Below the pieces are notes generated by a model that was not told where the DNA came from, did no database searches, and worked only from the letters and a program-made list of their open reading frames with translations. Both the position numbers and the translations under genes were made by a program. A DNA stretch of 64,000 nt. Origin: an uncultured Gammaproteobacteria bacterium (GTDB taxonomy: Bacteria; Patescibacteriota; Microgenomatia; Levybacterales; GWA1-39-11). Positions 1 to 64,000 of the stretch are shown here, in pieces. Numbering within the stretch: the first letter of the stretch is position 1; each line of letters starts with the position of its first letter. Where the stretch lies: positions 68,882 to 132,881 of the forward strand of contig CAZHDZ010000001.1 in assembly GCA_964531275.1 (NCBI GenBank). Reading direction: 5' to 3'.

Positions 1-5
1 GAGAT

Positions 6-194
6 ATGCTCAATGAGCGTTTATTTAAGTGGAGTAAGTTCTTGGTTGGTGGTACAGCAGTAGGGATTGCTGCCGCTGCACTTTATCCAGTTTCTGTTCC
101 TCTGGGTATAACAGTTGGAGTTGGGGGTGCTGCCATGGAAGGGGTAGGATACTTTGGAATCGTTGGAAATGTTCTTAAAAGATTTAAAAATTGA
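6..194 (+). CDS. small Gly/Ala-rich hydrophobic protein, function unknown (may be truncated at window edge)
   Basis: ORF at extreme 5' edge; GxxxG-rich hydrophobic core (VGGTAVGIAAAAL...GVGGAAMEGVG) and basic C-terminus; no family recognised. Confidence 0.25.
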   Translation: MLNERLFKWSKFLVGGTAVGIAAAALYPVSVPLGITVGVGGAAMEGVGYFGIVGNVLKRFKN

Positions 195-200
195 ATCACT

Positions 201-530
201 ATGCAACAAACTGATAAAGATCTTCTTCTTAAAATTCTTGATATTATAGACTACTCAAATGACAAAGCTGTGTTTGTTGATAAATTTTCGGAACTAAATA
301 GACAAGAAGCTTTACTTAATTTACTTGAAAGACTTCCTAAGGATGTGCAAGAAAAAATGAGCAGTAGTGAAGATATTGCAGAGGTTAGAAAAGTAATAAG
401 TAGCGAGAGTTATGCCCTCGAACTAGCAACAGTTTCTGCAGAGGCCCTTGGAAGCTTAATAAATAATGTGACTCCTACGTTAAGCGATGATCAAAGAAAT
501 CAAATTACCGCTCTCATAAATCCTCAATAG
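201..530 (+). CDS. hypothetical helical protein
   Basis: 109-aa ORF directly downstream of the small Gly-rich ORF; no recognisable motif. Confidence 0.3.
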   Translation: MQQTDKDLLLKILDIIDYSNDKAVFVDKFSELNRQEALLNLLERLPKDVQEKMSSSEDIAEVRKVISSESYALELATVSAEALGSLINNVTPTLSDDQRNQITALINPQ

Positions 531-555
531 AATTACAAATTGGAGCCAGAACTAA

Positions 556-960
556 CTATAGATGATCTTCAGTGTCTGCTTCTGCTTCTTCTTTTGTCTT
601 ATGTATGGTTCCATCTCTGTGGTGAGACGGGGAATAAACTGTGTATAGCTTTAATTCTGTGGTTGATGATGTATTTATTACATTATGTTCTGTGCCTGCA
701 GGAACTACAATTGCGCTTCCGTCTTTTATTGACTGTTCTTCGCCATTCATGATAACTTTTCCCTCTCCTTTTTCGATTCTCAGAAATTGATCGGTTGTTG
801 GGTGGACTTCCATTCCTATTTCTTCATTCGGAAGGAGCGACATGAGTACGAGTTGTGCGTGTTGACCAGTGTAAACAACTTTTCTAAAGTTATCATTGGA
901 AAGAGTGATATCTTCTATGTTGCCGACAAAACCTGACATAGTCCTAGTATACACCGACAA
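556..960 (-). CDS. cupin-domain protein (cupin_2-like)
   Basis: Small beta-barrel signature (FRKVVYTGQHAQLV...EVHPTTDQF...GEG...VVPAGTEH); clear paralogue of ORF 45560..45934. Confidence 0.6.
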   Translation of the reverse strand: MSVYTRTMSGFVGNIEDITLSNDNFRKVVYTGQHAQLVLMSLLPNEEIGMEVHPTTDQFLRIEKGEGKVIMNGEEQSIKDGSAIVVPAGTEHNVINTSSTTELKLYTVYSPSHHRDGTIHKTKEEAEADTEDHL

Positions 961-1064
961 GATGCATATTCATACAAAAAAAGAGGAGTCTAACTAATAG
1001 AGCTACCTCTTTTAATGTACGAAAACGTTTACATAGGCACCGTATCTGCTGCCTTGCAAGGGAA

Positions 1065-1355
1065 TTACATTGGCATTGCTTCGTAGACCTTAACACTTGT
1101 TATTATTGGACAGTCTTTCAAAAGTCCTTCAACCTCTTCCATGCTAGATGCATTAATAATTGTGTAGCCAGCAATTGCTTGAGGGCCAAATGGCAATACT
1201 TTAGAATCTGATTTTGTTACTTCGTGTCCTTCCCCAAAGGGATTTCCACTATCAACAACTCTTTCTCCAAGTACTTCAAACCACTTAGTCCATCCTGTCA
1301 TGATCTCAGAAGACATCTCAGATGTCCCCACATATAAAAGTACAAATTTTTTCAT
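1065..1355 (-). CDS. YciI-like domain protein
   Basis: About 96 aa starting MKKFVLLY..., size and pattern typical of the YCII-related family; stop/start abuts the ArsR gene. Confidence 0.4.
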   Translation of the reverse strand: MKKFVLLYVGTSEMSSEIMTGWTKWFEVLGERVVDSGNPFGEGHEVTKSDSKVLPFGPQAIAGYTIINASSMEEVEGLLKDCPIITSVKVYEAMPM

Positions 1356-1357
1356 AT

Positions 1358-1720
1358 TTATTTAATTCCACCTCCTTTCTTCTTTTCTTTCGAAACAAAT
1401 TCTAAGTAATTTTCAAATGAATCACTATCATTGCCCCAATATGCGTGATACTGCATTAGCCAGTCCTGAAGCTTTAGTACTGTCTTTTTATTAAGTGCCA
1501 GGAAATTAACTCTACCAACTTTTTTTGTTAGGATGAGATTTGATTCTTCAAGAATTCTTATATGTTTGTGGATTGCCGGGAGAGAAAGATTTCGTTGAGT
1601 TGCGAGACTACTTATAGAGTGGGGTTGAAGACCTAATGCGTAAATAATTTCACGTCGATGTTTATTGCCAAGCGCTTGAAAGATTAGGTCAAGATCAGAT
1701 GTTTCTTTTAAAGTAGACAT
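1358..1720 (-). CDS. ArsR/SmtB-family winged-helix transcriptional regulator
   Basis: HTH region (HRREIIYALGLQPHSISSLATQRNLSLPAIHKHIRILEESNLI) typical of ArsR family; divergent from an AHSA1/SRPBCC gene, a common pairing. Confidence 0.65.
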   Translation of the reverse strand: MSTLKETSDLDLIFQALGNKHRREIIYALGLQPHSISSLATQRNLSLPAIHKHIRILEESNLILTKKVGRVNFLALNKKTVLKLQDWLMQYHAYWGNDSDSFENYLEFVSKEKKKGGGIK

Positions 1721-1770
1721 AATGGTTAACTAATAAGTTAAGTATACTGTAATTTTAAATTAAGTCAAGA

Positions 1771-2208
1771 ATGTGGTACTATAATTTTGAAATGGACAAA
1801 TCCCCTATAACGATTGAAACAGAAATTAAAGCTCCTATTCAAAAGGTATGGAAATACTGGAATGAGCCTTCCCATATCGAGAAATGGGCTTTTGCAGCAG
1901 AGGATTGGGAGGCAAGTGGAGCAGAGAATGATTTAAGGGTCGGAGGTACATTCAAAACAACTATGTCTGCAAAAGATAAAAGTGCCAGTTTTGATTTTGG
2001 CGGAGTGTATAATTCAGTCATAGAAAATGAGCTTATCGAATATGATATGGATGATAGCCGTCACGTATCTGTAAAATTTAGTCAAACGGCAGATGGCACA
2101 AAGATAATTCAGACCTTTGATCCTGAAAATGAGAATCCGGAAGAATTGCAAAAAAGCGGTTGGCAGTCAATTCTTAATAACTTCAAGAACTACGCAGAGA
2201 ACAACTAG
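1771..2208 (+). CDS. SRPBCC / AHSA1-like (activator of Hsp90 ATPase homologue) domain protein
   Basis: 145 aa, pattern IETEIKAPIQKVWKYWNEP...W typical of AHSA1/START-like fold; divergent to ArsR regulator. Confidence 0.55.
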   Translation: MWYYNFEMDKSPITIETEIKAPIQKVWKYWNEPSHIEKWAFAAEDWEASGAENDLRVGGTFKTTMSAKDKSASFDFGGVYNSVIENELIEYDMDDSRHVSVKFSQTADGTKIIQTFDPENENPEELQKSGWQSILNNFKNYAENN

Positions 2209-2232
2209 AGAGTCATTTGTTATACTCTTTGA

Positions 2233-2802
2233 GTGAACATAATATTTATTAGACATTCGAAATCTCTTGTAAATCCAGATGTCCCGATTGCAACATGGGC
2301 ACTTTCGGATGAAGGAGTAGATTTAGCAAAAAAATTGAAAAAAGTCCTTGGTGTCAAATCCATCGAAGTTATTTATTCAAGTCTTCAACCGAAAGCCTTA
2401 GAGACCGCAATCTTAGCAACTAAAGATTTAGGTATACCAATACGTACCCACAAAGACTTAACAGAATCTACATCGTTTACTAATAAATTTGTTAACCTCC
2501 AACAACTAGAGGAGAATACAAGAGAGTATTACAAGAATCCTGATCTTAGTATTAATAATGGTGAAACTTCAAAAGAAGCAGTATTACGTTTTAATACAGC
2601 TATAAATGAAATTGTGAGAATAGAAAAGGGAAGGAAGGTTATTGGAATCGTTAGCCACGGCAGTATTCTTGCAGATTTTTCTGCGCAATACTTTGATAAA
2701 TCTGCATATGAAATAGTACATAAAATGGGACAGCCAGATATTGCTGAATTTAATTTTGAAAAAAAGGAATTTGCAAAGTTCTTCGGGGAAATAAGCTTTT
2801 AA
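2233..2802 (+). CDS. histidine phosphatase superfamily (phosphoglycerate mutase-like) protein
   Basis: N-terminal IFIRHSKS (RHG-type catalytic His motif) and later SHG (VSHGSIL). Confidence 0.55.
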   Translation: MNIIFIRHSKSLVNPDVPIATWALSDEGVDLAKKLKKVLGVKSIEVIYSSLQPKALETAILATKDLGIPIRTHKDLTESTSFTNKFVNLQQLEENTREYYKNPDLSINNGETSKEAVLRFNTAINEIVRIEKGRKVIGIVSHGSILADFSAQYFDKSAYEIVHKMGQPDIAEFNFEKKEFAKFFGEISF

Positions 2803-3656
2803 GGAATTAGGATATTGTTGTCGTAAATATAATTTCCAATCTCCTCTCCGATAAAAGTTATGCCAAGAACGGATGGATGTATATCGTCGGTTGGATTAAT
2901 ATATTTGGTGTTTCCATCTCCATTTTCCGTAAGGGTCTTCTCATATATATTTAAAAGTGGAATATTATGTTTTTTTGCATATTCATTGTGATTCTTCAGG
3001 TATGCAACTCGTTCTTCAGCTTGTTTCTTTCTGTCTTCTAAAGTATTTGTTTTTTGTGTTGATGCCCCAAAGGTTGCAATATTTGGAGCGATAGTTGTGA
3101 TGAATATGATTACTGAGCTTGATTTTTCTTGAGTTAGTTTTGTCATAAGACTATCGAGTGCTTCATTCTGTTTTTTGATCCCCTCATCGATCCCAAATTC
3201 TGAAAGTGGATTATATCCAAAAGACTCAATTAGAATTACATCATAGCTCTCGGCAATAAGTGGACCAAAAATATATTCACTTCTTGTTACTCTTTTATCA
3301 ATTTGTTCACCTACGGAAAGAATATTGCTTGACACAGCATAATTATCAATAATTATCCGTTGAGTAGTTGCGCTGCTTTTATACTTTTCATTCATGAACT
3401 CACTCATGCCTCCTCCATGAGGACCAAGTGCAGCAGTCATTGAATCTCCAATCATCGCAATTTTATATACATCTTTTTGTGGTACCTTATATTGATTGTA
3501 GTTGCTAAAAATATATGGAGTTGGAGTAATAATTTTTTTTGTTTGGATTGGTGGTGAAAGAGTCTCTACTACCTCCGGCTTAATTAAATAAAAGAACAAA
3601 GGAATTGCTAATAGAACAAGCGTATAAAAGAAAAGGATGATTACGTTTTTTCTCAT
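2799..3656 (-). CDS. membrane-anchored SGNH/GDSL-family hydrolase
   Basis: N-terminal TM helix then block I motif IAMIGDSMTA (GDS[L/M]); C-terminal D..H (DDIHPS). Confidence 0.6.
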   Translation of the reverse strand: MRKNVIILFFYTLVLLAIPLFFYLIKPEVVETLSPPIQTKKIITPTPYIFSNYNQYKVPQKDVYKIAMIGDSMTAALGPHGGGMSEFMNEKYKSSATTQRIIIDNYAVSSNILSVGEQIDKRVTRSEYIFGPLIAESYDVILIESFGYNPLSEFGIDEGIKKQNEALDSLMTKLTQEKSSSVIIFITTIAPNIATFGASTQKTNTLEDRKKQAEERVAYLKNHNEYAKKHNIPLLNIYEKTLTENGDGNTKYINPTDDIHPSVLGITFIGEEIGNYIYDNNILIP

Positions 3657-3726
3657 ATCAGAAGTATACCACTCAAGATTGATCTAGATTTTGAATCAAC
3701 CATTCTATGATAGAATTTAAGCATTC

Positions 3727-4299
3727 ATGGAAATTATCTTAAGAGGTCTTGCGATACTTCTTATAGTAGGAAGAATATTATACTGGCTTGTAACTGAAAA
3801 AAGAGCAAATTTAATAAAGCCCAAGCTTAAAAAAGCTACATTCACTGAACACTTTCGAAGACTAGCTTCAACTATAGCTGCTGTGATTATTGTATTGCAA
3901 CTATTTGGGCTACATCTTTTTCCTTTTCCAATAAGCCCTGCATTGCTGTTGACCGGGATGGGACTTTTATTAACCGGCACAATTATAATGGTTGTTGCGA
4001 GAATCGAGTTAGGTAACAACTGGACGCATGCAGCTGATTATCAAATCAGGAAGAATCAAGACTTAGTTACAACTGGCATATATAGCTACATTCGTAATCC
4101 TATCTACTCTGGTGCACTGTTAGTATTTATAGGTGCAGAACTTATTGCTGGCAGCTTTTTAGTGATTCTTTGTGTGCCTATATTTATAGGAGGATATATT
4201 CAAGCAAAAAGAGAAGAAAGGATACTCGAAAGACAGTTTGGCAAAAATTACGAAAAGTATAAGAAAAATTCCAAAATGTTCTTTCCATATATCATCTGA
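3727..4299 (+). CDS. isoprenylcysteine carboxyl methyltransferase (ICMT/PEMT)-family membrane methyltransferase
   Basis: Multi-TM protein with C-terminal RNPIYSGALL...EE..L...FG..Y..Y signature of the ICMT/phospholipid methyltransferase family. Confidence 0.65.
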   Translation: MEIILRGLAILLIVGRILYWLVTEKRANLIKPKLKKATFTEHFRRLASTIAAVIIVLQLFGLHLFPFPISPALLLTGMGLLLTGTIIMVVARIELGNNWTHAADYQIRKNQDLVTTGIYSYIRNPIYSGALLVFIGAELIAGSFLVILCVPIFIGGYIQAKREERILERQFGKNYEKYKKNSKMFFPYII

Positions 4300-4421
4300 G
4301 GGAGGAGTTGGGCGGTTTTTATAAAAAAGTTAGTAATTTCTAAGAAAAATTGAAATTCCAAGGTTTCCTTAAGAAAAAGTTAATAATTATTTAATAATTC
4401 TATTCTATTTTAAGACAACAC

Positions 4422-5090
4422 ATGAAGATCCTTTTGATAGATGATGACCTCCAAATGGCATCAACAATAAAAGATCTGCTCTCCGTTTTCTTTACGGTTG
4501 AGATTTGTTCTGGTGCCACAGATGGGGAGTCGATTATTTATTCCAATGAGTATGATCTTGTTATCCTCGATATTTTGCTAGGTGATGGAAATGGTATTGA
4601 GATATGTAGAAAAATTCGAGAAAACAACTATACCATGCCGATTTTAGTACTAACAGGAAAAATAGAAATTGAATATAAAGTAAGAGCTCTCAACTGCGGC
4701 GCCGATGACTACCTTACAAAGCCTTTTAATACTGAAGAGCTTATAGCAAGAATAAGAGCATTATTACGAAGACAACGAAGCGGATTTGTAACGAATACAT
4801 TAACAATAGGTGACCTAACTTTGGATTTAGAAAAAAGAAAAGTTATACGGGGTAAGAATGTAATTCCTCTAAGACGAAAAGAATTTAGTCTACTTGAGTA
4901 TCTCATACGAAATGCCGGTCGGGTCATGACGAGAGATATGATTCTCGATCATTTATGGGATAGCGATACCGACTCGTTAACAAATCTTGTTGATGTTCAT
5001 ATCAAATATCTTCGAGACCAACTCGACAAGCCCTATAGAAAAAAAATGATAAAAACTGTACACGGTATAGGATACAAAATTGAAGCTTGA
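4422..5090 (+). CDS. two-component response regulator, OmpR/PhoB family
   Basis: REC domain (MKILLIDDD...LVILDILLGDG...K) plus C-terminal winged-helix trans_reg_C (RKEFSLLEYLIRNAGRVMTRDMILDHLW). Confidence 0.85.
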   Translation: MKILLIDDDLQMASTIKDLLSVFFTVEICSGATDGESIIYSNEYDLVILDILLGDGNGIEICRKIRENNYTMPILVLTGKIEIEYKVRALNCGADDYLTKPFNTEELIARIRALLRRQRSGFVTNTLTIGDLTLDLEKRKVIRGKNVIPLRRKEFSLLEYLIRNAGRVMTRDMILDHLWDSDTDSLTNLVDVHIKYLRDQLDKPYRKKMIKTVHGIGYKIEA

Positions 5091-5304
5091 TCTTTAGGCC
5101 AAGAATAAAAGAAAGGAGGTGATTGCCATGAACGCTTTTCTTATTGAAGTCTTAACAAAAAAATCGTCAAGAAAAAAGTCAAATTTAAAGAAAGCAGCAC
5201 TTGCAAGTACTGCTGATACTTTAGTTTGGACTGTTGCTTGAACAAAGTAATGTAAGAATGGATATAATAAGCACATTGTTTCTAGGAAAATTTATTTTTC
5301 TAAG

Positions 5305-6687
5305 ATGTGGAAATTATTTATAGCCCATTTTATTGTCTCGGGCAGCAAGGATAGGGATAGGGCAAGAAGAGAGTTTATTCTTAATATAATTCTCTTTGCG
5401 TTGCTTGTTCTATCGACTACTGCCCTGACTTTTAACTTCTTACAACCGTTGTTATATCCGGCAAGCCGAGGTGGTGAATCAACTGTTGTTGTAGGTATCT
5501 TCTTCTCATTTATCGCATTCTTATATTTGCTATCCAGAGTGGGCAGAGGAAGATTGTCTACATATATCTTGTTGCTATCCTTGTTGGCAATCGCAATATA
5601 CAGGACTCATTACTGGGGTGCGGATACTGCCGTGATGTTATTGCTATTTGCTCTCATCATAACAATGGCAGGAGTACTTCTGGATAGCAAGCATGCTTTT
5701 GTTTTTACTGTTATAAGTGCAATTAGTATATTGAGCTTTACTTATATGGAGGCTAATAAGTTGTATACGCCTCAAAATTATTGGAAACAGGATCCTGTTA
5801 AATTATCTGATACATTCGTTAATGCGATCATCCTTCTTATAATCTCAACAATAACGTGGTTATTTAATAGGGATCTTCAAAAAGCATTAAGGCGCGCCAG
5901 AAGATCTGAAAAAGCGCTTAAGAAAGAAAGAGATAGGTTAGAAATTACCGTCGAAAAAAGAACGGCTGAATTAAAAGCAGTTCAGACCGAAAAAATTGCA
6001 CAGTTGTATCGGTTTGCGGAATTCGGAAGACTTTCCTCTGGTCTTTTTCACGACTTGGTAAATCCTCTTACTATTGTTTCGCTTAATCTAAGGAGTATCT
6101 CAAGTAGCCAGAAAGATATGAAGGAATTAACAGATATGCGCGTTGCATTGGAAAGAGCTATTGAAGGTACAAGACGTCTTGAAGGATTTGTGGAGGCAGC
6201 AAGAAAACAAATACAGAATAGAGATGTTAATGTAAAATTTTCATTAATTAAAGAAACCAACCAAAGTCTCCAAATGCTTGATTATAAGGCAAAAGAGGAA
6301 AAGGTAAAAATATATTTTGAATCCGAAAAGGATATTGCAATTATTGGTAACCCATTCAAATATAGCCAACTAGTTCTGAATCTAGTGTCTAATGCAATAG
6401 ACGCTTATCAAGGATCCAGAAAGAAAAACCGTGCAGTTACCATCAAGCTAGTTAAAGTCGAGAACATCATTAAGCTTTCCATACAAGATTTTGGAAGTGG
6501 TATAGAGAAACAGAATTTAGATAAAATTTTTGATCCTCTTTTTACAACAAAAAGTTTTACAAGAGGTACAGGTATTGGACTTTCAATATCAAAGGAAATT
6601 GTTGAAAGTGGATTATGCGGCAATATTCATGTAGTAAGTTCTAAAGTAGATGGAACTATATTTACTGTCTCATTCCCAGAAGCATGA
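5305..6687 (+). CDS. sensor histidine kinase (membrane-embedded input domain, HisKA + HATPase_c)
   Basis: About 6 N-terminal TM helices, coiled coil, H-box FHDLVNPLT, N/G boxes (LVLNLVSNAIDA, DFGSGI, GTGIGLSIS); adjacent to the response regulator. Confidence 0.8.
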   Translation: MWKLFIAHFIVSGSKDRDRARREFILNIILFALLVLSTTALTFNFLQPLLYPASRGGESTVVVGIFFSFIAFLYLLSRVGRGRLSTYILLLSLLAIAIYRTHYWGADTAVMLLLFALIITMAGVLLDSKHAFVFTVISAISILSFTYMEANKLYTPQNYWKQDPVKLSDTFVNAIILLIISTITWLFNRDLQKALRRARRSEKALKKERDRLEITVEKRTAELKAVQTEKIAQLYRFAEFGRLSSGLFHDLVNPLTIVSLNLRSISSSQKDMKELTDMRVALERAIEGTRRLEGFVEAARKQIQNRDVNVKFSLIKETNQSLQMLDYKAKEEKVKIYFESEKDIAIIGNPFKYSQLVLNLVSNAIDAYQGSRKKNRAVTIKLVKVENIIKLSIQDFGSGIEKQNLDKIFDPLFTTKSFTRGTGIGLSISKEIVESGLCGNIHVVSSKVDGTIFTVSFPEA

Positions 6688-6755
6688 GGCGGGGTGGGAG
6701 GAAGACATTTAATAATTATTTAATATTCAAGCGTTAGTATAGGTACTTAATCCCC

Positions 6756-8687
6756 ATGCCAATTGATAATTCTGTAGAAAAAGCCATATTATTTCTTGCA
6801 AAATCGCAGCAGCCTAACGGATCATTTTTGAGCCTCTCATCTAAAAGTCCTACAAATTTTAAGGAGGCAATTATTTTCCCGTCTGTCTTTTCATCAACCT
6901 TGATACTGTCTAGTCTGGCTAGGATAAACGAGAATGAGACTTTAAAAACAATAAAGGAAAAGCTTGCAAGCTTCTTACTTGCTCAAAGAAGTGACGCATG
7001 GTCATTCAACTACTGGGATAGAGAGGCAGTTGAATATAAAAAAATTCCCTATCCCGATGATCTTGATGACACGTTTTCGGCGCTAGCTGCTTTGCATCTC
7101 TATGATCCAAAAATAATTACTGGCGAAGTACTTGCAAAATCAGTTTCTCTTTTGACTACTCTTGAGGTTGATGAAGGCGGTCCTTATCGCACGTGGCTCG
7201 TTGATGAGAACAGTGAAAGTGCGTGGAAGGATGTTGATTTTGCTGTTAATTCAAACATCGGATACTTTTTGTCTCTAATTGGTGTCAGTCTTCCAAAACA
7301 AATAGATTTCTTGGAGCGACAAATTGCTGAGGATAAAATAGAATCTCCTTATTATCCCAATAGTTATCCGTTAATTTACTTTATTTCACGATTCTACAAA
7401 GGTCCTTATAAGGACAACTTAATTAAAAAAATCCACAGTCTCAGTCCTTCTAACTCATTGGATAATGCTCTTTGCGCGCTTTCTCTAATGAACCTAAATG
7501 AAAAGCACGAGAATATTAAAGATCATGTAGAGTATGTTATTGAAAACCAAATGAACGGGTATTGGGAGGCGGCACCATTTTATACAGGAGTTAACCCAAA
7601 AAGAGACAATAATTATTTTGCAGGAAGTGACGAGCTGACTACAGGATTTTGCATCGAAGCATTATACGCTTTTTCTCAATATACTGCCGTTATTTCACAA
7701 AAAAATATTGAGAAGAAAGGGGAAGAATTAGATAGAAGTATTCTTAATCTGACGAAGAAACGATTCCTAAACACTGGCCGCGGTCTTCAAGAGCAGGCAA
7801 TAGAAGTGATAGATTCTGTAAAGCGAGATGATAAGTCATTTCAAATAACATTGACACCGTTTTATTTTACTTTTTCTTTGGGAAACCACGGTTCTGATGT
7901 TAGCGATGAATTACTTGTTGCCTTGGGAAGTGCAAATTTATATGGGTGGATTGCTTATTCAATTTATGACGATTTCTTGGATGAAGAGGGTGAACTTGCA
8001 AAACTTTCAGTGGCTAACGTGGCATTGAGAGAGTCTTCCGGAATATTCGAAACCATTCTTCCCGGCTCTGGATTTGTGAATCATGCCCGTAAGGTAATTG
8101 ATGCGATTGATTCAGCAAATACTTGGGAGGTAACGATGACAAGGAAAAAAATAAAAAAAGGAGATATGCTCAAAGAAATTGTACTGCCTGATTGGGGGAA
8201 CTTTGAGAAAATTGCTGCAAGATCCTTCGGTCATGCATTAGGTCCGATTGCAATCTTATATTCACTTGGGTTTTATGACCAGTCGTCAGAAGTAAAAAAT
8301 CTTGAAAAGTTTTTTAGGTCATATCTTATTGCAAAACAGTTAAATGATGATGCTCATGATTGGCAGGAAGACCTGCAAAAAGGACATATGACACCTGTTG
8401 TTACACTTTTGTTGCATAGAATGTTAATAAAAAAACCAAATTATGAAGTTATCTCAATGAATATATTGATACAAGATCTTAATGAGATCTTTTGGTATGA
8501 CGTAATTCTTGATACCTGCGAAAATATACTAATGTATGTTAGGAAGGCGAAGAAGTACATTCAAAAAATTCCAATTATTGAAAAGCCAGAAATTCTAGAA
8601 GATCTCTTGATAGGCGTGGAGAATGGTGCTTTAAAGGCCATTAAGGACCGGAAAAAAACAGTCGACTTTCTTAATGTTTATTCTTAA
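6756..8687 (+). CDS. two-domain protein: N-terminal squalene-cyclase/prenyltransferase-like alpha/alpha-toroid domain (DxDDT motif) + C-terminal helical domain with DDxxD and NSE-like motifs (terpene synthase-like?)
   Basis: N-term repeat AILFLAKSQQPNGSF and YPDDLDDTFSALAAL closely resemble squalene-hopene cyclase QxxDGGW repeat and YPDVDDTAVVVWAL active-site region; C-term has IYDDFLDEEGE and about 115 aa later LNDDAHDWQED. Confidence 0.4.
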   Translation: MPIDNSVEKAILFLAKSQQPNGSFLSLSSKSPTNFKEAIIFPSVFSSTLILSSLARINENETLKTIKEKLASFLLAQRSDAWSFNYWDREAVEYKKIPYPDDLDDTFSALAALHLYDPKIITGEVLAKSVSLLTTLEVDEGGPYRTWLVDENSESAWKDVDFAVNSNIGYFLSLIGVSLPKQIDFLERQIAEDKIESPYYPNSYPLIYFISRFYKGPYKDNLIKKIHSLSPSNSLDNALCALSLMNLNEKHENIKDHVEYVIENQMNGYWEAAPFYTGVNPKRDNNYFAGSDELTTGFCIEALYAFSQYTAVISQKNIEKKGEELDRSILNLTKKRFLNTGRGLQEQAIEVIDSVKRDDKSFQITLTPFYFTFSLGNHGSDVSDELLVALGSANLYGWIAYSIYDDFLDEEGELAKLSVANVALRESSGIFETILPGSGFVNHARKVIDAIDSANTWEVTMTRKKIKKGDMLKEIVLPDWGNFEKIAARSFGHALGPIAILYSLGFYDQSSEVKNLEKFFRSYLIAKQLNDDAHDWQEDLQKGHMTPVVTLLLHRMLIKKPNYEVISMNILIQDLNEIFWYDVILDTCENILMYVRKAKKYIQKIPIIEKPEILEDLLIGVENGALKAIKDRKKTVDFLNVYS

Positions 8688-8731
8688 GCCCATCTGTATT
8701 GTCGTGTACTCCTCCTATATAATCTAAGCAA

Positions 8732-10168
8732 TTGATGAGAAATATTCTTGTATTTATCATCTGCCTGACATTATTCCTCTCTTTGTGCATTGGGTTTGAT
8801 TTGTCACCTTATTTAAGGGGACCTGCTCCTTACCCACCAGATTGGCGCTGGGATTATCTATTTGTAAATACCTATGACAAAATATGGTTTCCCCTCGTAG
8901 TCACATTAGTCGCTCTTTTTGCATACATAAAACTTGATGGCAGTAGAAAAAAATGGTCACTTACAAAAGAGGTAAAGACAATTTTAATACTAATTGTCAT
9001 CTCAGTAGTCTTTCAGTTTGCAGTACTTTATTTTAACAGAGCTGGAATCTCAGTACTTCTTCATAGGATAATTAATCCTGATTTGAATGGATATTTTTCA
9101 TCAAGTCTAAGGATAAATGATCTTGGTGCTTTTTTTAGAAATTTTAATGATATTGTCTTAACATTAGATCAGCATGCGCAAGGGCATCCTCCATTTTCTA
9201 TTCTTCTTTTTTGGTTGATAAACAAATTCTTCTTAATAACACCTTTTCTTTATGAAATAGTAGAAAAGATTAATCCTTCACGTGGTGACGTTTTGCAAAT
9301 GTGGAAAGCTCTTCTACCAAATGAAAAATTGGGAGCTCTTTTTTCCACGGTACTTATACCATTCTTGACCTCGTTGATTATTTACCCACTTTATAAAATT
9401 TCTAAGAAATTATATGGGAGAAGTGTGGCATTAAGAACTGGATTCTCATATATATTTATTCCAGGAGTTGTTCTTTTTGTACCTATAAATGATGTTTTTA
9501 TTTCACTATTCCCTCTCTTTTCGTTTTGGATATTTATTGAGGCTATTAGTAGAAGCAGTAAAAAACTGTTCATTCTTTCTGGATTACTATTTTCGGTTGG
9601 GCTTTTCTTTAGTCTTTCTCTTCTTCCATTGCTTGTTGTATTTGTTATGTACAGTGTTCCTTTTCTTTGGAGAAAGTCAGAACTGGTTGGATTTGGCTTT
9701 TTACTTAGTGGTTTTGGATTGTTAGTGATACCGGTTCTATTAAGCTTCTTTGGATTCAATTCAGTTCAAGTTCTTTTTACAATCATGTCCGGGCTTCCTG
9801 AGAATAGGTATTACTTTCCATGGGTATTCTACAATTTATATGACTTTTTTATATTCTTTGGAATTGGATTTAGTTTCATCTACTTCTACATGATCGGAAG
9901 TATGATCAAAAATAGAAAATTGAAAAAACTGGACCTAGTTTTTTTAGGTACATTCACCATGCTATTAGTTCTCGATCTTTCAGGATCTGTTAGGGGGGAA
10001 GTCGGTAGGATATGGATTCCTTTTATGCCCTTTCTTTTGTTGCCAGTTATTAATTTTGTATCAACTAAAAAAGGTCTTAATTTTTCAAGAAACGAATTTG
10101 TGATTTTTATACTTGCCCAATGCGCTTTGCTACTTGTCGTGAATGAATATTGGGTTACCTTGTGGTAA
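8732..10168 (+). CDS. polytopic integral membrane protein, function unknown (possibly GT-C-like)
   Basis: >10 predicted hydrophobic helices across 478 aa; no soluble catalytic motif seen. Confidence 0.4.
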   Translation: MMRNILVFIICLTLFLSLCIGFDLSPYLRGPAPYPPDWRWDYLFVNTYDKIWFPLVVTLVALFAYIKLDGSRKKWSLTKEVKTILILIVISVVFQFAVLYFNRAGISVLLHRIINPDLNGYFSSSLRINDLGAFFRNFNDIVLTLDQHAQGHPPFSILLFWLINKFFLITPFLYEIVEKINPSRGDVLQMWKALLPNEKLGALFSTVLIPFLTSLIIYPLYKISKKLYGRSVALRTGFSYIFIPGVVLFVPINDVFISLFPLFSFWIFIEAISRSSKKLFILSGLLFSVGLFFSLSLLPLLVVFVMYSVPFLWRKSELVGFGFLLSGFGLLVIPVLLSFFGFNSVQVLFTIMSGLPENRYYFPWVFYNLYDFFIFFGIGFSFIYFYMIGSMIKNRKLKKLDLVFLGTFTMLLVLDLSGSVRGEVGRIWIPFMPFLLLPVINFVSTKKGLNFSRNEFVIFILAQCALLLVVNEYWVTLW

Positions 10169-10192
10169 GGAATTTGACATACCTTTCACCTC

Positions 10193-10654
10193 GTGTACAA
10201 TATGCATTGGCCTATGAGAATACTAAAAATTATTGCAATTTCTTGTTTCCTTATACTTTTAAGCACCAACTCTGCCTTTGCAGCTGACGTCTTAATTAAA
10301 GGAAAGATAATTGATGCAAAGGAGCAGCCAGTAGGGCTTAGCTCTATTAAGTTTATAAATCAACAGGGGCAAAGTGTAGCAGATACTTCAACGGATTCAA
10401 ATGGTGCTTATTCCGTAATTATTTCTCAAGGAACCTACACAATTGAGGCGTCCGGACCTGCCGACAGTAAATTTAAAACTACAACCTTGAAAGACCAGGC
10501 TCTAAATAGTGATACAGACAAAAATATAATACTTTCAACGGGTTCTCTTCCAGCAATAGGGTCATTACCTTGGATTCCTATTTTAATAGTTGCAGCAATT
10601 ATCGTTGTAATTATTATCTTTTTTGCAGTCAGACGACGTGGTTCCTCCCTTTAG
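10193..10654 (+). CDS. secreted carboxypeptidase-regulatory-like (transthyretin-like) domain protein with C-terminal membrane anchor
   Basis: Signal peptide (…STNSAFA/AD), beta-sandwich pattern GKIIDAKEQPVGLSSIKFINQQGQ…TDSNGAYSV…GTYTIEASG, then C-terminal TM + RRRG tail. Confidence 0.45.
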   Translation: MYNMHWPMRILKIIAISCFLILLSTNSAFAADVLIKGKIIDAKEQPVGLSSIKFINQQGQSVADTSTDSNGAYSVIISQGTYTIEASGPADSKFKTTTLKDQALNSDTDKNIILSTGSLPAIGSLPWIPILIVAAIIVVIIIFFAVRRRGSSL

Positions 10655-10704
10655 TATTTGTTGACTTCGCTTTTCCCACATGAAACAATCAATTAATTGA
10701 TGTT

Positions 10705-11175
10705 ATGAAAGTAAAAGCTGTTGTCTTTATTTTAGTTTCAATTCTTTTCCTAAACCTTGCAAATGTATCGCTTGCTCAAGAAGCTAAGGTTAGCGGTAAA
10801 GTTGTGGATAGCCAAGGTAGCCCTATTGCAAACAGCAAGGTTAAAGTTACAAATACGGACGGCAAAATCGTTACTGTCGTGACAGACATGGAAGGTACTT
10901 ACACCCTAACAGTTCCGTCTGGTACATATTCAATCGAAGTAGATGGTGCACAAGGCAGCAGTCTTCCTTCAATAAAAACCGCAGGTCAGATCATCTCAGG
11001 TGATACTGTTAAGGATTTTACAATAGAAACAGGTTCTCAAGCTGTAACTGAAGATAAAGCCTCGGGAAAGAATAATACAATCATTTATATACTATTGGGA
11101 GTTTTAATTTTGATCGGGACATTCGGGGTGTATCTTTATATGAAGAATTATAAGAAAAAGAGTTCTATCTCCTAG
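10705..11175 (+). CDS. secreted carboxypeptidase-regulatory-like domain protein with C-terminal membrane anchor (paralogue of preceding gene)
   Basis: Signal peptide (…VSLA/QE), SGKVVDSQGSPIANSKVKVTNTDGK…TDMEGTYTLTVPSGTYSIEVDG, C-terminal TM + KNYKKK tail. Confidence 0.45.
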   Translation: MKVKAVVFILVSILFLNLANVSLAQEAKVSGKVVDSQGSPIANSKVKVTNTDGKIVTVVTDMEGTYTLTVPSGTYSIEVDGAQGSSLPSIKTAGQIISGDTVKDFTIETGSQAVTEDKASGKNNTIIYILLGVLILIGTFGVYLYMKNYKKKSSIS

Positions 11176-14100
11176 TTATTCAGGCGGCTGCCATCCTCCG
11201 GATCTTATCTTGGTACTAAATGCTCCAAGCCAGTAGTCTACAAAATTGATAACCCCATTTTTGTCAAAATCCCAAGATGAGTTATAGACCTTTTGTTGGT
11301 ATGTGATCATATCAAAAACTGAATACCAACTAAGTGGTGGATCAACAATACCAACCTTAGTTGTGCAATCAATTATTCCAGTGTAGGTAGGCCCATTCTT
11401 TTTATCTATTGCTGATGGATTGTACCAATTTGTTATTCTCCAATATACGGTTTTTCCGCAGTTACTTTCGTAAAACACATAACCTGTTGTAAGACTGACA
11501 AATCCTACGTACTTATTGGTAATTTGTCTTAGGGCTGCGTAGCTTTGGTTAAGCGGTGCGTCTTGGGAATAGGCACTTGGAATACCAAAGGAGTTGCTTT
11601 GTTGTGTGTAGTCTCCCGAAAAGTCAGACTTTAAAGATATTTGCATATTCCATCCAGCACCACTTGGCGCAAATCCCGGATGATCGAAGAAGAATACTGC
11701 ATAGTTCTTGAAGAACTTTGTTTGATCGATCTTGTATCCCGGTACTATAGTGTCGTAGTTTATTGGTGGTGTTGTTGGATATGAAGTAGGCGTTGGTGTG
11801 GGTGTTGGAGTTCTGGTTGGGGTTGGAGATGGTGTAGGTGGATTTGTTGGACTTGCTTGCGCTATTCGAACTATTCCATTTGCCGGATTTTCAACAGTTG
11901 TTTGTCCCTGCTTTGCTACCCAGAATTGATACGGATAGTCCTGCGCAAGGAGTCCACTTTGTGGAAGAGAGATTGTTATTGGAATGCTTTTTGTTGCTCC
12001 GGCAGCCAAGGTGAAGCTTGGAGGTACTCCGGCAAGACCCCAGCCCGATGGATATCCATAACTTATTGTGTAGAAAGTAGGGGCACATGTCGGTGTGTTG
12101 TTGTTCTGGATCAAAAGGGTGTTGGAAAGTGTTGCACCAGGTGTCGCTAAAATTATTGGTTGAGAAAGCGTAACTGTCTGCATCGTATCGCAATTGGCAG
12201 CAACGGTTGGCGTTGGAGATATTGTAGAACCTGGAAGTAACACTCGAGTAGTACCATTTACAATTATCGGATCAACAGAAGGTTGTCCTGATGTTGAAAT
12301 CCAGAACTGATAATTATAATCTTGTGCAAGAAGCCCATCAGATGGAAGATAAAGTGTATAGTCGATAATATCTGTAATGCTCGGTAACAATGCACGATAC
12401 ATACCTCTTTGTAAGAGGCCCCATCCGGTGGGAATGCTATAACTCACTGTATAAAAAACAGGACCACATGTAGGAGAAGCATTACTTTTTATTGTCATCT
12501 TACTTTTAATCTTTGTTCCTGGTAAACCCAAAGTTAAAGGCTCGGACAACGTGACAGTTGGTTGTGTTATACATTCGGCAGGTATAGTTGGTGGTGGAGT
12601 AATAGTTGGTGGTGCTCCTGTTACTCTGACGATAGCGTTCAGCCAACCGACCGCTTTTACCCACCAACTAGTATATTCTGAGGATAAATAGGTACCTGCC
12701 GAAAAGTTTGCAACGTAATCTTTATTGGAAAGTCCTACTGAAGGTACATGGATTGTATATGCAAGCTCTTTCGTCTCTCCCGTGCCTAATAGAAATGGAC
12801 CTGAAGGTCCAAATCGACCAGTAGGTCCAGTAACTAACCATGTATCTGGATTTATGTTACCGGGATAAGTATAATTTATTATATATTCAATCGGTTTGCA
12901 AACACCTGTATTATTGTTCTTAAGAACAACCGTAGTTGTAACCTTTGACCCAGGGGTTGCAAGAATCGGGGCGTTATCTTTTAGCGAGATGGTGTGTTGC
13001 TGTGAGCAATTAGGATAAGCTGGGGTGGGAGTTGGCCAAGGAGTCTGAGTGAAATTACTACTACAACCCACCTGAGTATATACTGGTATCGAATTTCCTA
13101 TATAATCTTGACAATAATTTGATGTTTTATCAGACGGTGACAAAATAAAAGATCCATAACAATAAAGCTTTTCACCCTCATAACATATATTACCTAGTGA
13201 AGTGCCTAGTCTGGATACCTTTGTAACTAAATGGTGGTAAGAATCGACTGCATACCCATAAGCAGGATCAGAAGAAATAAGGATATCCCGAGGGGTTGGG
13301 GTGGGAGTCTGAGGCATAGGTGTTGGGGTGGGAGTCTGAGGCATAGGTGTTGGGGTTTGTGTTGGACTTGGAAATACGGTTGGCGTAATTCCTCCTTGAG
13401 GAAGCAAATTAGGAGTTCCCAGTCCTGTAGGGCCATCATAGCCTACACCTGCCATGCATTTGAGCATTCCACCACAGCTTCCATTTGAGCCAATATTTAC
13501 ATCTCTAAATTTATCCTGTTGGGTATATGGGAAAGCAGAACCATCAGTTCCTGATGGTATGCCTCCCTGAAGAGCAATGACTGCTGCATATAGTGGAGAG
13601 GATAGACTAGTGCCTCCAATTATCTTCCATCCTGATCTTCCAAAGCCATTTCCCGAATCATAGACAGCAGCTCCCGTATAGGGACTTGCAACAGCCGAAA
13701 CATCGGAAACTGATTTTTTCGTGCCACATCCAACCGCAGACCAGTTAGGGAGTGAAGTTTGGTAAGTTCCTGCAAGTCGTGTTGCAGAACATCCACTCCC
13801 TGCCCCATTCCATGTTTTCTCACTTGCATATGTATTGTCGGGGAAGAGCGACAATTCTGTTCCTCCTACACCTATAACTTTGGAGTGAGAAGCAGGGAAG
13901 ATTGTTCCGTACCCCCAATCCCCCGATGAAGCTGTAACTGCTATTCCGGGATGGTCGTAGAAAGACTCATATTGAGCATATGAAGGGTACTCATAGTTGC
14001 CATAACTATTGGAAATTACTGTGGCGCCCATTTGTGCCGCTCTGCTTGTTGCAGCCCCTAAATTAGTAAAATAATTATCCTCTGCTTCTACGAGCAATAT

Positions 14101-15225
14101 TTTGCATGTTTGGCATATAGCATGTGCAATTTGTACATCCATTGCTGCTTCTACTGCCCAGGTTGAGTCACGTCCTGAAGGTAGCGGACTCGTTTGGCCG
14201 TTTTGGTTAACAATGGTTAGGCATCCATTTGCTTTAGTGCATGGTGGAAGACCAAATGTTTGAGAGTAAACGGCAAGATCTGCTTCGATGGTTGGGCTAT
14301 GGAATGCAAGTATTACTGCTACTGTTTTTGGTCCAAAGGTTGTGGGAGTATCACATTGCCAATCAATGGTGTTGGCCCCAGGCGTGCAAGGCAAATTGTA
14401 TGCTTTGTGCATTTTTTCAGGTGAAAGTCCGTTTGGAGTAGCGAGGGTCGTGAGTGGAGTACCTTTGGAATCAGTTACGAGATCTGACATGCAGGATGCA
14501 GCCCCATCTTGAGGGTCGCTGCAGACGCTTATTGAAGGACGTTCAACAATTGGCATGGGTTCTTCGGGATTATTTGAGGTCGCGGACGCAAGGTCTGCAT
14601 TGGGGCTCATGATCTCAAAACATTCTTGAGCTTCATTTTTAGTGAAGTCACATATGTAGCAATTGTCGTCCCCGGGACAAGAAGGATTTTTTGCGCCATT
14701 CCTTCCATATATAGCCCTTGGATCACTTTTAAATGTAGACGACTTTGGTTTGTAGCAAAGTGCTACTGACCCACTGCATTCAGTCATGAAAATATCTTTT
14801 GCTTCACTTGAATTGACTGCTTTATTTTGAAGATCTCCACCTTTTGTTAACTCTTGGACACAAGAGGGCATTTGGCTCACTGTATCTTTAGTTGCAAGCT
14901 CATTTCTGCACGAAGAATTATCTGTCCAAGGAGTTTTCTTCTCTGTTGCATAATAATATTTTGTAGCGGATGCTAAATCTTTTGTTACCTGCTGGGCTGC
15001 AACATCTTGGGTTTTGTTAAATGATTCAAGGGGATTAATTGCTATAAGAACTATAGCAAACATAACTGCGAGAATACCCAGTACAATCAAAAGCTCAACC
15101 AAAGTAAAGCCGGTCCTCACTTTTTTCAAAAGCTTAGATCCATTTTGCCCTTTTTGCAAAAGGGTGAATCCTTTGGCAATCTTGTGCCTAATTTTATGAC
15201 GAATAACTTCTATATTTAAAAGCAT
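11176..15225 (-). CDS. type IV pilin-like (class III signal peptide) N-terminus fused to an S53 (sedolisin-family) serine peptidase, three CARDB-like repeat domains, Pro/Thr linkers and a C-terminal dockerin/EF-hand-like motif
   Basis: N-terminal prepilin motif KKVRTG/FTLVELLIVLGILAVMFAIVLIAI. The sedolisin Glu/Asp block is ...WAVEAAMDVQIAHAI. The active-site Asp region is ASSGDWG and the catalytic Ser motif is GGTSLSSPLYAAVIAL. There are PTPTPMPQTPTPTP linkers and three about 115-aa repeats, each starting C…T(V/I)(T/S)L…ATPG… and carrying the conserved motif LLAQDY(N/P)YQFW. The C-terminus carries DFDKNGVINFVDY. Confidence 0.75.
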   Translation of the reverse strand: MLLNIEVIRHKIRHKIAKGFTLLQKGQNGSKLLKKVRTGFTLVELLIVLGILAVMFAIVLIAINPLESFNKTQDVAAQQVTKDLASATKYYYATEKKTPWTDNSSCRNELATKDTVSQMPSCVQELTKGGDLQNKAVNSSEAKDIFMTECSGSVALCYKPKSSTFKSDPRAIYGRNGAKNPSCPGDDNCYICDFTKNEAQECFEIMSPNADLASATSNNPEEPMPIVERPSISVCSDPQDGAASCMSDLVTDSKGTPLTTLATPNGLSPEKMHKAYNLPCTPGANTIDWQCDTPTTFGPKTVAVILAFHSPTIEADLAVYSQTFGLPPCTKANGCLTIVNQNGQTSPLPSGRDSTWAVEAAMDVQIAHAICQTCKILLVEAEDNYFTNLGAATSRAAQMGATVISNSYGNYEYPSYAQYESFYDHPGIAVTASSGDWGYGTIFPASHSKVIGVGGTELSLFPDNTYASEKTWNGAGSGCSATRLAGTYQTSLPNWSAVGCGTKKSVSDVSAVASPYTGAAVYDSGNGFGRSGWKIIGGTSLSSPLYAAVIALQGGIPSGTDGSAFPYTQQDKFRDVNIGSNGSCGGMLKCMAGVGYDGPTGLGTPNLLPQGGITPTVFPSPTQTPTPMPQTPTPTPMPQTPTPTPRDILISSDPAYGYAVDSYHHLVTKVSRLGTSLGNICYEGEKLYCYGSFILSPSDKTSNYCQDYIGNSIPVYTQVGCSSNFTQTPWPTPTPAYPNCSQQHTISLKDNAPILATPGSKVTTTVVLKNNNTGVCKPIEYIINYTYPGNINPDTWLVTGPTGRFGPSGPFLLGTGETKELAYTIHVPSVGLSNKDYVANFSAGTYLSSEYTSWWVKAVGWLNAIVRVTGAPPTITPPPTIPAECITQPTVTLSEPLTLGLPGTKIKSKMTIKSNASPTCGPVFYTVSYSIPTGWGLLQRGMYRALLPSITDIIDYTLYLPSDGLLAQDYNYQFWISTSGQPSVDPIIVNGTTRVLLPGSTISPTPTVAANCDTMQTVTLSQPIILATPGATLSNTLLIQNNNTPTCAPTFYTISYGYPSGWGLAGVPPSFTLAAGATKSIPITISLPQSGLLAQDYPYQFWVAKQGQTTVENPANGIVRIAQASPTNPPTPSPTPTRTPTPTPTPTSYPTTPPINYDTIVPGYKIDQTKFFKNYAVFFFDHPGFAPSGAGWNMQISLKSDFSGDYTQQSNSFGIPSAYSQDAPLNQSYAALRQITNKYVGFVSLTTGYVFYESNCGKTVYWRITNWYNPSAIDKKNGPTYTGIIDCTTKVGIVDPPLSWYSVFDMITYQQKVYNSSWDFDKNGVINFVDYWLGAFSTKIRSGGWQPPE
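13296..13360. repeat. 27-bp tandem direct repeat (about 2.5 copies) inside the pilin-peptidase gene, encoding PTPTPMPQT linker units
   Basis: gttggggtgggagtctgaggcataggt appears twice back-to-back followed by a partial third copy; in frame. Confidence 0.7.
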
Positions 15226-15242
15226 ACTCTAGTATTTTTACG

Positions 15243-15272
15243 TTGACAATATTTTGAGAATATACATATAAA
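15243..15272 (+). promoter_or_regulatory. candidate sigma70-type promoter for the DUF5684 gene
   Basis: TTGACA (15243-15248), 18-nt spacer, TATAAA (15267-15272), a few nt upstream of ORF start at 15278. Confidence 0.3.
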
Positions 15273-15277
15273 TAGAG

Positions 15278-15745
15278 GTGGACTACAAAGAATTAAGTAC
15301 TTTTGACACCTCCGGTATACCAGCTGTTGATATAGGTGTAATTTGGATTATTGGTGCAATAGTTGCTGTAATATCTGTACTGGTTTTTCTGTTAATTCTT
15401 TTTGCAACTTGGAGAATATTTTCAAAAGCAGGTAGGCCGGGGTGGTATGCGTTAATACCCATTTTTAATGTTTATGTAATGCTTCAAATTGTCAAAAAAC
15501 CTACATGGTTAACGCTTCTTTTCTTTATTCCCTATGTACAGCTAATTCCGCAAATCATTATTTCGATCGAGCTTGGTAAGGCATTTGGCAAAAGTTCCGC
15601 GTTCTCCGCAATTTTTATACTCATCTTGCCTTTGGGGTACTTTATTATTGCATTTGATGATAGTAAGTATCTCTATGGGGTAAATTCAAATCCCCCCGAT
15701 CCTCTGGTTCCTCCACCAGTTACACCTCCCGATGCGTACGTTTAG
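15278..15745 (+). CDS. DUF5684-like small membrane protein
   Basis: Pattern WRIFSKAGRPGWYALIPIFNVYVMLQIV typical of the widespread DUF5684 family; Pro-rich C-terminus; apparent GTG start. Confidence 0.5.
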   Translation: MDYKELSTFDTSGIPAVDIGVIWIIGAIVAVISVLVFLLILFATWRIFSKAGRPGWYALIPIFNVYVMLQIVKKPTWLTLLFFIPYVQLIPQIIISIELGKAFGKSSAFSAIFILILPLGYFIIAFDDSKYLYGVNSNPPDPLVPPPVTPPDAYV

Positions 15746-16049
15746 TGTTGCTTTTTAATTTTAAGAACATTCTCCCGTACCCGAATACAATAATAATACC
15801 TCCGATCAAAATCCCTGAGCCAACAATTTGGATGGACAACTCTTGCTGCAAGGGGACTTTGTACGTCGCAGAGAACAGGGTGCAAATATTCTCTTTTTCC
15901 TTTACGCAGTCTCTTTTTTGGATATATCCGCCTTGCGATTGAGGCAGTAAGTAAAAATAAAGAATGATTGCAGCAATTATGCTTAGAAGCACCCAATAGA
16001 AGATAATATAAAAAGGATAATAATTGATTTTCGATGGTGTTAATTTCAT
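15720..16049 (-). CDS. small membrane protein, unknown function
   Basis: Two/three hydrophobic helices; ATGA start/stop overlap with upstream Excalibur gene suggests co-translation; alternative-frame ORF 15742..16128 considered a shadow. Confidence 0.3.
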   Translation of the reverse strand: MKLTPSKINYYPFYIIFYWVLLSIIAAIILYFYLLPQSQGGYIQKRDCVKEKENICTLFSATYKVPLQQELSIQIVGSGILIGGIIIVFGYGRMFLKLKSNTKRTHREV

Positions 16050-16312
16050 GGTAAATTCTCACATACCAAGCCATCCTTATCATTGTCCAGCTGCTTTGAA
16101 TCCGAAATGGAATACTTATAGAGAACATAGAATTCCTGAGCTTCGCTTTGGGTTATAAATAATGAGCATGTTGGTGAATCTCCATCGGAAAGGGTCGGTT
16201 TAACAAAGCGATGCTTATTGTAAGAGGGTACTAGAGCAAAAAAGTAGTAAATAGCGAGACATAACTCTGCCAAGAATGTAACAACAGCAACCCCACCAGA
16301 TAAAAATTTCAC
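16046..16312 (-). CDS. Excalibur (extracellular calcium-binding) domain protein
   Basis: C-terminal DNDKDGLVCE matches the Excalibur DxDxDGxxCE motif; N-terminal hydrophobic segment. Confidence 0.5.
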   Translation of the reverse strand: MKFLSGGVAVVTFLAELCLAIYYFFALVPSYNKHRFVKPTLSDGDSPTCSLFITQSEAQEFYVLYKYSISDSKQLDNDKDGLVCENLP

Positions 16313-16446
16313 AAATCCAAGATAGACAAAAATTATGAACTATTTATTAAATTCAGACGTTAAAATCCCTCTCGCATTCTTGATTTTTTGCAGTTATAAT
16401 TATGTAATTCATCAGCTTCTGGGGTTCGAATTTATCTTCCAAAGAA

Positions 16447-16475
16447 TTGACAGTTAGCAATTAATTTGCTAAACT
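16447..16475 (+). promoter_or_regulatory. candidate lon promoter (-35 TTGACA, 17-nt spacer, -10 TAAACT) with embedded palindromic operator TTAGCAA-TTAAT-TTGCTAA
   Basis: TTGACA 16447-16452; perfect 7-bp inverted repeat 16454-16472; -10-like TAAACT 16470-16475; AGGA RBS before ATG 16488. Confidence 0.4.
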
Positions 16476-16487
16476 GCTAAAGGAATT

Positions 16488-18890
16488 ATGGCAAACGATT
16501 ACGATAATTACAACGAAAAAATGATACCGGTAATTCCAATAAGGGATGGTATCGTTTTTCCCCACACAGAATCTATCCTAACCTTTGGGCGACCACGAAG
16601 CTTAGCCGCTCTTGAATCTGCTTTTTCGGGTGAGAGGGTCGTTTGTTTTGTGCTCCAAAAGAATCCCCGTCAAGAAGATCCAGATGTATCAGACCTATAC
16701 CAGATGGGTACGGTTGCTCACATTGAGAGAATGATCAGATCTGATGGTGAGGTTAACGCCTTGGTAAGAGGTCTTTCCAGAGCTCAAATCGTGAGCTTTT
16801 CTCAATCGACTCAATACATGCAAGCTGTAGTTCATGAAATAGATGATTTTGAAGCTGATAATCCTGAGTTGAGGGCTCTTATGAATCATTTGACTGCTTC
16901 ATTTAAGAAAGCGTTAAGCCTTGGAAAGCAGGCAGACTTTTTAGTCTTTATGAATATCATGTCGGATATTTCTGCCTCAGAACTTGCTGATCAAATTGCT
17001 TCAACATTAGACATAAAAGGATCTGAAAGACAAGAAATTCTTGAGACAGTGAATGTCAAAAAAAGACTTGAAAAGGTTAGCGAATATTTAGACAAAGAAG
17101 TAAAAGTTCTTGAATTAGAGCGAAAAATTGCCTCAAAAACTCAGGAGCAACTCGAAAAATCGACAAAAGACGCAATTCTAAGAGAAAGACTTAAAACAAT
17201 CGAAAAGGAATTGGGTGAAACAGAAGATGGAGGAGAAATAAAGGAGCTTTCAGATAAGATCAAAAAGGCGGGAATGCCAAAAGATATTGAAGAAAAAATG
17301 ATGAAGGAGCTTAAAAAGCTTCAACAGCTTACTCCTTATAATCCAGAATCAGGATACCTGAGAAATTATCTTGAATGGATGGTTTCGATTCCTTGGAGTA
17401 AAAAAACCGAAAGCAAGATTGATATAAAAAGTGCTGAAAAAATTCTAGACGAAGGGCACTATGGACTCCAAAAGGTTAAAGAAAGGGTCATTGAGTACTT
17501 GGCCGTACATAAACTGTCCGGAAAAATGAAGGGTCCAATTCTTTGTTTTGCCGGGCCTCCAGGTGTAGGTAAGACATCTATTGGAAAAAGTATCGCAAAG
17601 TCTTTGGGACGAGAATTTGTAAAAGTATCGCTTGGTGGTATCCGAGACGAAGCTGAAATTAGAGGACATAGAAGAACATACGTTGGCGCACTTCCTGGGA
17701 GAATTATTCAGGGAATTAAAGATTCAGGTACTAAGAATCCAGTATTTATGTTGGATGAAATCGATAAGGTTGGAGCTGATTTTAGAGGGGACCCCTCATC
17801 TGCGCTCCTTGAGGCTTTGGATCCAGAGCAGAATGGCGGATTTTCAGATCATTATCTTGAAGTTCCTTTTGACCTTTCTGATGTTATGTTTATAACAACA
17901 GCAAATAGGCTTGACACTATTCCTCCGGCCTTAAGAGATAGACTTGAAATCATTACTTTCGCAGGGTATACACAGGATGAGAAATTCCATATCGCAAAAG
18001 ACTTTCTAGTTAAAAAGCAACTTGCAATGCACGGGTTGAAAGCATCTCAGGCAAAAATTTCAGACGCAGCCCTTTCTCATGTAATTAATAGGTATACACG
18101 AGAAGCTGGAGTAAGGAATTTGGAAAGACAAATAGCAACCATTGATAGAAAAATTGCTAGAAAAGTTGCTGAAGGTCAGAAGGAAAAGATTGTTGTTACC
18201 GATAAGACCGTTACAAAATTCTTAGGTCCTGAGAAATACTCATCGACCATTGCTGAGCGTAAAAATGAGGTTGGAATTGCTACTGGGCTTGCTTGGACTG
18301 AGGTTGGCGGAGACATACTTTTCATTGAAGTAGCACTTATGCCAGGAAAAGGTCAACTGATAATCACGGGTCAGTTGGGAGACGTCATGAAAGAATCATG
18401 TCAGGCTGCGATGACTTATGTCAGAGCAAGAGCAAAGAAATTTGGACTTTCAGAAGATTTTTACAAGACACTGGATATACATATCCATGTTCCTGAAGGT
18501 GCTGTGCCTAAGGATGGTCCTTCTGCGGGGGACACCATAACAACAGCCTTAGTTTCTGCTTTGACAAAGATTCCAACAAATCACTTAGTTGGTATGACCG
18601 GAGAAGTAACTATCAGAGGAAAAATACTAGAAATTGGAGGAGTGAAGGAGAAGGTTATTGCAGCGCATAGAGCTGGTCTTAGGACAATTATTATGCCTAA
18701 GGAGAACAGAAAAGATCTTGAAGAAATTCCAAAGGAGGTCGCAAAAGACATCAGATTTGTCTTTGTATCTCACATGGACGAAGTATTAAAAGTAGCGCTA
18801 ACAAAACCCTTGCAGGGATTTAAAGAAATAAAGGGAGAGAAAGAAAAGAAGCACAATCTAACAGCCCCTACCCCAACCCTTGCTGACTAG
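16488..18890 (+). CDS. lon: ATP-dependent Lon protease (LonA)
   Basis: N-terminal LON domain, Walker A GPPGVGKTS, Walker B VFMLDEIDK, proteolytic Ser motif DGPSAGDT and catalytic Lys region GGVKEKVIAAHRAG; 800 aa. Confidence 0.95.
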   Translation: MANDYDNYNEKMIPVIPIRDGIVFPHTESILTFGRPRSLAALESAFSGERVVCFVLQKNPRQEDPDVSDLYQMGTVAHIERMIRSDGEVNALVRGLSRAQIVSFSQSTQYMQAVVHEIDDFEADNPELRALMNHLTASFKKALSLGKQADFLVFMNIMSDISASELADQIASTLDIKGSERQEILETVNVKKRLEKVSEYLDKEVKVLELERKIASKTQEQLEKSTKDAILRERLKTIEKELGETEDGGEIKELSDKIKKAGMPKDIEEKMMKELKKLQQLTPYNPESGYLRNYLEWMVSIPWSKKTESKIDIKSAEKILDEGHYGLQKVKERVIEYLAVHKLSGKMKGPILCFAGPPGVGKTSIGKSIAKSLGREFVKVSLGGIRDEAEIRGHRRTYVGALPGRIIQGIKDSGTKNPVFMLDEIDKVGADFRGDPSSALLEALDPEQNGGFSDHYLEVPFDLSDVMFITTANRLDTIPPALRDRLEIITFAGYTQDEKFHIAKDFLVKKQLAMHGLKASQAKISDAALSHVINRYTREAGVRNLERQIATIDRKIARKVAEGQKEKIVVTDKTVTKFLGPEKYSSTIAERKNEVGIATGLAWTEVGGDILFIEVALMPGKGQLIITGQLGDVMKESCQAAMTYVRARAKKFGLSEDFYKTLDIHIHVPEGAVPKDGPSAGDTITTALVSALTKIPTNHLVGMTGEVTIRGKILEIGGVKEKVIAAHRAGLRTIIMPKENRKDLEEIPKEVAKDIRFVFVSHMDEVLKVALTKPLQGFKEIKGEKEKKHNLTAPTPTLAD

Positions 18891-18951
18891 CGCGTATGCG
18901 CCAAGCTCTGCTTAACAATGGCAAGCTTTGCTTACCCTTGTTGACTAGTTT

Positions 18952-20295
18952 TTAACGCTCAGTAAGCATTTTCTCTATAATTTCATGAGCTTTTTCGCCT
19001 TCTTCTTTTAGTAAATATTTTGAAATCAATTTATCTACATCGATTTTGCTTTCTTTTGCAATCTCACTGTACAGATGTGCACTGCGTCTGAGCTTTCTCT
19101 CACCTGTTATTGGGTTATTATCGATAAGCCCAAAGTCCTTTGTGTATCCCAAGATCCATTCAAGATTGTCTACAGTTGACCAGTGGAGATATTGTTCTAT
19201 CTTTGCTCCTTCCTGCATTGCCCTCCAAACTGCAACCAGATGGGTAAGTATATAAAAAGATCTTCTCTTGTCCTCTTTGTCAGCCAAGCCATTTTCTGTG
19301 ATTATAATAGGAAGATTGAATGTTCTATGTAAATAGCGTAATACCTCCAAGAAGAAATCAGGGACAATGGGCCATCCATAGTCTGATTTGTATGAGGCTG
19401 GCTCCCGAGTTTCGCCAAAAAGCAATGTTTTGGCGGTAACTTTGTCAGTATGTCTTGCCCTGAATTTAAGCTTTCTAATGTCTAAATTGAGATAATACCC
19501 CGTGTAGTAATTGCATCCTATGAAATCCATATATTTCTTAGTGGCCTCCACATAACTCCCAACGCTAATATGATTAACAAGTTGTGCGTACCATTTATCA
19601 AGTACAAAGTTCTCATGCTCTGGAAGATTCCACCGGAATGCAAATGTCATACCAACCCTAGACATGGGACTTATGTATTTCAGTTTTCTATACGCTCTCT
19701 TATGTGCTTCAATCATATTCCATCGGGCAACGCTTGCTGATAGAATGTTATTTTTTGCAGGCGGATAGTATTTGGAAAAATAACCCAGAATAACTAATAT
19801 GTTTGGCTCGTTAAGAGTTAGCCAATATTTTACTTCGGGAAATTCAAGGGCTGCAAACTTTACAAAATGCTCAAAATGCCCAATTGTTCTCTTGTTATTC
19901 CAGCTTCCTTCTCGAGCAACCCATTGTGGAAGAACATAATGATTTAGAGTTATCATGGGTATCATGCCGCTATCTATTATTTTTTTGATAACCTCTTTAT
20001 ATCGGGCAACGGCTTCCAGGTTAATATTTCCTTTTTGAGGTTCAATTCGGCCCCACGATACTCCAATTCTTTGAACTTTCATGCCCAAATTGGCCATTGT
20101 TTGGATATCATGTTCTGCACGGCCGGGCTTCCACCATTCTGGCCCCTTTTCGTGCATATTTATGATTTCAGGATACTGCTTCATAAATACATCCCAGTCA
20201 GTGTTTCTCTCACCTTCATTGCCCTCTACCTGATGGGCAGCTGTTGCACTTCCAAATAGGAATTCTTTTGGAAATTCTAAAATCTTTTTCTCCAT
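18952..20295 (-). CDS. glycoside hydrolase family 1 beta-glucosidase/beta-galactosidase
   Basis: GH1 signatures FGSATAAHQVEG (N-term), acid/base LNEPN, nucleophile ITENG; 447 aa. Confidence 0.9.
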   Translation of the reverse strand: MEKKILEFPKEFLFGSATAAHQVEGNEGERNTDWDVFMKQYPEIINMHEKGPEWWKPGRAEHDIQTMANLGMKVQRIGVSWGRIEPQKGNINLEAVARYKEVIKKIIDSGMIPMITLNHYVLPQWVAREGSWNNKRTIGHFEHFVKFAALEFPEVKYWLTLNEPNILVILGYFSKYYPPAKNNILSASVARWNMIEAHKRAYRKLKYISPMSRVGMTFAFRWNLPEHENFVLDKWYAQLVNHISVGSYVEATKKYMDFIGCNYYTGYYLNLDIRKLKFRARHTDKVTAKTLLFGETREPASYKSDYGWPIVPDFFLEVLRYLHRTFNLPIIITENGLADKEDKRRSFYILTHLVAVWRAMQEGAKIEQYLHWSTVDNLEWILGYTKDFGLIDNNPITGERKLRRSAHLYSEIAKESKIDVDKLISKYLLKEEGEKAHEIIEKMLTER

Positions 20296-20516
20296 ACATT
20301 AATATTGAAGAACTGAGGTCTAAAAGTCAAAGTAAAGTCTTTCCGATTTCTTTCAATTTTCTTGTCAAAATACAAATTTTGATAAGTAGAATGACAATAT
20401 GATAAAAGAATTAGGAAAAGTGCTTGGGTTATTCTTTATATTAGTTGCGGTAGCAATAATTTCCTCAATAACATTAAGTTCTCAAAAAGTATCAGCTGTA
20501 GACCATTTTCAGGGAA

Positions 20517-21182
20517 TTAACTCTCTGAGGTGAGTGAAAGAATATAATTAGCTGCTTCTACAAACGTTGTTGCAAAGTAGTCGACAGGTATGCCTTTGAA
20601 GTCATTTTTTACTCTTACGCCGCTTTCAAGAACTGCAACGAAATGAAGCCCTGCACCTTTTGCAGCAACGGCATCACTTACAGCATCTCCAACGTAGACA
20701 ACTTCTTGCGGTTGAAGTTTGAAATCCCTTAGGACTTTTATAAAAACTCTTGGGTCAGGTTTTAGAAAGTCTGAGTTTTCTTTGTAATAAAATTTTTCCA
20801 TTCGGGAATTAAAGGGGTGAAGGTTGTGCAGTAGATGCTTTGCTTCCCCAATAGATCGTGAAGTAAGTAGTGCTAGCTTGATATTTCTGCTTAATAACGC
20901 ATCCAATGTATTTAAGTTGCGTAAGGGAACATGATCAGCTACACCTTGTGCAACGGCTTCTTCGTGAGCAATATAAAGTTTTTGTATAAATTCTTCAACA
21001 TTTATTCCTGGAAATCTTTGCAGTGCTGCAGTTTCTAGATCTACGCCCCAGTTCTTTTTATGCGCACTACGCGTCATTGGTTTATGACCCATTTGCGTAG
21101 CAACTTTATTCTCAATGAGAAAAGTAGCTTCCTCAGTCATGCTTAACGTGCCGTCAAAATCAATAGCAACGAGTTTTATCAT
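20517..21182 (-). CDS. HAD-superfamily hydrolase (beta-phosphoglucomutase/phosphatase-like)
   Basis: Motif I VAIDFDGTL, motif II LTSRS, motif IV GDAVSD. Confidence 0.75.
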   Translation of the reverse strand: MIKLVAIDFDGTLSMTEEATFLIENKVATQMGHKPMTRSAHKKNWGVDLETAALQRFPGINVEEFIQKLYIAHEEAVAQGVADHVPLRNLNTLDALLSRNIKLALLTSRSIGEAKHLLHNLHPFNSRMEKFYYKENSDFLKPDPRVFIKVLRDFKLQPQEVVYVGDAVSDAVAAKGAGLHFVAVLESGVRVKNDFKGIPVDYFATTFVEAANYILSLTSES

Positions 21183-21218
21183 TGATTAACTTGTATTTCT
21201 GTTCTCCATTCACAAAAA

Positions 21219-22298
21219 TTATATCAGACGATACCCAAGCTTTTTATGATTTTCGATAGTGTAACCTTTGGTTTTGAATGCGTTGTTTCGACGGAGTCTA
21301 TAGATCAACGCGTCAAGAGCCCAATCAGAAGCATTCGTACTTTCGATACCCCAAACAGCAATAAATATATCATCCTTAGAGACAACTTTATTTTTATTTG
21401 TTTTGAGAATTTTTAGTAATGCAGCTTCTTTTTTAGGAAGCTTCGTAAACTTTTGGGAAAGAACAAATTCATCAAATAATGGTGAGAATGTTCTATATTT
21501 ATCACCAACTTTCGTTATAAGACCTGTCTCAATAAGGTAACTGTCTGGTTCATTGTTAAATGTGTTTGAGACAATTTTCTTAACAATGCTTTTTTGTAAG
21601 TAAGATAAATGTGAGTAAATTGTTGAAAGACTAACCTTAATGTACGGATCTGTCGAGGATCCTGTTACTTTTTCAGCTTGCAGTAGGAGTTGGAATAGTT
21701 GGAAATGTCCACCCGAAAGACCAAGATATTTTTCTAGATCACTATTATTTATATCTCTTGTTGGACCATACATTTCGTGAAGAGCAAGTAAATCTTCTTT
21801 TGGATATGGCTTTATGTAAAGTGTATTTGCAAACATACTAAGATCTATATCTATTGCATCCTCAGGAATAAGAGACTCTATTCTTTTGCATATTCCGAAA
21901 ATAAATACGATATTTTCTCTATTAACAGCTCTTAATGCTTTTAGGCTTTTAAATATATTTTTTTTAAATTCAAGGTGGAGTTGATCGAATCCACCAAAGC
22001 AAATTACAACCTTTTTACTTTTTGTTACCTCTGAAAGTATTTTTTGACATTCGTATAATCCGCCTTGTCGCGTCCCGCCTAACTGCATATATAGATGCTC
22101 GAAAAGCAATTTTTCACTGGGTTTTGGAAGGGAAAAAATATCAACATAAATATACTGCGCAGATTTAAAAGTAATATTTTTTAGAAAAACAGATATTCCA
22201 ACCCCTGGTATCCCAAGTAGTGAAAAAGACTCCGAATTTTGCACAAAACGCTCAGCATTCTGAGCAAGCTTTTTTGATTGTTGCGAACTTAGGTTCAT
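21219..22298 (-). CDS. regulator with N-terminal P-loop-like ATPase domain (degenerate Walker A) and C-terminal OmpR/PhoB-type winged-helix DNA-binding domain
   Basis: GIPGVGIS (Walker A-like lacking Lys) near N-term; C-terminal LLKILKTNKNKVVSKDDIFIAVWG…ALDALIYRLRR matches trans_reg_C pattern. Confidence 0.5.
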   Translation of the reverse strand: MNLSSQQSKKLAQNAERFVQNSESFSLLGIPGVGISVFLKNITFKSAQYIYVDIFSLPKPSEKLLFEHLYMQLGGTRQGGLYECQKILSEVTKSKKVVICFGGFDQLHLEFKKNIFKSLKALRAVNRENIVFIFGICKRIESLIPEDAIDIDLSMFANTLYIKPYPKEDLLALHEMYGPTRDINNSDLEKYLGLSGGHFQLFQLLLQAEKVTGSSTDPYIKVSLSTIYSHLSYLQKSIVKKIVSNTFNNEPDSYLIETGLITKVGDKYRTFSPLFDEFVLSQKFTKLPKKEAALLKILKTNKNKVVSKDDIFIAVWGIESTNASDWALDALIYRLRRNNAFKTKGYTIENHKKLGYRLI

Positions 22299-22363
22299 AA
22301 ACGTCAGTATTATAACAGTATTTAGTCAAGCTTGCAAATATATTAGCGCTTACAATACGGAAT

Positions 22364-23053
22364 ATGAATAAAGAAATTTCGTTAGCAAATAAAAACATGG
22401 TTGTTGTTGGGGCATCAAGCGGATTGGGATACGAGGTTGCAAGACAACTATCTTCCGAAGGTAGCAATGTGTTTGCTTTATCACGCAAAATTGAAGACCA
22501 ACAATTAGGTTTTACGGCAACAAGAATAAATTGTAATTTAAGAAAACCTGAAGAAATTGTCGAAGCCTTTGAAAGGATTGATAAAGCTGGGGATCTTGAT
22601 GCCCTAATTAACTGTGCAGGTATTGGTCTTACTAAGGACTTTGATTCTACAACACATGAGGAGATTATGGACGTCTTAGGAACCAATTTGAAAGGCTCTA
22701 TATACACAAGCCTAGAGGCATATAAGCGTATGAAAGTTCTTAAGGCAGGGCACATAGTGAATGTTTCATCGACCTCAGGGCTAGTAGGGCGAGACAATGA
22801 AGCGGTATACGCTGCAAGTAAATGGGGCCTCAGGGGTTTTACCGAGAGCCTGAGGCTTGAAGGGGTGAAGAATAAAGTAAGAGTTACCAGTGTCTGTCCA
22901 GGTGGTATGAATTCTGCTTTTTGGAGTGATTTTCCGGATAAAGATTTATCTGCATATATGAATCCAGAAGATGTAGCAGGTCAAATCGTTCATGTACTTA
23001 AATCTCCCAGTGGCATTTCTCCAGCTGAAATAGTTATACAGAGGGGAGTCTGA
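22364..23053 (+). CDS. short-chain dehydrogenase/reductase (SDR) family oxidoreductase
   Basis: Cofactor motif VVVGASSGLGYEVA (TGxxxGxG-type), NAG-like NCAG, catalytic YAASK. Confidence 0.8.
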   Translation: MNKEISLANKNMVVVGASSGLGYEVARQLSSEGSNVFALSRKIEDQQLGFTATRINCNLRKPEEIVEAFERIDKAGDLDALINCAGIGLTKDFDSTTHEEIMDVLGTNLKGSIYTSLEAYKRMKVLKAGHIVNVSSTSGLVGRDNEAVYAASKWGLRGFTESLRLEGVKNKVRVTSVCPGGMNSAFWSDFPDKDLSAYMNPEDVAGQIVHVLKSPSGISPAEIVIQRGV

Positions 23054-24038
23054 GGTTTGTAATAATATTTGTAATTAACATTTCTTTTAAAGATTCAGTA
23101 ATTGTGACGATTACTGCTCCCTCATTCTTTAGTCCATAGATAACTATTGATTCTAGAGGTGCAAAAAGCATTGCGGGGAGTGCGAGTAGATCTTCCTCTC
23201 CATGAATTTCAAGTGAGAATTTGTTATGAGTATTAATACTTTCTTGGATAAAATTTTCAATTTTAAGTGCTGTTGTGCAGTTAATGGTGCCGGGCTCATT
23301 TTCTAATTCTACTGAATTTTTCGGAAGACTTGTAAGAATATGACTGTCTGTTATTTTCTTTCTATTTGATATTTTGTCAAAAATACTGAGATTTGGAATT
23401 AAATCATGTTGCAGTAAATTCGAAACAACAATATCTCCAACCGCGATCGTAAATTTGTTTTGCAAATTCTTAATGTCCATGGTCTTTACAGTCTCTCCGA
23501 AAGGCTCTTTGAGTTGTTCTCTTAAAGAATTAGGGAGAGTAAGTGACGTGTTTTTTGGAAAAAAGTCAGAGTACATATTCCCTCTTCGATCAATTTGCCC
23601 TAGTCTAATTGCGGTTGAGGAGATTCTTTTATTCCTATTGATATCTATAGTTGGTACATCCACAATCTCAAGTTCTTTCAGTCCCAGGCTTTGCCGCTTT
23701 TCATTTACTTTTTTAGCACCACCGTAAGTATCTGAAATAACATATATTGCCTCCAAAGAATTGTCACTAACACTTGGTCCGTAGATATCATCAATTTTAA
23801 AGATTGTAGTTCTTTCGGAATATCCCTTTTGTGATAAAAAGTCTTTGATGGATTGTTCTCTTTTTGCGTAAGGTTCAATTGCGCTTTGCCGTGGTTTGTC
23901 TTGAAGCATTTCATCGGAAGTAATTCCTATAGTGAGTTTTGCTGACTCTAAAAGCGCGGCGTTAATGAAATTTTCATGTCCTTTATGGAAATGATCAAAT
24001 GTGCCACCTAGAACAGAATGATTATATTTGTAATACAT
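23034..24038 (-). CDS. archaeal/eukaryotic-type phosphopantetheine adenylyltransferase (PPAT) fused to a C-terminal about 180-aa domain (possibly DUF359-like dephospho-CoA kinase)
   Basis: N-term VLGGTFDHFHKGH, IGITSDEM, LEAIYVISDTYGGA…LEIVDVPTI align with the archaeal PPAT (COG1019) pattern; C-terminal domain has VGDIVV and GEEDLLALP blocks. Confidence 0.6.
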   Translation of the reverse strand: MYYKYNHSVLGGTFDHFHKGHENFINAALLESAKLTIGITSDEMLQDKPRQSAIEPYAKREQSIKDFLSQKGYSERTTIFKIDDIYGPSVSDNSLEAIYVISDTYGGAKKVNEKRQSLGLKELEIVDVPTIDINRNKRISSTAIRLGQIDRRGNMYSDFFPKNTSLTLPNSLREQLKEPFGETVKTMDIKNLQNKFTIAVGDIVVSNLLQHDLIPNLSIFDKISNRKKITDSHILTSLPKNSVELENEPGTINCTTALKIENFIQESINTHNKFSLEIHGEEDLLALPAMLFAPLESIVIYGLKNEGAVIVTITESLKEMLITNIITNLRLPSV

Positions 24039-24084
24039 AGAGTAAATTTTATTGTATTTTTAGCGTAAAGCAAAGTTGAATAGA

Positions 24085-24121
24085 GGCGTCGCCCCGGAAG
24101 TGAGACTTCCGAGGAGACGCC
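24085..24121 (-). terminator. GC-rich hairpin terminator immediately downstream of the FabG-like gene
   Basis: GGCGTCGCCCCGGAAGT-GAG-ACTTCCGAGGAGACGCC, 17-bp stem with 2 mismatches, followed on the minus strand by a moderately U-rich tract. Confidence 0.45.
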
Positions 24122-24137
24122 AAGAGAACCACTGGGA

Positions 24138-24911
24138 CTAGCCCATGAACAGGCCGCCATCCGCACCGAACACCTTGCCGGTGATGTAGGAAGCGCCAGG
24201 GCCTGCAAGGAAAGCAACGACTGGTGCCACATCCTCGGGCTCACCGAGTTTGTCGGCAGCCCGCCTGTCGCGGACGAGCGGAATATGGCTGTTGACGGTT
24301 TGGGTCGCATCATCAGGCATTTCCGCAATGATGTCCGTCCGGATGAATCCGGGTGAGACTGCGTTGACGGTGATGTTGTTGCGGCCAAGTTCCTTAGCGA
24401 GAGCGAGGGTCATGCCGATCATGCCAGCCTTGGAAGCCGCGTAGTTAACCTGCCCCAGGTTGCCCATTTGGCCGACAACGCTTGTGATATTGATGACACG
24501 GCCATGCTTGGCTTTCTGCAGCGGCCTAACGGCCGCTTTGACCATCAAGAACGCCCCTCGAAGGTTAGTGTTGTGGACAGCATCCCAATCTTCGAGGGTC
24601 ATCCGAAGGAGGGGCCCATCACGGGTTATTCCTGCGTTATTGACGAGGATGTTGAGGCCGCCATATCGTGCGGTGACTGCATCGACGAGGTTTTCGGCAT
24701 CAGCCTGTATGGAGACGTCGCCTCTGATGGCAAACGCTTCGCCTCCCATGTTGATGATTTGTGCGACGACCCCATTTGCAGCGGTCTCGCTTGTGTTGTA
24801 GTTCACCCCGACCTTTGCTCCCTGAGAAGCGAGTTCGCGGCAAATTGCTGCGCCGATCCCTTTTGACCCTCCGGTCACAAGGGCGACTAGGCCGTCTAAC
24901 GGTCCGGACAA
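24138..24911 (-). CDS. fabG: 3-oxoacyl-[ACP] reductase (FabG)-type SDR, encoded in a high-GC island
   Basis: [11 protein letters not shown] cofactor motif, NNAG, catalytic NYAASKAG and PGFIRTD; about 63% GC versus about 35-40% flanks; TTG start with GGAGA RBS. Confidence 0.85.
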
Positions 24912-25169
24912 TAGAAATCTCCAGTAGTGTGTCTGCTAATTTGCGCGATGCGCAAAAACCCTGTATCCTCCTTTCGTTTTTCCTACAGTGGTTGCAGCTT
25001 TTTAAAGACAATAGATGTATCCCCAAAAAGCCGCAACCAAATAATTTCCAGTGGTTTGTTAATGTACAAAGCGTGATAGATCCAAGCAAAAGGATCATCT
25101 AACTTCATAGTGGAGAATTATACAGTATTTAGGTACAAAATGAGAAATAATGCGTGATACAATCAAGTA

Positions 25170-26048
25170 ATGAAAAGTACAGAAGGGCATATACAAGTTA
25201 AAGGCGGAAAGATTTGGTATAAGGTCTTTCTCAGTGAAAAGAATACAACTCCTCTCATGGTCTTGCATGGTGGACCTGGATCCTCTTCTCATTCAATGCA
25301 GACTTTAAGTGAATTCTCAAAAGATAGGACTGTGGTTTTTTATGACCAGCTAGGATCGGGTCATTCTGATAGACCGCAAGATACAAAATTGTGGAAGAAA
25401 GAACGATTTGTTGAAGAGCTAGAGACGCTGCGAAAGCATTTAGGATTTGAGGAGGTATATCTATGGGGACAATCATGGGGGACAATGCTTGCAGTAATGT
25501 ATACATTAAAATTTCCAGAAAGAGTAAAAAGCATTCTTTTTTCAGGACCTTTCTTTAGTAGCAAGAGATGGATCGAGGACGCAAATAAACTCAAGGAGAC
25601 TTTGCCAAAAAAAGTTGTAGAGGTAATTGATAGGAATGAAAAAAATAAAACTTATGACTCGAAAGACTATGAGAGAGCAACTTTAGAATTTTATAAGAAA
25701 TATTTTTGCCGAATTTATCCATATCCAAAACCACTGCAGGAAGGGCAGAAGCTTATGGGGCTTGATGTCTATAACACAATGTGGGGATCGACAGAATTTC
25801 ATTGTACAGGTAATCTAAAAGATGCGGATTATATAGATCGTCTGCATGAGATAAATATCCCTGTATTTCTGATTTGTGGGAAATACGATATGGCAACACC
25901 ATCAACAACAAAATTTTACACAGACAAATTCCCTAATGCAAAAATGAAAATTCTAGATAAAAGTGCACACGCAATGTTCCTTGAAGAGAAAGAATTATTT
26001 CTGAAAAGTGGTATGGAATTTTTTAAAGAAGTAGATCAAAAGATCTAA
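25170..26048 (+). CDS. alpha/beta hydrolase, proline iminopeptidase-like (S33)
   Basis: HGGPGSSS oxyanion motif, GQSWGT nucleophile elbow, C-terminal D and H (SAHAMF). Confidence 0.7.
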   Translation: MKSTEGHIQVKGGKIWYKVFLSEKNTTPLMVLHGGPGSSSHSMQTLSEFSKDRTVVFYDQLGSGHSDRPQDTKLWKKERFVEELETLRKHLGFEEVYLWGQSWGTMLAVMYTLKFPERVKSILFSGPFFSSKRWIEDANKLKETLPKKVVEVIDRNEKNKTYDSKDYERATLEFYKKYFCRIYPYPKPLQEGQKLMGLDVYNTMWGSTEFHCTGNLKDADYIDRLHEINIPVFLICGKYDMATPSTTKFYTDKFPNAKMKILDKSAHAMFLEEKELFLKSGMEFFKEVDQKI

Positions 26049-26124
26049 CAAAATTCACAGATTCCGATTCACGTTTTGACCTTGATAAGGTTTAAATCTA
26101 AAAAACCATATGGTAATATGATGA

Positions 26125-26730
26125 ATGGAAAGCATCGTATTTGTTCTGGATAAAGTTGGCATATTTGCTTTTGCTTTCGTTGGAGTAAGCCACGGAGTTA
26201 AGAAAAAGCTAGATATTTTTGGACTGGTTATCTCGGGTGCAATTACTGCTGTTGGCGGCGGAGTAATACGAGACATATGTCTTGGAAGAATTCCATATGC
26301 CTTGTCACACAGCGAATATCTATTAATTGCGATCTCAGCAAGCGCCTTATCAATTCTCTTTTACAGATACCGACTTAAAATTCCCACAACACTAGTTCTT
26401 ATTGCGGACACGTTAGGGCTTGCTGCATTTGCTATTTCTGGTGCGAATGTTGCAATTGGTGCTGATCTTGGTGTGCTTGTAGTAGTTTTCTTTGCAATAC
26501 TTACAGCGGCTGGAGGAGGCTTACTAAGAGAGATTATTCTTAATGAAATACCCTTTATATTTAGACGTGAAATATACGCAACAGCCGCAGCAATTGGTGC
26601 TTTATTTTTCTACCTTTTAGTGGTCATTGGTCTTGAAATAGATCTTGCCAGTGGGTTCGCCTTAGTGTCGATAATTGCGATTAGATTTTTTTCAATTAGT
26701 AAAAACATTCATCTTCCGGTCATACGATAA
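26125..26730 (+). CDS. UPF0126 / TRIC-like (YadS/YicG family) membrane protein
   Basis: Two internal repeats each with Gly-rich motif (TAVGGGVIRD; TAAGGGLLRE) characteristic of UPF0126/glycine-transporter domain. Confidence 0.6.
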   Translation: MESIVFVLDKVGIFAFAFVGVSHGVKKKLDIFGLVISGAITAVGGGVIRDICLGRIPYALSHSEYLLIAISASALSILFYRYRLKIPTTLVLIADTLGLAAFAISGANVAIGADLGVLVVVFFAILTAAGGGLLREIILNEIPFIFRREIYATAAAIGALFFYLLVVIGLEIDLASGFALVSIIAIRFFSISKNIHLPVIR

Positions 26731-26741
26731 AGCAAGAAAAT

Positions 26742-27005
26742 TTACTTTACAGTAAGAGTGTGTGTTGTTGTGGAGCCGCCGTTCCCATTAAGATTGTGAC
26801 GAGTTATTGGCGTAAAAGAAACAGTTTGATCAACAAATAATTGTTGCCCTTCTGGTATCGGCAGAAGTGCTTTTGATATCTCGCCAATATCAGGTCTTTC
26901 ATACTCAATAACTGCAATATTTCTACCCTTCGAATCAAGAGGATCTTTTATCTCTATCAGTGTCCCGCATTTAGGAGTGCCAATTGTGAATAATATCTCT
27001 GTCAT
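26742..27005 (-). CDS. hypothetical small beta-rich protein
   Basis: 87-aa ORF, no recognisable motif. Confidence 0.3.
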   Translation of the reverse strand: MTEILFTIGTPKCGTLIEIKDPLDSKGRNIAVIEYERPDIGEISKALLPIPEGQQLFVDQTVSFTPITRHNLNGNGGSTTTHTLTVK

Positions 27006-27137
27006 GCAGCGATTATAGCATAGGACTATTACTCATACTAGAACATACTGTATCTGTTATAGTTATAGATAGGAATTACTTCTTACACTCCTAGTTCCTT
27101 TTCTGCATTTATCCGCACGCGTTCCTAAAGACATTGT

Positions 27138-28346
27138 ATGAACATTCTTTTTATTAGTCCTAATTCACCTTTTGAAAGCATCGGTGGAATTGAAAGATAT
27201 GTAATTAATCTTATTAATTTTTATAAAAATAGAAAAGAAGATGAGGTGCACTTGATCCTTCCAACAAAAGAAAAAAGCAACATAGTCAAGGAAGGTAGTA
27301 TGACTATTTATTATGATACAAGCCTTTTTGTTTCGGGAGATATGACACGGTCGCAGACAGAAATAGTTGATAAGGCACATTTATTTGCTTCACTTGTAGA
27401 AAAAATTATTAAAGACGAAAAAATTGATATTATCTGTGCAGAAAATATTATGTTCAGTACTCCCCCTTCCTTCAGTCTTTTGCTTAATATGGTTGCCAAT
27501 ATACACAAGATTCCTCTTGTTCTGCGACTTCATATGTATCCAGCCTCAGATCTTCAGATTGCATTAACCACACAACTTTTATGGAATAAAATTAGTTGCG
27601 TTAGTAGAAGTGTTGTTGGGGATTGTTTTGAAAAAGGCGCAAACATAGATAAATTATCTACGGATTATTTAGGAGTAAATCTTGATAATTTTAATACGGT
27701 TCGTGATCCAAAATATCAACTGAGAAAAAAACTAAATCTTTCAGAAGACAAAAAGATAATTCTAACGGCAAGTCGGATTATCAGGGGTTCTAAAAATATC
27801 TTGCAGGAAAAGGGAATAATTAATCTCATTCAAGCTTTTTCAAAACTCGCTTTAAGATATCCAGACTTACACCTCGTGATTGGTGTTGGAAAAGCGTCTG
27901 AAAATTTAAAAAACCATTTCAATAGTGCTTATGAAATGCTTCTGGGATATATAAAAATTCACAATATAGAATCCCAGACGTCAGTTAAGATGTTTGAGCT
28001 CGATGAAATGCCAGATGTCTATAGAGAATCAGATGTATTTGTCCTTGCTGCAGAGCGCAATGAAACTTTCGGACAGGTGTTTATCGAAGCAATGGCATGC
28101 GGGCTCCCAGTAATAGGTGCAAATACAGGAGGAATTCCTGAAATTATTAGTGATTCATATAATGGGTATTTGGTTCCTGCAGATGACTCAAGTGTTCTTG
28201 CCCAACGAATAGAAAGTTTGGTGAAGGATGATGTAATAAGAAGTGATTTTATTAAGGCGGGTATAAAGACTATTGAGGAGAAATTTACTTCTGAAGATCA
28301 ATTCCTGAGTTTTAATAAAATGTTAAGAAACATTCAGCTAAGCTAG
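27138..28346 (+). CDS. glycosyltransferase family 4 (GT-B, retaining)
   Basis: C-terminal ETFGQVFIEAMACGLPVIGANTGGIPEII (EX7E motif). Confidence 0.8.
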   Translation: MNILFISPNSPFESIGGIERYVINLINFYKNRKEDEVHLILPTKEKSNIVKEGSMTIYYDTSLFVSGDMTRSQTEIVDKAHLFASLVEKIIKDEKIDIICAENIMFSTPPSFSLLLNMVANIHKIPLVLRLHMYPASDLQIALTTQLLWNKISCVSRSVVGDCFEKGANIDKLSTDYLGVNLDNFNTVRDPKYQLRKKLNLSEDKKIILTASRIIRGSKNILQEKGIINLIQAFSKLALRYPDLHLVIGVGKASENLKNHFNSAYEMLLGYIKIHNIESQTSVKMFELDEMPDVYRESDVFVLAAERNETFGQVFIEAMACGLPVIGANTGGIPEIISDSYNGYLVPADDSSVLAQRIESLVKDDVIRSDFIKAGIKTIEEKFTSEDQFLSFNKMLRNIQLS

Positions 28347-28949
28347 TAAAAGCATTAGCACTGCAAGAGCTGCCATCCCAAAATCTTCAATTAATGTAAC
28401 TTTAGTCAAAGGAACTTTTAAGAATGTGCCCAGACAAACGCATTGGAATTTTTCACCTTTCATAATTTTTTGGAGAACTCCTATTCCTGAAAAAGTCATA
28501 ACAATGATTTCAAGAATTAGTATCTGAGTTGTCCATAGACCAACTATCATCGCAAGGCCAAAAAACAGTTCTATAAAAGGATAAACATATCCATATTGGT
28601 ACCATTTCTTGGCAAGCAGATCATATGTAAAATATCCATCTGCAAAGCCTTTCAGATCAATAAGTTTAAATCCGGCGAAGACAATAAAAAAGCCTGCCAT
28701 GAAGCTTTGCAGTATTGATTTTAGATTAACCGAGTTTTGATTAAATGAAATTGCAAGTGATGTTAAAAGAATTAGACCTACAATAATAAATAAGGGGGTG
28801 TAATTTTTTAAGTCAGAATCTTTTTTAACATGATGCGCGCTGTGAGATTTAGCTTCTCCCTCCAGAACTAACCTCATGCCGCAGATAGAGCAATTCCCAG
28901 GCTTTTGCTGTCTAATCTCAGAATGCATCGGGCAAACGTAAAATTTCAT
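28338..28949 (-). CDS. membrane protein with N-terminal heavy-metal-binding zinc-ribbon domain (YxCPMHxE…CxxCGM) and DoxX/MauE-like TM domain
   Basis: N-term FYVCPMHSEIRQQKPGNCSICGMRL then 4 TM helices. Confidence 0.5.
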   Translation of the reverse strand: MKFYVCPMHSEIRQQKPGNCSICGMRLVLEGEAKSHSAHHVKKDSDLKNYTPLFIIVGLILLTSLAISFNQNSVNLKSILQSFMAGFFIVFAGFKLIDLKGFADGYFTYDLLAKKWYQYGYVYPFIELFFGLAMIVGLWTTQILILEIIVMTFSGIGVLQKIMKGEKFQCVCLGTFLKVPLTKVTLIEDFGMAALAVLMLLLA

Positions 28950-28992
28950 ATATTCTATTATACCAGTCAGTCAATCCTTGATATAGCAGTAT

Positions 28993-29043
28993 GCTTATTA
29001 AAGCCGCAGGCTTATTAAAGCTGCAAGCTTATTAAAGCTATTT
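28993..29043. repeat. 17-bp tandem repeat x3 (GCTTATTAAAGC[CT]GCA[GA]) in divergent intergenic region
   Basis: Three consecutive copies at 28993, 29010, 29027; each unit has inverted arms GCTT…AAGC; lies between divergently transcribed metal-binding membrane protein and chromate-transporter genes. Confidence 0.6.
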
Positions 29044-29066
29044 TGGCTTTGATATAATTTAATGTT

Positions 29067-29630
29067 TTGAAAAAAGAAAAAGACTTTTCATATAAAGATT
29101 TATTCATTGCCTTCTTCAAAACAGGTAGTGTTTTTGGAGGAGGACTTGGAGTTCTTTCGTCATTGCGTGAGCAATTTGTCAAAAATTTAAAGATTGTTGA
29201 GAATGATGAATTTATGGCTATTTGGGGAATTGCTCGTATTGTTCCTGGCGGAACGATTGGTGCAATTGCGATTGCGATTGGTTATAAGAGCAAGAAGATA
29301 TTGGGTGCTCTTATTGCAATTACAGCACTTACATTGCCCGGATTTTCAGTTGCCTTAATACTTTCAATGCTCTATTTACCCCTGAAGGGTACTCCCTTTT
29401 TTGGGTACATGAATGATGCGGTTCTTCCTGCAGCCTTGGGGCTTATCGTTCTGGCAATCATAAATTTAGGTAAGGATGTATTTACTTCTAAGATTTTAGT
29501 AGCATTTTCTATTTGTTCCTTCATTTCTTCGTTTTTTCTTAACCTTAATCCGACATTTGTCCTTTTAGTTGGGGGAGTGCTCGCTGCAGGAATCTTAATG
29601 AGAAGGGGGAAGAAAAGTGTCACTACTTGA
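29067..29630 (+). CDS. chromate transporter ChrA family, short-chain half (N-terminal-type)
   Basis: CHR-family pattern FFKTGSVFGGGLGVL…RIVPGGTIGA; 187 aa; overlaps partner gene. Confidence 0.7.
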   Translation: MKKEKDFSYKDLFIAFFKTGSVFGGGLGVLSSLREQFVKNLKIVENDEFMAIWGIARIVPGGTIGAIAIAIGYKSKKILGALIAITALTLPGFSVALILSMLYLPLKGTPFFGYMNDAVLPAALGLIVLAIINLGKDVFTSKILVAFSICSFISSFFLNLNPTFVLLVGGVLAAGILMRRGKKSVTT

Positions 29631-30138
29631 TCTATTAAGCGTATTTCTTTTCTATACAATTATTACTTTTGGAAATGCCTTGGTAATGTTCCCAATACTT
29701 CGTGAAGAGCTGGTTATTAATCGTCACGTTATCACAAGTGAACAATTGCTATACGCATTTGCTGTGGCTCGCGTGACGCCTGGTCTCTTCAATTTGTATG
29801 TGACATCTATTGGGTATATGTTGTATGGAATAGTGGGCGCGACACTATCTACAATTGTGATAGCTCTTCCCGCGTTCATAATTATTCCTTTTCACAAACT
29901 GTATGAAAAAATAAAAAAGAATTCTTTTGTTGCAAATTTCGTAATCGGAATGACTGCAGTATCAGTAGGTCTTATCTTTTCAGCAGTTGCTGATATGGCA
30001 AAGCTAACACTTACCGGTACAATTCCTTGGATAGTTTTTATTGCGGTGTTGGTGCTTTCAAGAATAATCAAAAAAAACACATTCTATTGTTTTGTGATAG
30101 CAAGTCTTCTTGGGATCGTTCTAAAATTTTTGTCCTAA
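29617..30138 (+). CDS. chromate transporter ChrA family, short-chain half (C-terminal-type)
   Basis: IITFGNALVMFPILREELV…ARVTPGLFNLYV; 173 aa; overlaps upstream ChrA half by 14 nt. Confidence 0.7.
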   Translation: MSLLDLLSVFLFYTIITFGNALVMFPILREELVINRHVITSEQLLYAFAVARVTPGLFNLYVTSIGYMLYGIVGATLSTIVIALPAFIIIPFHKLYEKIKKNSFVANFVIGMTAVSVGLIFSAVADMAKLTLTGTIPWIVFIAVLVLSRIIKKNTFYCFVIASLLGIVLKFLS

Positions 30139-30165
30139 GAAAATTTAAAAGCAAAAGACACAAAA

Positions 30166-32148
30166 TTAAAGTTCTATTGAGTGTCCATCTTCTTGTATTA
30201 CGTGCCTAATGGCTCTTCTCTGGTAATTCTCAGTAACTGTAGGATATGCTTTTGCAGTTTCAGCAATTTCGCTTTTGTTTTTGGTTATATATTTGTTCTG
30301 CATAGCTCTTACTTCGGCAATAGCATCTTTAAATGTAGGTTGTATAAAAATTTTCTCAACATTATCCAGATAATCTATAACTGCATACGATGTGAAAAGA
30401 CGCGCATGGAGCAGTTGGTAGCGTTCTTCTATTATCTCTTCTTTTGCGATGCCAAAGTATTTTCTCAGAAGAGGATATCTAATTATGGTTCTTTTTAGTC
30501 TCAGTAATCTTTTTCTGTATGAATGGTTGGTTTCAATAAATCCATCTTGATCTACCAAACGCCCTTTTGGCATATTTGGATGCTCTAGGGCGTCGAGCTG
30601 CATGTCCAATTCTGTCTCGAATAGAAAGTGAACATTCTCATCAAATCTTCCTTCATGGAATAATTTATCTGAGGTTGTGCGCTCAATTTCTAAAGCCTGA
30701 ATTTTTAGACTATGAAGAAACGCAAAATAATCAGAGGTTTGGTCTAGTCTATCCCTTAATACTTTGGCCTTTTTGTCCAGACGGCCCATTGTTTCATTTA
30801 TAATTTCAGGAGAAAACTCACGTTTGGAAAGCTCTGCTAATTTATTCTTTCTGTTTTGAATTGAGAACAATTTCATTTCATCTGTAATAATTTTTTCTTC
30901 AGAGCTTGGCAGGTGTAGTCTTAGCTTAACCAAAAGCCATTTAATCGTGAGACCATTAAATAGAAGTGTGAATAGTAGAGTCCCAAGTGTAAAGCTTAAT
31001 ATCGTGTCTTTATAAATAAAACTATCGGGGAGTGAGTACACCAAAACTAAAGGAATAACTCCACGAAGACCGCTCCAATTGAGGATGTGCTGCCATGAGA
31101 GAGGTATATTAGGTTCGTCTCTGAAGAACGGTGTGTAATTGGTTATGAACGCTGAAAGATAAACAGATACAGCTCGTCCAATAAGAACTGCTCCAGCCGC
31201 AATAAGGACTCCAGTCATATTACCTATGAACATTGAAAAATTCAGATTGAATGTTGCAAAGAAAAATACCAGTGACACTGCTACAAAACCCCAGAAAGCC
31301 CAGAATTCTTCTATAAAATGTATAGCTTGAATAGAAAGTTTGTTTCTGCCAATATTACCCATTGTTATGCCTGCCATAACGGTTGCTATTACGCCTGACA
31401 CATGGAGATAGTGTTCTGCTGTTATAAAAGATCCAAGTGCAAGAGCAGCGGTAACTGTATTTACCAGAATTCTGTCATTTTTAACTAAAGGAACAATTCT
31501 TGATGCTATATATCCAAGAACAGTTCCATAAATCAGACTTCCAAAAAATACCCATGAAAAATCAATAACCCCGGTAAAAAGTTTGCCTGCTTCAAAAGCC
31601 GTACCTCCCAAAACAAAAACCGATACTATGCGAAATGCTATAACTCCGGTAGCGTCATTGAACATGCTTTCTCCATCAGCAAGCAATGCAAGGCGTTTTG
31701 GGGCACCTAATGTTTTGAAGAGTGACAGAACGGCAATCGGGTCAGTTGCTGATATCAACGCGCCAAACAGAAGAGCGGGACCAAGAGGCATGTTGAGGGC
31801 AAAAGCTACTAGAAATCCCACAACAAACATTGATATTAGAAGCCCAAATGTTGCAAAAAATGAGATTGTTTTGAACTGAAGACGAAATTGATGGATATTT
31901 ATGTGCAGTGCTGCTTCAAAAAGAAGAACCGGCAGTAAAACAAAAAATATAACATCTGTGCTTAGGACCAGTTGGATATTGAGTCCAAGAAAATTATTTA
32001 CAACTTGCACAAGGAAGCCACTTAGTAAAAGTGCCACAGTATAAGGGAATGTTGATTTCTCTGAAATGCGTTGAATTACTGCTATTATGCAAAAGAAAAA
32101 CGCACTAAATAAAATAATTGATTGGACTATGTTGTGTTCCATTGCCAA
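30166..32148 (-). CDS. Na+/H+ (cation:proton) antiporter, CPA1/NhaP-type, with C-terminal cytoplasmic domain
   Basis: About 12 TM N-terminal transporter domain with ATDPIAVLSLFK (CPA1 motif) followed by about 250-aa soluble tail. Confidence 0.8.
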   Translation of the reverse strand: MAMEHNIVQSIILFSAFFFCIIAVIQRISEKSTFPYTVALLLSGFLVQVVNNFLGLNIQLVLSTDVIFFVLLPVLLFEAALHINIHQFRLQFKTISFFATFGLLISMFVVGFLVAFALNMPLGPALLFGALISATDPIAVLSLFKTLGAPKRLALLADGESMFNDATGVIAFRIVSVFVLGGTAFEAGKLFTGVIDFSWVFFGSLIYGTVLGYIASRIVPLVKNDRILVNTVTAALALGSFITAEHYLHVSGVIATVMAGITMGNIGRNKLSIQAIHFIEEFWAFWGFVAVSLVFFFATFNLNFSMFIGNMTGVLIAAGAVLIGRAVSVYLSAFITNYTPFFRDEPNIPLSWQHILNWSGLRGVIPLVLVYSLPDSFIYKDTILSFTLGTLLFTLLFNGLTIKWLLVKLRLHLPSSEEKIITDEMKLFSIQNRKNKLAELSKREFSPEIINETMGRLDKKAKVLRDRLDQTSDYFAFLHSLKIQALEIERTTSDKLFHEGRFDENVHFLFETELDMQLDALEHPNMPKGRLVDQDGFIETNHSYRKRLLRLKRTIIRYPLLRKYFGIAKEEIIEERYQLLHARLFTSYAVIDYLDNVEKIFIQPTFKDAIAEVRAMQNKYITKNKSEIAETAKAYPTVTENYQRRAIRHVIQEDGHSIEL

Positions 32149-32273
32149 GAAAAAACCTCACTTCTTGTGAGGTTCATATATTCTACCAAAAAAATTCTTG
32201 TATGGCATTTACATTTTGGACGTTTTAAGTTGAAATAATAGCTTCACATTGATATACTTCGACACACTTATAT

Positions 32274-32765
32274 ATGGATAGTACTGTGGGTCAAAATCTT
32301 ACTGATCAACAACGCTTAAAGCAGGCATGGGGTCAACTCGGAATCCTTGGAAAATCTCTTGCAATCATGCTTCTTCTTTTACCTATTCTTCCGTTTGTAA
32401 AACTTCCTAGCTTCAATGATGAGAAAATAGTAAATACAGTTCCTAAAAAAAATGCAAACAACAGTATAGTTGTCACAAAAGTCTCTCCAACTCCCACACA
32501 TGTTGTGAAGGTTATGGTTTCGCCAACTCCATCTGCTGTTACACCAACTCCTGAAGTAATCGTTAAAGAAATAGTAGTTGAGCCCTCACCGAAAGGGCAG
32601 ACTTCCCCTACTTCGAAACCACAGATAAATCCAACAATAACTCCTACTGAGGAACCAAAAGATCCAGGCAAAAAAGAAGAAAAGAAGGAAGAAAATAAGC
32701 CTGGTGTAGTAGGTAAAGTCCTTGCAAATATCGGAGAGTTAAAGCTTGTTAGGGTAGGCAATTAG
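32274..32765 (+). CDS. Pro/Thr-rich low-complexity membrane-anchored protein
   Basis: N-terminal TM helix then PTPT/SPTP low-complexity region and K/E-rich segment. Confidence 0.35.
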   Translation: MDSTVGQNLTDQQRLKQAWGQLGILGKSLAIMLLLLPILPFVKLPSFNDEKIVNTVPKKNANNSIVVTKVSPTPTHVVKVMVSPTPSAVTPTPEVIVKEIVVEPSPKGQTSPTSKPQINPTITPTEEPKDPGKKEEKKEENKPGVVGKVLANIGELKLVRVGN

Positions 32766-32792
32766 AGTGGTATAATAATACTAAATTCACGC

Positions 32793-34340
32793 ATGCTAGA
32801 TTTTGTGAAAACAAAAGTACCTGTCTCCTCTTTTATCCTTAGTGTTGTTGTAGCTTGGTCCCTCATCCCAATCCCAAGTGGATTTCCCTTTGTAGCATTC
32901 TCAATTCTTTTTATATTTCTTGGAACACTTGTATACATTTTAAGGAAAGATAAAAGTTGGTTTGATGCCCTTTTATATATAGGTATAGTAGTGCTGTCAA
33001 TTTTCGAAATGGTCTATGCCAATGATGTTGTTCAATTCATCAACTTTATGTTTATTATCCTATTTGGGTCTCTTCTTGTCCTTCCAATTGCTAAAGGCCA
33101 TACCTTGGTAAATCTTTTTCTGACACCATTCTCCTTATTCAATCAAATAGTATCTGGAAAAAGTATTTTTCCTTATTCTTTAAGTGCTTTTAAAGGATCC
33201 AATAAAGTAGGAATTGTCAAAAAATATGTACCGTCCCTTATTGTAACTGCAATTTTTCTTGCGATTACCATTCCGCTTCTTTCTTCTGCAAATCCCTTCT
33301 TTAATCAGTTGATGCAAAGTATTTTTAAGTTCTTTAACCTAGAACAAATTACGAAATTTATATTAGGAGACGAGCCTATATTTTGGTTAATAAGATTGAT
33401 ATTCTTTGTAATTATTGCGGCAATTATTCCCAGAATTCTGACGGTAAGTGCAACGGGAGTGAAGATAAAAGAAATGAATTTTTACATTTCTGTTAATTAT
33501 CTTTTTCCAAAAGTTGCAATGGGAATTCTTCTTATAATATTCTTCATAACTCAAGCTCAGCTTTATTTTGCGAGTCCTGATCTTTTATGGAAAATGGGTT
33601 ATACAAATTCTCGTCTTACAAATGAAGTATTTTTCCAGGTAACTGTTGTGGCTTTTATTATATTCTTCCTTGCTTATGTAGATCGCAAGAGAGAAAAGTG
33701 GGATAGACTTCTTTCATACTTCTTGATTTTAGAGGCATTTTTCTTAGTAGGTATCGCATTCAAAAGTGTAATTGATTACAGTATTCTTTGGGGTCTTACT
33801 CAAAAAAGACTTTGGGGATATGCAACAATGTCATGGCTTACAGGTGCACTTCTTCTTTTTGTATATTTTTATAGTAAAAAAATACTGTTACTTTCTTTCT
33901 TCAGATATATAATTTCATTTACAATACTAGTACTTATCTCTATAAATATTGCAAATTTTGATTATTTAATTGCTCATTATTCAAATGCTAGAACCCAGGC
34001 TGGAATTGACAATACGTATCTTGCAAAGCTTTCACCAGATGGTGCTTACTACAGAGAGACATTGAATGGCTTGGTTGTAGAAATAGAAAAGAGCAATACG
34101 AGGGACTTTTTCAAATCAAATGCAGCATACTATTTACTTGCCCGGATAGATGATCTTAAAAGAAAAAATACAGATAAAGGTTCTTTTAATAGCTTTAATC
34201 TCTCTGATTACAATGAGTATCAGGATATAAAGGACATAAATACAGAAGCATATCGGGCAAAAATCTCAGCTATTGATCAGAAATTGATAAAAGAAGAAGA
34301 ACTTCGTTCTAAAGTGATTGATGCGAGCAAGAAAGAATAA
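32793..34340 (+). CDS. polytopic integral membrane protein with C-terminal soluble domain, function unknown
   Basis: About 12 hydrophobic helices, charged C-terminal 120 aa. Confidence 0.4.
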   Translation: MLDFVKTKVPVSSFILSVVVAWSLIPIPSGFPFVAFSILFIFLGTLVYILRKDKSWFDALLYIGIVVLSIFEMVYANDVVQFINFMFIILFGSLLVLPIAKGHTLVNLFLTPFSLFNQIVSGKSIFPYSLSAFKGSNKVGIVKKYVPSLIVTAIFLAITIPLLSSANPFFNQLMQSIFKFFNLEQITKFILGDEPIFWLIRLIFFVIIAAIIPRILTVSATGVKIKEMNFYISVNYLFPKVAMGILLIIFFITQAQLYFASPDLLWKMGYTNSRLTNEVFFQVTVVAFIIFFLAYVDRKREKWDRLLSYFLILEAFFLVGIAFKSVIDYSILWGLTQKRLWGYATMSWLTGALLLFVYFYSKKILLLSFFRYIISFTILVLISINIANFDYLIAHYSNARTQAGIDNTYLAKLSPDGAYYRETLNGLVVEIEKSNTRDFFKSNAAYYLLARIDDLKRKNTDKGSFNSFNLSDYNEYQDIKDINTEAYRAKISAIDQKLIKEEELRSKVIDASKKE

Positions 34341-34442
34341 TCTTTTCCGATTGAATTTCAAAACAACCTCACATTGCGTGGGGTCGTTTTTTATTAACCC
34401 ATAGTTAATTTTTGACTCTGAAGGTGGTATAATTCGCCAAAT

Positions 34443-36065
34443 ATGCCAGAGCGACCATTCCTATTTTTAGATGTTCCGGATAGATACATAGAACAGCCTA
34501 TTGGCCAAAATGTAGGTGTGTCTGTTGTTGTGCCAATGTATAAGGAGTTTGGCAATGGAAACATCTTTCGACTGATAGACACATTCTCGAGCCAGACAGT
34601 GGCTAGTGATAGTTTTGAGGTTTTATGTGTTATCAATAATCCAAAAAAAGATGCAGAGGAAGAATCTCCTGCCTTTTTAGAAAACCAGCAAGTTCTTAAG
34701 GTTGCACAATACTTGAAGGAAGGAGCGGAGATACCTGAAAGTTACACTCCATATCAACAAAGAGTGATACGAAACGCTCAGCAATATGGCCTATCCATGC
34801 ACATGATTGATGTAACAGCGGGAGGTGTAGAAAGAAATATGGGAAGAGCGAGACAAGTTGGTGTTATTGAGGCATCAAAGAGGGCTCAACAGACAGAAAA
34901 GAAAGATGAATCAATAATTGCCCATATGGATGCAGACACGGTTGTCGAGAAGAGATATATAGAAAAATTGGTCGAATTTTTCAAGACCACAGGTGTTGAA
35001 TCAACAGCATTGCACTATGACTACGTAATGCCACATGGTGACAAAAGACTTTTTCAAACTTCGCAGGAATACGATAGAAGAAATTGGTACTATCGGCTTT
35101 CTGGTCTGCTTGCTGGAATCCCGACTGTATCAACGCCACAAATTGCAGCCACAGTTGGAGCGCATAAAAAAATTGGAGGAGTACCAATAAGGCCGGTAGG
35201 TGAAGACGTTACTCTTTTTGATTTGTTACGAAATAAAACAAATTTTTCTTCAGCCCCGCACATAACAGTATTTGCCGCTGATCGCGCAAGGGTCGAGAGC
35301 TTTGATGGAAGCGGTAGATATCATTCCTTGGATAATATCAAGGAAGCTGTTTGTTCAAATCCTTCAATTGATCTTGTCAGAAAAGCCGTTGCGTTAATGA
35401 AATACCAACAACCAGGGGAGTTGCCGCGGCTTGATTTCGTTACAGAAATGCTTGAAAAATTTGATCTTTCTATTGACCACGAAGAGCTAGTGCAGTTATT
35501 TACTCAAGAATACCCAAGTGCAGAGGCCTTCTTTAGAAAAGTAGACGATTTTATTAGAAGTGGCCAAGGTAATTTAGATTTTAAACCTACAATTACTCCT
35601 ATCGAATATGCAACAAAATTAATTACAATTTTTTCGAACTGGTCAAATCCTCAAGAGAAAACTCTTCTGGACGATTTGTTAAGAAGAGAGGAGAGAACTC
35701 AGAAGATGCGTCATTCATTTAGAAAAGACGTAGTTAGAACAGTATTAACTGAATATTATAGAACAGGAGATGCTTCAACAGTATCTGCTATAAATCCTGA
35801 TTACGGAGAATTTCTAGCTCAGAACCCTTGGATGGTAGATGAGCTTAGTGCATTATTTAATAAAGGATTTAGTTGCGAGGAAGCGTTCGATATATTGACG
35901 AGCTCATTTCCAGGATTTTTAGGAGAATGGAGTGAAGATCTCCAAGGCTGTACAGCCAAATTCAAAGGGCTTATCAATTTTGTAATGAAATGTAAGCACA
36001 GCAGGGAAGAATTTCCAGATGTTCATCGAGCAATAAATTACTTTTCCTCACCGTTAGTGCTTTAG
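34443..36065 (+). CDS. GT2-like glycosyltransferase N-terminal domain with long C-terminal extension
   Basis: VSVVVPMYKE (GT2 start pattern) and DxD-like AHMDADT; remaining 300 aa unassigned. Confidence 0.35.
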   Translation: MPERPFLFLDVPDRYIEQPIGQNVGVSVVVPMYKEFGNGNIFRLIDTFSSQTVASDSFEVLCVINNPKKDAEEESPAFLENQQVLKVAQYLKEGAEIPESYTPYQQRVIRNAQQYGLSMHMIDVTAGGVERNMGRARQVGVIEASKRAQQTEKKDESIIAHMDADTVVEKRYIEKLVEFFKTTGVESTALHYDYVMPHGDKRLFQTSQEYDRRNWYYRLSGLLAGIPTVSTPQIAATVGAHKKIGGVPIRPVGEDVTLFDLLRNKTNFSSAPHITVFAADRARVESFDGSGRYHSLDNIKEAVCSNPSIDLVRKAVALMKYQQPGELPRLDFVTEMLEKFDLSIDHEELVQLFTQEYPSAEAFFRKVDDFIRSGQGNLDFKPTITPIEYATKLITIFSNWSNPQEKTLLDDLLRREERTQKMRHSFRKDVVRTVLTEYYRTGDASTVSAINPDYGEFLAQNPWMVDELSALFNKGFSCEEAFDILTSSFPGFLGEWSEDLQGCTAKFKGLINFVMKCKHSREEFPDVHRAINYFSSPLVL

Positions 36066-36102
36066 AGAAGATGGTAATAAAAAAACCTCATGTATTGTTG
36101 AT

Positions 36103-37173
36103 ATGCGATATACTGATTCTATGGAAGAGTCTTCAGTTGAAGTTGCACCACCTGTAAGAAGAATTGTTAGGAGAAGTGGTGGCGGCGTAGTCCCAATACA
36201 GAAAGGTCCTTCTGCATTATCCAGAATTGCCAGCAAGGTTGTCCCAGTTGTTCTTGCGGCCTCTGCAATAGGAGGTAGTGCTGGCTTGGTGCATGAAAGT
36301 ATGAATTCAGATAGTGACAATAGGGGAGCTACGGTGACATTCATACCAAAAGTAGAGGCGAGTGAAGAAGCCATGATTCAGGAAAGTGATGGCATTTTTG
36401 ATATGGTTTTCCATGGGTCAGATAATGCCCAAAAGACTGAGGCACGACAGGAAGTAGATATGTATAAAAGCAAAATTGCAGCAAAGCCAGGATACGTACA
36501 AGAGCACCAAGTGATTCCATTAAAGTATGAACGTCAAATAGAACAGACCGCAATGGCATACGGAATTTCCAAAGATACTTTGATGGGGATTGTTTCTGTA
36601 GAAAATGGTGGGGGTGTGGATATAACAAATAAATCCTCAGGTGCCCGTGGGGTCACACAATTTTTGCCGGATACAGCAAGGCAATATGGATTGCGAGTTA
36701 ATTCTGAATTTGATGAACGTACAAATCCAGATAAAAGTATCGCTGCAACAGGTAAGTATCTGGAGCAGAATAAAGCACTTTTTGGTGGTGATGAAGGGCT
36801 TGCCATATGGTCGTATCATGCAGGAGCAGGAATAGTATTTCGGGCGTTAAGGACTTATTTCCTGGATACCAACAATGTAGATATTGGGGATTATGTTGAT
36901 GCAATTGTTACAAATAATCCAGCAGCCCGGGAAAGCGTAGAGGAAAAGACTAAAGAATTAATGAAAAAAGACGGATTGGATATTTACAAGCTTCTTAAAA
37001 ATGAAGCTGTCCAAAAAAATGTTGTCGAGGGTCTTGATGATTTTTCAGGTAGTTACCCGTTTCAAGTTCTTGCTGCCGGTGAATTATTGAATGAAAGATC
37101 TAACAATGTTGTTGCTTCTCAGGAGGAACAAAAACCAATTCTTGCAAGCGCAACCGGCAATACTTCTCGATAA
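36103..37173 (+). CDS. membrane-anchored lytic transglycosylase (SLT / GH23-like domain)
   Basis: Cytoplasmic N-tail, one TM, then GIVSVENGGG…ARGVTQFLPDTARQYGL…AYHAG pattern of SLT catalytic domain. Confidence 0.55.
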   Translation: MRYTDSMEESSVEVAPPVRRIVRRSGGGVVPIQKGPSALSRIASKVVPVVLAASAIGGSAGLVHESMNSDSDNRGATVTFIPKVEASEEAMIQESDGIFDMVFHGSDNAQKTEARQEVDMYKSKIAAKPGYVQEHQVIPLKYERQIEQTAMAYGISKDTLMGIVSVENGGGVDITNKSSGARGVTQFLPDTARQYGLRVNSEFDERTNPDKSIAATGKYLEQNKALFGGDEGLAIWSYHAGAGIVFRALRTYFLDTNNVDIGDYVDAIVTNNPAARESVEEKTKELMKKDGLDIYKLLKNEAVQKNVVEGLDDFSGSYPFQVLAAGELLNERSNNVVASQEEQKPILASATGNTSR

Positions 37174-37286
37174 TTTATGTATTAGAGAGAGGTTACAAAG
37201 TGGAGGGTTAGAATATCACCCTGGGGGTGGGAGTGGTCAGCCATGCTTTAGTTGTGCACCCGCAAAATATTAGTGTCAAATAGAAT

Positions 37287-38144
37287 TTATCTTAGCATCT
37301 GCATTGCAATGCGAGTTCTTGAAAAATCATTTGGTTCTTCATGACCACCCGGTACAACTTCATAGTGCTTAAAAGGGAAAGCATGTCCTCCATCTTTTAG
37401 ATCCTTTAAGGCAGCTTCCATTTCGCTGTACCTAAAGAGATTGTCCTCTTGAGCAACGATTGCCGAAACACCTACACCTTTCTTGTTTAATTTTAAAATT
37501 ACATCAATTAAATTTGCTTTAGCTATGCCTCGAATTTCACCAACTCGGCAGGGAATATTCCTTCTCAGATAGTGTGCAACCTCTCCTGTATTTGCGCCTT
37601 CCAGACCCCACCCATTTTGTTTGAGGGCCTGAAGCTTATCCAGACTCCACCGTGCTACTACAACGTGCGGCGGTAATTCAACGGCTCCTGGACTTCCCAG
37701 CACTATATGGTCAAAACTATCTGAAATAAGAGCTGCCATTGCGAGATCAAGTGCCCCACCTGAAATTCCATATCCTTTTCCACCTTGGAGTCCATATTCT
37801 TTGGCAACATTCGCAAGTATAGTAGATCTCATTAAGATCTCGGGGGTAAAGTTGTTGTAATAACCTTTATTGTCCCTTTTAACTCCACGACCCTTAGCAA
37901 CATCAATAGCAGGAGTAATTGCTCTTATTCTATTACTTGCAATTACCTCACTTCGTCCTACAACTGGATTGAAAATTCCAAATCCTTGAGCAACCAAAAG
38001 TGGTTGGCCTATAGCATTTGGAGGAGTTATATCGTGTACAATAGCTGCACCTTCCGGGTAACTGTGAGTCGTTCTACTATAAGAACCAAGTCCCTCAAAG
38101 GCAGCCTCGGGTAATTGGAATGATCCTTCCTTAAAAGGTGGCAC
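37287..38144 (-). CDS. alpha/beta-hydrolase fold protein (esterase/lipase-like)
   Basis: Nucleophile elbow GISGGALDLAMAAL; C-terminal D/H candidates. Confidence 0.45.
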   Translation of the reverse strand: MPPFKEGSFQLPEAAFEGLGSYSRTTHSYPEGAAIVHDITPPNAIGQPLLVAQGFGIFNPVVGRSEVIASNRIRAITPAIDVAKGRGVKRDNKGYYNNFTPEILMRSTILANVAKEYGLQGGKGYGISGGALDLAMAALISDSFDHIVLGSPGAVELPPHVVVARWSLDKLQALKQNGWGLEGANTGEVAHYLRRNIPCRVGEIRGIAKANLIDVILKLNKKGVGVSAIVAQEDNLFRYSEMEAALKDLKDGGHAFPFKHYEVVPGGHEEPNDFSRTRIAMQMLR

Positions 38145-38908
38145 CTAGAATTATAGCCACACAATCTTTGAAAAGTGAAGAATGGATGCATTCGATTGCC
38201 CCCGACGTGCGATTTAACACAAAATCCACTATAATTGTCATCCGTATGAGCGAAAGAGAAGGTACTCAGCCAACACAAGGATCTCCTGCAGAATTTTCTG
38301 CACCAGCTGGAGATTACGGCAAGAGTAGAGTTCTTGGAATACTGTTTGCGCGCGAACTGGGAGAACAATTGGTGGGTACAAACCCAGAAGTTGCTGAGTT
38401 ATATATAGCAACAGGTTTAAGCTACAGTGATATTGCTCGTCAGGTTATTCCTGGCATTGCTTCAAGTTTTCCAAGAGTTGCAGAAGTTGCAGTGGGTAAT
38501 GCTGTCAGGGGCATTATTCCTCCAGAAGAGCTCGGACCAATAGTTGCAAGAAAAAGAGCGGCTGCAATGGAAGCATTAGTCGCAAGCAGGAGTGCAGATG
38601 AGCAAAGAGAGCACCAAAGTGCAGCTGGAAAAAGAAGACAGAAGCTCCACGGGCCCAATGTAGAAGCAATGGTTAGGGGACGAGGAAGAACAATGTGGAG
38701 TGAGAATGAGAAGAGTCTTGCTGTAGCATTGAGTAGATTTCCTGAATTTCAATCAAAAAGCCCACATCATAAAGGGGAAGCAAACCATGAAGATATTGCT
38801 CTAGCACTGAATGAGCTTTTTCATGACGGTAGGGAAGTTAGGCGAAAAGGTGGTGTGAATAAGACAGTTAATGCCTTAAAGCGAAAGCAGGCTGAACAGG
38901 AAAAATAA
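38138..38908 (+). CDS. hypothetical Ala/Arg/Glu-rich protein
   Basis: 256-aa ORF; start overlaps the divergent upstream gene start by 7 nt, so one of the two start sites is probably mis-set. Confidence 0.35.
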   Translation: MAPRIIATQSLKSEEWMHSIAPDVRFNTKSTIIVIRMSEREGTQPTQGSPAEFSAPAGDYGKSRVLGILFARELGEQLVGTNPEVAELYIATGLSYSDIARQVIPGIASSFPRVAEVAVGNAVRGIIPPEELGPIVARKRAAAMEALVASRSADEQREHQSAAGKRRQKLHGPNVEAMVRGRGRTMWSENEKSLAVALSRFPEFQSKSPHHKGEANHEDIALALNELFHDGREVRRKGGVNKTVNALKRKQAEQEK

Positions 38909-38937
38909 TATTCAAAGACATAGAAGCACTGCAGATA

Positions 38938-40575
38938 CTAGTCTTTATCAAAGTTAACTATCCTGTATGCTTTTGTACCATCAAATCTAGTAACTATTGT
39001 TTGGCTTGTTGTACCTTTCTTGTCTGAGCAATCACCATTCTCTATTATGAGAGAATTTGGTTGTAGGACAAGAGTGCCATCCATTATCCGGTTGGATATA
39101 CACGGATCATCGATAAAGACTAGATTGTCTATTGTGTCTGCCTTGAACTTACTTTTAATTAGACCATCCGGTAACAGCTCAAATCGCCTTGCATAGAACA
39201 AATAGTACAGTGGAATATCATCAATCATTGGGAGATAAATGGTGGTATAGTTTTTTTGATTAGCAAGCACATATTCTATTAACTCCTTTTCTCCTTGATT
39301 TCTAAAAAAAGGTTTGTACGACTTACTATGAACAGAGTATTGGTGAATAAAAAATACTAGTTCGAGTGTTAAAAATAAAGTCATAATACATGTGAAGTAT
39401 AATTTTTTTCTTTTGCCCAATTCTTCCCAGAAAGCTAAAGAGCCAATAGAAAGCATGATAACAATTGGCAATATCATTAGCATGCTCCTGTGAATATTTG
39501 GTGAGTCTTCGTACGTTAGAGCAGCAGGAAGAGCAGCCAACAAAAATAGATACAGTAAATACCACGCAAATTTATTCGTTCGTTGATATTGGAGGAAGAA
39601 AAAGAAAAAAAGCAAAAGTAATGGAATAAAACTGTAGTACAAAATCCCTTGTCCAGGGACTACATATCTATCAGGAAGCCCTTTGTCCTCGAACAGAAAG
39701 TCAAAAGAATAGTAGGAAATATATTGTCCGATAAAGCCACGAGCATACACCACGGCTTTATTGTGGAATAAACGCGCTTCAAAAATATGGTTTTGTCCTT
39801 CGCCTATGGTAAATTGTTGAATTGTATTATTGAGGATTTCATTTTTATAAAATGCTACTTGGCTAAATCTTCCACTTCCGGCGCCGGTAAGACCAAGAAG
39901 AGCAGTTATTGCAAATAAAATTGTGATGAATGCAGCAATCGTAATTTTTATCTTATTTGCTTTTGCGAAAAGAGGTAGCGGAAGAAAAATGAATGGGATG
40001 AGGAGTCTATATACGTGATAGAAAAAATATGTTGTTGCACAAAGCACAAATGCATATATTAGATATCGTATTTTTCCGGTTCTTAAATATACGAAGCCAA
40101 AATAAAGCGAGAAAATCAGAAAAAATAATCCAATAATTCCTTCAGAGGTAGAGCGGGATAGTACTACATGCCATGGAAGTATTGCAAGAAAGAATGATGC
40201 TACAAGTGCAACTTTTGGTTTTTTAAATAATTCGATAAGTAGAAGGTAGAGGGGGAAAACTGTTAGTGCTCCAAATAACGAAGAGGGAAGGCGTGTGGCA
40301 AATTCATTCACCCCAAATATAAAAGTGAATATTCCAGAGAGCCAAAAAATTCCTATCGGTCTGAAATCGCCAAATTTATCAAAGAACAGAGGGAAAGCAT
40401 TTCCATATATATCCTGTCCATGAAGAAAAATATATCTTCCAATATATCCTGCCGCCAATTCGTCTGTGTGAAAGCTTTGAGGTACAACTTCTAAGTTATA
40501 TACTCGCAGAACTAATGCAAAGAGAAAAATAAGAGTGAGCACAATGTACTTATTTTTCAAAATTGAGATAGTCAT
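38938..40575 (-). CDS. GT-C membrane glycosyltransferase, ArnT/PMT (GT39/GT83, COG1807) family
   Basis: First extracytoplasmic loop SFHTDELAAGY (D-E motif) after TM1, about 11 TM, C-terminal soluble domain. Confidence 0.75.
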   Translation of the reverse strand: MTISILKNKYIVLTLIFLFALVLRVYNLEVVPQSFHTDELAAGYIGRYIFLHGQDIYGNAFPLFFDKFGDFRPIGIFWLSGIFTFIFGVNEFATRLPSSLFGALTVFPLYLLLIELFKKPKVALVASFFLAILPWHVVLSRSTSEGIIGLFFLIFSLYFGFVYLRTGKIRYLIYAFVLCATTYFFYHVYRLLIPFIFLPLPLFAKANKIKITIAAFITILFAITALLGLTGAGSGRFSQVAFYKNEILNNTIQQFTIGEGQNHIFEARLFHNKAVVYARGFIGQYISYYSFDFLFEDKGLPDRYVVPGQGILYYSFIPLLLLFFFFFLQYQRTNKFAWYLLYLFLLAALPAALTYEDSPNIHRSMLMILPIVIMLSIGSLAFWEELGKRKKLYFTCIMTLFLTLELVFFIHQYSVHSKSYKPFFRNQGEKELIEYVLANQKNYTTIYLPMIDDIPLYYLFYARRFELLPDGLIKSKFKADTIDNLVFIDDPCISNRIMDGTLVLQPNSLIIENGDCSDKKGTTSQTIVTRFDGTKAYRIVNFDKD

Positions 40576-40763
40576 TAATAAATTATAGCATTCAGGTGGC
40601 TAGCGAATTTAAGCTAAATAGATTTAACACTCCGAATAACAAATTGAGGCTATTTTCCTTTCTTTTCATGCTACGATTGAGTATTAGAATCGGTGCTATA
40701 ATTTCAGTAACGACTAAAAACTACTTGTGAATCATTGATGTCTAAAAAAGATTAAGGAATTCT

Positions 40764-42272
40764 ATGGAAGACGCAACAATTAAAAAAAACAAAGAACAGG
40801 CCAGGGAGATTTTCCCCATCTCCTACTTAAGAAAAAATCGTTATACAAAAGCACTGACTCATATTAAATTAGGAACACTATTATCCCTTTTTTTTGTTTT
40901 CTTTACTACTTATATTGCATTTTATAACTTAGGAAAGGCGCCTTTGGATAACTGGGATGAAGCTTGGTATGCGGAAGTGACAAAGCAGATGCTCAGAACA
41001 AAGGAATTTGTGATACTCAACTGGAATGGGGGAGTTTGGTTAGATAAGCCCCCAATGTATATGTGGCTTTCTGCTCTAATCTCAAGTGTGATTGGATTGT
41101 CGGAATTTTCAGTACGACTGACTTCTGCGCTAAGTGGACTTATTGCTATCATGCTCGTTGTTTGGCACTCAAAAAAAGAATACGGTATTGTTCCGGCAAT
41201 ATTAGCATTTTCCACTTTAGCATTAAATAATATCTTTGTTTGGCGGATGAGAAGCGGCAATATAGACATTTTTGTTACTTTTCTGATTTTGCTCACCTAC
41301 TTTGTTCTCATAGGTAAAAATAAGTATAGATATCCTTTGCTTGGGCTACTATTTAGTTTTATTTTCTTAACAAAGGCTTCGCTTATTATGTTTCCTCTGA
41401 GCATCTTTCTGGTACACGAAATTCTTTTTCAAAGAAAGAATATTTTCAAACAATTTAAAGAATACCTAAAGTTTGTTGGAGCACTTTTATTACTTCCTGG
41501 GTTATGGCTTCTAATCGGCTATTTAAAAATAGGATTGGCTTTCCCTATCTACTACTTATTCACATCTGATCAGGGTGTAGCAAGTGTATCACTTGCCAAA
41601 TTTAACACTGACTATATCATGCATACATATTATTCTCTTCAAAGAAGATTTTCATTTGTATTTATTGCTGGAATAGTATTTGCGCTAAGGCATATCAGAG
41701 ACGCTAAGATTTTTCTCCTATTATTGTATGCGACTGCATTGCTCATTCAGTTAAGTTTTACAGATAGAAATAATAACTGGTACTTAATTCCCTCGATGCC
41801 TTTCTGGTCTCTTCTTGTTGCCTTTGCGACATATCACATTATTAATATATTCAGAAAAAATAAATTTATCATCGGAATAATAATTCTATTGACTCTTTAT
41901 ATATCTTATAGAACATTTACCATCAACATACTTCCTATTCTCGACACATCTTCTTCAATTAAGCAAACTGAAAGTAGTAAGTTGTTGAATAAAATAGCGA
42001 AAAGTGATGATGTTATTGTTAGGCTTGATCACTTATATCCTGCGACCATCTACTATACGAATAGGAAAGTATTAGCTTCGCCAAAGGACACTGTAGAAAC
42101 TAAAAAAATATGGATAAATAGAAACGATTTGATAACAGCAATTCAGAAGAAAAACATTCGTTGGATTGTTGGGGAGAATAGCGAGGTTGAAAATTTTGTA
42201 AAGCAAGCTGCCGAAATCCAATTCCGACAAATAAAAGTGAATGATGTAGAAACCATTGCTGAGGCTCTGTAA
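40764..42272 (+). CDS. GT-C membrane glycosyltransferase, ArnT/PMT (COG1807) family
   Basis: APLDNWDEAWYAEVTKQM loop-1 motif (classic ArnT/PMT DE motif), polytopic, C-terminal soluble domain. Confidence 0.75.
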   Translation: MEDATIKKNKEQAREIFPISYLRKNRYTKALTHIKLGTLLSLFFVFFTTYIAFYNLGKAPLDNWDEAWYAEVTKQMLRTKEFVILNWNGGVWLDKPPMYMWLSALISSVIGLSEFSVRLTSALSGLIAIMLVVWHSKKEYGIVPAILAFSTLALNNIFVWRMRSGNIDIFVTFLILLTYFVLIGKNKYRYPLLGLLFSFIFLTKASLIMFPLSIFLVHEILFQRKNIFKQFKEYLKFVGALLLLPGLWLLIGYLKIGLAFPIYYLFTSDQGVASVSLAKFNTDYIMHTYYSLQRRFSFVFIAGIVFALRHIRDAKIFLLLLYATALLIQLSFTDRNNNWYLIPSMPFWSLLVAFATYHIINIFRKNKFIIGIIILLTLYISYRTFTINILPILDTSSSIKQTESSKLLNKIAKSDDVIVRLDHLYPATIYYTNRKVLASPKDTVETKKIWINRNDLITAIQKKNIRWIVGENSEVENFVKQAAEIQFRQIKVNDVETIAEAL

Positions 42273-42324
42273 GTAAAAAAAGGAGTCTTTCTTTACATAG
42301 TAACCAGATTCAAGCCTGTATAAA

Positions 42325-42963
42325 TTAGAATCGTGAATCCTGATCTAAAGACACCACATCAGCAATGTGCCGATTTTTCCTTATTCCATTTGTGTGTACT
42401 CCAATAAGCGACACTGGTAGAAGATGGTTATCTACTCCCTTAGTCTTTGCCCTCTTTATTCCGATTGGGACCCGCCGATTCAGAAGAAAAGAGCCCCAGA
42501 GCTTATAGTCCCAAGGGCAATATATATTGGAAACTTTGAGAGAAGAATTCTTTGATAAATTTTCTAACAAATTATCGGGAATATCTGCTTGAACAAAAAA
42601 TATGTGCTTAATATATTTGGGTAATGAGTGTGTTTTTAAGTAGTTCAAGAATAAATATGCTCCTAGTGAATGACAGACAATTGTAGATGGTCGGGCCACT
42701 TGCAATTGTCTATCTAGGCTACTAAGTAAATCTTTTGATTTAGCAAGATTCTTCTCATCTTTATATAAAGTAATTGTTTTGAGGGGGTTAAGTTGTTCTG
42801 TGAGGGTGAAATGTCTTCTGATTCCCCAATCAAATACTTGAGCACGCTTTTGTTTTATTAGATCCGAGAAAATTAAGAATCCACCATCACTGATCAGGGT
42901 CTTATAGAAGAGGGGAGCGGTTCTTTTTATTCCATACCCATGAATCAGAAGTGACGTATCCAC
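42325..42963 (-). CDS. alpha/beta hydrolase (esterase/lipase-like)
   Basis: Nucleophile elbow IVCHSLGAYL (GxSxG-type with H-S-L-G). Confidence 0.45.
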   Translation of the reverse strand: MDTSLLIHGYGIKRTAPLFYKTLISDGGFLIFSDLIKQKRAQVFDWGIRRHFTLTEQLNPLKTITLYKDEKNLAKSKDLLSSLDRQLQVARPSTIVCHSLGAYLFLNYLKTHSLPKYIKHIFFVQADIPDNLLENLSKNSSLKVSNIYCPWDYKLWGSFLLNRRVPIGIKRAKTKGVDNHLLPVSLIGVHTNGIRKNRHIADVVSLDQDSRF

Positions 42964-42982
42964 ATGAAGATTATAGCTTTTA

Positions 42983-43012
42983 AACTATAAAAAATCCTGC
43001 AGGACGCAGGAT
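42983..43012 (-). terminator. intrinsic terminator hairpin (AATCCTGC-AGGAC-GCAGGATT + T-run on minus strand)
   Basis: Perfect 8-bp stem/5-nt loop followed on the minus strand by UUUUUAUAGUUU. Confidence 0.5.
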
Positions 43013-43177
43013 TATGTGACCCAGATGTTTTTGAATTGTCCGCCTGCAACGCTTATTGCTTAACAACTGCGGCCAGGGAACCAGATTCGAAGCTCTTTGC
43101 AGCAGTGGAATCGAGTATTGCGTCCCGACCTAAACCCAATAACCTCAACTAATTGCGGGAATTAGAATCAAAACATT
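43013..43177 (-). ncRNA. candidate structured small RNA (unclassified) between the small membrane-protein gene and the terminator
   Basis: About 165-nt ORF-free stretch, noticeably GC-richer (about 50%) than flanks, ending in a strong intrinsic terminator; contains GCAGCAG/GGAA-type motifs but no family could be assigned. Confidence 0.2.
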
Positions 43178-43363
43178 CTATTGTTTCAGCCATGTAAGAA
43201 TTGTCATCGTTGTTGCAGCTATAAAGACTGTAACTAGCAGAGTCAACATCTCTGATATGATCTCTGGGAATACAACAGCAAGGATCATTCCGAAAGAAAT
43301 CGCGGCAATTTTAAATATTGCTGCTTGGAACCACGTTAACTTGAAAGTTTTGAGTATGTTCAT
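43178..43363 (-). CDS. small two-helix membrane protein
   Basis: 61 aa, hydrophobic; last gene of a tightly packed minus-strand operon. Confidence 0.3.
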   Translation of the reverse strand: MNILKTFKLTWFQAAIFKIAAISFGMILAVVFPEIISEMLTLLVTVFIAATTMTILTWLKQ

Positions 43364-43371
43364 GTTACTAT

Positions 43372-43938
43372 CTACCTCCCCTTTGCTTTTTTAATATCTT
43401 TTTGATTTGGATGCACTGTAAATACGGGACAGGCTGCTTGGTGAATAATTTGTTCTGCAACTGAACCGATTAATACCTTTTTAAGTCCAGTTCTTCCGTG
43501 GGTAGACATCATAATAAGATCTATTTTTTCTCGCTGCGCAATATAGAGGATTATTTCAGGTGGATACCCCTCAACAACTTTGGTTGTTATTTTCTTTACG
43601 CCTGCACTTAGCAATTCTTCCTTAACTTTTTTTAAGTCTGCTATGGCAGATTCTTTTATTCTTTTTGTCATATCTTGTAAGAATTGATGGTATGTGTCTG
43701 AAGATGAAGGAGTCCCTATGTCATATAAACCACTGTAGCTGAACTCATGAACATATGGAGTTGTGACATGTAGCAAAATAATTTCAGCATGCGAACTTTT
43801 GGCAATTGACGCTGCATGCGGAAGAATTATTGATGCACATTCCGATCCATCATGTGGCAGAAGAATTTTCTTGAAATTTATTGTTTTCATATCTATTTTA
43901 TACACCTCAATCAATTTCAAGTCATTGATACCAGTCAC
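43372..43938 (-). CDS. universal stress protein (UspA family)
   Basis: ILLPHDGSECAS…IILLHV…MSTHGRTGLKKVLIGSVAEQIIHQAACPVFTV matches UspA ATP-binding fold. Confidence 0.75.
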   Translation of the reverse strand: MTGINDLKLIEVYKIDMKTINFKKILLPHDGSECASIILPHAASIAKSSHAEIILLHVTTPYVHEFSYSGLYDIGTPSSSDTYHQFLQDMTKRIKESAIADLKKVKEELLSAGVKKITTKVVEGYPPEIILYIAQREKIDLIMMSTHGRTGLKKVLIGSVAEQIIHQAACPVFTVHPNQKDIKKAKGR

Positions 43939-43973
43939 ACAAAGGTTTTGATTTGGATCACGTGAAAGATAAA

Positions 43974-44573
43974 TTAGAGGTTGTCTTCTTCAGGTTCTAG
44001 TATGTGCTCTCGGAGTGCTATTTTTGATTTGTCAGCTTCAGGCAATAATTCTTCCATGATGTGAAGATATTTCATAGGATTATGTATCAAGTAAAGATAT
44101 ATGTATTTCTCTTTAGTCCAATTGAAAAGCTTAAGCGTTCCAAAATTAAAGATTCTCCCAAATAATCCTTGCTCTAGGGTAATTGATCCAATATGTTGAA
44201 GTAAATATCTCTCTTCTTTTTTTAAGATTAGCCCTTTCCTATAAACAATATCTTTTGTAGTAATTTCATAGTATTCATTGAGCCATTGTATAATGACAAA
44301 AATCGTAGTTATGGTTTTTAGTACTACAAGAATAATAAAAAGAGGGATGTTAAAAATAAGAATATCATCTCCAACTAGCTGTCTTATATCACTTCTAAGA
44401 ATTAGTGTATGAAAGACAATTGTTGCAACTGCTGCCACGATTTCGATTGAAAGAAGTCGAAGAAGAAGAAAGGAAATGCTTTGACGAATAGTTACATGCG
44501 TTATAACAATATTCTTACCATTCTCACCATGGATAACTCCCATTAACTTTTCTTTATAATCTAAATTAGCCAT
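43974..44573 (-). CDS. bacterial PH-domain (bPH_2, YdbS/YdbT-like) membrane protein
   Basis: Two N-terminal TM helices followed by YYEITTKDIVYRKGLILKKEERYLLQHIGSITLEQGLFGRIFNFGTL. Confidence 0.55.
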   Translation of the reverse strand: MANLDYKEKLMGVIHGENGKNIVITHVTIRQSISFLLLRLLSIEIVAAVATIVFHTLILRSDIRQLVGDDILIFNIPLFIILVVLKTITTIFVIIQWLNEYYEITTKDIVYRKGLILKKEERYLLQHIGSITLEQGLFGRIFNFGTLKLFNWTKEKYIYLYLIHNPMKYLHIMEELLPEADKSKIALREHILEPEEDNL

Positions 44574-44576
44574 AAC

Positions 44577-44906
44577 CTATTGTATGTTGAAGAAAATCAA
44601 AATGGCAATCACCAGTATGAAATTAATGGTTGTACCGATTTTGGCATCAAGCCAAAATCTAACAATGAGAGACTGCGAAAGCAGCACTGAAATAATTGCC
44701 ATATATACCCACCAAGCTTGATCAAGCAGAAATCCTATGCCTGAGGATAAAAACAATATGCTCGCAATAAACCAAACAACACCGTATGGTTTGGATATAG
44801 ATTCACTGAATTGATCAAGCTCTGCAATATTAAAGCCCTTCGCAAAACCTAAAAGATGTATCATCCCATGAATTATCAGTATCCCAATAATAATTTCTTT
44901 AATCAT
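44577..44906 (-). CDS. small integral membrane protein (3-4 TM)
   Basis: Hydrophobic 109-aa ORF overlapping neighbours by a few nt. Confidence 0.35.
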   Translation of the reverse strand: MIKEIIIGILIIHGMIHLLGFAKGFNIAELDQFSESISKPYGVVWFIASILFLSSGIGFLLDQAWWVYMAIISVLLSQSLIVRFWLDAKIGTTINFILVIAILIFFNIQ

Positions 44907-45285
44907 ATTTTCTTCTTAGTAAGAACATAACTAAAATCAAAACTATAATTGAAAGTGCAGAGTAGAGTAATTGCAACCAATGTGGGTACTGAACGATATA
45001 TAACTCAGAAATCTCGAATATAAGCATCCCAAGCGCAGCAGTTACAGCGAGCTCATACTGAAATTTGTGATGAATAAATAACAACCAGATAGCGCTTAAG
45101 CTGATAGCGCCCACTAAAAAAAGTATAAGCCCAGGAACTGTAAAGGAGTGGAAGTACCCATGTAACTGAGGAACTGTAGCTCCTAAGCCATTAGTTATTA
45201 TTAGGCTCACGCCACCAAAGATAGCAGTAATACCAACGAATAACAAAATTCCAATTACCAAATTCTTAATTAAGTACGAACTCAT
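44899..45285 (-). CDS. small integral membrane protein (4 TM)
   Basis: Hydrophobic 128-aa ORF, overlapping neighbours. Confidence 0.35.
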   Translation of the reverse strand: MSSYLIKNLVIGILLFVGITAIFGGVSLIITNGLGATVPQLHGYFHSFTVPGLILFLVGAISLSAIWLLFIHHKFQYELAVTAALGMLIFEISELYIVQYPHWLQLLYSALSIIVLILVMFLLRRKYD

Positions 45286-45560
45286 TTATCCTCCCTTTCA
45301 ACTGAGATTGTGCATTCTCCAATGAGTGCTGCTATTGCTCCGACGGCTGCAAGGACAGGAGCAAGCACTGCTCCAACGACGCCTACTGTAAGCGGAAATG
45401 CTATCAATTCTTTTCCGTCTTTATCTTTTATTGTTATTCTTCGTACATTTCCTTCGTTAATAATCTCCTTAACTTTTCTGAGTAAGTCTTCTCCATTTGC
45501 GCTAAATGATTCTTCTTTCTTCTCTTTCATAATAACCACCTCCATTTCAAAGCAGAGCAT
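45282..45560 (-). CDS. DUF4342-like small protein
   Basis: …GNVRRITIKDKDGKELIAFPLTVGVVGAVLAPVLAAVGAIAALIGECTISVERE pattern matches my recollection of the DUF4342 family. Confidence 0.4.
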   Translation of the reverse strand: MLCFEMEVVIMKEKKEESFSANGEDLLRKVKEIINEGNVRRITIKDKDGKELIAFPLTVGVVGAVLAPVLAAVGAIAALIGECTISVEREDK

Positions 45561-45934
45561 TAATGCTCTGCTTTTTGTGCATCTTCTCTTGTTGTATGTA
45601 CGGTCCCATCTGGATGCTCAGGTGGTGCGTATACAGTGAAAAGTTTTAAATCTTCATCCCCAACATTTTGAAAGTTGTGTTTTGATCCCAATGGTACGAA
45701 GACAACATCATGCTCCCCAATCCTTCTTGCCTCACCATCGATGATTGCCTCGCCTTCTCCATCGATAATAAAAATTATTTGATCAGTATTTGGGTGAACT
45801 TCTTCCCCAATATCTTGATTAACAGGAATACACATTGCAACAATTTGACTGTGTTGACCTGTATATAGAACTTTTCTAAAATTCGTATTTTCTTTTGTTA
45901 GTTTTTTAATATCTTCAGCAAACATTTTTTTCAC
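45560..45934 (-). CDS. cupin-domain protein (paralogue of 556..960)
   Basis: FRKVLYTGQHSQIV…EVHPNTDQI…DGEGEA…FVPLGSKHN; same motif order as the other cupin. Confidence 0.6.
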   Translation of the reverse strand: MKKMFAEDIKKLTKENTNFRKVLYTGQHSQIVAMCIPVNQDIGEEVHPNTDQIIFIIDGEGEAIIDGEARRIGEHDVVFVPLGSKHNFQNVGDEDLKLFTVYAPPEHPDGTVHTTREDAQKAEH

Positions 45935-46037
45935 CCCCTCTTATAAATAGTTTTAATAATATAGGTAGTATACTAAGGAAGATCTGGGGAGTCATTGATC
46001 ATACTCACGCAGGAATTGTGATATTGATCAATAATTA

Positions 46038-48497
46038 TTAGTGGGATAGTGAGTCTTCTACTTCTTTCACTTTTATAGCTGTTTTAAGAACTGAATCAGG
46101 GTTTAATGATATCGAATCGATTCCTTCTTTTACTAAAAATTCTGCAAGCTCTGGAAAATCAGATGGACCTTGTCCGCATATTCCGACTTTCAATCCTTTT
46201 TCATGGGCCTTTTTGATAAGTTGAGAAATCATTATGTGTACTGCTTTATTATTTTCGTTGCCAATGTGGGCTATAAGTTTTGAGTCTCTATCTAATCCTA
46301 ATGTCAATTGTGTTAGATCATTGGATCCAATAGAAAAACCATCAAAAATTTCTGCGAAATCTTCTACAAGCAGGATGTTTGATGGTATTTCAGCCATTAC
46401 CCAGACATGGAGATTCTCATCCAGTTGAGAGGTATTAAGCATATTTTTTGCCTTATCGTGAGAAAGGCCATTTTTGGACATTTCCTCAAGAACTTTGCGT
46501 CCTTCCTCGGGGGTTCTGCAGAAAGGAATCATAACCTGCAAGTTGTATAGTCCCATTTCATTTCTAACTTTCTTAATTGCTTCACATTCAAGAGCAAATG
46601 CACGATTAAATTGTGGATCAGTATATCTACTTGCTCCACGCCATCCGATCATTGGATTTTCTTCATGTGGTTCATATAGATTGCCACCAATAAGCCCTGC
46701 GTATTCATTAGACTTAAAATCACTAAATCTTAGCAAGACCTCATTAGGGTAAAATGCAGCGGCTATCAATGCAATTCCGTAAGAAAGTTTCTCAATGTAA
46801 TAATCTACTTTATTTTCATAACCGCTCGTTGCAGCATCGATTTGTCTTTTTACCTCCAGATCTTCCAATTTATCGTAATCAAATAGTGCATTAGGATGAA
46901 TTTTTATAAAATTGGAGATAATAAATTCCTCACGGGCTAATCCAACTCCTTTATTAGGTATAAAGGCATAGTTGAAAACTAAATCTGGACTTGCCACTAT
47001 CATTTTGATCTCCGTTTTTGGTAATTCAAAATTTGTTAAATCAGTTTGGTCTATCCTAAATTTTAGTAATCCAGCATAAACATTGCCTAGTTCACCGTCC
47101 GCACAGCTGACAGTCACTTCCTGACCAGAAGCTATTGCAGTTGTGGCATTTCCACAACCAACTATTGCTGGTATGCCAAGTTCTCGAGATACAATTGCGG
47201 CATGGCTAGTTCTTCCTCCGGAATTTGTGACAATGGCACTCGCAATTTTCATAATAGGTTCCCAATCCGGATCCGTTATTTCCGCGACGAGTACTTCCCC
47301 CTGCTTGAATTCCGAGAGCTCGCTTGGGTCCTTGATAAAATGCGCTTTTCCTTGTCCGATTTTTCTACCAACTGATGCGCCACTTGTAAGTATTTCTGTT
47401 TTTTCTTCGAGTATATAATCTTCAAGAATTGTTTTGCTTTTTTTCGCTTGCACTGTTTCAGGACGTGCCTGCACGATATAGAGCTGATTATCTATTCCAT
47501 CATATGCCCACTCGATATCCATGGGCTTTTGATAATGATCTTCAATCATCATCCCCCACTGTGCAAGTCTGATAACAAACTCCTCTGAAAGTGCAAACAT
47601 CGCGCGCTCATTTGGTGACACCTGAACTTCTTTTGTGGCTGATGTACCATCTGTTGCATAAATGAGTTTTTTTTCTTTGCTTCCCAGCTTTTTACTAATA
47701 ATTGATCTGTATCCTTTTTTGAGTGTTGGCTTGAAGAGTACAAATTCATCGGGAGTAACAATACCTTTAACAATATATTCACCAAGACCCCATGAGCCAT
47801 TTATTAGTATTACGTCACGAAAGCCACTATCGGAGTCAAGTGTAAACATTACACCGCTTGCGCCTCTGTCAGATCGGGCCATTTTTTGCACGGAGACGGA
47901 GAGTGCAACTTTAAAGTGGTCAAAGTGTTGGTCAACTCTATATGAAATAGCTCTATTGGTAAAAAGTGAAGCAAACGCATTCTTGATTGCTTCAAGAACT
48001 TCATGCTGCCCATGTACATTTAAGTATGATTCTTGTTGACCGGCAAAGGAGGCATCCGGTAAGTCTTCTGCAGTAGCGGAGGAGCGAACAGCAACGTCTA
48101 CATCGCCTTGGATTGACAAGCGTCTTGCAAGCTCTTGATAAGCGCCGCAGATTGCAGTTGCCAATTCTTCTGGGAATGGGGCAGAGGTAATTAATTCCCT
48201 TACTTTACGTCCTGCTTCTTCAAGCGATTTAATATCACTTGTATCTAGACCTTCAAGGGCTTGATGAATTTTCTGATCGAGAGCATTTTTTTCAATGAAG
48301 TATTGATACGAGTATGCTGTAACGGCAAATCCATAAGGCACGCGAATTTTTTCACCGGGAAAAACTTCACTGGTAGTCTGGGAGAGGTTCTGATACATTT
48401 CGCCCAAGTTTGCGTTCTTGCCACCAACGAGTGGAATGTCATTCTTATTTATTTCATCAAACCAGAGAATATAATATTTCGATTTGTCATTTTCCAT
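46038..48497 (-). CDS. ppsA: phosphoenolpyruvate synthase (pyruvate, water dikinase)
   Basis: N-terminal ATP-grasp (VGGKNANLGEM), central phospho-His domain GGRTSHAAIVSRELGIPAIVG, C-terminal PEP-utilising TIM barrel; 819 aa. Confidence 0.85.
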   Translation of the reverse strand: MENDKSKYYILWFDEINKNDIPLVGGKNANLGEMYQNLSQTTSEVFPGEKIRVPYGFAVTAYSYQYFIEKNALDQKIHQALEGLDTSDIKSLEEAGRKVRELITSAPFPEELATAICGAYQELARRLSIQGDVDVAVRSSATAEDLPDASFAGQQESYLNVHGQHEVLEAIKNAFASLFTNRAISYRVDQHFDHFKVALSVSVQKMARSDRGASGVMFTLDSDSGFRDVILINGSWGLGEYIVKGIVTPDEFVLFKPTLKKGYRSIISKKLGSKEKKLIYATDGTSATKEVQVSPNERAMFALSEEFVIRLAQWGMMIEDHYQKPMDIEWAYDGIDNQLYIVQARPETVQAKKSKTILEDYILEEKTEILTSGASVGRKIGQGKAHFIKDPSELSEFKQGEVLVAEITDPDWEPIMKIASAIVTNSGGRTSHAAIVSRELGIPAIVGCGNATTAIASGQEVTVSCADGELGNVYAGLLKFRIDQTDLTNFELPKTEIKMIVASPDLVFNYAFIPNKGVGLAREEFIISNFIKIHPNALFDYDKLEDLEVKRQIDAATSGYENKVDYYIEKLSYGIALIAAAFYPNEVLLRFSDFKSNEYAGLIGGNLYEPHEENPMIGWRGASRYTDPQFNRAFALECEAIKKVRNEMGLYNLQVMIPFCRTPEEGRKVLEEMSKNGLSHDKAKNMLNTSQLDENLHVWVMAEIPSNILLVEDFAEIFDGFSIGSNDLTQLTLGLDRDSKLIAHIGNENNKAVHIMISQLIKKAHEKGLKVGICGQGPSDFPELAEFLVKEGIDSISLNPDSVLKTAIKVKEVEDSLSH

Positions 48498-48553
48498 AGC
48501 TATATAAGTTTAAACATTTTTTCGTAAGAAATTAAAGAGTTCTTTTCTATATC

Positions 48554-48961
48554 TTAAGGATGCTTTCTGCTAATGACTAGAGCAGTGATAAAAACCGAAA
48601 TCATAATTAGTTGACACCCGATGCAAATTGGACAAATGACATGTAGTTGAAATAATTCTTTGTATGCAATCCACAGGCAAAATCCCAGCCCAAGGGCAGA
48701 AGTTATAAGAAGCATTTTCCTCTTTTTAAGAATAGTTGAGAGGAAAATTACGAAATATCCAATAAGCCCATAAAGTGGAGTTGGAAGGCCAAAAGTATTG
48801 GCTACTTCACCGCTGATAACCGCATCGCAATTGATAAAACTATTTATAGTACAAGGGGGTATTGCTGGTTGAGTTGCTTGTTCCCAAAGAAGATAAATAG
48901 CTAGAATTATGCCTCCGACAGAAAGTGCCCTTATAATTCTAAATAGCGTTAGCGTTTGCAT
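48554..48961 (-). CDS. vitamin K epoxide reductase (VKOR)-family membrane protein
   Basis: Loop Cys pair (CTINSFINCDAV) plus TM CxxC (CPICIGC). Confidence 0.6.
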   Translation of the reverse strand: MQTLTLFRIIRALSVGGIILAIYLLWEQATQPAIPPCTINSFINCDAVISGEVANTFGLPTPLYGLIGYFVIFLSTILKKRKMLLITSALGLGFCLWIAYKELFQLHVICPICIGCQLIMISVFITALVISRKHP

Positions 48962-48963
48962 AG

Positions 48964-49449
48964 TTAGTGAAGTGCCTTTTCTAGTCTTTCGACTTCTTTT
49001 TTGTTCTCGATCTTTTCTATTTCACCAAAGGCAAGATCAATTATTTTTTTATTCGGTATTTTTAGTTCTGTTATGAAATTACCAACAACTTTCTTTGAAA
49101 GAGTAACAGGAAGATGCTGATTTATTTTCGAGAATAATGGTTTGTGCCCACCAATCAAGACCCCACTGATTCCTTCTCCTTTTACAAATTGCGCGGCTTC
49201 ACTTGCAGAATGCTTCAGATGTCTATGTAAATGATCTTCTATGTGCCTAAATATTTTATCTTGAGAATCCCAAGCATCGTCACCGTGTTTTACTTTTTTG
49301 GGTACATAATCTTTCTCAACCTTTTTTTCTGCTATGAGGTGATTGTCACTAACCAGAAGTAGTTTTGTATGCTCTCTATCTACAAGTAGTAAAAGGTATT
49401 TTTTTATTGCCATACAGTGATGGTATAGCATTATAGATACAGGTGACAT
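48964..49449 (-). CDS. host-attachment-protein-like (baeRF/eRF1-domain-like) protein
   Basis: N-term KKYLLLLVDREHTKLLLV and C-term GVLIGGHKPLFSKINQHL…KIIDLAFGEIE resemble the PF10116 pattern as I recall it. Confidence 0.3.
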   Translation of the reverse strand: MSPVSIMLYHHCMAIKKYLLLLVDREHTKLLLVSDNHLIAEKKVEKDYVPKKVKHGDDAWDSQDKIFRHIEDHLHRHLKHSASEAAQFVKGEGISGVLIGGHKPLFSKINQHLPVTLSKKVVGNFITELKIPNKKIIDLAFGEIEKIENKKEVERLEKALH

Positions 49450-49513
49450 TGATTTTCATCAATAATTATTTGTGATCTACATCACGGAAGAAGGCAACTA
49501 ATATATATAGAAT

Positions 49514-49870
49514 GTGAGGATGATAAAACTTATTGATAATGGGCTATATAGTCTTATACAAACTCATAATCAAACTAAAATAATTCGGATCGGTAAAAAG
49601 ACTTTTGCATGGGTCGTAGCTGGAAAAATTGGCGAGATTTTAGTTGCTACACACAAAAAACATGAGATAGATCACATTCTTGCGTTGGGAAATTACAGAA
49701 TGTATGAAGTGGAAGATGAACCTGATCTTGTAGATCTAATCCATCTCGAGTTATTTGTAGGGGAGGGACAATGGCAGGGATATTTGTTACCAACTGGATT
49801 GCCCAGTGATGGGAAGAAAAGAAGCGAAATTATTCCAACAGGTGAAATAATAACAAGGGCAACTCATTAA
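49514..49870 (+). CDS. hypothetical protein
   Basis: 118-aa ORF, no motif recognised. Confidence 0.3.
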   Translation: MRMIKLIDNGLYSLIQTHNQTKIIRIGKKTFAWVVAGKIGEILVATHKKHEIDHILALGNYRMYEVEDEPDLVDLIHLELFVGEGQWQGYLLPTGLPSDGKKRSEIIPTGEIITRATH

Positions 49871-49872
49871 AT

Positions 49873-50520
49873 CTAAATTCCTTCGCCTAATTGATCCTCG
49901 AGCTTTTGCATGCCCGGAATTAAAAGAATATTTTTTGAAAAGGTAACAAGCCCTCTATCTTTGAGTATCCTCATTTCTCTGCTTACTGTTTCTCTTGTCA
50001 TCCCACTTTGTGCCGCTAAATCTTTTTCACTAGTTTTTACTTCAATCCCGTTATCTTGTTTTTTTCCAAATCTTTTAGCTTGAATAATAATTTCTGTTAT
50101 AAGTCTTCCATTTGCATTTCCAGCCATAAGATACGTCATGCGTGTCAGAATTCCTTCCGTTCCTTTATACACTCGGCTTAATAGATCGTACATTACATCC
50201 GGTTCTCTTTTGATGAACTTATTGACGTCGTCACCAGGTGCTCGATACACATTGAGATTTGTCAAAGCTTCATAAAAATATGCGTTTGGAGTTTTATTTA
50301 TTGCCCATGACATCGGGAAAAAAGAGACAGATTTAAAAACATTTACTATCATCTCGTCACCTTTTCTGGAGATCGCGTATTTTTTTACTACACCTTCTTT
50401 TAAGTAAAATATTCCTGAAGGATCATCACCAGCCCTAACCAGAATTTCTCCCTTTTTATATTTCTGCTGCTTGTACTGTAAGAAAAAATTATCAATCTTT
50501 TTTGCAACGGAATTATCCAT
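49873..50520 (-). CDS. Crp/Fnr-family transcriptional regulator
   Basis: cNMP-binding beta-barrel (GEILVRAGDDPSGIFYLKEGVVK) and C-terminal HTH (RETVSREMRILKDRGLV). Confidence 0.75.
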   Translation of the reverse strand: MDNSVAKKIDNFFLQYKQQKYKKGEILVRAGDDPSGIFYLKEGVVKKYAISRKGDEMIVNVFKSVSFFPMSWAINKTPNAYFYEALTNLNVYRAPGDDVNKFIKREPDVMYDLLSRVYKGTEGILTRMTYLMAGNANGRLITEIIIQAKRFGKKQDNGIEVKTSEKDLAAQSGMTRETVSREMRILKDRGLVTFSKNILLIPGMQKLEDQLGEGI

Positions 50521-50598
50521 ATGGCTATTATACTCTCATACCTTATCGAGTATATATTTGAGCAGAAAAATTTACATCTTAGGTAGTATACTATTATC

Positions 50599-51063
50599 AT
50601 GAACAAGGCTGACCTAATTCAAATTCTCAAAAAAGAGCAGATTGCAGTTCTTTCCACAAATGATTCAGATAATAATGTACACGGCTCAACAATTTTCTTT
50701 ATTCATGATAAGAATTTAAACTTCTTTTTTTTAACTAAAGCAAACACACGAAAATATGAAAATATAACAGCAAATAAAAGAGGAGCCTTAACGGTAATTT
50801 TCTCAAATGAGCAAAAAACCGTACAGGCTGAGGGTGTTATTGAAGAAATCCCAAGAGGAGCAGAGGAATACCATAATGCAATTCTTCAGATGTCGGAAAA
50901 GAACGCAAAGCAAGGAGGTATATCCTGGCCACCACCAGTGTCAAAGTTGCCGGAAGCAGATATTGTTATATATAAATTGGTTGTAGATTGGCTAAGGTAT
51001 AGCGATTATTCTGGACAAGACACTGAAGTGTCTTATCAAATTATTCCCGATCAAAGTATTTAA
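50599..51063 (+). CDS. pyridoxamine 5'-phosphate oxidase-like FMN-binding split-barrel protein
   Basis: Size and N-terminal pattern (IAVLSTNDSDNNVHGSTIFFI) consistent with PNPOx-like family. Confidence 0.5.
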   Translation: MNKADLIQILKKEQIAVLSTNDSDNNVHGSTIFFIHDKNLNFFFLTKANTRKYENITANKRGALTVIFSNEQKTVQAEGVIEEIPRGAEEYHNAILQMSEKNAKQGGISWPPPVSKLPEADIVIYKLVVDWLRYSDYSGQDTEVSYQIIPDQSI

Positions 51064-51064
51064 T

Positions 51065-51742
51065 TTACTCCGACAGCTTTGCTATTAAATCATATGTATC
51101 CTTATGGTCGAGGTGAAAAAAGTTATGGCCGTATATTTGAATTATGTGTGAAGGTATTCCTTCAAGTATGCTATTTTTGAGTGGAATAAATTCATCATGT
51201 GATGCTGAAAGTGTAACCATCTTATTCTTTGGTATGGATCTCTGAGAAAGATTTTGAATAAGCTGGCTATGAGGGGTCATCTCACGTCCTTTTTTTGTAA
51301 AGCAGATAAGCCATGCAGCAGGAGTCCCACGAAGTGGTCCTCCAACGCTTATGAATTTTTTTATAGATTTCCATTTTTCAAACCGGGTGAGGTATTCCAA
51401 GCATACTATTGCGCCAGTGCTAATTCCAACAAGAGAAAAATTCTTTATTCCTAAGCTTTCAATTTGGAGATTAAGCTTCTTTGCGGTCGATTCAAAGCCT
51501 TCGTCCATGTCATTGAAGCTTAAAAGGTACGTTTGGAAGCCTTTCTTTTCCAGATAGTTTTGCCATAGTGCATGATACGCATTCGATTGAAACCAGCATT
51601 CTACTATTACTATTGTTCCTTTGGAATGTTGTAGGGTAGAAGGCTTTTTTGGGAATTTTAGAAAATTTATGATTGGATACGTAAAAAAATAATGTAGTTC
51701 TTTAAGTGGATAAATATAACGATCAAATAGGAAAGACTTCAT
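51065..51742 (-). CDS. alpha/beta hydrolase (lipase/esterase-like)
   Basis: Nucleophile elbow LVGISTGAIV, C-terminal SHDEF/H candidates. Confidence 0.5.
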   Translation of the reverse strand: MKSFLFDRYIYPLKELHYFFTYPIINFLKFPKKPSTLQHSKGTIVIVECWFQSNAYHALWQNYLEKKGFQTYLLSFNDMDEGFESTAKKLNLQIESLGIKNFSLVGISTGAIVCLEYLTRFEKWKSIKKFISVGGPLRGTPAAWLICFTKKGREMTPHSQLIQNLSQRSIPKNKMVTLSASHDEFIPLKNSILEGIPSHIIQIYGHNFFHLDHKDTYDLIAKLSE

Positions 51743-51862
51743 TGCTGAAGTATATCACGAGCAAATATTAGTCTTTTAAAAAAGTAAAAGGTGTGACCCA
51801 AATGATTTTGCCATAAGAACAAGTAGCGAACAGGCTTATTAGGATTACTGTATAATTACCTC

Positions 51863-53107
51863 ATGAAATTTTTGCATTTACGACTAATACTTCCTTTCCT
51901 TCTGTTGCTCGCTTTCGGGTGGGTACTTCTCAACTTAACAGGTGCGGGTTTTAAGATAGATAAATTTTTTAGAGAAAATTTTCTCTCAAAGAACAATGAA
52001 GAAATTCTGCTTGCTTCCTTTCAATTTCCAGGTAGCGAGGGCTTTTATGCAAATGGGCTCATTGCTGATGGGGTCGTATGGTCTGTCGATGGGGCAACAG
52101 GGAAAATATTGAGCAGTTTTGATCTTGCAACCCAACAAGAAAAGAAGATAACTTTATCTCATGGGCCAGCGATAATTTGTGCAACTTCACGGGAATTTCT
52201 AATTGTCACTTCTATGAATTCTAGTATGGCTAGACAAATATATCTTCTTGATTCCAAAGATGGCGCTATAAAGTGGCAAATTGAAGATAAGGATTTTAAT
52301 TGTTCGGGAGCAATAATAAGTGACAATGAAGTCTTGTCGATCAATTCTTCAAGTCTTTCTTCCACGATATACAGCATCCTAGAAAGAATAGATTTGAGGG
52401 ATGGATCAGTTAAGAAAATAGATTTGGGTAACAATCGTGTCCCTATTCTGCGAGGTGGTCTCGGTAGTGTCTCTAATGTCGTGTCTGTAAATGGAAATAA
52501 ATATTTTATGGTAGAGAATTGGGAAGTTAAGGAGAGAAGTCAGAAATATATTGAGCAAAGCGTGATCGGATTAGACCCATCCGGTAAAGTTATTCTAGAT
52601 CGTCCCGGTGCTTATTCATCTCAAATTGTTGCAAAGGACAATGTCATATACTACAACGAACAATTCGGAGAGCAGCACGAAGAAGAGTATTTGATAGCTT
52701 TTGATGTGCAATCCAACAAAGAACTATGGAGGCAGAAAAGTAATGGTCGCACCAGATTCTTAGCAATACAGGGTAATTATATAATTCAGGGGGATAACCG
52801 CATCTCTTCGCGTTCACTTACCAACGGAACAGTATCTTGGTCAAGGAGCATTATCAATATTATCAATAATCCATTCATTACTAACGCTATAGTTGTGGGG
52901 GATAAGATAGGTATTGTCTATACGGTGGTCGAAGTGCCGGGAATGTATCCTAAAATGTCTTACAATTTCGAGTTGATGAATGATCAGGGCAAAACACTTT
53001 ACACTTTAGTAGGCTTTGCTAAAGATCCTGAACCTAATATCCTTCTTACAAGTGAGAAGAATAATCTCTACTTAGCAGGTAAAGGGAATAAGGTTTATAA
53101 GTTTTAA
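51863..53107 (+). CDS. secreted protein with PQQ-like beta-propeller repeats
   Basis: Signal peptide, recurring G.IKW/ELWR repeat motifs (DGAIKWQIEDKD; NKELWRQKSNG). Confidence 0.4.
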   Translation: MKFLHLRLILPFLLLLAFGWVLLNLTGAGFKIDKFFRENFLSKNNEEILLASFQFPGSEGFYANGLIADGVVWSVDGATGKILSSFDLATQQEKKITLSHGPAIICATSREFLIVTSMNSSMARQIYLLDSKDGAIKWQIEDKDFNCSGAIISDNEVLSINSSSLSSTIYSILERIDLRDGSVKKIDLGNNRVPILRGGLGSVSNVVSVNGNKYFMVENWEVKERSQKYIEQSVIGLDPSGKVILDRPGAYSSQIVAKDNVIYYNEQFGEQHEEEYLIAFDVQSNKELWRQKSNGRTRFLAIQGNYIIQGDNRISSRSLTNGTVSWSRSIINIINNPFITNAIVVGDKIGIVYTVVEVPGMYPKMSYNFELMNDQGKTLYTLVGFAKDPEPNILLTSEKNNLYLAGKGNKVYKF

Positions 53108-53200
53108 TTAACTTAAATGTGACGGCACGGAATTTAGTAATCCCCGTGCTTATTAAAATGTACAAGCTATTTGGTCAACAATAATCGCATCATAAAACAT

Positions 53201-53842
53201 TTATAGCGCAGGTTCCTCTCTAGAGATGGTTCTTGTAGACCCGTCTATTTGTAAATCCTCTATAGGACCTTGGTAAATACTTTTGAAATTTGTATTGCTT
53301 TCTTGATCAAATCCAGTACGAAATACTGCTAATTCATATCCTCCGCTTGAAATATTTGCTTGAAGATATTTGGCAAGTATCATTGCATTTCCTTCTGTAG
53401 TTGTTTGTTTGCAAAATATTTCCATGCTAGGCTTATTCTCTACATATGTATGAAGCTCTGCCATAACAACATCATCCATTAACGCTTCTCCTGCTAAAGT
53501 TTCATGACTTGAGACATCAGACGACCAGCGGAGGACGCCATCCGGATAAAGTAAGGCGCGAACTGGGGACGAGTTGAGTTTTCTTGCGTGGCCAGCAAAA
53601 ACATCCCATATTGGCGCTGCATCATTTTCAAATATGTTTTGGGTATAAACTGTGTATTTTTTAGATCTATCACCATCTCCGGTTGGAGAAATAGTTTCTG
53701 CTGTTATTCCGTAATTGGTAAGTAATTCTTCTTCCTTTTGTAGACTTCGGGATAAGGCTCTTTCTCGAAGACGCCTAACAGTACCCATTATTTTGTACTT
53801 GAATGCCTGACTCTCGCCATTTTCCACAATATATCCTATCAT
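53201..53842 (-). CDS. hypothetical protein (accessory, next to GIY-YIG gene and tRNA)
   Basis: 213-aa ORF, no motif recognised. Confidence 0.3.
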   Translation of the reverse strand: MIGYIVENGESQAFKYKIMGTVRRLRERALSRSLQKEEELLTNYGITAETISPTGDGDRSKKYTVYTQNIFENDAAPIWDVFAGHARKLNSSPVRALLYPDGVLRWSSDVSSHETLAGEALMDDVVMAELHTYVENKPSMEIFCKQTTTEGNAMILAKYLQANISSGGYELAVFRTGFDQESNTNFKSIYQGPIEDLQIDGSTRTISREEPAL

Positions 53843-53929
53843 ACAATGAGTCTAGAATATTTGGACTAATATGAACTTAAAAATAAGAAGAAGTGACCCT
53901 ACCGGAATGGTTAGACCATGCTCACCATC

Positions 53930-54229
53930 TTATCGAAGATTATCCTTAGACAAGCTCCAGGATTTACTTAGCTGCTTTAATAGCTCTAAATTACCTTCAA
54001 TGAGGGCTTTCTTTTTTGCTACCGTCCAACGTTTTAATTGTAGTTCTCTTTTTTCTGCTTCTTTTCTTGTTTTGTATTCTTCCGTAAAGACTAATTCAAG
54101 ATAAGAAAACTCTTTCGTTGCAATGTTTTGTTTTGACTTGTGAGAATTTAGTCGTTGTTCAATATCATGAGTAAGACCAATGTAGTAAGTTTTCTTATCA
54201 CAAAAAAGAATATAAACAAACCAGCGCAT
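53930..54229 (-). CDS. GIY-YIG nuclease-domain protein (UPF0213-like)
   Basis: WFVYILFCDKKTYYIGLTHDIEQRLNSH…EEYKTRKEAEKRELQLKRW is the canonical GIY-YIG core. Confidence 0.8.
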   Translation of the reverse strand: MRWFVYILFCDKKTYYIGLTHDIEQRLNSHKSKQNIATKEFSYLELVFTEEYKTRKEAEKRELQLKRWTVAKKKALIEGNLELLKQLSKSWSLSKDNLR

Positions 54230-54266
54230 ACATTAATAATAAATGTAAAACCCTGAGCTTGTCGAA

Positions 54267-54340
54267 GGGTGACCCTACCGGAATTCGAATCCGGGTTTCT
54301 TGGATGAGAACCAAGTGTCCTAACCGCTAGACTATAGGGC
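54267..54340 (-). tRNA. tRNA-Glu (anticodon CUC)
   Basis: Reverse complement folds as a cloverleaf: acceptor GGCCCTA/TAGGGTC, D-arm GTCT…GGAC, anticodon stem CTTGG/CCAAG with loop TTCTCAT, T-arm CCGGA-TTCGAAT-TCCGG, discriminator A; CCA not encoded (ACCC). Confidence 0.8.
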
Positions 54341-54424
54341 CGAAATTAAAGCCCCTGAATTTATTCATAGGGCCGCAAGATTTCTATTATACTAAAATCC
54401 GACTTTGAACTCAATTTTACATTT

Positions 54425-55000
54425 TTGTTAATCCGGGTCAAAGTATTTGCTATACTTTCTTTAATGCTTAAAAAAATTCTTCTTGACAGCACAGAATTCC
54501 ACTTTAGCGATTCACACCTTCCAGCACTTATCCACGGGAAAGAAAATGAAGGATCTTCTCTCTTTACCATTAGTATGCTCGCTGATTTGCATAGCCAGGG
54601 ATTAAATGTTGTTGCACTTACAGGATTCGCTATGGCAAGTGATGAGCTCTACAAGCAAATTGGTGAAGAAGGAAAAGACAGGGTAGCAGTTTTTGTAAAA
54701 GAACAAACTCGAGAGTTTTTAGATTTTATTCAAAAACAAAATGATACACATAAAAGAGTAGTGTTGGTACAAAATATAGAGCTATTCGAAAAAGAAGTAC
54801 TCGATGCTGTAAGGGATTTTGAAAAGCTAGTAATAGCAGGAGATATTAGTAAGTGTTCATACAAAGAATCGCTTTTAAGTATTAATTTTGCTACTAAAAT
54901 TTATTTCTCTAAGTTGGATCAATCCCTACCGCCACTTCAGCAGTATGAGGGATATTTAAGTTCTACAAATACCAAAGGCACAATTTCAGTAGAAGTGTAA
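54425..55000 (+). CDS. hypothetical protein
   Basis: 191-aa ORF; true start may be an internal Met; no motif recognised. Confidence 0.3.
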   Translation: MLIRVKVFAILSLMLKKILLDSTEFHFSDSHLPALIHGKENEGSSLFTISMLADLHSQGLNVVALTGFAMASDELYKQIGEEGKDRVAVFVKEQTREFLDFIQKQNDTHKRVVLVQNIELFEKEVLDAVRDFEKLVIAGDISKCSYKESLLSINFATKIYFSKLDQSLPPLQQYEGYLSSTNTKGTISVEV

Positions 55001-55005
55001 AGCTA

Positions 55006-55575
55006 TTACCAGAGTTTGTCTGTCGGGATTTCAATATCTCCATTCTTAGATAAAATCTTTTCTAGAGTGCCATTCTCAGTATCTTGATAAAAATTTAATT
55101 GTCCATCTTGATTTCTTATATCTAAGCCATTATTTTTGAATACAAATCTTTTTCCACAATCAGTATTAATTGCAAAGCCGCATTTCTCATAAAAGCCTGC
55201 ATTTTTTGGCATGCAGTAGCCCAGTCCAATCTCACTATTTTCTATTAGCCAATTTCTAATTGCAGTCATAACTTCTTTTCCATAACCTTCACCTTTCTTA
55301 TTTGAAACAACTTCAATTACGCCAAATATTTTTAATCTTTGATCCTCAAAGAGAACTGGTTTTACTTCAAAGAGTCCTCCCATAGCCAATATATTCTCCA
55401 CATCTTTTAAGAGAAAGAACGTCTTTTTATTAAGATCATTGCCATCAAATTCAACACCAAATTCCCGAAGGATTGACCCGCGCATCTGAGAAAGTTCTGT
55501 GTCTTGTAATTCTGTACCATTCTTTATTTCTAACATTTCTAAATTATAACAGTCTGGTATACTGACATTATGCAA
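55006..55575 (-). CDS. GNAT-family N-acetyltransferase
   Basis: Acetyl-CoA motif region VVSNKKGEGYGKEVMTAI (Q/RxxGxG/A-like). Confidence 0.55.
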   Translation of the reverse strand: MHNVSIPDCYNLEMLEIKNGTELQDTELSQMRGSILREFGVEFDGNDLNKKTFFLLKDVENILAMGGLFEVKPVLFEDQRLKIFGVIEVVSNKKGEGYGKEVMTAIRNWLIENSEIGLGYCMPKNAGFYEKCGFAINTDCGKRFVFKNNGLDIRNQDGQLNFYQDTENGTLEKILSKNGDIEIPTDKLW

Positions 55576-55992
55576 AATAGAAAAGCTGCGCCAGGTTATC
55601 TTCTTCGCCTTGAATTAGGTGAGAAATTCAATGAAACTCTTTTGTCTTTTTGTGAAAAAGAAGGAATAAATGCTGCTCACTTTACAGCAGTAGGAGCGGT
55701 CGAGCAGGTGGAGTTGGGATTTTATGACCTTCCAAGCAAAACATACTCATTCAGGCTTTTTACAACACCGATGGAGCTGGTAAGTATGACTGGGAATATT
55801 TCTTTAGTTGAAGGGAAGCCATTTATTCACGCGCACGGAGTATTTTCAGATGAGAAATTTGCAACTTTCGGGGGGCATGTAAAAGATGCTATCGCTGGGC
55901 CAACTATTGAAATATTTTTAACCTCTCTTGAAGGCGAGATTTCCCGAAAAATGGATGAAGAAATGGGATTGAAGCTTTTAGATCTTAGTTAA
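55570..55992 (+). CDS. PPC/PCC (DUF296) domain DNA-binding protein
   Basis: …GKPFIHAHGVFSDEKFATFGGHVKDAIAGPTIEIFLT matches DUF296/PCC pattern. Confidence 0.5.
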   Translation: MQNRKAAPGYLLRLELGEKFNETLLSFCEKEGINAAHFTAVGAVEQVELGFYDLPSKTYSFRLFTTPMELVSMTGNISLVEGKPFIHAHGVFSDEKFATFGGHVKDAIAGPTIEIFLTSLEGEISRKMDEEMGLKLLDLS

Positions 55993-56560
55993 AATATCCT
56001 ACCTCGGCAAGAAATTTCTTTGTAAGGCGCATTGGAAGTCCTGTTAAGCTGTCCATATCTCCACGAAGCTCACGAATATAAGGGGTGAGAAGTGGATCCT
56101 CAGCGATACAAGCACCAGCAGTCCGTAAAATTCTTCCTTGAGAGATCAATTTCTCTATTACATCATCAGGGATAGGGTCAAAAAATACATCAACAATATC
56201 TACGCCTTCAACTTGCTTGCCGCTTTTTGTATCTGTGACAACTACTGAAGTAATTGCTTTTGAAGGGTGCAGTGAGTAACTCTCAAGCCAGCTTCTTGCT
56301 TCATTTTCATCTTTTGGTTTTTCCCTAAGCTCCCCATTACATACAACAACTTGATCTGAGGTTATGAGAACCGCATCATCCTTGATTGTTGGCAGTAAAG
56401 CCTTCGTTTTAGCTCTTGCTATTAAAAGAGGGAGTAACTCGAAGTTGTCATTTCTGATCGCTTTTTCATCAATATCGGCGACCATTACGTCAAAATGGAA
56501 TCCTGCAGCAGTTAGTACTTCTTTTCTGCCAATGGATTGTGAGCCTAATATTAATTTCAT
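55985..56560 (-). CDS. maf: Maf-like nucleoside triphosphate pyrophosphatase
   Basis: N-term LILGSQSIGRKEVLTAAGFHFDVMVADIDE typical of Maf/YhdE. Confidence 0.8.
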   Translation of the reverse strand: MKLILGSQSIGRKEVLTAAGFHFDVMVADIDEKAIRNDNFELLPLLIARAKTKALLPTIKDDAVLITSDQVVVCNGELREKPKDENEARSWLESYSLHPSKAITSVVVTDTKSGKQVEGVDIVDVFFDPIPDDVIEKLISQGRILRTAGACIAEDPLLTPYIRELRGDMDSLTGLPMRLTKKFLAEVGYFN

Positions 56561-56688
56561 GCCATTATTATACTTTATCTAATCTGAAAGAATGAAAAGT
56601 TTGTTCAGTCTTTTATATGCCTTCAGGAAGGAGAAAATGTCCTCAGTCTTTACAAGATGTGGCTTAGATCTTGTATAATTAATAACAT

Positions 56689-57447
56689 ATGAGCAGCATA
56701 TATCTTTCAGTCGTGATTCCTTCCTACAACGAAATGGGCAATCTTCGTAAGGGCACACTTTCTAAGGTTCAAAAGTATCTAGAGAAGCAAAAATTTGGTT
56801 ACGAGGTAATTATTGTTGATGATGGTTCTACGGATGGAAGTCTAGAATTCGTAAAAGATTATGCAAAGGATGAAAAGACCTTTCGGGTTATTCAAAATTC
56901 GCATTCAGGCAAAGCTGGGGCAGTAACTTCAGGCATGTTGGACGCAAGGGGAGATTATGTTCTATTTGCAGATATGGATCAGGCAACTCCAATAGAAGAG
57001 CTTGAAAAAGTACTTCCATATATAAAGGAAGGATACGACGTTGTTATTGGCTCAAGAAGTTCAAATAGAAAAGGCGCTCCAATGACTCGCAAGGTTATGG
57101 CAAAGGGCATGATGATGTTGCGTTCGGCGATAGTGGGGCTCCCGGAGATACAGGATACGCAATGTGGGTTTAAGTTATTTTCCAAGAAAGCGTCGCAGGA
57201 TGTATTTAATAATGTTAAGACTAGCCACAATGGATTTAAAACAATACATGGCTCATCAGTTACCGCTGGTTTCGACATTGAGATACTATATGTGGCAAAA
57301 GCGAAGGGCTACAAGATAAAAGAAGTCCCGGTAGATTGGTTGTATGTTGAGACGAGAAGAGTAAGTCCTATTAAAGATTCTGTAGAAGGTTTTTTTGAAT
57401 TATTTAAGATTAGAAAAAAGATTTCATCCGGCAAGTACGGTATATGA
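56689..57447 (+). CDS. GT2 polyprenyl-phosphate glycosyltransferase (Dpm1/GtrB/ArnC-like)
   Basis: LSVVIPSYNE, IIVDDGSTDGS, DxD (FADMDQ), about 250 aa soluble GT-A. Confidence 0.8.
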   Translation: MSSIYLSVVIPSYNEMGNLRKGTLSKVQKYLEKQKFGYEVIIVDDGSTDGSLEFVKDYAKDEKTFRVIQNSHSGKAGAVTSGMLDARGDYVLFADMDQATPIEELEKVLPYIKEGYDVVIGSRSSNRKGAPMTRKVMAKGMMMLRSAIVGLPEIQDTQCGFKLFSKKASQDVFNNVKTSHNGFKTIHGSSVTAGFDIEILYVAKAKGYKIKEVPVDWLYVETRRVSPIKDSVEGFFELFKIRKKISSGKYGI

Positions 57448-57476
57448 CATTCTGTCTTAAAGAATAGGGTTTAACA

Positions 57477-58625
57477 ATGAAAAAATTATTTATTCCCTTG
57501 TGGATATCCGGAAGTTTGTTACTATTCCTTTATTCATATACACAGGTTGATTTGTCTCTAACTCTTTCCAGAGCATCTTTTCTTCAGGTAATCCAGAAAG
57601 CTTTTCAATATGTAGGATGGTTCAATAGGCCGTTATCTACAGTTTTATATATAGGACTGTTTGTTTTTCTTTTCTTTTTGTATTTCTGGACATTAAAATT
57701 GGTTTCAAAGAACCAAATAAATGCGAAGAAATTATGGTTCGGAATATTGTTAGTTACCGGAATTGCGGTTCTTTCATACAATGCATTTTCATACGATCTT
57801 TTTAATTATATTTTTGATGCAAAAATTATAACTTTTTATAATCAAAATCCCTACGTTCATAAAGCTTTGGATTTTCCCGGTGACCCGATGCTATCTTTCA
57901 TGAGATGGACGCATAGGGTGTATCCATATGGACCGCTTTGGCTTGCAATTACTGTCCCACTGAGCTTTATTGGCAATCAAATTTTTGTTGTTACCTTTTT
58001 CCTTTTCAAGCTTCTGATGGGAGGCTTTTTCCTTATCACGGCATGGTCAATTGGAAAAATTGCCGAGAGATTAAAATTAAAGAATTATTTACTACCTATT
58101 GCTGCTTTTGCTTTCAATCCATTTATTCTCGTTGAGTCATTGGTTTCTGCCCATAATGATATTGTTATGATGGGCTTGGGAATGCTTGGTGTGTATTTCC
58201 TGCTGAAGAAAGAATATATCCAGGGGGGCTTGCTCCTTGTATTGTCGATTGGCGTAAAATTTGTGACCCTGCTTTCTGCAGTGCTTTTTATTATCCTCAG
58301 TCTCTTTAAGAAACAACGATATTTTATTGGGGGATCAATAATACTTATGATCCTGGGAGTAATTCTTGCTTCATATAGGACTAATTTCCAACCATGGTAT
58401 CTTCTTTATGTATTTCCATTTGCTGTTCTTATGATTGAGAAGAGATTTGTGCGGTATCCTTTATTCATTTTTTCTATTGGTAATATTATTTACTATATTC
58501 CGTATTTATATACCGGAAATTGGGATGCTCCCATTCCTCTCATTCTCAACTCAATAATAATTGGGTCAGCAGTACTATCTATTTTAGTAAGCCTTTTTTA
58601 TTATGTAACCAAAGGTAAGTCTTAG
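57477..58625 (+). CDS. polytopic membrane protein, putative GT-C-fold glycosyltransferase (DUF2029/GT87-like)
   Basis: About 10 TM helices, aromatic-rich loop YNAFSYDLFNYIFDAKII…PYGPLW; located inside the glycosyltransferase cluster. Confidence 0.35.
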   Translation: MKKLFIPLWISGSLLLFLYSYTQVDLSLTLSRASFLQVIQKAFQYVGWFNRPLSTVLYIGLFVFLFFLYFWTLKLVSKNQINAKKLWFGILLVTGIAVLSYNAFSYDLFNYIFDAKIITFYNQNPYVHKALDFPGDPMLSFMRWTHRVYPYGPLWLAITVPLSFIGNQIFVVTFFLFKLLMGGFFLITAWSIGKIAERLKLKNYLLPIAAFAFNPFILVESLVSAHNDIVMMGLGMLGVYFLLKKEYIQGGLLLVLSIGVKFVTLLSAVLFIILSLFKKQRYFIGGSIILMILGVILASYRTNFQPWYLLYVFPFAVLMIEKRFVRYPLFIFSIGNIIYYIPYLYTGNWDAPIPLILNSIIIGSAVLSILVSLFYYVTKGKS

Positions 58626-58645
58626 TTTTTTGATACAATTGCAGT

Positions 58646-60208
58646 ATGAAAATCTTTAAAAAGTTCATCTTAGAAATAGTAGTGGGTGTTATTCTTGCAG
58701 TCATTTTCTTTGTTACAAGGCTTGTTAACATAACATCTCTGCCGATCTTTACTGATGAGGCAATATATACAAGGTGGGCGCAAATTGCTAGATTTGATTC
58801 AAATTGGAGGTTTATTTCACTAACCGATGGCAAGAACCCTTCTTTTATATGGGCGGATAGCATAATGATGAAGCTTGTTGATGACCCTTTGTTTGCCGGA
58901 CGTTTGGTTTCTGTTTTTTCTGGATTTTTAGTTTGTATTGGTATTTATTTTTTAACAAGAGAAATTTTCAAATCAAAAGAAAAAAATGGTGTACGTATGA
59001 TTTCTCTGATTGCAGTAGTCCTTACAGTTCTATTTCCGTTCCTTTTGGTTTATGACAGATTGGCAATTTACGAAAGTCTAACAGCAGCATTTTTTGTTTG
59101 GACTTTATATTTTCAAATCTTGGTAGTAAGACATATGAGATTGGATCTTGCTATGATCTTAGGCTTTGTGCTTGGTGGATCAGTTCTGACAAAGTCTTCA
59201 GGTTTTCTTTCTTTATATCTCACACCCGCGCTTCTCTTATTGTTCAATTTCTCTGAGAAATTAAGAAAAAAAAGAATAGCAAAATTTGTGATTTTAGTTA
59301 TCGTAAGTGCAGGTATTGCTTACGGGATGTATTCTATTCAACGACTTTCACCGTTCTTTCACATTATCGCAGAAAAAAATACAATTTTTGTCCATCCAAT
59401 AGGTGAGTGGTTGAAGCTACAACCAATGGACAAGGTAGCAAATTTTCAACGTAATTTCATGGGGCTTTGGGATTGGTTTTTGATTTATTTCACACCTCCA
59501 TATATTTTGCTTGCAGTTCTTTCATTCTTCGTATCAAAACGCTTTTTAAAAGAAAAAATATTGCTAGTTGCTTGGTTTGTTATTCCTTTCTTGGGGCTTT
59601 GTGTATTGGGAAAAACACTGTATCCACGGTACATACTATTTATGACCATTCCGTTAATACCATTAGTTGCGTATTCTATCTATAAATTATTTACTCGTTA
59701 TAAAAATGTAGTCTTAAGAGCTATTTTTATTCTTATAATTGCAGCACTGCCATTGAGGATGATGTATTTCATTATCTTTGATTTTGCGAATGCACCTATT
59801 CCCAGACTAGATCTTGAGCAATTTATAAATGGTTGGCCGGCAGGCGGGGGAATCCGTGAAAGTGTAGATTTCTTTAATAAAGAATCAGAAAAAGGTCCGA
59901 TTTATGTTGCAACCCAAGGCACATTCGGGCTCCTGCCACATGCATACGAAATTTATTTTCTTAATAATTCCAATATAACCCTTAAAGGTTACTGGCCAAC
60001 GAATGAAACAATTGATGAAGAGATGTTAAAAGAGGCAGAAACAAAGCCTGTGTATGTTGTTTTTTATCAGGACTGCATGCACTGTGAGCTTCCAGGGATA
60101 GGGCCTACCACATGGCCAATGGATAAGATTGCAAGTTACAAAAAGGGAATAGGCAATACCACGCTTACTATTTATAAAGTAAAAACTCCTAATGCAAAGA
60201 GTGAATAA
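58646..60208 (+). CDS. GT-C membrane glycosyltransferase, ArnT/PMT (COG1807) family
   Basis: Loop-1 PIFTDEAIYTRWAQ (DE motif), polytopic, C-terminal soluble domain. Confidence 0.7.
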   Translation: MKIFKKFILEIVVGVILAVIFFVTRLVNITSLPIFTDEAIYTRWAQIARFDSNWRFISLTDGKNPSFIWADSIMMKLVDDPLFAGRLVSVFSGFLVCIGIYFLTREIFKSKEKNGVRMISLIAVVLTVLFPFLLVYDRLAIYESLTAAFFVWTLYFQILVVRHMRLDLAMILGFVLGGSVLTKSSGFLSLYLTPALLLLFNFSEKLRKKRIAKFVILVIVSAGIAYGMYSIQRLSPFFHIIAEKNTIFVHPIGEWLKLQPMDKVANFQRNFMGLWDWFLIYFTPPYILLAVLSFFVSKRFLKEKILLVAWFVIPFLGLCVLGKTLYPRYILFMTIPLIPLVAYSIYKLFTRYKNVVLRAIFILIIAALPLRMMYFIIFDFANAPIPRLDLEQFINGWPAGGGIRESVDFFNKESEKGPIYVATQGTFGLLPHAYEIYFLNNSNITLKGYWPTNETIDEEMLKEAETKPVYVVFYQDCMHCELPGIGPTTWPMDKIASYKKGIGNTTLTIYKVKTPNAKSE

Positions 60209-61841
60209 GATTTTCACAAACCTTCAGATAGGCTTAATTATTTCCATTTTTTTTATTGGTATTTTCTTTAGATTCTATGGGCTAGGAATGACTCCTTCTG
60301 GCCTTTCAAATGATGAAGTTGACATAGGTTATGACGCATACTCAATTCTTAAAACTGGCAAGGATCAATGGGGTGAAGCACAGCCAGCGCCATATCTCAA
60401 AGGTTTTGGAGACTATAGACCCTCCCTCTACACCTATCTGGTTATCCCTTCGGTAGCCGTCTTTGATCTAAATGCCTATGCAGTAAGATTTCCCGCAGCT
60501 TTAATTGGGTCACTTACAATTTTGCTTGTTGGTGTTCTCTCTTATCTCCTATGGAAAAAACCGTGGATAAGTATAACCTCAATGTTCTTTCTAGCGGTTA
60601 ACCCCTGGCATGTCGGCATGAGTAGGATTGGTATAGAATCTACCGTTGGAGTTTTTATCGCTGCTTTGGCTCTTATTTTCTTTATATCTGGGTTGAGAAG
60701 AGCTAAATTACTTTACCTATCCGCAATTGTATTTGCATTGCTTGTTTATACCTATGCTGCCTATACGATCTTCGCTCCAATACTTATTACTATATCTTTA
60801 ATTGCTTTTAGAAAAGAAATTTCTCGCAAGAATATTGCTATAGCTCTTGCCATTTTTGTTGCCGTTCTACTTCCTTTAATAATTTTTGGTGGCCTTAAGA
60901 CTGCCGGAACTAGATCTTCTCAAGTAAATTTGACAAGAGATTCCGGAACCTTAAATGTTGTAAATGACCAAAGGGGCGAATGCCAAAAAATGATTAGTCC
61001 TATCATCTGCAAAATATTTGTTAACAAACAGTCTATCTTTATAGTTAAATTTGCAACCAATTATATTAGCCATTTTTCACCAGAACTGCTTGCCATTAAT
61101 GGAACTTCTACTCAATATTCAACACTTCCTCAAAGAGGGCTGTTGCATTTGGTTGAATATATCGCCTTTATACTTGGAGTTGTTGTCTTACTTCTTGAAA
61201 AGGGTAAAAGTAACACACTTCTTTTATTATGGATTATTCTTTCCCCCATTCCGGATAGTATAACTGGGGGTGGTCACTATTCTCGATATTTGCTATTGCT
61301 TCCTGCAGTTCAATTAGCAGCAGGTTTTTCACTGCAATTCTTAATTGAAAAAATCCAGTCAAAGAAGCTTTTACTCTTGTTTCCTTTAGGATTTTTACTA
61401 TATGAGGCAGTATTTTTTGGGCTTACTTATTTTTCTTATTTCAGAATTTTCTATGCTAGAAATACCATGTCAGGTTATCAAGAAGCAATGGAATATATTA
61501 AAACCGAAAAAGACAATTACGAAAAAATTGTTATTTCTAGTAGAGTTAATGATACAAAACAATATGCATATTATTTGTTCTTTGCAAAGTATGATCCAGG
61601 ACTTTATCAATCTGGCAAGACCAAAGAGTTAACAATGGAAAGTGACAATTGGATACGAGTAAAAAGAATAGAGAATATTTATTTTCTTAATAAGATTCCA
61701 GACAATATCAATTTACAAAAGACGTTGTTCTTGGCAGCTCCAAAAGAAGTACCAAGACGAGTTAATGTAATTCGTGAAATAAAAGATCTAAAAGGAGATG
61801 TGCTTTTTGTTGTATTTACGCCTAAGGTTGTGACTCGATGA
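60192..61841 (+). CDS. GT-C membrane glycosyltransferase, ArnT/PMT (GT39-like) family
   Basis: Loop-1 LSNDEVDIGYDAYSILKTGKDQWGE; paralogue of 38938..40575 and 61822..63543. Confidence 0.7.
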   Translation: MQRVNKIFTNLQIGLIISIFFIGIFFRFYGLGMTPSGLSNDEVDIGYDAYSILKTGKDQWGEAQPAPYLKGFGDYRPSLYTYLVIPSVAVFDLNAYAVRFPAALIGSLTILLVGVLSYLLWKKPWISITSMFFLAVNPWHVGMSRIGIESTVGVFIAALALIFFISGLRRAKLLYLSAIVFALLVYTYAAYTIFAPILITISLIAFRKEISRKNIAIALAIFVAVLLPLIIFGGLKTAGTRSSQVNLTRDSGTLNVVNDQRGECQKMISPIICKIFVNKQSIFIVKFATNYISHFSPELLAINGTSTQYSTLPQRGLLHLVEYIAFILGVVVLLLEKGKSNTLLLLWIILSPIPDSITGGGHYSRYLLLLPAVQLAAGFSLQFLIEKIQSKKLLLLFPLGFLLYEAVFFGLTYFSYFRIFYARNTMSGYQEAMEYIKTEKDNYEKIVISSRVNDTKQYAYYLFFAKYDPGLYQSGKTKELTMESDNWIRVKRIENIYFLNKIPDNINLQKTLFLAAPKEVPRRVNVIREIKDLKGDVLFVVFTPKVVTR

Positions 61842-63543
61842 GAAGATACGCTTCTTCTTCAATAGGATATCTCATGAGTTCTTGTCCTTTATTAAAGACC
61901 ACTGGACGATTGGGGTACGTAATAGTCTTCAGTATTCCTACATCAGCTTTTTTGCCTTCCGGAGTTGTAATGAGAAGTTGATTTGGTATCTTGGGATCCG
62001 TCTCCCAATTAATAGGACGAATTTCTATATTTGAGAATTTAGTAGGGTATGAAAAACCCTCAGAGTCATCGGGAGACCACACAGCCTCTTTAACAAATTT
62101 TTCCGGAGGGTATAGAAGTTCTGCAAGCAGTATTGAATAGTTAATGCTTGCATCGCGTTCAATAATAATTTTATTGTAGTTACTCCCATTTGCCTTAATA
62201 AATTGTGCAACTTCTCGATCTCCGATATTCCAATATTTAGCATAAAAAATTGGAAATCTTACAAAATAAGATGCCAAGAAATAGAAAATACTGTAAAGAC
62301 AGAACATTGCTGTAACAGCAAGAGCCGTGTATTTTAACTTTGAGCTTTTTTGTTTTAAAAGAAAGCAGACTGCTGCCACTAGTCCAATGCTTGATAAGAA
62401 ACTAATAGGAAAAAGTATGAAAAAGGTTCTAGTTCCTTGAGGTGGATCTCTGGTTATGCTGCTTACTAAAATAAGTTCTACGATCCATGCCAGTATAATG
62501 AATGACTCTTTAGTTTTGGTTCTGAATAATAGTATTCCGCCAAGAACTATAAGAGGTAATTCAAAAATATACCACTGGCCAATATTTCCAGAAGTAGAGC
62601 TTCCAAGAATATCTCCATTCACAAAATAATAGCTTACTGATAAATGCGAAACAATATTATTGATATAAAGCCAGAACGTCATGAAGTAGTAGTTAAATAA
62701 CAGCTTTGAAAGTAATGGATTTATTTCTATAAAATAACTTCTAAATTCCTGCAGTGGTGCTTGAATTTTTGCGCTGGTAAATATTAAAGTGCCCAGCGTT
62801 GAATCGGCACCTCCTTTTGTTATGGCTCCAAAAATGAACGGTAGTAGACAAGCACCAAATGTTAGAAGTAGCGTTGCTGCTTGTTTTGGCACTATGGAGT
62901 GTTTGTTTTTCCAAAGAAAAAACACAAGAGATAGTATGAAGAGCGGCACGAAAAGACGAGCAATGTTATATGTATAGACTGAAAGTGCAAATAGGATTCC
63001 TGAAAGAATAAAGTAAAGCATCCTCTTATCAGAGGTAGCTTTTAATAATAAAAATACCCCAGTGACAATAAATAGGTTTGCGAGGGTGACTTCAAATGCT
63101 GATCTTGAGAAAAAGATAAGCCATGGATTTAACGCCAAAAGAAGTGAGATTCCGATTGGTCCCCATTCATAAAGTGGGTCGTTGTCCTTTTTGTATTTCT
63201 TTAATAATTCTTTTGAAAGAAAGAAGGAAACAACAACTATTAAAAAGCCTGAAAAAGCTGATACAAATCGGATACCAAAAGCATTTAATCCAAATATTGC
63301 AATTGAGGGAACGGTTGCATAAACATATCCAGGAAGCTTATATTCTCCAAACGCCTTAAAATTTTGGGGGTATGTATTGCCATGTTCATCCATGCCGGTT
63401 TTTAGTATTGAATATGCATTGTAGCCAATGGAGGTTTCATCTTCTCGGTATCCATTTGGAATTTCATTAAGCTTATAAAAGCGAAGTGCAAATGCAAGAA
63501 GAAAGATCGCAAGAAATATGATGATTTTACTTTTTCGTAACAT
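61822..63543 (-). CDS. GT-C membrane glycosyltransferase, ArnT/PMT (GT39-like) family
   Basis: Loop-1 YREDETSIGYNAYSILKTGMDEHGN; polytopic; C-terminal soluble domain. Confidence 0.7.
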   Translation of the reverse strand: MLRKSKIIIFLAIFLLAFALRFYKLNEIPNGYREDETSIGYNAYSILKTGMDEHGNTYPQNFKAFGEYKLPGYVYATVPSIAIFGLNAFGIRFVSAFSGFLIVVVSFFLSKELLKKYKKDNDPLYEWGPIGISLLLALNPWLIFFSRSAFEVTLANLFIVTGVFLLLKATSDKRMLYFILSGILFALSVYTYNIARLFVPLFILSLVFFLWKNKHSIVPKQAATLLLTFGACLLPFIFGAITKGGADSTLGTLIFTSAKIQAPLQEFRSYFIEINPLLSKLLFNYYFMTFWLYINNIVSHLSVSYYFVNGDILGSSTSGNIGQWYIFELPLIVLGGILLFRTKTKESFIILAWIVELILVSSITRDPPQGTRTFFILFPISFLSSIGLVAAVCFLLKQKSSKLKYTALAVTAMFCLYSIFYFLASYFVRFPIFYAKYWNIGDREVAQFIKANGSNYNKIIIERDASINYSILLAELLYPPEKFVKEAVWSPDDSEGFSYPTKFSNIEIRPINWETDPKIPNQLLITTPEGKKADVGILKTITYPNRPVVFNKGQELMRYPIEEEAYLLIESQP

Positions 63544-64000
63544 ATAGTAATTTTACTGTACAAAGTGCAGCAATTGCCAGACTAATAATTGTTAAGACAA
63601 GTCCGTATTGAAATGTCTTGGGCTCGTATTTAAATTCAATAGTGTGTTCTCCAGAAGGTACCTTAATAGCTCTAAATGCATAATTTGCTTTCAGAATTGG
63701 AGTATTTACCTTGTCGATATAAGCATTCCATCCTGGATAGTATGTGTCAGATAAGTACATAAGAGAATCTGAATCTGTTGTTGTTGCAACTGAAACAGTT
63801 GAAGAAGAGTATTTTGTGACCTTGAGTTGTTGTTTGACCAGTGGTTTGCTAGAAAGATTAGGGTCCGATTCCAGAAGCACACTTTTTGAAGGGTTAAATG
63901 TATCCTTTTCGAATGTATTCTTGAAATCCTGGAAGTTAGAATAAACCATGTACGATTTTGTTAAGAATACCCGAGAGGAGGAGGATAAATTCTCCTGTAC
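63527..64000 (-). CDS. C-terminal part of a YfhO-like/GT-C membrane protein (gene continues beyond window end)
   Basis: YYPGWNAYIDKVNTPILKANYAFRAIKVPSGEHTIEFKYEP + terminal TM resembles the YfhO-family C-terminal domain; no in-window N-terminus. Confidence 0.35.
   Translation of the reverse strand, partial: VQENLSSSSRVFLTKSYMVYSNFQDFKNTFEKDTFNPSKSVLLESDPNLSSKPLVKQQLKVTKYSSSTVSVATTTDSDSLMYLSDTYYPGWNAYIDKVNTPILKANYAFRAIKVPSGEHTIEFKYEPKTFQYGLVLTIISLAIAALCTVKLLYVTKK

Follow-up and report, generated by a model that had tools for sequence, protein, structure and literature searches.

A modular type IV pilin carrying a sedolisin-type peptidase probably places a protease on the pilus or surface of a CPR bacterium

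A 1349-aa protein encoded in the 64-kb window (the whole stretch of DNA analysed) joins a type IV pilin module to a sedolisin (S53)-type catalytic domain; by this means an ultrasmall (CPR) bacterium probably displays a protease on its pilus or its cell surface. With moderate confidence, we assign the gene to a CPR (Patescibacteria) bacterium of the Microgenomates group and read it as a modular type IV pilin, a surface protease incorporated at the pilus tip. As far as sequence analysis goes, the original prediction of a pilus-displayed extracellular protease or adhesin is supported.

Sequence comparison indicates that the pilin–S53 fusion is real and old. Full-architecture relatives, 33 in all, share 41-93% identity with the protein (E 0 to 1e-205); they come from independent NCBI, ENA, JGI and Logan assemblies, so the fusion is more than chance. 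All pilin-fused catalytic domains (34/34) form one clade in a neighbour-joining tree, with no unfused member inside it. Two orthologues carry the depositor names Candidatus Levyibacteriota and Patescibacteria group; the taxon given here is taken from orthologues, and an episymbiotic (CPR) lifestyle is a plausible context for the protein.

The open reading frame, uninterrupted from ATG 15225-15223 to TAA 11178-11176, was already in the original prediction and is a real gene, its fusion recurring in those independent assemblies; a public collection holds a protein identical to its product. The prediction gave no strand, which is minus. Every motif that it quoted is found in the translation: GFTLVE (aa 39-44), WAVEAAMD (aa 356-363), ASSGDWG (aa 432-438), GGTSLSSP (aa 537-544) and the Ca loop described below. 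The start codon, and hence the leader length, is ambiguous. ATG 15225 gives an unusually long leader of 39 aa, and an in-frame TTG (15129-15127) gives a typical 7-aa leader, MKKVRTG. Within the longer leader, KGFTLL (aa 18-23) is a decayed second copy of the cleavage motif, and promoter-like hexamers either overlap ATG 15225 or are located downstream of it, a weak hint.

Table 1 Features of the pilin–S53 gene and its neighbours, in window positions
Feature	Position	Strand	Basis
Second, paralogous CarboxypepD_reg membrane protein, 153 aa	10193..10654	plus	Pfam PF13620, 36.7 bits
CarboxypepD_reg protein, 156 aa	10705..11175	plus	Pfam PF13620, 44.4 bits
Whole gene, modular type IV pilin with S53 peptidase	11176..15225	minus	ORF listing, codon check
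Leader peptide region	15109..15225	minus	DNA read, codon check
Pilin module, aa 40-213	14587..15108	minus	N_methyl, TIGR02532, AF2, homology
Linker and N-terminal extension of catalytic module, aa 214-262	14440..14586	minus	Conservation
Sedolisin (S53)-type catalytic domain, aa 263-612	13390..14439	minus	AF2, Foldseek, profile
Glu359	14149-14151	minus	Catalytic residue
Asp363	14137-14139	minus	Catalytic residue
Oxyanion Asp436	13918-13920	minus	Catalytic residue
Ser540	13606-13608	minus	Catalytic residue
Pro/Thr-rich linker 1, aa 613-649, 65% P+T	13279..13389	minus	Composition; AF2 pLDDT below 50
Small 4-Cys domain, fold not assigned, aa 650-735	13021..13278	minus	Cys positions
Three Ig-like NPCBM_assoc/NEW3-type repeats	11854..13020	minus	MAFFT alignment, HMM, PF10633
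Pro/Thr-rich linker 2, aa 1125-1150, 77% P+T	11776..11853	minus	Composition
C-terminal module, aa 1151-1349	11179..11775	minus	Loop count, homology search

Sequence, profile and predicted structure show both the class III signal and an entire pilin module, with its alpha1 helix and disulfide-rich head. The signal is canonical (G39/F40-T-L-V-E44), with the prepilin-peptidase cut predicted after Gly39 (codon 15109-15111), and the prepilin assignment first made by eye is confirmed by both Pfam N_methyl (23.7 bits vs threshold 21.2) and NCBIfam TIGR02532 (20.0 vs 16.3). Across 29 relatives G/A is kept at -1, F/Y at +1 and E at +5 (motif G/FTL[IV]E), and most family members have basic leaders of 3-15 aa. 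Phe40 (+1) and Glu44 (+5) are followed by a hydrophobic alpha1N, an Asn-Pro pair at aa 64-65 (+25/+26), the long alpha1 helix and a globular head that contains 8 Cys; in the AF2 model (pLDDT about 80-95) helices span aa 42-95 and a small sheet comes next. In a Gottesmanbacteria locus (L005), the gene immediately behind pilB-pilT-pilC encodes a 180-aa pilin to which the module aligns with 29% identity across 172 aa (E 2e-23); a prepilin peptidase and minor pilins are encoded there as well. The head of the module is 41% identical to that of a bimodular pilin, P0131, and resembles stand-alone pilins of 175-227 aa. Alignment of the family reveals that the full head is conserved throughout.

In the stretch between pilin and protease, a Cys235...Cys245 hairpin and a VTDSxGxPL segment are conserved among pilin-fused and Sec-signal relatives alike. 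The catalytic domain that follows contains 10 Cys, has five conserved disulfide pairs and retains the Ca-site motif RDV...GVGYD. Its AF2 model (pLDDT 88.3, pTM 0.86) was compared with the PDB using Foldseek, and the best 17 matches are all S53 enzymes (sedolisin, kumamolisin or TPP1; E 1.5e-19 to 4.6e-15), with S8 subtilases appearing only from E 4e-9 on. Target-normalised TM-scores for the S53 matches are 0.47-0.75, rising to 0.70-0.75 against mature catalytic chains, at an identity to the solved structures of just 23-25%. A family profile matches kumamolisin at E 4.4e-35 and aligns E359/D363/D436/S540 onto its E78/D82/D164/S278; all four residues are invariant among 64 aligned relatives. Where kumamolisin has Glu32, this protein has Leu and the family consensus Asp. 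Fold, profile and residue equivalence thus agree on the complete sedolisin catalytic set that had been proposed. The single sequence falls below the Pfam Peptidase_S8 threshold (17.5 vs 21.8 bits), so the original prediction's own refutation test, which looked for a profile hit above threshold, would have rejected the domain wrongly; what settles the assignment is the family profile together with the fold search. The domain is an atypical S53 member without a pro-kumamolisin prodomain; Pro-kuma_activ has no Pfam match at E<=1. It is a sedolisin-type Ser-Glu-Asp peptidase domain with every catalytic and Ca-site residue kept, and is predicted to be active. PMC2635056 describes S53 enzymes as normally requiring a prodomain and acidic pH, neither of which is evident here, and the label "acid protease" used in the original prediction is an assumption.

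Beyond the protease, both predicted Pro/Thr linkers are present. The first leads into a small domain with Cys at 681, 689, 705 and 721, modelled by AF2 with low confidence; similar 4-Cys stretches occur in relatives P0003, P0005 and P0008. Next come three repeats that all have a conserved Cys pair (R1 aa 736-875, R2 aa 881-1002, R3 aa 1008-1124). Their number was correctly predicted, but the length of about 115 aa does not hold for R1 (140 aa), and the LLAQDY(N/P)YQFW block is found in R2 and R3 but not in R1, which has GLSNKDYVANF and a 13-residue insertion. An HMM built from R1-R3 detects 68 copies across 32 family proteins. R1-R3 themselves are too diverged for a Pfam match at E<=0.1 (R1 has none and R3 only FixG_C at E 0.11), and AF2 models R3 as a beta-sandwich (pLDDT 87-96). 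Among 21 family repeat copies, 14 match PF10633 (best E 1.3e-8) and one matches CARDB (E 0.061). The CARDB-like identity first suggested is rejected in favour of NPCBM_assoc/NEW3-type Ig-like domains. Like NPCBM_assoc/NEW3 (PF10633) and CARDB (PF07705), the repeats are beta-sandwiches of ~115-140 aa in secreted proteins; unlike either, their family has a lineage-specific conserved Cys pair and the YQFW block.

The C-terminal module contains a Cys pair and one Ca loop resembling those of EF-hands and dockerins, DFDKNGVINFVD (aa 1319-1330; 11236-11271), of the form D1319-x-D-x-N-G-x-I-N-x-x-D1330, and ends in GGWQPPE. Of the dockerin/EF-hand-like description given previously, the EF-hand-like loop stands. 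A dockerin consists of two loop-helix segments within about 60-70 aa. The module resembles type I dockerin (PF00404) in its 12-residue loop, its D-x-D-x-N-G-x-I-x-x-x-D spacing and the helix that follows, but has one loop closing a ~200-aa domain with no Pfam match, Dockerin included, and the dockerin identity is rejected. A true dockerin does occur in relative P0052 (two loops in the sequence and a precomputed PF00404 match). The module is rare, with 18 representatives among 1.84 billion proteins, and in 15 of these the match ends no more than two residues from the C-terminus. A class III signal is present in at least 8 carriers (6 pass the N_methyl threshold by scan, 2 more have it in precomputed Pfam), and a prepilin motif is visible by eye in the small carrier P0133, outside the N_methyl scan. 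The pilins that carry the module have heads of at least three distinct types, and elsewhere the module is the sole cargo of small bimodular pilins of 340-460 aa. In P0131, whose module is 59% identical to the one described here, a P/T linker alone joins it to the head. The 1349-aa protein resembles a bimodular pilin of this kind into which a cargo of about 940 aa has been inserted, comprising the protease, the 4-Cys domain and the three repeats.

The gene is convergent with a second gene, for a 156-aa protein, whose last base abuts the pilin-gene stop codon. The neighbouring protein has a signal peptide, a CarboxypepD_reg beta-sandwich, a C-terminal TM helix and a basic tail. A convergent gene for a CarboxypepD_reg membrane protein is present in 5/5 loci examined, one of them with an otherwise different context, and the second paralogue recurs in the P0003 locus. 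Both neighbours had been recognised in the original prediction and score above the PF13620 gathering threshold of 32.3. In non-CPR relatives a single polypeptide carries both an S53-like domain and, C-terminal to it, a CarboxypepD_reg domain. The pilB, pilC and pilD (prepilin peptidase) genes that the original prediction suggested looking for were not found in the window, nor were pilT or further pilin genes; within 10 kb of four orthologue loci, a prepilin peptidase, pilB/C/T and a second pilin gene were not found either. It is thus from homology and the literature that we connect the protein to a pilus machine and infer pilus display. CPR genomes widely encode PilB/T/C/M/N/O and PilD, without PilQ (PMC6744442), and modular pilins, an established class expected at the tip (PMC8179133), are frequent in CPR, with examples in Magasanikbacteria, Falkowbacteria and Wolfebacteria (Raynaud et al. 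2021, PMC8179133).

In our proposed model, Sec would insert the precursor, and prepilin peptidase would cleave after Gly39 and methylate Phe40. Held in the membrane by alpha1N, the mature protein would then be incorporated by type IV pilus machinery; its bulk of roughly 140 kDa makes a tip subunit the most likely role but would be no barrier in CPR bacteria, since these have no outer membrane or secretin. AF2 packs the pilin head rigidly against the protease (pTM 0.86), a modelled arrangement that could hinder polymerisation except at the tip. The distal C-terminal module and Ig-like domains may bind a target surface while the protease may cut proteins outside the cell or on a host surface, serving attachment, envelope breaching or the scavenging of amino acids. 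The tail-to-tail CarboxypepD_reg membrane protein may be a functional partner of the protease domain, in docking, regulation or self-protection.

A possible but less probable reading is a membrane-anchored surface enzyme outside any filament, with linkers, Ig-like domains and C-terminal module reaching through the wall or S-layer while the protease remains near the membrane. The orphan position of the gene, far from pilus genes in the window and at the four orthologue loci, fits this arrangement, as do the very large cargo (about 1100 aa past the head), the placing of protease beside anchor and putative binding module distally, and the membrane anchor of the partner-like neighbour. There is also archaeal precedent for functional non-pilin proteins processed by prepilin peptidase (PMC3387779), but that bindosome too is thought to be pilus-like and to need pilus-biogenesis homologues (PMC3387779). 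A full pilin head would be needless for mere anchoring, so its retention across the family, with homology to an operon-encoded pilin, counts against this reading.

We consider it improbable that the enzyme is a released soluble protease, with the pilin module acting as export device and temporary tether in place of the missing S53 prodomain, and self-cleavage in the aa 214-262 linker or the first P/T linker freeing it. PMC2635056 describes typical sedolisins as precursors that lose an N-terminal domain of ~190 aa autocatalytically; the pilin module (about 175 aa) sits at the prodomain position, and exposed linkers offer cleavage sites. However, the module has no Pro-kuma_activ similarity (Pfam, E<=1), and aa 214-262 is conserved within the catalytic module of fused and unfused proteins. 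At the N-terminus, unfused relatives have nothing beyond a Sec signal and this short extension with its Cys hairpin, which implies that the S53 domain folds and functions without a prodomain-like partner. Still less likely is an adhesin whose S53 fold is catalytically silent and serves binding only: characterised modular pilins are mostly adhesins (PMC8179133; PMC11623550), but the catalytic Glu, Asp and Ser and the oxyanion Asp do not vary in any of the 64 aligned relatives and the sedolisin Ca-site motif is kept, a pattern expected of an active enzyme. An artefactual fusion, whether an assembly chimera or two genes read through, has a negligible probability despite the unusual length and the higher G+C of the S53 part (45.7%) than of the pilin head (38.9%), and is refuted by the continuous architecture in independent assemblies from four sources; the conserved synteny and the single clade of fused catalytic domains also speak against it.

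As a modular pilin with a proposed tip protease, the protein can be set beside several known systems. Like PilB (vWA module) and PilC (lectin module) of Streptococcus sanguinis (PMC8179133), it starts with a class III signal and pilin module, to which a linker joins a grafted module, but where the PilB precursor has 461 aa, it has 1349 and carries an S53 peptidase and five further domains. With sedolisin, kumamolisin and TPP1 (MEROPS S53, clan SB) it shares the subtilisin-like fold, Ser-Glu-Asp triad, ExxxD arrangement, Asp in the SGDxG oxyanion position, GGTSxxxP serine motif and C-terminal Ca-site motif; its family differs in starting with a Sec signal or pilin module rather than a pro-kumamolisin-type prodomain, and in its five conserved disulfide pairs. 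The Sulfolobus bindosome likewise holds functional, non-structural proteins processed by prepilin peptidase at the cell surface (PMC3387779), but these are archaeal, carry solute-binding cargo and have no full head homologous to structural pilins. PilX1 and PilX2 of the Saccharibacterium Nanosynbacter lyticus TM7x are large minor pilins of a CPR bacterium too, with accessory C-terminal domains, and are proposed tip proteins; PilX2, a modular minor pilin, contributes to host binding and is needed for its efficiency (PMC11623550). Their accessory domains are predicted to be lectin-like (jelly-roll and beta-propeller) where ours is an enzyme, they are encoded in pilus loci, and their authors report no predicted PilD signal (PMC11623550) where ours is canonical. 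The catalogue of 264 modular-pilin architectures includes predicted S74 and M26 peptidase modules but no N-terminal pilin with S8/S53 (PMC8179133), probably because this S53 clade escapes single-sequence Pfam, and the combination of pilin, S53, Ig-like and Ca-loop modules is absent from it. The protein belongs to the known class of modular pilins.

The S53-pilin gene (11176-15225, minus strand) is a single uninterrupted reading frame of 1349 aa, whose start, stop and key codons were verified in the window DNA, and every motif quoted in the original prediction is found in the protein at the position given for it. A protein identical to it is found in public assemblies (NCBI, ENA, JGI and Logan), along with 33 relatives that share its N-terminal architecture and are 41–93% identical to the query (E-values 0 to 1e-205). 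Because these come from independent assemblies, an assembly artefact is ruled out. A neighbour-joining tree built on the catalytic domain groups the pilin-fused domains (34 of 34) into one clade without any unfused sequence inside it, which points to a single, old fusion of pilin and S53 peptidase. Two orthologues are deposited as Candidatus Levyibacteriota and Patescibacteria group; the Levyibacteriota fall within the Microgenomates group of the Patescibacteria, a placement with which the G+C content of the window (37.2%) is compatible. By module, G+C is 45.7% in the S53 domain (13390-14439, minus) and 38.9% in the pilin head (14587-15108, minus). Since the closest unfused relatives are ~50% identical and many of them actinobacterial, the catalytic domain may have come from a donor of higher G+C, a source compatible with the module values, for which amino-acid composition is an alternative cause.

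Features of the S53-pilin, of its genomic surroundings and of the reference pilus locus (residues counted from ATG 15225)
Feature	Position	Strand	Remark
Pilin module	aa 40-213	minus	
S53 domain	aa 263-612	minus	
Glu359	aa 359		aligned with kumamolisin Glu78 (profile alignment)
Asp363	aa 363		aligned with kumamolisin Asp82 (profile alignment)
Asp436	aa 436		in SSGDWG; aligned with kumamolisin Asp164 (profile alignment)
Ser540	aa 540		in GGTSLSSP; aligned with kumamolisin Ser278 (profile alignment)
P/T linker	aa 613-649	minus	
Small 4-Cys domain	aa 650-735	minus	
Repeat R1	aa 736-875	minus	
Repeat R2	aa 881-1002	minus	
Repeat R3	aa 1008-1124	minus	
C-terminal module	aa 1151-1349	minus	
CarboxypepD_reg neighbours, window	10193-11175	plus	two paralogues
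CarboxypepD_reg neighbour, locus L001	14063-15039		
CarboxypepD_reg neighbour, locus L002	13473-13850		
CarboxypepD_reg neighbour, locus L083	13014-13490		
DUF5684 membrane protein, window	15278-15745	plus	divergent upstream neighbour, 75 bits
PMT_2-type glycosyltransferase, window	38938-40575	minus	
PMT_2-type glycosyltransferase, window	40764-42272	plus	
PMT_2-type glycosyltransferase, window	58646-60208	plus	
PMT_2 candidate, window	8732-10168	plus	weak match, in an orthologue only
Short-chain dehydrogenase-like ORF, window	24138-24911	minus	TGGSKGIG glycine-rich motif
Pilus locus L005 (JAUXTO010000030.1)	5948-17791		order: pilB, pilT, pilC, 180-aa pilin (9965-10507), PMT_2/TMEM260-like glycosyltransferase, opposite-strand ORF (12440-14695), A24, N_methyl genes

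The protein begins with an intact class III signal, KKVRTG39/F40-T-L-V-E44-LLIVLGILAVMFAIVLIAI. Two models bear out the proposed prepilin signal, N_methyl of Pfam at 23.7 bits (threshold 21.2) and TIGR02532 of NCBIfam at 20.0 bits (threshold 16.3), and 29 relatives carry the same motif, G or A at the cleavage site followed by F-T-L-[IV]-E, after a basic leader that is 3–15 aa long in most. The pilin-module alignment shows three invariant features: Glu+5, the Asn-Pro pair at +25/+26, and eight cysteines of the head. Leader length varies with the start codon chosen: translation from ATG 15225 gives a 39-aa leader in which the cleavage motif also occurs in decayed form (KGFTLL, aa 18-23), and the in-frame TTG at 15129-15127 gives the typical leader MKKVRTG. 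In the long leader, the end of the leader and the cleavage motif are thus present as a tandem duplicate whose first copy, in aa 1-23 (15157-15225, minus), has decayed: IAKGFTLL is followed after 16 aa by RTGFTLVELL. The relative P0002 has one copy only (IEVIRVKHKKGISLGFTLVELL). Two promoter-like sites overlap ATG 15225 or come after it. This is a weak hint that transcription begins downstream of that codon, since the scan as a whole did not rise above its shuffled controls (promoter-like sites 7, expected 10.5; terminator-like sites 6, expected 3.7; little difference).

An AlphaFold2 (AF2) model of aa 30-660, built on a 64-sequence alignment (pLDDT 88.3, pTM 0.86), predicts a long N-terminal helical stretch across aa 42-95 and, after it, a small globular head made up of short helices and three strands (pLDDT ~80-95). 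In species-representative genomes, the best stand-alone relative among the matches listed is a 180-aa pilin from a Candidatus Gottesmanbacteria MAG, with 29% identity across 172 aa (pairwise E 2e-23); weaker matches are ordinary pilins of 175–227 aa, and the homology to genuine pilins covers the head beyond the hydrophobic helix. The 180-aa pilin gene lies directly 3′ of pilB (T2SSE and MshEN domains), pilT (T2SSE) and pilC (T2SSF), and a few kb downstream are a Peptidase_A24 prepilin peptidase and three genes of presumed minor pilins, the N_methyl motif being present in three of the four small ORFs scanned after A24. In this compact locus (L005), the glycosyltransferase gene directly after the pilin suggests O-glycosylation of the pilin. 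The generic pattern GFTL[IV]E[LI]L[IV][VA] returned ordinary pilins of many phyla and no member of the S53-pilin family among the matches listed. Word-indexed searches returned three proteins for the C-terminal module and four for the pilin head, and did not list the known family again.

Hallmarks of S53 peptidases, as given in PMC2635056, include a Ser-Glu-Asp triad, a subtilisin-like fold and an acidic optimum. Scored as a single sequence, the S53 domain of the window protein reaches 17.5 bits against Pfam Peptidase_S8, below the threshold of 21.8, and has no NCBIfam match; a phmmer search of the whole protein against the PDB returned geopilin N-termini only and no match to the protease domain. 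The peptidase assignment of the original prediction, which falls short in such single-sequence scans, does hold at the level of fold and family profile. In a Foldseek search of the PDB with the AF2 model, ranks 1–17 are all sedolisin, kumamolisin, kumamolisin-As or TPP1 (E 1.5e-19 to 4.6e-15, 19–25% identity), with TM-scores normalised to the target of 0.47–0.75, or 0.70–0.75 against mature catalytic chains. S8 subtilases enter the list only from E 3.7e-9, so the fold resembles S53 more closely than S8. Kumamolisin is matched at E 4.4e-35 (mature-enzyme residues 2-354) by a profile built from the family alignment, and this match places four residues on positions that have catalytic roles in the kumamolisin structures. 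All four (Glu359, Asp363, Asp436 and Ser540), together with eight cysteines, are invariant in the 64 aligned relatives, so that fold search, profile and conservation together confirm the complete sedolisin catalytic set that had been read from the sequence, and the active site is intact. In the same profile alignment, an RDV...GVGYD stretch falls on the D...GPGWD stretch of kumamolisin, its Ca site.

The window protein has no match to the Pro-kuma_activ prodomain (PF09286) at E<=1, and in the unfused relatives P0041, P0066, P0079 (named 'S53 family peptidase' at NCBI) and P0110 only a short Cys hairpin separates the signal peptide from the catalytic domain. Both observations define a prodomain-less, disulfide-rich S53 clade, to which 1317 proteins from Actinobacteria and other groups belong at E<=0.001 among the candidates scored. 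Judging by the sequences, in one CPR lineage a pilin has taken the place of the Sec signal in this clade. We label the enzyme as atypical, prodomain-less and S53-type, because the fold and the catalytic residues are present and the prodomain is not.

Three Ig-like repeats follow the protease and the small 4-Cys domain. Their earlier description as CARDB-like stands only in the sense of an Ig-like sandwich: CARDB has no match in the window protein at E<=1, and CARDB (PF07705) matches one of 21 family copies, at E 0.061. An HMM made from the three repeats finds 68 copies in 32 family proteins; NPCBM_assoc/NEW3 (PF10633) is matched by 14 of the 21 family copies (best E 1.3e-8), and many relatives carry precomputed PF10633 matches. 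R1 of the window protein has no match at E<=0.1 and a Pfam scan of the whole protein at E<=1 lacks PF10633 for any copy, so the NEW3-type label applies to the window repeats by homology to the family copies. R3 is predicted with confidence as a beta-sandwich (pLDDT 87-96). AF2 modelled aa 640-1349 poorly overall (pLDDT 62, with 50-70 in the C-terminal module), and Foldseek with this model returned generic Ig-like arrays only (TM-score ~0.1). A cohesin-dockerin-like self-interaction was rejected, the cohesin matches of the repeats being too weak (Pfam E 0.03, reached by 2 of 21 copies; PDB E 0.045).

The C-terminal module contains a single EF-hand/dockerin-type loop, D1319-F-D-K-N-G-V-I-N-F-V-D1330, and no second Ca loop was found in the protein even with relaxed patterns. 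The module is without any Pfam match. With one loop and no Dockerin_1 (PF00404) match at E<=1, it is not a dockerin, and the original label is discarded. An exhaustive search of 1.84 billion representative proteins found 18 carriers of the module, in 15 of which the match ends within 2 residues of the protein C-terminus. Carriers other than the S53-pilins are pilins of 340–460 aa, in which a class III signal and a pilin head, of one of at least three types, are joined by a P/T linker to the C-terminal module; all six small carriers scanned exceed the N_methyl threshold. One of them, P0131 (400 aa), is 41% identical to the window protein in the head and 59% in the C-terminal module, with a linker alone between the two. 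As both ends are shared, the window protein can be read as a bimodular pilin with ~940 aa of inserted cargo, comprising the protease, the 4-Cys domain and the three repeats.

Related modules occur in other combinations. One carrier from the representative search, the 917-aa protein P0144, lacks a pilin N-terminus. It joins an S8 subtilase and its Fervidolysin-type prodomain to NEW3 repeats (Pfam matches one, and the sequence shows two repeat-like stretches) and to a variant C-terminal Ca-loop module; its makeup indicates a cassette of protease, NEW3 repeats and C-terminal module that joins varied proteases and export signals. P0052 (768 aa) combines N-terminal NHL-like repeats with an S53 domain and a genuine dockerin of two loops (precomputed PF00404), and in the relatives P0003 and P0034 the S53 domain is followed by shared ISRFNFDGTSAG-type repeats. 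Within the family, C-terminal modules appear to be shuffled freely.

Downstream, a CarboxypepD_reg gene converges on the S53-pilin gene, 0–10 nt from the pilin stop codon. The product of this neighbour is a small type-I membrane protein, in which a CarboxypepD_reg beta-sandwich stands between a signal peptide and a TM helix with a basic tail. Two such secreted proteins had been predicted to adjoin the S53-pilin and both are present. The neighbour recurs in all five loci examined, which are the window and the loci of P0003, P0017, P0007 and P0031, and it is kept at the P0031 locus although the other gene content there is unrelated. In two unfused relatives from other phyla, the two domains share one chain: P0104 has its catalytic match at aa 185-361 and CarboxypepD_reg at aa 428-503, and P0076 has CarboxypepD_reg at aa 454-528 after an S53-like domain. 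Fusion in one lineage and conserved adjacency in another suggest functional coupling, and the CarboxypepD_reg membrane protein is a possible partner of the protease, a lead rather than a proof because the domain is common in secreted proteins.

Further features of the neighbourhood were noted. The protein encoded at 10193-10654 (plus) ends in SLPAIGSLPWIPILIVAAIIVVIIIFFAVRRRGSSL, with an LPxxG-like motif, a hydrophobic helix and a basic tail, a C-terminus reminiscent of a sortase sorting signal; its paralogue (10705-11175) has a weak Gram_pos_anchor match (E 0.0065). The upstream DUF5684 gene is kept beside the S53-pilin in the P0003 locus, and a NUDIX gene occurs instead in the P0017 and P0007 loci. 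Three PMT_2-type (dolichyl-phosphate-mannose-protein mannosyltransferase-like) membrane glycosyltransferases are encoded in the window, and a fourth candidate lies beside the CarboxypepD_reg genes; the S53-pilin, with its long Pro/Thr linkers, would offer natural sites for O-glycosylation. The short-chain dehydrogenase-like ORF, at 58% G+C against 37% for the window, looks like a recently acquired foreign gene; the segment has spurious overlapping ORFs on both strands and no explanatory Rfam match. On the whole window, Rfam gave tRNA-Glu only, and the large ORFs (382–643 aa) at 6756-8687, 57477-58625, 60192-61841 and 61822-63543 have no Pfam match at E<=1e-5.

We lean towards an active protease that this uncultivated bacterium displays on a pilus, a reading drawn from sequence and predicted structure. 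The precursor would be processed by PilD, as pilin biology and the CPR literature suggest, and assembled by a pilus machine that has no secretin; PilB/T/C/M/N/O/D are widespread in CPR genomes, which lack PilQ (PMC6744442). As is expected of bulky modular pilins (PMC8179133), the S53-pilin would sit at the pilus tip, where it may have a role in contact with other cells. PilX2, a modular minor pilin of the CPR bacterium TM7x, helps that bacterium to bind its host (PMC11623550). The 64-kb window contains no second pilin motif, relaxed patterns included, and no prepilin peptidase, assembly ATPase or platform protein. No pilus-biogenesis protein is among the 20 larger ORFs scanned, whose products comprise glycosyltransferases, PMT_2 proteins, a Na/H exchanger, a PPDK-type enzyme and a histidine-kinase-like protein, among others. 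Pilus genes are likewise absent within 10 kb of the four orthologues examined and of the small bimodular pilins P0126 and P0131. Display by membrane anchoring only, comparable to the archaeal bindosome (PMC3387779), is a serious though less probable alternative. Self-release of a soluble enzyme is improbable, and a catalytically silent adhesin, beside four invariant catalytic residues, is very unlikely.

Pilus display could be extended to a retractable device with which an ultrasmall episymbiont grapples and cuts, which we consider speculative. The pilus-tip subunit would hold a host or prey cell by the C-terminal Ca-loop module, the prodomain-less sedolisin would next digest surface proteins of the host, and the tail-to-tail CarboxypepD_reg protein would shield the enzyme or dock it on the producer's surface. 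If true, no enzyme would have been shown before it to work from a type IV pilus, and the CPR-host interaction would gain a concrete molecular effector. CPR bacteria cannot make most of their building blocks themselves and live on other cells, and a protease on the surface or pilus could plausibly serve them in attachment, in attacking envelopes or in scavenging amino acids. The original interpretation as a whole was essentially right, the repeat and C-terminal labels apart. The evolution of the S53-pilins is clear in outline, with one fusion event and a bimodular pilin that has received a cargo, and a large clade of prodomain-less, disulfide-rich S53 enzymes (>1300 matches) is now delimited.

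Modular pilins, an established class, are a way for simple type IV filaments to gain functions. To our knowledge, the characterised ones all bear binding modules, and those bearing enzymes (S74, M26) are database predictions only. Full-text literature searches found no paper linking sedolisin or S53 to pilins or Patescibacteria. The published catalogue of modular pilins lists 264 architectures, among them predicted S74 and M26 peptidase modules, and its supplementary table has no architecture of an N-terminal pilin with S8 or S53 (PMC8179133). Modular pilins are defined there by an N-terminal pilin module, a linker and at least one module that is not pilus-specific (PMC8179133), and the window protein fits this definition with its pilin module joined to an S53 domain, NEW3-type repeats and a C-terminal module. 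The S53-pilins thereby add to the pilins a well-supported third enzyme class, one that domain databases have overlooked.

Follow-up and report, generated by a model that had tools for sequence, protein, structure and literature searches.

A predicted PPAT-dephospho-CoA kinase fusion of archaeal type on a Levybacteria-like contig

The fusion of phosphopantetheine adenylyltransferase (PPAT) to DUF359 in archaea was the clue that led, in 2019, to identification of the archaeal dephospho-CoA kinase (DPCK) (Shimosaka, Makarova, Koonin, Atomi, mBio, PMC6650551). PSI-BLAST searches in that paper retrieved members of the kinase family, arCOG04076, from archaea only, and mutagenesis of TK1697 of Thermococcus kodakarensis drew attention to three aspartates: D48A nearly abolishes complementation, and the phenotypes of D67A and D125A show that Asp67 and Asp125 matter also (PMC6650551). 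Is the range of the family as narrow as this? Members of the 'archaeal' DPCK family are common among CPR bacteria, a feature absent from the account in the discovery paper, and our literature search found no paper on the PPAT-DUF359 fusion in a CPR bacterial clade. The rarity that a preliminary description of the present DNA had implied for such a fusion does not stand, the architecture being standard in Microgenomates and Parcubacteria. Since it is already published for archaea and is present in hundreds of related bacterial genomes, what is offered here is a solid annotation and not a discovery.

The gene, its two domains and their family assignment

The window, by which is meant the whole stretch of 64,000 nt analysed, contains a complete gene for a putative bifunctional PPAT-DPCK of 334 aa at 23034..24038, delimited from the list of ORFs and from two-domain Pfam and NCBIfam matches. 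It is on the minus strand, as are all the features considered below, with its ATG at 24038-24036 and its TAA stop at 23036-23034. The preliminary description had given the extent of this ORF and left its strand unstated; the ORF is real, and all the peptides quoted there (GGTFDHFHKGH, IGITSDEM, LEAIYVISDTYGGA, LEIVDVPTI, VGDIVV and GEEDLLALP) are found in its translation. As to the start, 22 homologues begin at the Met1 of the window protein or no more than 4 residues away, and two have longer called N-termini.

Residues 1-157 (23568..24038, minus) make up a PPAT domain of archaeal/eukaryotic type with the nucleotidyltransferase Rossmann fold. Its match to the NCBIfam model for archaeal pantetheine-phosphate adenylyltransferase, PRK00777, extends over residues 4-156 (model positions 3-153 of 157) with 144.5 bits against a cutoff of 104 and an E of 2.7e-42; Pfam CTP_transf_like is matched by residues 9-145 (E 1.1e-11, 45.4 bits against a cutoff of 21), and the solved PPAT structure PDB 3do8 is matched in sequence at an E of 6.5e-22. 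The model for bacterial CoaD, TIGR01510, has no match to the protein at E<=1 in the NCBIfam search. The earlier view of this part as archaeal-type PPAT and not CoaD stands. Two motifs of the nucleotidyltransferase superfamily can be read from the translation. One is the nucleotide-binding motif (H/T)xGH, present as H18-K-G-H21 (23976..23987), with H18, G20 and H21 invariant among 22 aligned homologues. The other is ISxTxxR, present as I139-S-S-T-A-I-R145 (23604..23624), where the same homologues have I144 and R145 invariant and keep I139, S140 and S141 in at least 90%. A linker of residues 158-165 (DFFPKNTS; 23544..23567) follows, its limits set by the match to 3do8 stopping at residue 154 and that to PDB 8jvc beginning at residue 168.

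The remainder, residues 166-334 (23037..23543, minus), is a DUF359 / arCOG04076 domain of the GTP-dependent DPCK type. Pfam DUF359 (PF04019) is matched by residues 205-320 (E 3.1e-24, 85.4 bits against a cutoff of 25, model positions 2-117 of 126), and residues 168-320 match 8jvc, the structure of the GTP-dependent DPCK TK1697, at an E of 2.4e-15; the CoaE model PF01121 has no match to the protein at E<=1 in the Pfam search. The resemblance to DUF359 kinases suggested in the preliminary description proves to be present both in sequence and, as described below, in fold, and in the type of Pfam/COG profile check then suggested both halves match curated models above their cutoffs. Two Thermococcales-specific equivalog models score far below their cutoffs, the DPCK model NF041125 with 78.8 bits against 300 and a second with 106.2 bits against 290, as expected of distant orthologues; NF041125 being lineage-specific, its failing score excludes close orthology to the Thermococcales proteins and not membership of the family. 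The three aspartates of TK1697 all have counterparts that are invariant among the 22 homologues: Asp202 (23433..23435) corresponds to Asp48 in the HMMER alignment of VGDIV with VGDVV, Asp221 (23376..23378) to Asp67 in that of IFDKI with LYDLK, and Asp283 (23190..23192) to Asp125 in that of GEEDLLALPA with GEEDLAAIPA. Around the last of these, within GEEDLLALP, G280 to L285 show no variation in the 22 sequences.

An AlphaFold model of the protein (pLDDT 91, pTM 0.88) predicts its overall topology with confidence. The top Foldseek matches of this model are 8jvc and 8jvg (E about 2e-13, TM 0.78-0.82 normalised to target length; for 8jvc 2.2e-13 and 0.81); 3do8 is matched at an E of 5.8e-9 (TM 0.80-0.84 on the same normalisation, rmsd 1.8-2.2 A), and structures of bacterial CoaD only at E~1e-5 with 11-19% identity. 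Profile scores, sequence matches to solved structures, fold matches and conservation of catalytic residues together make it highly probable that one polypeptide combines an archaeal-type PPAT with a DUF359 DPCK and is bifunctional. The names usually given to such proteins by public pipelines, 'pantetheine-phosphate adenylyltransferase' or 'hypothetical' only, miss the kinase half, and it is in supplying this half that a firm functional annotation for the gene has its use.

Distribution, host and genomic surroundings

Homologues fall into 702 clusters at 50% identity (E<=1e-30), the best 150 of which all cover both halves, and in the 80 genome loci kept for comparison the fusion is full length without exception (80/80). 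Full-length copies are found in Levy-, Roizman-, Chisholm- and Gottesmanbacteria and in Paceibacteria, and among archaea in Poseidoniales and DPANN. MAG labels within the family are unreliable, near-identical proteins being called Kaiserbacteria and 'Norongarragalinales archaeon'. We built a neighbour-joining tree (100 bootstraps) from 81 fusions of full length. In it an all-archaeal group appears with 18% bootstrap and the window protein joins Levybacteria with 14%, values too low for a direction of transfer to be read from them; the CPR members are spread over many deep branches. Independently of this tree, we infer an archaeal origin for the fused gene: DUF359 belongs to the pan-archaeal core, and the bacterial copies encountered in this analysis are all in genomes labelled CPR/Patescibacteria or with doubtful MAG labels.

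That the gene is in a bacterium, as had been supposed, agrees with what else the contig encodes: response regulators of OmpR type, a histidine kinase, an SLT peptidoglycan transglycosylase, and a LonA that has the N-terminal domain for substrate binding. Between this Lon and those named Levybacteria there is 75-76% identity, and these sequences support a Levybacteria-like CPR bacterium as the host. The gene order abhydrolase / fusion / SDR / regulator / HAD / GH1 / LonA recurs in three independent assemblies (L001, L085 and L086), and both in the window and in L001, the closest relative, the fusion gene and the convergent SDR gene have 20 nt in common at the 3' end of the former. More widely, across the 80 genome loci, the neighbours are housekeeping genes, namely leuS, nadE, RarA and a tyrS/trpS-like synthetase (the last recognized by eye from its HIAQ/KMSKS motifs), and neighbourhood clustering of these loci linked no CoA-pathway gene to the fusion.

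Between genomes whose Lon proteins are 95.5-97% identical the fusion protein is only 49-70% identical, which makes it a fast-evolving protein. For one genome, with 49% identity for the fusion and 95.5% for Lon, xenologous replacement was considered and rejected: relatives rank alike for all the syntenic genes, so the fusion gene is simply evolving fast. Such rapid divergence could reflect relaxed constraint, to judge from these comparisons, though the catalytic motifs are invariant.

Upstream of the fusion, and a neighbour to it instead of a part of the enzyme, is a high-GC insertion of ~1.08 kb (24077..25157, minus) within which is a fabG ORF (24138-24911, minus). The GC content of fabG, taken per 100 nt, is 55-62%, and that of the flanks about 36%. 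The insertion is missing from L001, syntenic with the window, and present with low-GC flanks in two other loci (L082 and L083). The inserted FabG has homologues with 91% (P0121) and 75% (P0122) identity, the next best being FabG of Chloroflexota at 59-63%. An assembly chimera is ruled out by identical junctions in two independent assemblies; the insertion is genuine and, on its sequence, of Chloroflexota-like origin. The inserted fabG has at its 3' end a GC-rich hairpin of 37 nt with 16 paired positions (24085..24121, minus), 46 nt before the ATG of the fusion; a 102-nt segment that includes it has a folding energy of -32.1 kcal/mol (z = -5.8 relative to shuffles). The preliminary description had seen here a high-GC fabG closed by a terminator. 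The fabG and the position of the hairpin are as it had them, but a canonical intrinsic terminator is not supported: the structure has no U tract and a consensus terminator scan gave no call. Between the hairpin and the gene, 12 nt upstream of the ATG, is TACAAT (24051..24056, minus), a possible -10 element that is retained, when the window is aligned with L001 and L082, both with and without the fabG insertion; a promoter scan scored no full promoter at this site upstream of the fusion ATG.

A proposed route to CoA and the alternatives to it

By the mechanism we propose, residues 1-157 would adenylylate 4'-phosphopantetheine with ATP to give dephospho-CoA, and the DUF359 domain (166-334) would phosphorylate the 3'-hydroxyl of the latter to give CoA. 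With only 8 residues joining the domains, the product of the first step would be made beside the site of the second. Both activities are predicted from sequence and from the structural model. The phosphate donor is probably GTP, by analogy with Thermococcus TK1697; the conserved aspartates of this domain are Asp202, Asp221 and Asp283.

In none of the other window ORFs of at least 120 aa was there a match to the CoaD, CoaE, CoaBC or PanK families, a result that pertains to 64 kb of the genome. For Saccharibacteria, which are also a CPR lineage, a lack of CoA and pantothenate synthesis has been reported (PMC11659515). Whether the fusion is the sole CoA route of the organism, fed by scavenged 4'-phosphopantetheine or pantetheine with no de novo synthesis, seems to us evenly balanced. 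A wider proposition, which we put forward tentatively and with the balance tipped slightly against it, is that much of CPR (Microgenomates and part of Parcubacteria) lacks bacterial CoaD/CoaE, scavenges 4'-phosphopantetheine or pantetheine, and finishes CoA with a transferred archaeal fusion of PPAT and GTP-dependent DPCK that is shared with DPANN and MG-II archaea, one Roizmanbacteria-related clade having added an archaeal-type NMNAT domain so that a single polypeptide would finish both NAD and CoA. Were genome-wide absence of CoaD, CoaE and the upstream pathway to be confirmed, the dependence of these bacteria on a definite nutrient, 4'-phosphopantetheine or pantetheine, would be established, which would be of use in CPR cultivation, and CPR and DPANN/MG-II archaea would provide a further clear example of shared genes.

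Might the fusion instead be a paralogue with another job, canonical CoaD and CoaE being encoded elsewhere and the fusion either handling some other nucleotide cofactor or serving in salvage, as a redundant or regulated enzyme? The view of the genome taken here is one of 64 kb, the protein diverges fast relative to its neighbours, and the existence in T. kodakarensis of CoaE-like proteins that lack DPCK activity shows that family annotation can mislead. On the other side, coaD and coaE are not found within that window, and it would be unusual for a dispensable protein to keep its architecture and invariant catalytic residues in hundreds of small-genome CPR species; in addition, the PPAT model scores above its cutoff, as against no more than 20 bits on the N-terminal domain for any NMNAT, FAD-synthetase or glycerol-3-phosphate cytidylyltransferase model. 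We regard this alternative as unlikely. Appreciably less likely still is that the domains act on other substrates, the N-terminal one being an adenylyltransferase for NMN, FMN or another compound and the target of DUF359 being something other than dephospho-CoA, for instance by acting like a thiamine pyrophosphokinase. The cytidylyltransferase-like superfamily is indeed functionally diverse, DUF359 is distant kin of the thiamine pyrophosphokinases, and NMNAT models do match the N-terminal domain weakly (E 4e-4 to 0.2). These matches amount to 10-20 bits, against cutoffs of 127-450 and against the 144.5 bits of PRK00777, and the nearest solved structures are of PPAT and DPCK, not TPK. Relatives of ~500 aa are instructive on this point, for in them a separate archaeal-type NMNAT domain stands ahead of the PPAT domain, so that the PPAT-like domain must be something other than the NMNAT.

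Both domains being of archaeal type, and MAG labels in the fusion family being so visibly unreliable (Kaiserbacteria and 'Norongarragalinales archaeon'), one might also envisage archaeal DNA misjoined to a bacterial contig during assembly or binning. The GC of the gene, about 35%, is that of its flanks, the overlap with the convergent SDR gene is shared with L001, and the order from abhydrolase to LonA is repeated in the three independent assemblies, so that such an artefact is effectively refuted.

Relation to described systems

The closest counterparts are the PPAT-arCOG04076 fusions of Marine Group II/III archaea (MG-II/III; e.g. AIF21550.1), which are like the window protein in domain order, in their length of ~340 aa and in the last two CoA steps predicted for them; those of the MG-II chromosome CM001443.1 (L078) and of Poseidoniales loci align over window residues 4-319 with 28-33% identity. 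They differ in having an archaeal host, that of the window protein being a CPR bacterium. Taken alone, the kinase half compares with TK1697 (PDB 8jvc, 8jvf and 8jvg), to which it is about 27% identical and with which it shares the fold (TM 0.81) and the three Asp; TK1697, however, is a standalone, GTP-dependent protein of 177 aa from a hyperthermophile, whereas the window domain is fused and its donor is predicted by analogy. The PPAT half shares HxGH and ISSTxIR with archaeal PPATs (COG1019; the P. abyssi PPAT, TK2128 and the A. fulgidus protein of 3do8), and has 35% identity to the last of these with an rmsd of 1.8 A over 124 columns. Unlike the window protein, these PPATs are standalone or have other fusion partners, as in the PPAT/NTP phosphatase of PRK01170.

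Bacterial CoaD (TIGR01510) and CoaE (PF01121) carry out the same two reactions as are predicted for the fusion, CoaD with the same nucleotidyltransferase fold and CoaE with a protein that is non-homologous to DUF359. Eukaryotes provide the parallel in architecture: CoA synthase (COASY) also has PPAT first and DPCK after it in a single polypeptide, and its PPAT domain falls on the archaeal/eukaryotic branch, as does that of the window protein. The DPCK domain of COASY, by contrast, is a P-loop kinase of CoaE type unrelated to the DUF359 of the window protein, and in their second halves the two fusions are therefore analogous, not homologous.

A two-domain protein of archaeal type

A minus-strand ORF spanning 23034..24038 (ATG at 24038, TAA at 23036-23034) encodes 334 residues, and all the peptides quoted in the preliminary description are found in its translation. 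In Pfam, CTP_transf_like spans residues 9-145 with 45.4 bits (cutoff 21), and DUF359 (PF04019), the family that the description had suggested for the C-terminal portion, spans residues 205-320 with 85.4 bits (cutoff 25; E 3.1e-24). The N-terminal half had been read as phosphopantetheine adenylyltransferase (PPAT) of the archaeal rather than the bacterial kind. This is borne out by PRK00777, the NCBIfam model of the archaeal subfamily of pantetheine-phosphate adenylyltransferases (144.5 bits, cutoff 104; E 2.7e-42), by the absence of TIGR01510, the bacterial CoaD model, from the NCBIfam matches of the fusion protein at E<=1, and by a match of residues 9-154 to 3do8, the Archaeoglobus fulgidus PPAT, among PDB sequences (E 6.5e-22). 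The C-terminal half matches the NCBIfam models for GTP-dependent dephospho-CoA kinase (DPCK), under their lineage-specific equivalog cutoffs, and residues 168-320 match 8jvc, the GTP-dependent DPCK TK1697 of Thermococcus kodakarensis (E 2.4e-15). Only ~8 residues are left for the linker, given where the PPAT match stops (154) and the DPCK match begins (168). The two-domain observation is confirmed, well past chance.

Fold and catalytic residues point the same way. An AlphaFold model with a 22-sequence alignment as input has a mean pLDDT of 91.0 and a pTM of 0.88; its best Foldseek matches in the PDB are 8jvc/8jvg (E 2e-13, TM 0.78-0.82 normalised to target length), followed by 3do8 (E 6e-9, TM 0.80-0.84, rmsd ~2 A), with bacterial CoaD structures ranking lower (E~1e-5, identity 11-19%). 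Mutagenesis of TK1697 has shown that Asp48, Asp67 and Asp125 matter (the 2019 paper identifying the archaeal DPCK, PMC6650551), and in a HMMER alignment these correspond to Asp202 (VGDIV), Asp221 (IFDKI) and Asp283 (GEEDLL) of the fusion protein. All three are invariant across 22 homologues of 36-69% identity, as are H18-x-G20-H21 of the adenylyltransferase half, and the positions of the ISSTxIR motif are invariant or at least 90% conserved.

Bacterial surroundings and a high-GC insertion

That the fusion is located in a bacterium, as had been claimed, follows from the company it keeps: the window (GC ~36%) also codes for a LonA that has the N-terminal substrate-binding domain, for a histidine kinase and OmpR-type regulators, and for an SLT transglycosylase, and is therefore bacterial. 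Its Lon shares 100% identity with one NCBI protein and 75-76% with Lon proteins under the names Levybacteria or Levyibacteriota. No CoaD, CoaE, CoaBC or PanK family member was found among the other ORFs of at least 120 aa in the 64-kb window. A 161-aa ORF (48964-49449, minus strand) matches baeRF_family10, a bacterial archaeo-eukaryotic release-factor-like family (45.9 bits, cutoff 27.1), and adjoins a VKOR-family membrane protein (48554-48961). Five large ORFs of 478-1349 aa (6756-8687, 8732-10168, 11176-15225, 60192-61841 and 61822-63543) lack Pfam matches at E<=1e-4 or 1e-5; the 1349-aa member, 11176-15225 (minus strand), lies where GC is raised to 0.40-0.45 (11001-15000).

A chimeric origin of the fusion gene is ruled out by gene order. 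The closest contig, L001 (ENA ERZ794922), is syntenic with the window from ~15000 to 34400 and holds the gene at the same position, with 70% identity and including a 20-nt convergent overlap with an SDR gene; two further contigs, L085 and L086, have the same local order. Xenologous replacement is rejected too, since the ranking of the relatives is the same for every syntenic gene. The fusion protein simply evolves fast and outpaces its neighbours by far: its identity is 70% to L001 and 49% to L085, where Lon has 96.9% and 95.5%, GH1 92% and 83%, and PPDK (L085 only) 84%. Its catalytic motifs stay invariant despite this.

The high-GC fabG island reported beside the fusion gene is genuine. The fabG ORF (24138-24911, minus strand) has a GC of 55-62% against ~36% in the flanks and lies within an insertion of ~1.08 kb (24077-25157, minus strand) that is missing from L001, whose abhydrolase and fusion genes lie almost side by side. 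An assembly chimera was considered and is rejected: L082 and L083, which are independent Logan assemblies (86% nucleotide identity to the window), have the same high-GC gene and low-GC flanks with identical junctions, the beginning of the fusion gene coming next, so the island is a real insertion. Two close FabG relatives have 91% and 75% identity, and the next-best homologues are from Chloroflexota (Dehalococcoidia, Tepidiformaceae; 59-63%). The third relative in the comparison of L082, L083 and L084 (75% amino-acid identity) is high in GC too but adjoins another gene on its downstream side; GC has stayed high across the copies despite 14-25% divergence. A CTCTAT-like motif is present at both insertion ends, fully in L082 (~25-40 and ~1075-1090) and partially in the window (~24072-24080 and ~25150-25160), and once at the empty site of L001 (~7975-7985, ACGTCTATTTAG). 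It could be a 5-6 bp target-site duplication, but so short a motif may also be chance. The terminator proposed between fabG and the fusion gene stands only as a very stable hairpin (24121-24085; -32.1 kcal/mol for a 102-nt segment, z = -5.8): there is no U tract and the scan did not call it. TACAAT at 24056-24051, upstream of the ATG, is kept with or without the insertion, and thus the fusion gene may retain its own putative -10 element.

Distribution and origin

A search of 5.8 billion proteins gave 789 matches. Nearly all of the best 120 have both Pfam domains and a length of 320-350 aa, with few source names among those listed ('pantetheine-phosphate adenylyltransferase', 'hypothetical' and, once, 'GTP-dependent dephospho-CoA kinase'). 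When 1.84 billion representatives were scanned exhaustively, 4579 matched at E<=1e-3, 702 of them at E<=1e-30, and the best 150 all cover both halves. In GTDB (one genome per species) 562 stretches encode a relative, full length in all 80 kept. Bacterial titles among these 80 are Levy-, Roizman-, Chisholm-, Gottesman-, Kaiser- and Yanofskybacteria and Paceibacteria; archaeal ones are Poseidoniales (including the Marine Group II chromosome CM001443.1), Micrarchaeia and Aenigmatarchaeota. Some of the MAG titles clearly cannot be trusted. Many TPA bins go under 'uncultured Gammaproteobacteria', many contigs resembling Patescibacteria (CPR) go under this title or 'uncultured Pseudomonadales', one Poseidoniales-type copy is labelled Balneola, and the near-identical proteins of L034 (Kaiserbacteria) and L035 ('Norongarragalinales archaeon') have a common called N-terminus and are near-indistinguishable in the tree.

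In a neighbour-joining tree of 81 fusion sequences, support is firm for Poseidoniales (99% bootstrap) and for a DPANN trio (100%), the all-archaeal group has only 18%, and the window's fusion joins Levybacteria with 14%. An archaeal origin is what we infer, from distribution and not from the tree, because DUF359 is pan-archaeal and bacterial copies are seen only under CPR or doubtful MAG labels.

Proposed function and known systems

The evidence best supports reading the protein as a bifunctional CoA synthase. Its N-terminal domain would convert 4'-phosphopantetheine and ATP to dephospho-CoA and PPi, and its C-terminal domain would then convert dephospho-CoA and GTP to CoA and GDP, GTP being the probable phosphate donor by analogy. 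As CPR genomes are small, scavenged 4'-phosphopantetheine or pantetheine may feed the enzyme; Saccharibacteria, another CPR lineage, are reported to be without CoA and pantothenate synthesis (PMC11659515). Neighbours across the 80 genomes are housekeeping genes: leuS is directly downstream in 23 loci, nadE just upstream on the opposite strand in 11, and a tyrS/trpS-like synthetase, recognised through its HIAQ/KMSKS motifs on visual inspection rather than in a profile search, is close by in 14. No CoA-pathway partner gene is in the neighbourhoods of these 80 loci.

Three relatives of ~500 aa (P0074, P0081 and P0072) have an added N-terminal archaeal-type NMN adenylyltransferase domain with a GRFQPFHKGH motif; PRK01153 gives 127.7 bits on P0074 against a cutoff of 127, the other two being just under. 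The loci that carry such proteins (L023, L027, L036 and L039) fall in one clade (99% bootstrap, shorter members included), and the gene is often flanked by nadE and leuS. The predicted NMNAT-PPAT-DPCK protein could finish both NAD and CoA.

The PPAT-DPCK architecture is neither rare nor new, and the gene is a good annotation, modestly interesting for CPR cofactor metabolism. DUF359 was previously the sole uncharacterised gene in a 218-gene pan-archaeal core (PMC6393860). Its fusion to PPAT in Marine Group II/III archaea was the clue for testing TK1697, whose activity turned out to be that of a GTP-dependent DPCK, and PSI-BLAST retrieved archaeal members only (PMC6650551); architecture and meaning were therefore already published. 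No paper on a CPR clade of such fusions was found in the literature searched, and this literature does not appear to discuss the bacterial distribution that databases record. Eukaryotic CoA synthase, COASY, is analogous to the fusion protein, yet its kinase is non-homologous.

Follow-up and report, generated by a model that had tools for sequence, protein, structure and literature searches.

A foreign 1-kb segment carrying a FabG-derived reductase gene in the AT-rich genome of a Levybacteria-like CPR bacterium

The closest described relatives of the protein considered here are the FabG enzymes (TIGR01830), represented by those of E. coli and Synechococcus (PDB 4DML), with which it shares the SDR fold, the TGxxxGIG motif together with a basic residue, the NNAG motif and the Ser-Tyr-Lys residues. 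R129 and R172 are the arginines by which FabG docks ACP (PMC8007833, PMC13293336). FabG-annotated paralogues that lie outside the fab operon and lack R129 and/or R172 are known from E. faecalis (FabG2 and FabG3) and X. campestris (FabG2), and the Xanthomonas FabG2, which has neither arginine, is active (PMC13293336). CPR bacteria (Patescibacteria) generally have no fatty-acid synthesis (PMC9938205) and are believed to obtain their lipids from other cells. Nevertheless, partial fab gene sets have already been reported in them, namely AccC, FabK, FabG and a FabA-like protein in Minisyncoccus archaeiphilus and fabG and fabZ in groundwater CPR (PMC12281837, PMC11608272).

Acquired genes form a second point of comparison. 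In the model of Lawrence and Ochman, the composition of a foreign gene is expected to relax toward that of its host, and to do so fastest at third codon positions. Phage morons and integron cassettes are also comparable, in that one gene is combined with a promoter-like site, a 3' stem-loop and a composition unlike that of the neighbours.

The locus analysed here lies in a 64-kb stretch of DNA, referred to below as the window. Like the partial sets of CPR, it has a FabG-type gene of unclear role in a host that probably lacks a complete fatty-acid synthesis pathway; to these it adds a documented foreign origin, an insertion site, an age and the loss of an ACP-contact residue. Unlike the E. faecalis and X. 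campestris paralogues, it has lost only R172, the R129 position being basic, and its gene goes back to an inter-phylum transfer of an operon-type fabG and not to duplication within a genome. As would be expected of an ameliorating gene, the GC content at third codon positions (GC3) lies between donor-clade and host values. The case is unusually clean, with a single gene in 1,035 bp, empty sites and a 5-bp junction repeat, but the expected excess of GC-to-AT changes is not seen. We consider it likely that an old insertion of a Chloroflexota fabG has been kept by selection and ameliorated in part, that the enzyme was remodelled to ACP-independent use and that its promoter arose at the junction. 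The established picture is unchanged, because transfer into CPR and FabG paralogues without ACP contacts were already known.

A foreign segment between two native genes

A preliminary description of this region had reported a 257-aa ORF that opens with TTG and bears FabG motifs, including PGFIRTD, among spurious overlapping ORFs at 24008..25102; all of these are present (Table 1). It had also put the ORF and the hairpin behind it at about 60-65% GC. The island is rich in GC, as stated, but the figures differ: the ORF has a GC content of 0.580, the hairpin of 0.70 and the region 24080..24960 of 0.574. The remainder of the window has 0.369, and 774-bp windows outside the island have an SD of 0.030 and a maximum of 0.48, which places the ORF about 7 SD out as the sole such GC peak in 64 kb. 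The sliding-window and codon check that had been proposed gave the same picture, with a GC3 of 0.655 in fabG versus 0.300 ± 0.027 in 35 native ORFs (z = 13) and a codon-usage score of z = -9.8 relative to 30 native genes. Furthermore, the gene exceeds its flanks by +0.21 in GC, whereas 132 FabG homologues from other genomes, each with more than 3 kb of flank, exceed theirs by +0.022 ± 0.025 (maximum 0.116). Composition and codon usage are both atypical, as in a horizontally acquired islet.

Table 1 Features of the island and its surroundings (positions in the window)
Feature	Position	Strand	Description	Basis
PPAT-DPCK gene	23034..24038	-	archaeal-type PPAT (CoaD) fused to DUF359/GTP-dependent dephospho-CoA kinase; native; co-oriented with and downstream of fabG
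Junction repeat	24080..24084	.	5 bp, PPAT-proximal copy TCTAT (ATAGA on the + strand); native DNA directly outside the insert
Inserted segment	24085..25119	-	leader, fabG and stem-loop; 1,035 bp	empty-site alignment; junction reading in L003, L086 and L089
Stem-loop	24085..24121	-	GC-rich, 17 bp; last bases of the insert, 3' of fabG	fold prediction; conservation
fabG-derived gene	24138..24911	-	classical SDR, 257 aa, TTG start	HMM, Pfam and PDB matches
SD-like GGAGA	24918..24922	-	6 nt upstream of TTG	read from the sequence
Leader core	24929..25071	-	non-coding, 143 nt, GC 0.41	conservation
Mini-ORF	24977..25108	-	leaderless-type, 43 codons; ATG 8 nt after the -10 box	translation
Promoter-like site	25117..25146	-	TTCTCA-18 nt-TATAAT	promoter scan, 10/12 matches
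Extra bases	25126..25157	.	about 30 bases on the hydrolase side; missing from L003, L086 and L089, resembling the matching spacer of L005	alignments
Hydrolase gene	25170..26048	+	proline iminopeptidase-family alpha/beta hydrolase; native; divergent from fabG

The genes on either side are native in composition. PPAT-DPCK (GC3 0.28) matched NCBIfam NF001985 with a score of 144.5 (cutoff 104) as well as Pfam PF01467 and PF04019. The hydrolase (GC3 0.31) scored 291.5 against TIGR01250 (cutoff 167.65) and has 79.5% amino acid identity to its orthologue in the island-free relative L086. Homologues of PPAT-DPCK and of Lon carry the names Ca. Levybacteria, Levyibacteriota or Woesebacteria, and the host, judged by such markers, is a Levybacteria-like CPR bacterium.

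Two independent relatives, L086 and L089, provided empty sites, in which fabG is missing and the start codons are separated by a 68-bp spacer that is identical in both. L086 aligns to the window up to position 25158 and again from 24076, with only about 18 bp between the two, and its gene order is kept (Lon-GH1-HAD-regulator-SDR-PPAT|hydrolase-Gly_transporter). The empty sites contain a single TCTAT. This short, 5-bp sequence stands on both sides of the insert in L003, a related contig whose insert, counted from its sequence, is likewise 1,035 bp long; in the window, the second copy reads TGTAT (25120-25124), with one mismatch. Both compositional edges had been described as sharp. The 3' boundary is, at 24084/24085; on the 5' side, GC drops at the start codon but the insert runs on for about 210 bp, to 25119, at about 40% GC. 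Taken with the composition, these alignments show that the spacer between two of the host's own genes, in an AT-rich and reduced CPR genome, has received a foreign, fabG-bearing segment of 1 kb.

The insertion is well documented and of a fairly ordinary kind, with some details unexplained. Neither a mobility gene nor a tRNA lies at the insertion site, and no recombinase or transposase linked to the island was found. With respect to a vehicle, the leader had no exact match in viral contigs, no phage match was obtained, and the matches to plasmids were partial, generic and confined to the core of fabG. Neither a decayed 3' end of a donor fabD in the leader nor donor DNA in the hairpin gave a significant match by tblastx and blastn-short against 157 FabG loci. 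We also considered short direct and inverted repeats within the island, whose lengths and identities are typical of chance. The 9-nt pair AACCACTGG/CCAGTGGTT, which flanks the CDS, was rejected as a signal and is attributed to chance because the CDS itself contains an equally good pair. Illegitimate recombination would have placed the 1,035 bp into the spacer of about 68 bp between the divergent, leaderless PPAT-DPCK and hydrolase genes.

The source of the coding part was sought among its homologues. Every named match among the matches listed (at least 120, with 59-63% identity) belonged to Chloroflexota, the nearest donor-type proteins being 60-63% identical. In a neighbour-joining tree, the island sequences formed a clade with 100% support, sister to a Chloroflexota clade with 93% bootstrap support. 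This placement is incongruent with the Levybacteria-like markers of the host. The earlier proposal of a single-gene acquisition from a high-GC donor is upheld, and the donor clade is high-GC Chloroflexota, Dehalococcoidia/Tepidiformaceae-like. The nearest Chloroflexota homologues adjoin fabD and acpP in fab clusters; the coding part would derive from a canonical FAS-II fabG of such a donor. A Chloroflexota donor might also hint at an ecological partner.

The FabG-derived protein and its ACP-docking residues

The encoded protein is close to FabG. Its best PDB match is the Synechococcus enzyme 4DML (233 bits), all of its top PDB and NCBIfam matches are FabG, and it is 44% identical to E. coli FabG and 60-63% identical to Chloroflexota FabG. 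PF13561 (adh_short_C2, 204 bits) and PF00106 (adh_short, 198 bits) place it among the classical SDRs, and it exceeds the cutoff of the broader subfamily NF009466 (245 versus 222). However, it scores 287.7 bits against the FabG equivalog TIGR01830, just under the cutoff of 297.75, and it falls below the cutoffs of the other FabG equivalog models as well. An AlphaFold model (pLDDT 81, pTM 0.85) showed alternating beta strands and alpha helices. The catalytic residues N86, N110, S138, Y151 and K155 (the last four in E. coli numbering) and NNAG are retained in the three island copies, and the glycine motif TGGSKGIG (TGxxKGIG) is of the type predicted to bind NADP(H).

The position of R172 is occupied by Asn (N178) in all three island copies, whereas it is Arg in 44 of 44 other FabGs. 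Of 47 near-invariant columns, each shared by 43 or more of those 44 sequences, no other is changed. At the position of R129, the island copies have K, R and K, and it stays basic. Arg occupies the position just before N178 and could still contact ACP. The position of E. coli R15 has Lys in the island and Arg in 16 of 16 sister-clade sequences. In addition, a basic insertion of seven residues, VRDRRAA (residues 213-219; pLDDT below 50 in the model), lies in the active-site lid and is unique among 47 sequences.

The gene also stands apart from fab neighbours. In tblastn searches with E. coli queries, no PlsX, FabH, FabD, AcpP or FabF was detected in the 64 kb of the window, nor in L086, L087, L088, L089 and L005; acpP and further fab genes may lie in other parts of the genome. 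The preliminary description had called a lone FAS-II reductase odd for such a genome; the gene is alone in the window and in the syntenic relatives, although partial fab sets in CPR are on record (PMC12281837, PMC11608272).

Since the catalytic and NADP(H) apparatus was kept while Arg172 was lost and a basic lid insertion was gained, an ACP-independent function is suggested. The protein has probably ceased to act as a canonical, ACP-dependent FabG, and these residues make it most likely an NADPH-dependent reductase of 3-oxoacyl (or related carbonyl) groups on CoA thioesters or other ACP-independent substrates. It may serve, for example, in the processing of scavenged acyl chains, and not in de novo fatty-acid synthesis. 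On the other hand, the protein could still be a canonical, ACP-dependent FabG and complete, or add to, a FAS-II pathway whose genes lie at other sites of the genome. Its FabG matches, the intact catalytic and cofactor residues, the basic R129 position, the Arg adjacent to position 172, the partial fab sets of CPR and the activity of a Xanthomonas FabG without these arginines (PMC13293336) all agree with that. Against it stand the change of one near-invariant residue out of 47, fixed in all island copies, the lid insertion, the score under the TIGR01830 cutoff, the want of any other FAS-II gene in 64 kb or in the related contigs, and the general absence of fatty-acid synthesis from CPR (PMC9938205). 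We judge a canonical role to be unlikely. The ACP-independent reading is a testable hypothesis, in which a FAS-II enzyme was re-tooled in a host without FAS-II, because the case combines a defined insertion site, a donor clade, long purifying selection and one precise ACP-docking change.

Leader, promoter-like site and 3' stem-loop

The native genes of the window look leaderless and devoid of Shine-Dalgarno (SD) motifs. A -10 box lies 5-10 nt before the ATG in 14 of the 30 genes examined, and leaderless mRNAs are indicated by so short a distance; GGAG or GAGG was found upstream of none of the 30 starts. The fabG gene, by contrast, has an SD and starts with TTG and, as judged from its upstream region, would have a leader of about 190 nt. 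A ribosome-binding site of local style had been noted before it. The GGAGA is indeed there, 6 nt upstream, and GGAGA or GGAGAG with TTG is conserved in L003 and L005, but it is not local in style.

The promoter-like site has the same architecture as the native leaderless promoters of the window. Its extended -10, TGTATAAT, spans 25117-25124; of the hexamer, TAT comes from the junction repeat and AAT from the first bases of the insert, and this junction TATAAT is conserved in the window, L003 and L005. Transcription would start from this native-style extended -10, created at the junction. The transcript would then comprise the conserved leader of about 190 nt, the SD and TTG as signals of foreign type, and, at its end, the stable stem-loop without a U-tract just upstream of the PPAT-DPCK promoter. 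The locus offers a natural test of how expression of a foreign, SD-dependent gene proceeds where mRNAs are leaderless.

The leader core is better conserved than the gene. Between the window and L005, identity is 90% in the leader core, 73% in the CDS and 49% at the third positions of the CDS (Fisher p = 4e-18). Within the core lie a long hairpin at 24989-25039, the sequence AAGGAGG at 24967-24973 and, at 24940-24957, a near-perfect palindrome, TTTTGCGC-ATC-GCGCAAA. The consensus fold of the core has three hairpins, derived from three near-identical sequences that are too similar for covariation. Rfam 15 gave no match for the leader, the best scores being 10-18 bits versus gathering scores of 35-90, and a search of the whole window returned one tRNA and nothing else. 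No similarity of the leader to donor loci or to the remaining window was detected. The mini-ORF within it, which starts with ATGAAG, is reduced to 4 codons in L003 and 2 in L005 and is probably not a conserved protein. The leader may be an undescribed cis-acting RNA, such as a riboswitch-like sensor or a translation adaptor, that forms a co-adapted expression module with actively maintained GC-rich synonymous sites; we regard this as doubtful. If it were true, an SD-dependent, TTG-initiated foreign gene would be not only expressed but also regulated in a leaderless-mRNA host.

At the other end, the hairpin had been described as the gene's own terminator. The stem-loop is stable (MFE -33.4 kcal/mol in an 86-nt context, z = -4.1) and conserved: in four copies, the prediction recovers every one of the 17 stem pairs, one of which shows a complete compensatory change from U-A to C-G. 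However, it is followed by UCUAUUCAACUUUGC and not by a U-tract, and the terminator scan found none; because a T-run is missing, we do not call it a terminator. The fold is compatible with a possible U-tract-less terminator, an insulator or a 3' stabiliser of the mRNA. The nearest Chloroflexota loci have no hairpin after fabG. An integron cassette was considered and rejected. An attC site is recognised at the 3' end by the ordered core sites R'' (RYYYAAC) and R' (GTTRRRY), in an integrase/attI context. Here, by reading of the sequence, the sole RYYYAAC-like heptamer (ATTCAAC) comes after the hairpin instead of before it, with no matching R', and the neighbouring genes include no integrase. The island differs from cassettes in having a hairpin without ordered attC core sites. 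A phage moron was likewise rejected, as the surroundings show no prophage and the searches gave no phage or viral match.

Island copies, age and third-position composition

Exact and near-exact protein look-ups yielded five related contigs (L001 to L005). L001 is 100% identical to the window over 3,683 bp, L002, from a different sample, is 99% identical, L003 and L004, from two further runs, show 86% identity, and L005 shows 76-77%. In all five, a high-GC fabG lies between AT-rich flanks, and both junctions are reproduced across runs and assemblers. Scanning the GTDB representatives and the metagenome contigs of JGI with the protein gave nothing above 62% identity. The island is absent at L087, L171, L172 and L174; the last three, which are Lon-derived Levybacteria-like relatives, have rearranged loci and add no empty or occupied sites. 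Substitutions in fabG amount to dN 0.043 and dS 0.55 between the window and L003, and to dN 0.167 and dS 1.28 between the window and L005, with dN/dS of 0.08-0.13 among the copies of the three lineages. These comparisons show that the acquisition is old, being present in at least three diverged lineages, and that fabG has been kept under strong purifying selection.

An assembly chimera or a contaminating read bridge, by which a Chloroflexota fragment would have entered a CPR contig, has composition alone in its favour. The junctions recur in contigs at identities of 100%, 99%, 86% and 76-77%, the island copies co-diverge with their AT-rich flanks, and the junctions agree with the empty sites to the base, which makes an artefact extremely improbable as far as sequence comparison goes. 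The preliminary description had argued against a mis-joined contig, and the independent assemblies and the two independent empty sites bear this out. It had further called the acquisition recent and unameliorated, and this part is not supported. The sharp 3' boundary would suit a single gene that came in lately from a donor of about 58% GC and has in essence not ameliorated since. GC1 and GC2 are also roughly as expected for a FabG with GC3 of 0.65 (a regression on GC3 across FabG homologues gave z 1.2-1.8 for GC1 and about 0 for GC2, a weak signal), and some Dehalococcoidia fabG genes are similar in composition, for example L009 with GC3 of 0.63. On the other hand, the island is common to lineages separated by dS of 0.55 and about 1.3, the nearest donor-type proteins are 60-63% identical and L009 just 52%, R172N, R15K and the 7-aa insertion are derived features on a long stem of the island lineage, and the leader has 41% GC. 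Such a transfer is therefore very improbable. In the old event that we favour, strong purifying selection would have followed the insertion while GC3 drifted only partly toward the host.

The three island copies have GC3 values of 0.655, 0.64 and 0.61, the nearest Chloroflexota genes 0.83-0.89 and the host 0.30. Third-position GC has probably drifted part-way from a donor-like value (about 0.85-0.89) toward 0.30; a non-stationary model with the host equilibrium of 0.30 puts the root GC3 at 0.89, a donor-clade value reached without any special force. Alternatively, the high synonymous GC may be actively maintained at an equilibrium of its own, by codon or mRNA-structure selection or by biased repair or conversion. 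GC3 is nearly equal in the three lineages despite dS of up to 1.3, and parsimony counted 23 GC-to-AT versus 22 AT-to-GC synonymous changes, with no excess where about 4:1 is expected under the host bias; this polarisation is unreliable because the outgroup is nearly saturated, which pushes the counts toward composition. Stationarity of GC3 at about 0.65 is favoured in the three taxa by about 2 lnL units over decay to 0.30, and the equilibrium of 0.30 is rejected against a free model (2dlnL = 7.0). The parameters of that model are absurd (root 0.27, equilibrium 1.0), and it is therefore weakly identified; the two-state likelihood does not confidently separate decay from stationarity, with three taxa and 180 synonymous sites only. 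The low dS of fabG relative to native genes in comparable pairs would also fit maintenance, as AT-biased mutation should hit a GC-rich gene harder, but later spread of the island by recombination can explain it as well. On this evidence we regard active maintenance as unlikely and partial amelioration as the better reading. The island provides a clean natural test of whether, and how fast, an import rich in GC comes to resemble its AT-rich, reduced host in composition.

The history of the island within the host group is not simply vertical, because fabG dS is below native dS and the flank of L003 resembles that of L086. Native genes of the window and L086 differ by dS of at least 1.2, up to saturation, versus 0.55 for fabG between the window and L003. 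The old insertion that we favour is compatible with a cassette that is locally mobile among Levybacteria, spread by homologous recombination in the flanks or removed by precise excision at TCTAT, so that its distribution would be patchy, and we entertain such mobility tentatively, as a possibility somewhat short of an even chance. No recombinase or transposase accompanies the island. Very recent precise excision fits poorly, because a 14-nt indel and several substitutions separate the intergenic DNA of L003 from that of L086 on the right side of the repeat. Mobility is consistent with the absence of the island from L087, L171, L172 and L174. It is also consistent with the flank of the island-bearing L003, which is identical to the island-free L086 at 66 of 69 positions and to the window at 57 of 69, in contigs that are short and over about 100 nt of flank. 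Finally, L002 is a mosaic, in which a window-type CDS (1 mismatch in 774) is joined to a hairpin and flank of the L003 type.

Delimitation of the fabG insert

The fabG island was genuinely acquired by horizontal transfer, as a single gene with well-defined limits, from Chloroflexota by a Levybacteria-like CPR genome, and it is old, selectively maintained and functionally remodelled at the ACP-contact site. Events of this kind, in which an HGT islet brings in a FabG-like SDR paralogue, are known; the remaining interest is moderate and lies in the leader, the question of amelioration and the patchy distribution of the island.

A FabG-type reductase with a TTG start had been placed in AT-rich DNA by the preliminary description, and this ORF was confirmed together with the motifs quoted for it. 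The GC content was 58.0% for the ORF, for which a slightly too high value had been given, 70% for the hairpin at 24085..24121, and 36.9% for the remaining window. The GC of 774-bp windows outside the island had an SD of 3.0% and never exceeded 48%, so that fabG was the sole such peak in 64 kb. GC3 was 0.655 in fabG versus 0.300 ± 0.027 in 35 native ORFs (z = 13), and the codon-usage score of fabG gave z = -9.8. Furthermore, the gene-minus-flank GC was +0.21 for fabG versus +0.022 ± 0.025, with a maximum of 0.116, for 132 FabG homologues, each in its own genome. Next in GC content within the window (up to 0.49, GC2 0.50) came 11176-15225 (-), a 1,349-aa ORF that has a prepilin-type N-terminal methylation motif but otherwise no domain match; relatives with the same motif adjoin Lon in L172, a rearranged Levybacteria-like locus.

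Features of the fabG island and its surroundings
Feature	Position	Strand	Remarks
fabG-type SDR ORF	24138..24911	-	257 aa, TTG start, SDR motifs present
Conserved leader core	24929..25071	-	143 nt, 41% GC
43-codon mini-ORF	24977-25108	-	begins 8 nt after the junction -10 box (MKLDDPFAWIYHALYINKPLEIIWLRLFGDTSIVFKKLQPL)
PPAT-DPCK	23034-24038	-	archaeal-type PPAT (phosphopantetheine adenylyltransferase) fused to DUF359/GTP-dependent dephospho-CoA kinase, in a bacterial (CPR) genome
Lon	16488-18890	+

An identical protein was encoded by L001, a Logan contig matching the window at 100% over 3,683 bp, and by L002, an ENA scaffold from another sample with a 99% match. A 91%-identical protein (86% at the nucleotide level) was found in L003 and L004, from two further runs, and a 75%-identical one (76-77%) in L005, an NCBI metagenome contig. 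In every case, fabG of 55-62% GC lay between flanks of about 30-40% GC, and this recurrence upholds the earlier view that the island is not a mis-join.

A search with the native neighbour PPAT-DPCK yielded L086, a 20.6-kb contig sharing the window's gene order, with Lon, GH1, HAD, regulator, SDR and PPAT-DPCK to one side of the site and hydrolase and Gly_transporter to the other. This contig lacked fabG, and its divergent start codons were 68 bp apart, versus 1,131 bp in the window. The spacer of L089, a second assembly from another run, was identical to that of L086. The empty site read ...GATTATACG TCTAT TTAGC..., and the L003 junctions read ...GATTATACC TCTAT [1,035 bp] TCTAT TTATC...; the window carried TGTAT and TCTAT at the positions matching the TCTAT pair of L003. 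From these base-by-base readings, the insert was delimited to window 24085..25119. The GC-rich hairpin forms its last bases, and the foreign segment extends about 210 bp beyond the start codon, which had been mistaken for its 5' edge. No integrase, transposase or tRNA was found near the island, and this result, together with the 5-bp junction repeat, points to illegitimate recombination as the route of insertion, mediated by microhomology or occurring at a staggered break.

About 30 bp at window 25126-25157, between the hydrolase start and the junction repeat, had a similar counterpart in L005 and were absent from L003, L086 and L089; they may have arisen by local duplication or be left over from recombination. 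The fabG CDS stands between the arms of a perfect 9-nt inverted repeat, AACCACTGG / CCAGTGGTT, at 24127-24135 and 25048-25056 (also 24986-24993); the arms fall in sequence that the aligned copies conserve. Taken alone, the repeat carries no significance, an equally long inverted pair occurring by chance within the CDS.

Expression signals of the island

Native signals were surveyed at 30 gene starts between 2.8 and 63.5 kb (e.g. 28949, 34443, 40575, 50520, 51863 and 56689). A TAnAAT box, often of the form TGnTAnAAT, ended 5-10 nt before the ATG at 14 of them, versus 5% of control ATGs (p = 4e-11), and GGAG or GAGG was present within 21 nt upstream of none (0/30). The position of these boxes and the lack of SD motifs indicate that native mRNAs would mostly be leaderless, and the description of the GGAGA of fabG as a local-style RBS was wrong. 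The insertion junction lies within a native-style extended -10 box, TGTATAAT. The ATGAAG 8 nt after this box opens a mini-ORF of 43, 4 or 2 codons in the window, L003 and L005 lineages, respectively; since the same ATGAAG gives merely 4 and 2 codons in the latter two, it may be a leaderless uORF rather than protein-coding.

The predicted fabG leader continues for about 190 nt after the ATGAAG and is followed by GGAGA and the TTG start. Its core was 90% identical between the window and L005, versus 73% for the CDS and 49% for CDS third positions (p = 4e-18), and contained a 44-nt run without substitution in any of the three lineages. Because the core exceeds the CDS in conservation and includes this invariant run, the constraint on the leader is, judging from the alignments, at the nucleotide level and not on a peptide. 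The predicted fold consists of three hairpins. No Rfam match was obtained for the core, and no counterpart was found in the donor loci, the rest of the window, phages, viral contigs or plasmids; the leader is the most unusual part of the locus.

At the 3' end, the gene had been credited with its own terminator. The stem-loop is indeed stable (17 bp, z = -4.1) and is preserved in each copy, where one pair shows compensatory change; however, it has no U-tract and failed the terminator scan, so that the terminator is borne out only in part. Since the stop codon of fabG is overlapped by the following gene in the nearest Chloroflexota loci, these lack a comparable hairpin. On the strand opposite fabG, the hairpin (window 24097-24115) contains GAGACTTCCGA, and the same 11-mer occurs in two of these loci, L006 and L091, on the sense strand of the gene after fabG, about 60 nt downstream of fabG. 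The chance probability was roughly estimated at a few in a thousand, and the match may have arisen by coincidence or be a remnant of donor DNA in inverted orientation.

Donor, age and distribution

After the island copies, the best 120 protein matches were all 59-63% identical, and the named ones among them were all Chloroflexota (Dehalococcoidia, Tepidiformaceae or Ca. Amarobacter). Among GTDB representative genomes, a Chloroflexi MAG reached 60% and the next phyla 53% or less. NJ analysis of 47 FabGs with bootstrapping grouped the three island copies with 100% support, as sister to a Chloroflexota clade; the joint clade had 93% support. The nearest Chloroflexota fabG genes, with a GC3 of 0.83-0.89, sit in fab clusters, with fabD immediately upstream (L090) or acpP downstream (L006). 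The high-GC donor that had been postulated is accordingly Chloroflexota.

The acquisition had also been called recent and unameliorated. Between island copies, dN/dS was 0.043/0.55 (window-L003) and 0.167/1.28 (window-L005); fabG is thus functional, its insertion is older than substantial divergence, and a recent date is untenable. GC3 was 0.655, 0.64 and 0.61 in the three lineages, and GC1 was slightly high, no more, for the observed GC3. In a two-state non-stationary model of 180 synonymous sites, setting the equilibrium to the host value of 0.30 required an ancestral GC3 of 0.89, which matches the donor clade, and we take as the default that fabG is probably partly ameliorated. Maintenance of the high GC3 is, however, a live rival: stationarity at 0.65 fitted about 2 lnL units better than the equilibrium of 0.30, although the free model was poorly identified, and parsimony counts of synonymous changes were balanced, although the outgroup was nearly saturated.

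The history of the island does not appear to have been purely vertical. The PPAT 5' end of L003 was identical to that of the island-free L086 at 66/69 positions and to that of the window at 57/69. Nearly identical flank was seen at L003:1112-1180, L086:8028-8096 and L089:135-203, the last read by eye. This pattern would imply that the island is polymorphic for presence and absence among close relatives, via loss or recombinational spread. Compared with window 24066-25051, L002:1-990 was a mosaic: its CDS differed from the window at 1/774 nt, and its hairpin and downstream flank were of the L003 type, with a single hairpin loop base different from L003 where the two overlap. The mosaic suggests that island-bearing lineages have recombined, with a breakpoint close to the stop codon of fabG. 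For native genes, dS between window and L086 ranged from 1.2 to saturated (Lon was 97% identical as protein and 55% at third positions), and the fabG dS (0.55) was lower. The L003 flank identity, the L002 mosaic and the low fabG dS would be consistent with either spread by recombination or precise loss among related Levybacteria; the flank evidence is short.

Of the island-bearing contigs, L005 is the most divergent and shows the same neighbourhood on another backbone. Its hydrolase is cut to a 32-codon C-terminal remnant (150-300) abutting the island, and fabG is intact. The gene after its hairpin (L005:1360-2445) encodes a membrane protein 61% identical to one preceding PPAT in L171, another rearranged Levybacteria-like locus.

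The FabG protein and its host

The protein is a classical SDR of the FabG type; it scored 287.7 bits against TIGR01830, below the cutoff of 297.75, and was above the cutoff of the subfamily model NF009466. The top PDB matches were all FabG (best 4DML, 233 bits). In the alignment to E. coli FabG, the catalytic Asn, Ser, Tyr and Lys, the NNAG and the NADP(H)-type TGxxKGIG motif were present. Two features distinguish the island clade. The first emerged from 47 alignment columns conserved in at least 43 of 44 other FabGs, of which exactly one differs in every island copy (3/3): E. coli Arg172, which is Arg in 44/44 other FabGs, was replaced by Asn. R129 and R172 are the ACP-docking residues of FabG (PMC8007833). 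Enterococcus FabG paralogues without R129/R172 are not ketoacyl-ACP reductases, with an exception in Xanthomonas (PMC13293336). The second feature comes after the lid helices: a basic insertion of seven residues, VRDRRAA (residues 213-219), which was modelled at low confidence and was absent from 44/44 other FabGs.

The reductase had been noted as a lone FAS-II enzyme, and indeed no homologue of fabH, fabD, acpP, fabF or plsX was found in the window or related contigs. CPR are generally reported to be without fatty-acid synthesis (PMC9938205), and partial fab sets, whose roles are unclear, have been described in CPR (PMC12281837, PMC11608272). From residues and context, we propose with moderate confidence that an operon-type fabG would have been captured and then re-tooled for an ACP-independent substrate.

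The host had rightly been called CPR-like, since the named relatives of PPAT-DPCK and Lon were Candidatus Levybacteria, Levyibacteriota or Woesebacteria. Lon itself matched, at 100% identity, a protein from a 211-kb NCBI contig that is presumably where the window comes from. The PPAT-DUF359/DPCK fusion is widespread among Levybacteria- and Woesebacteria-like sequences, and the 3' end of its gene overlaps a convergent native SDR gene (22364-23053) by 20 bp.
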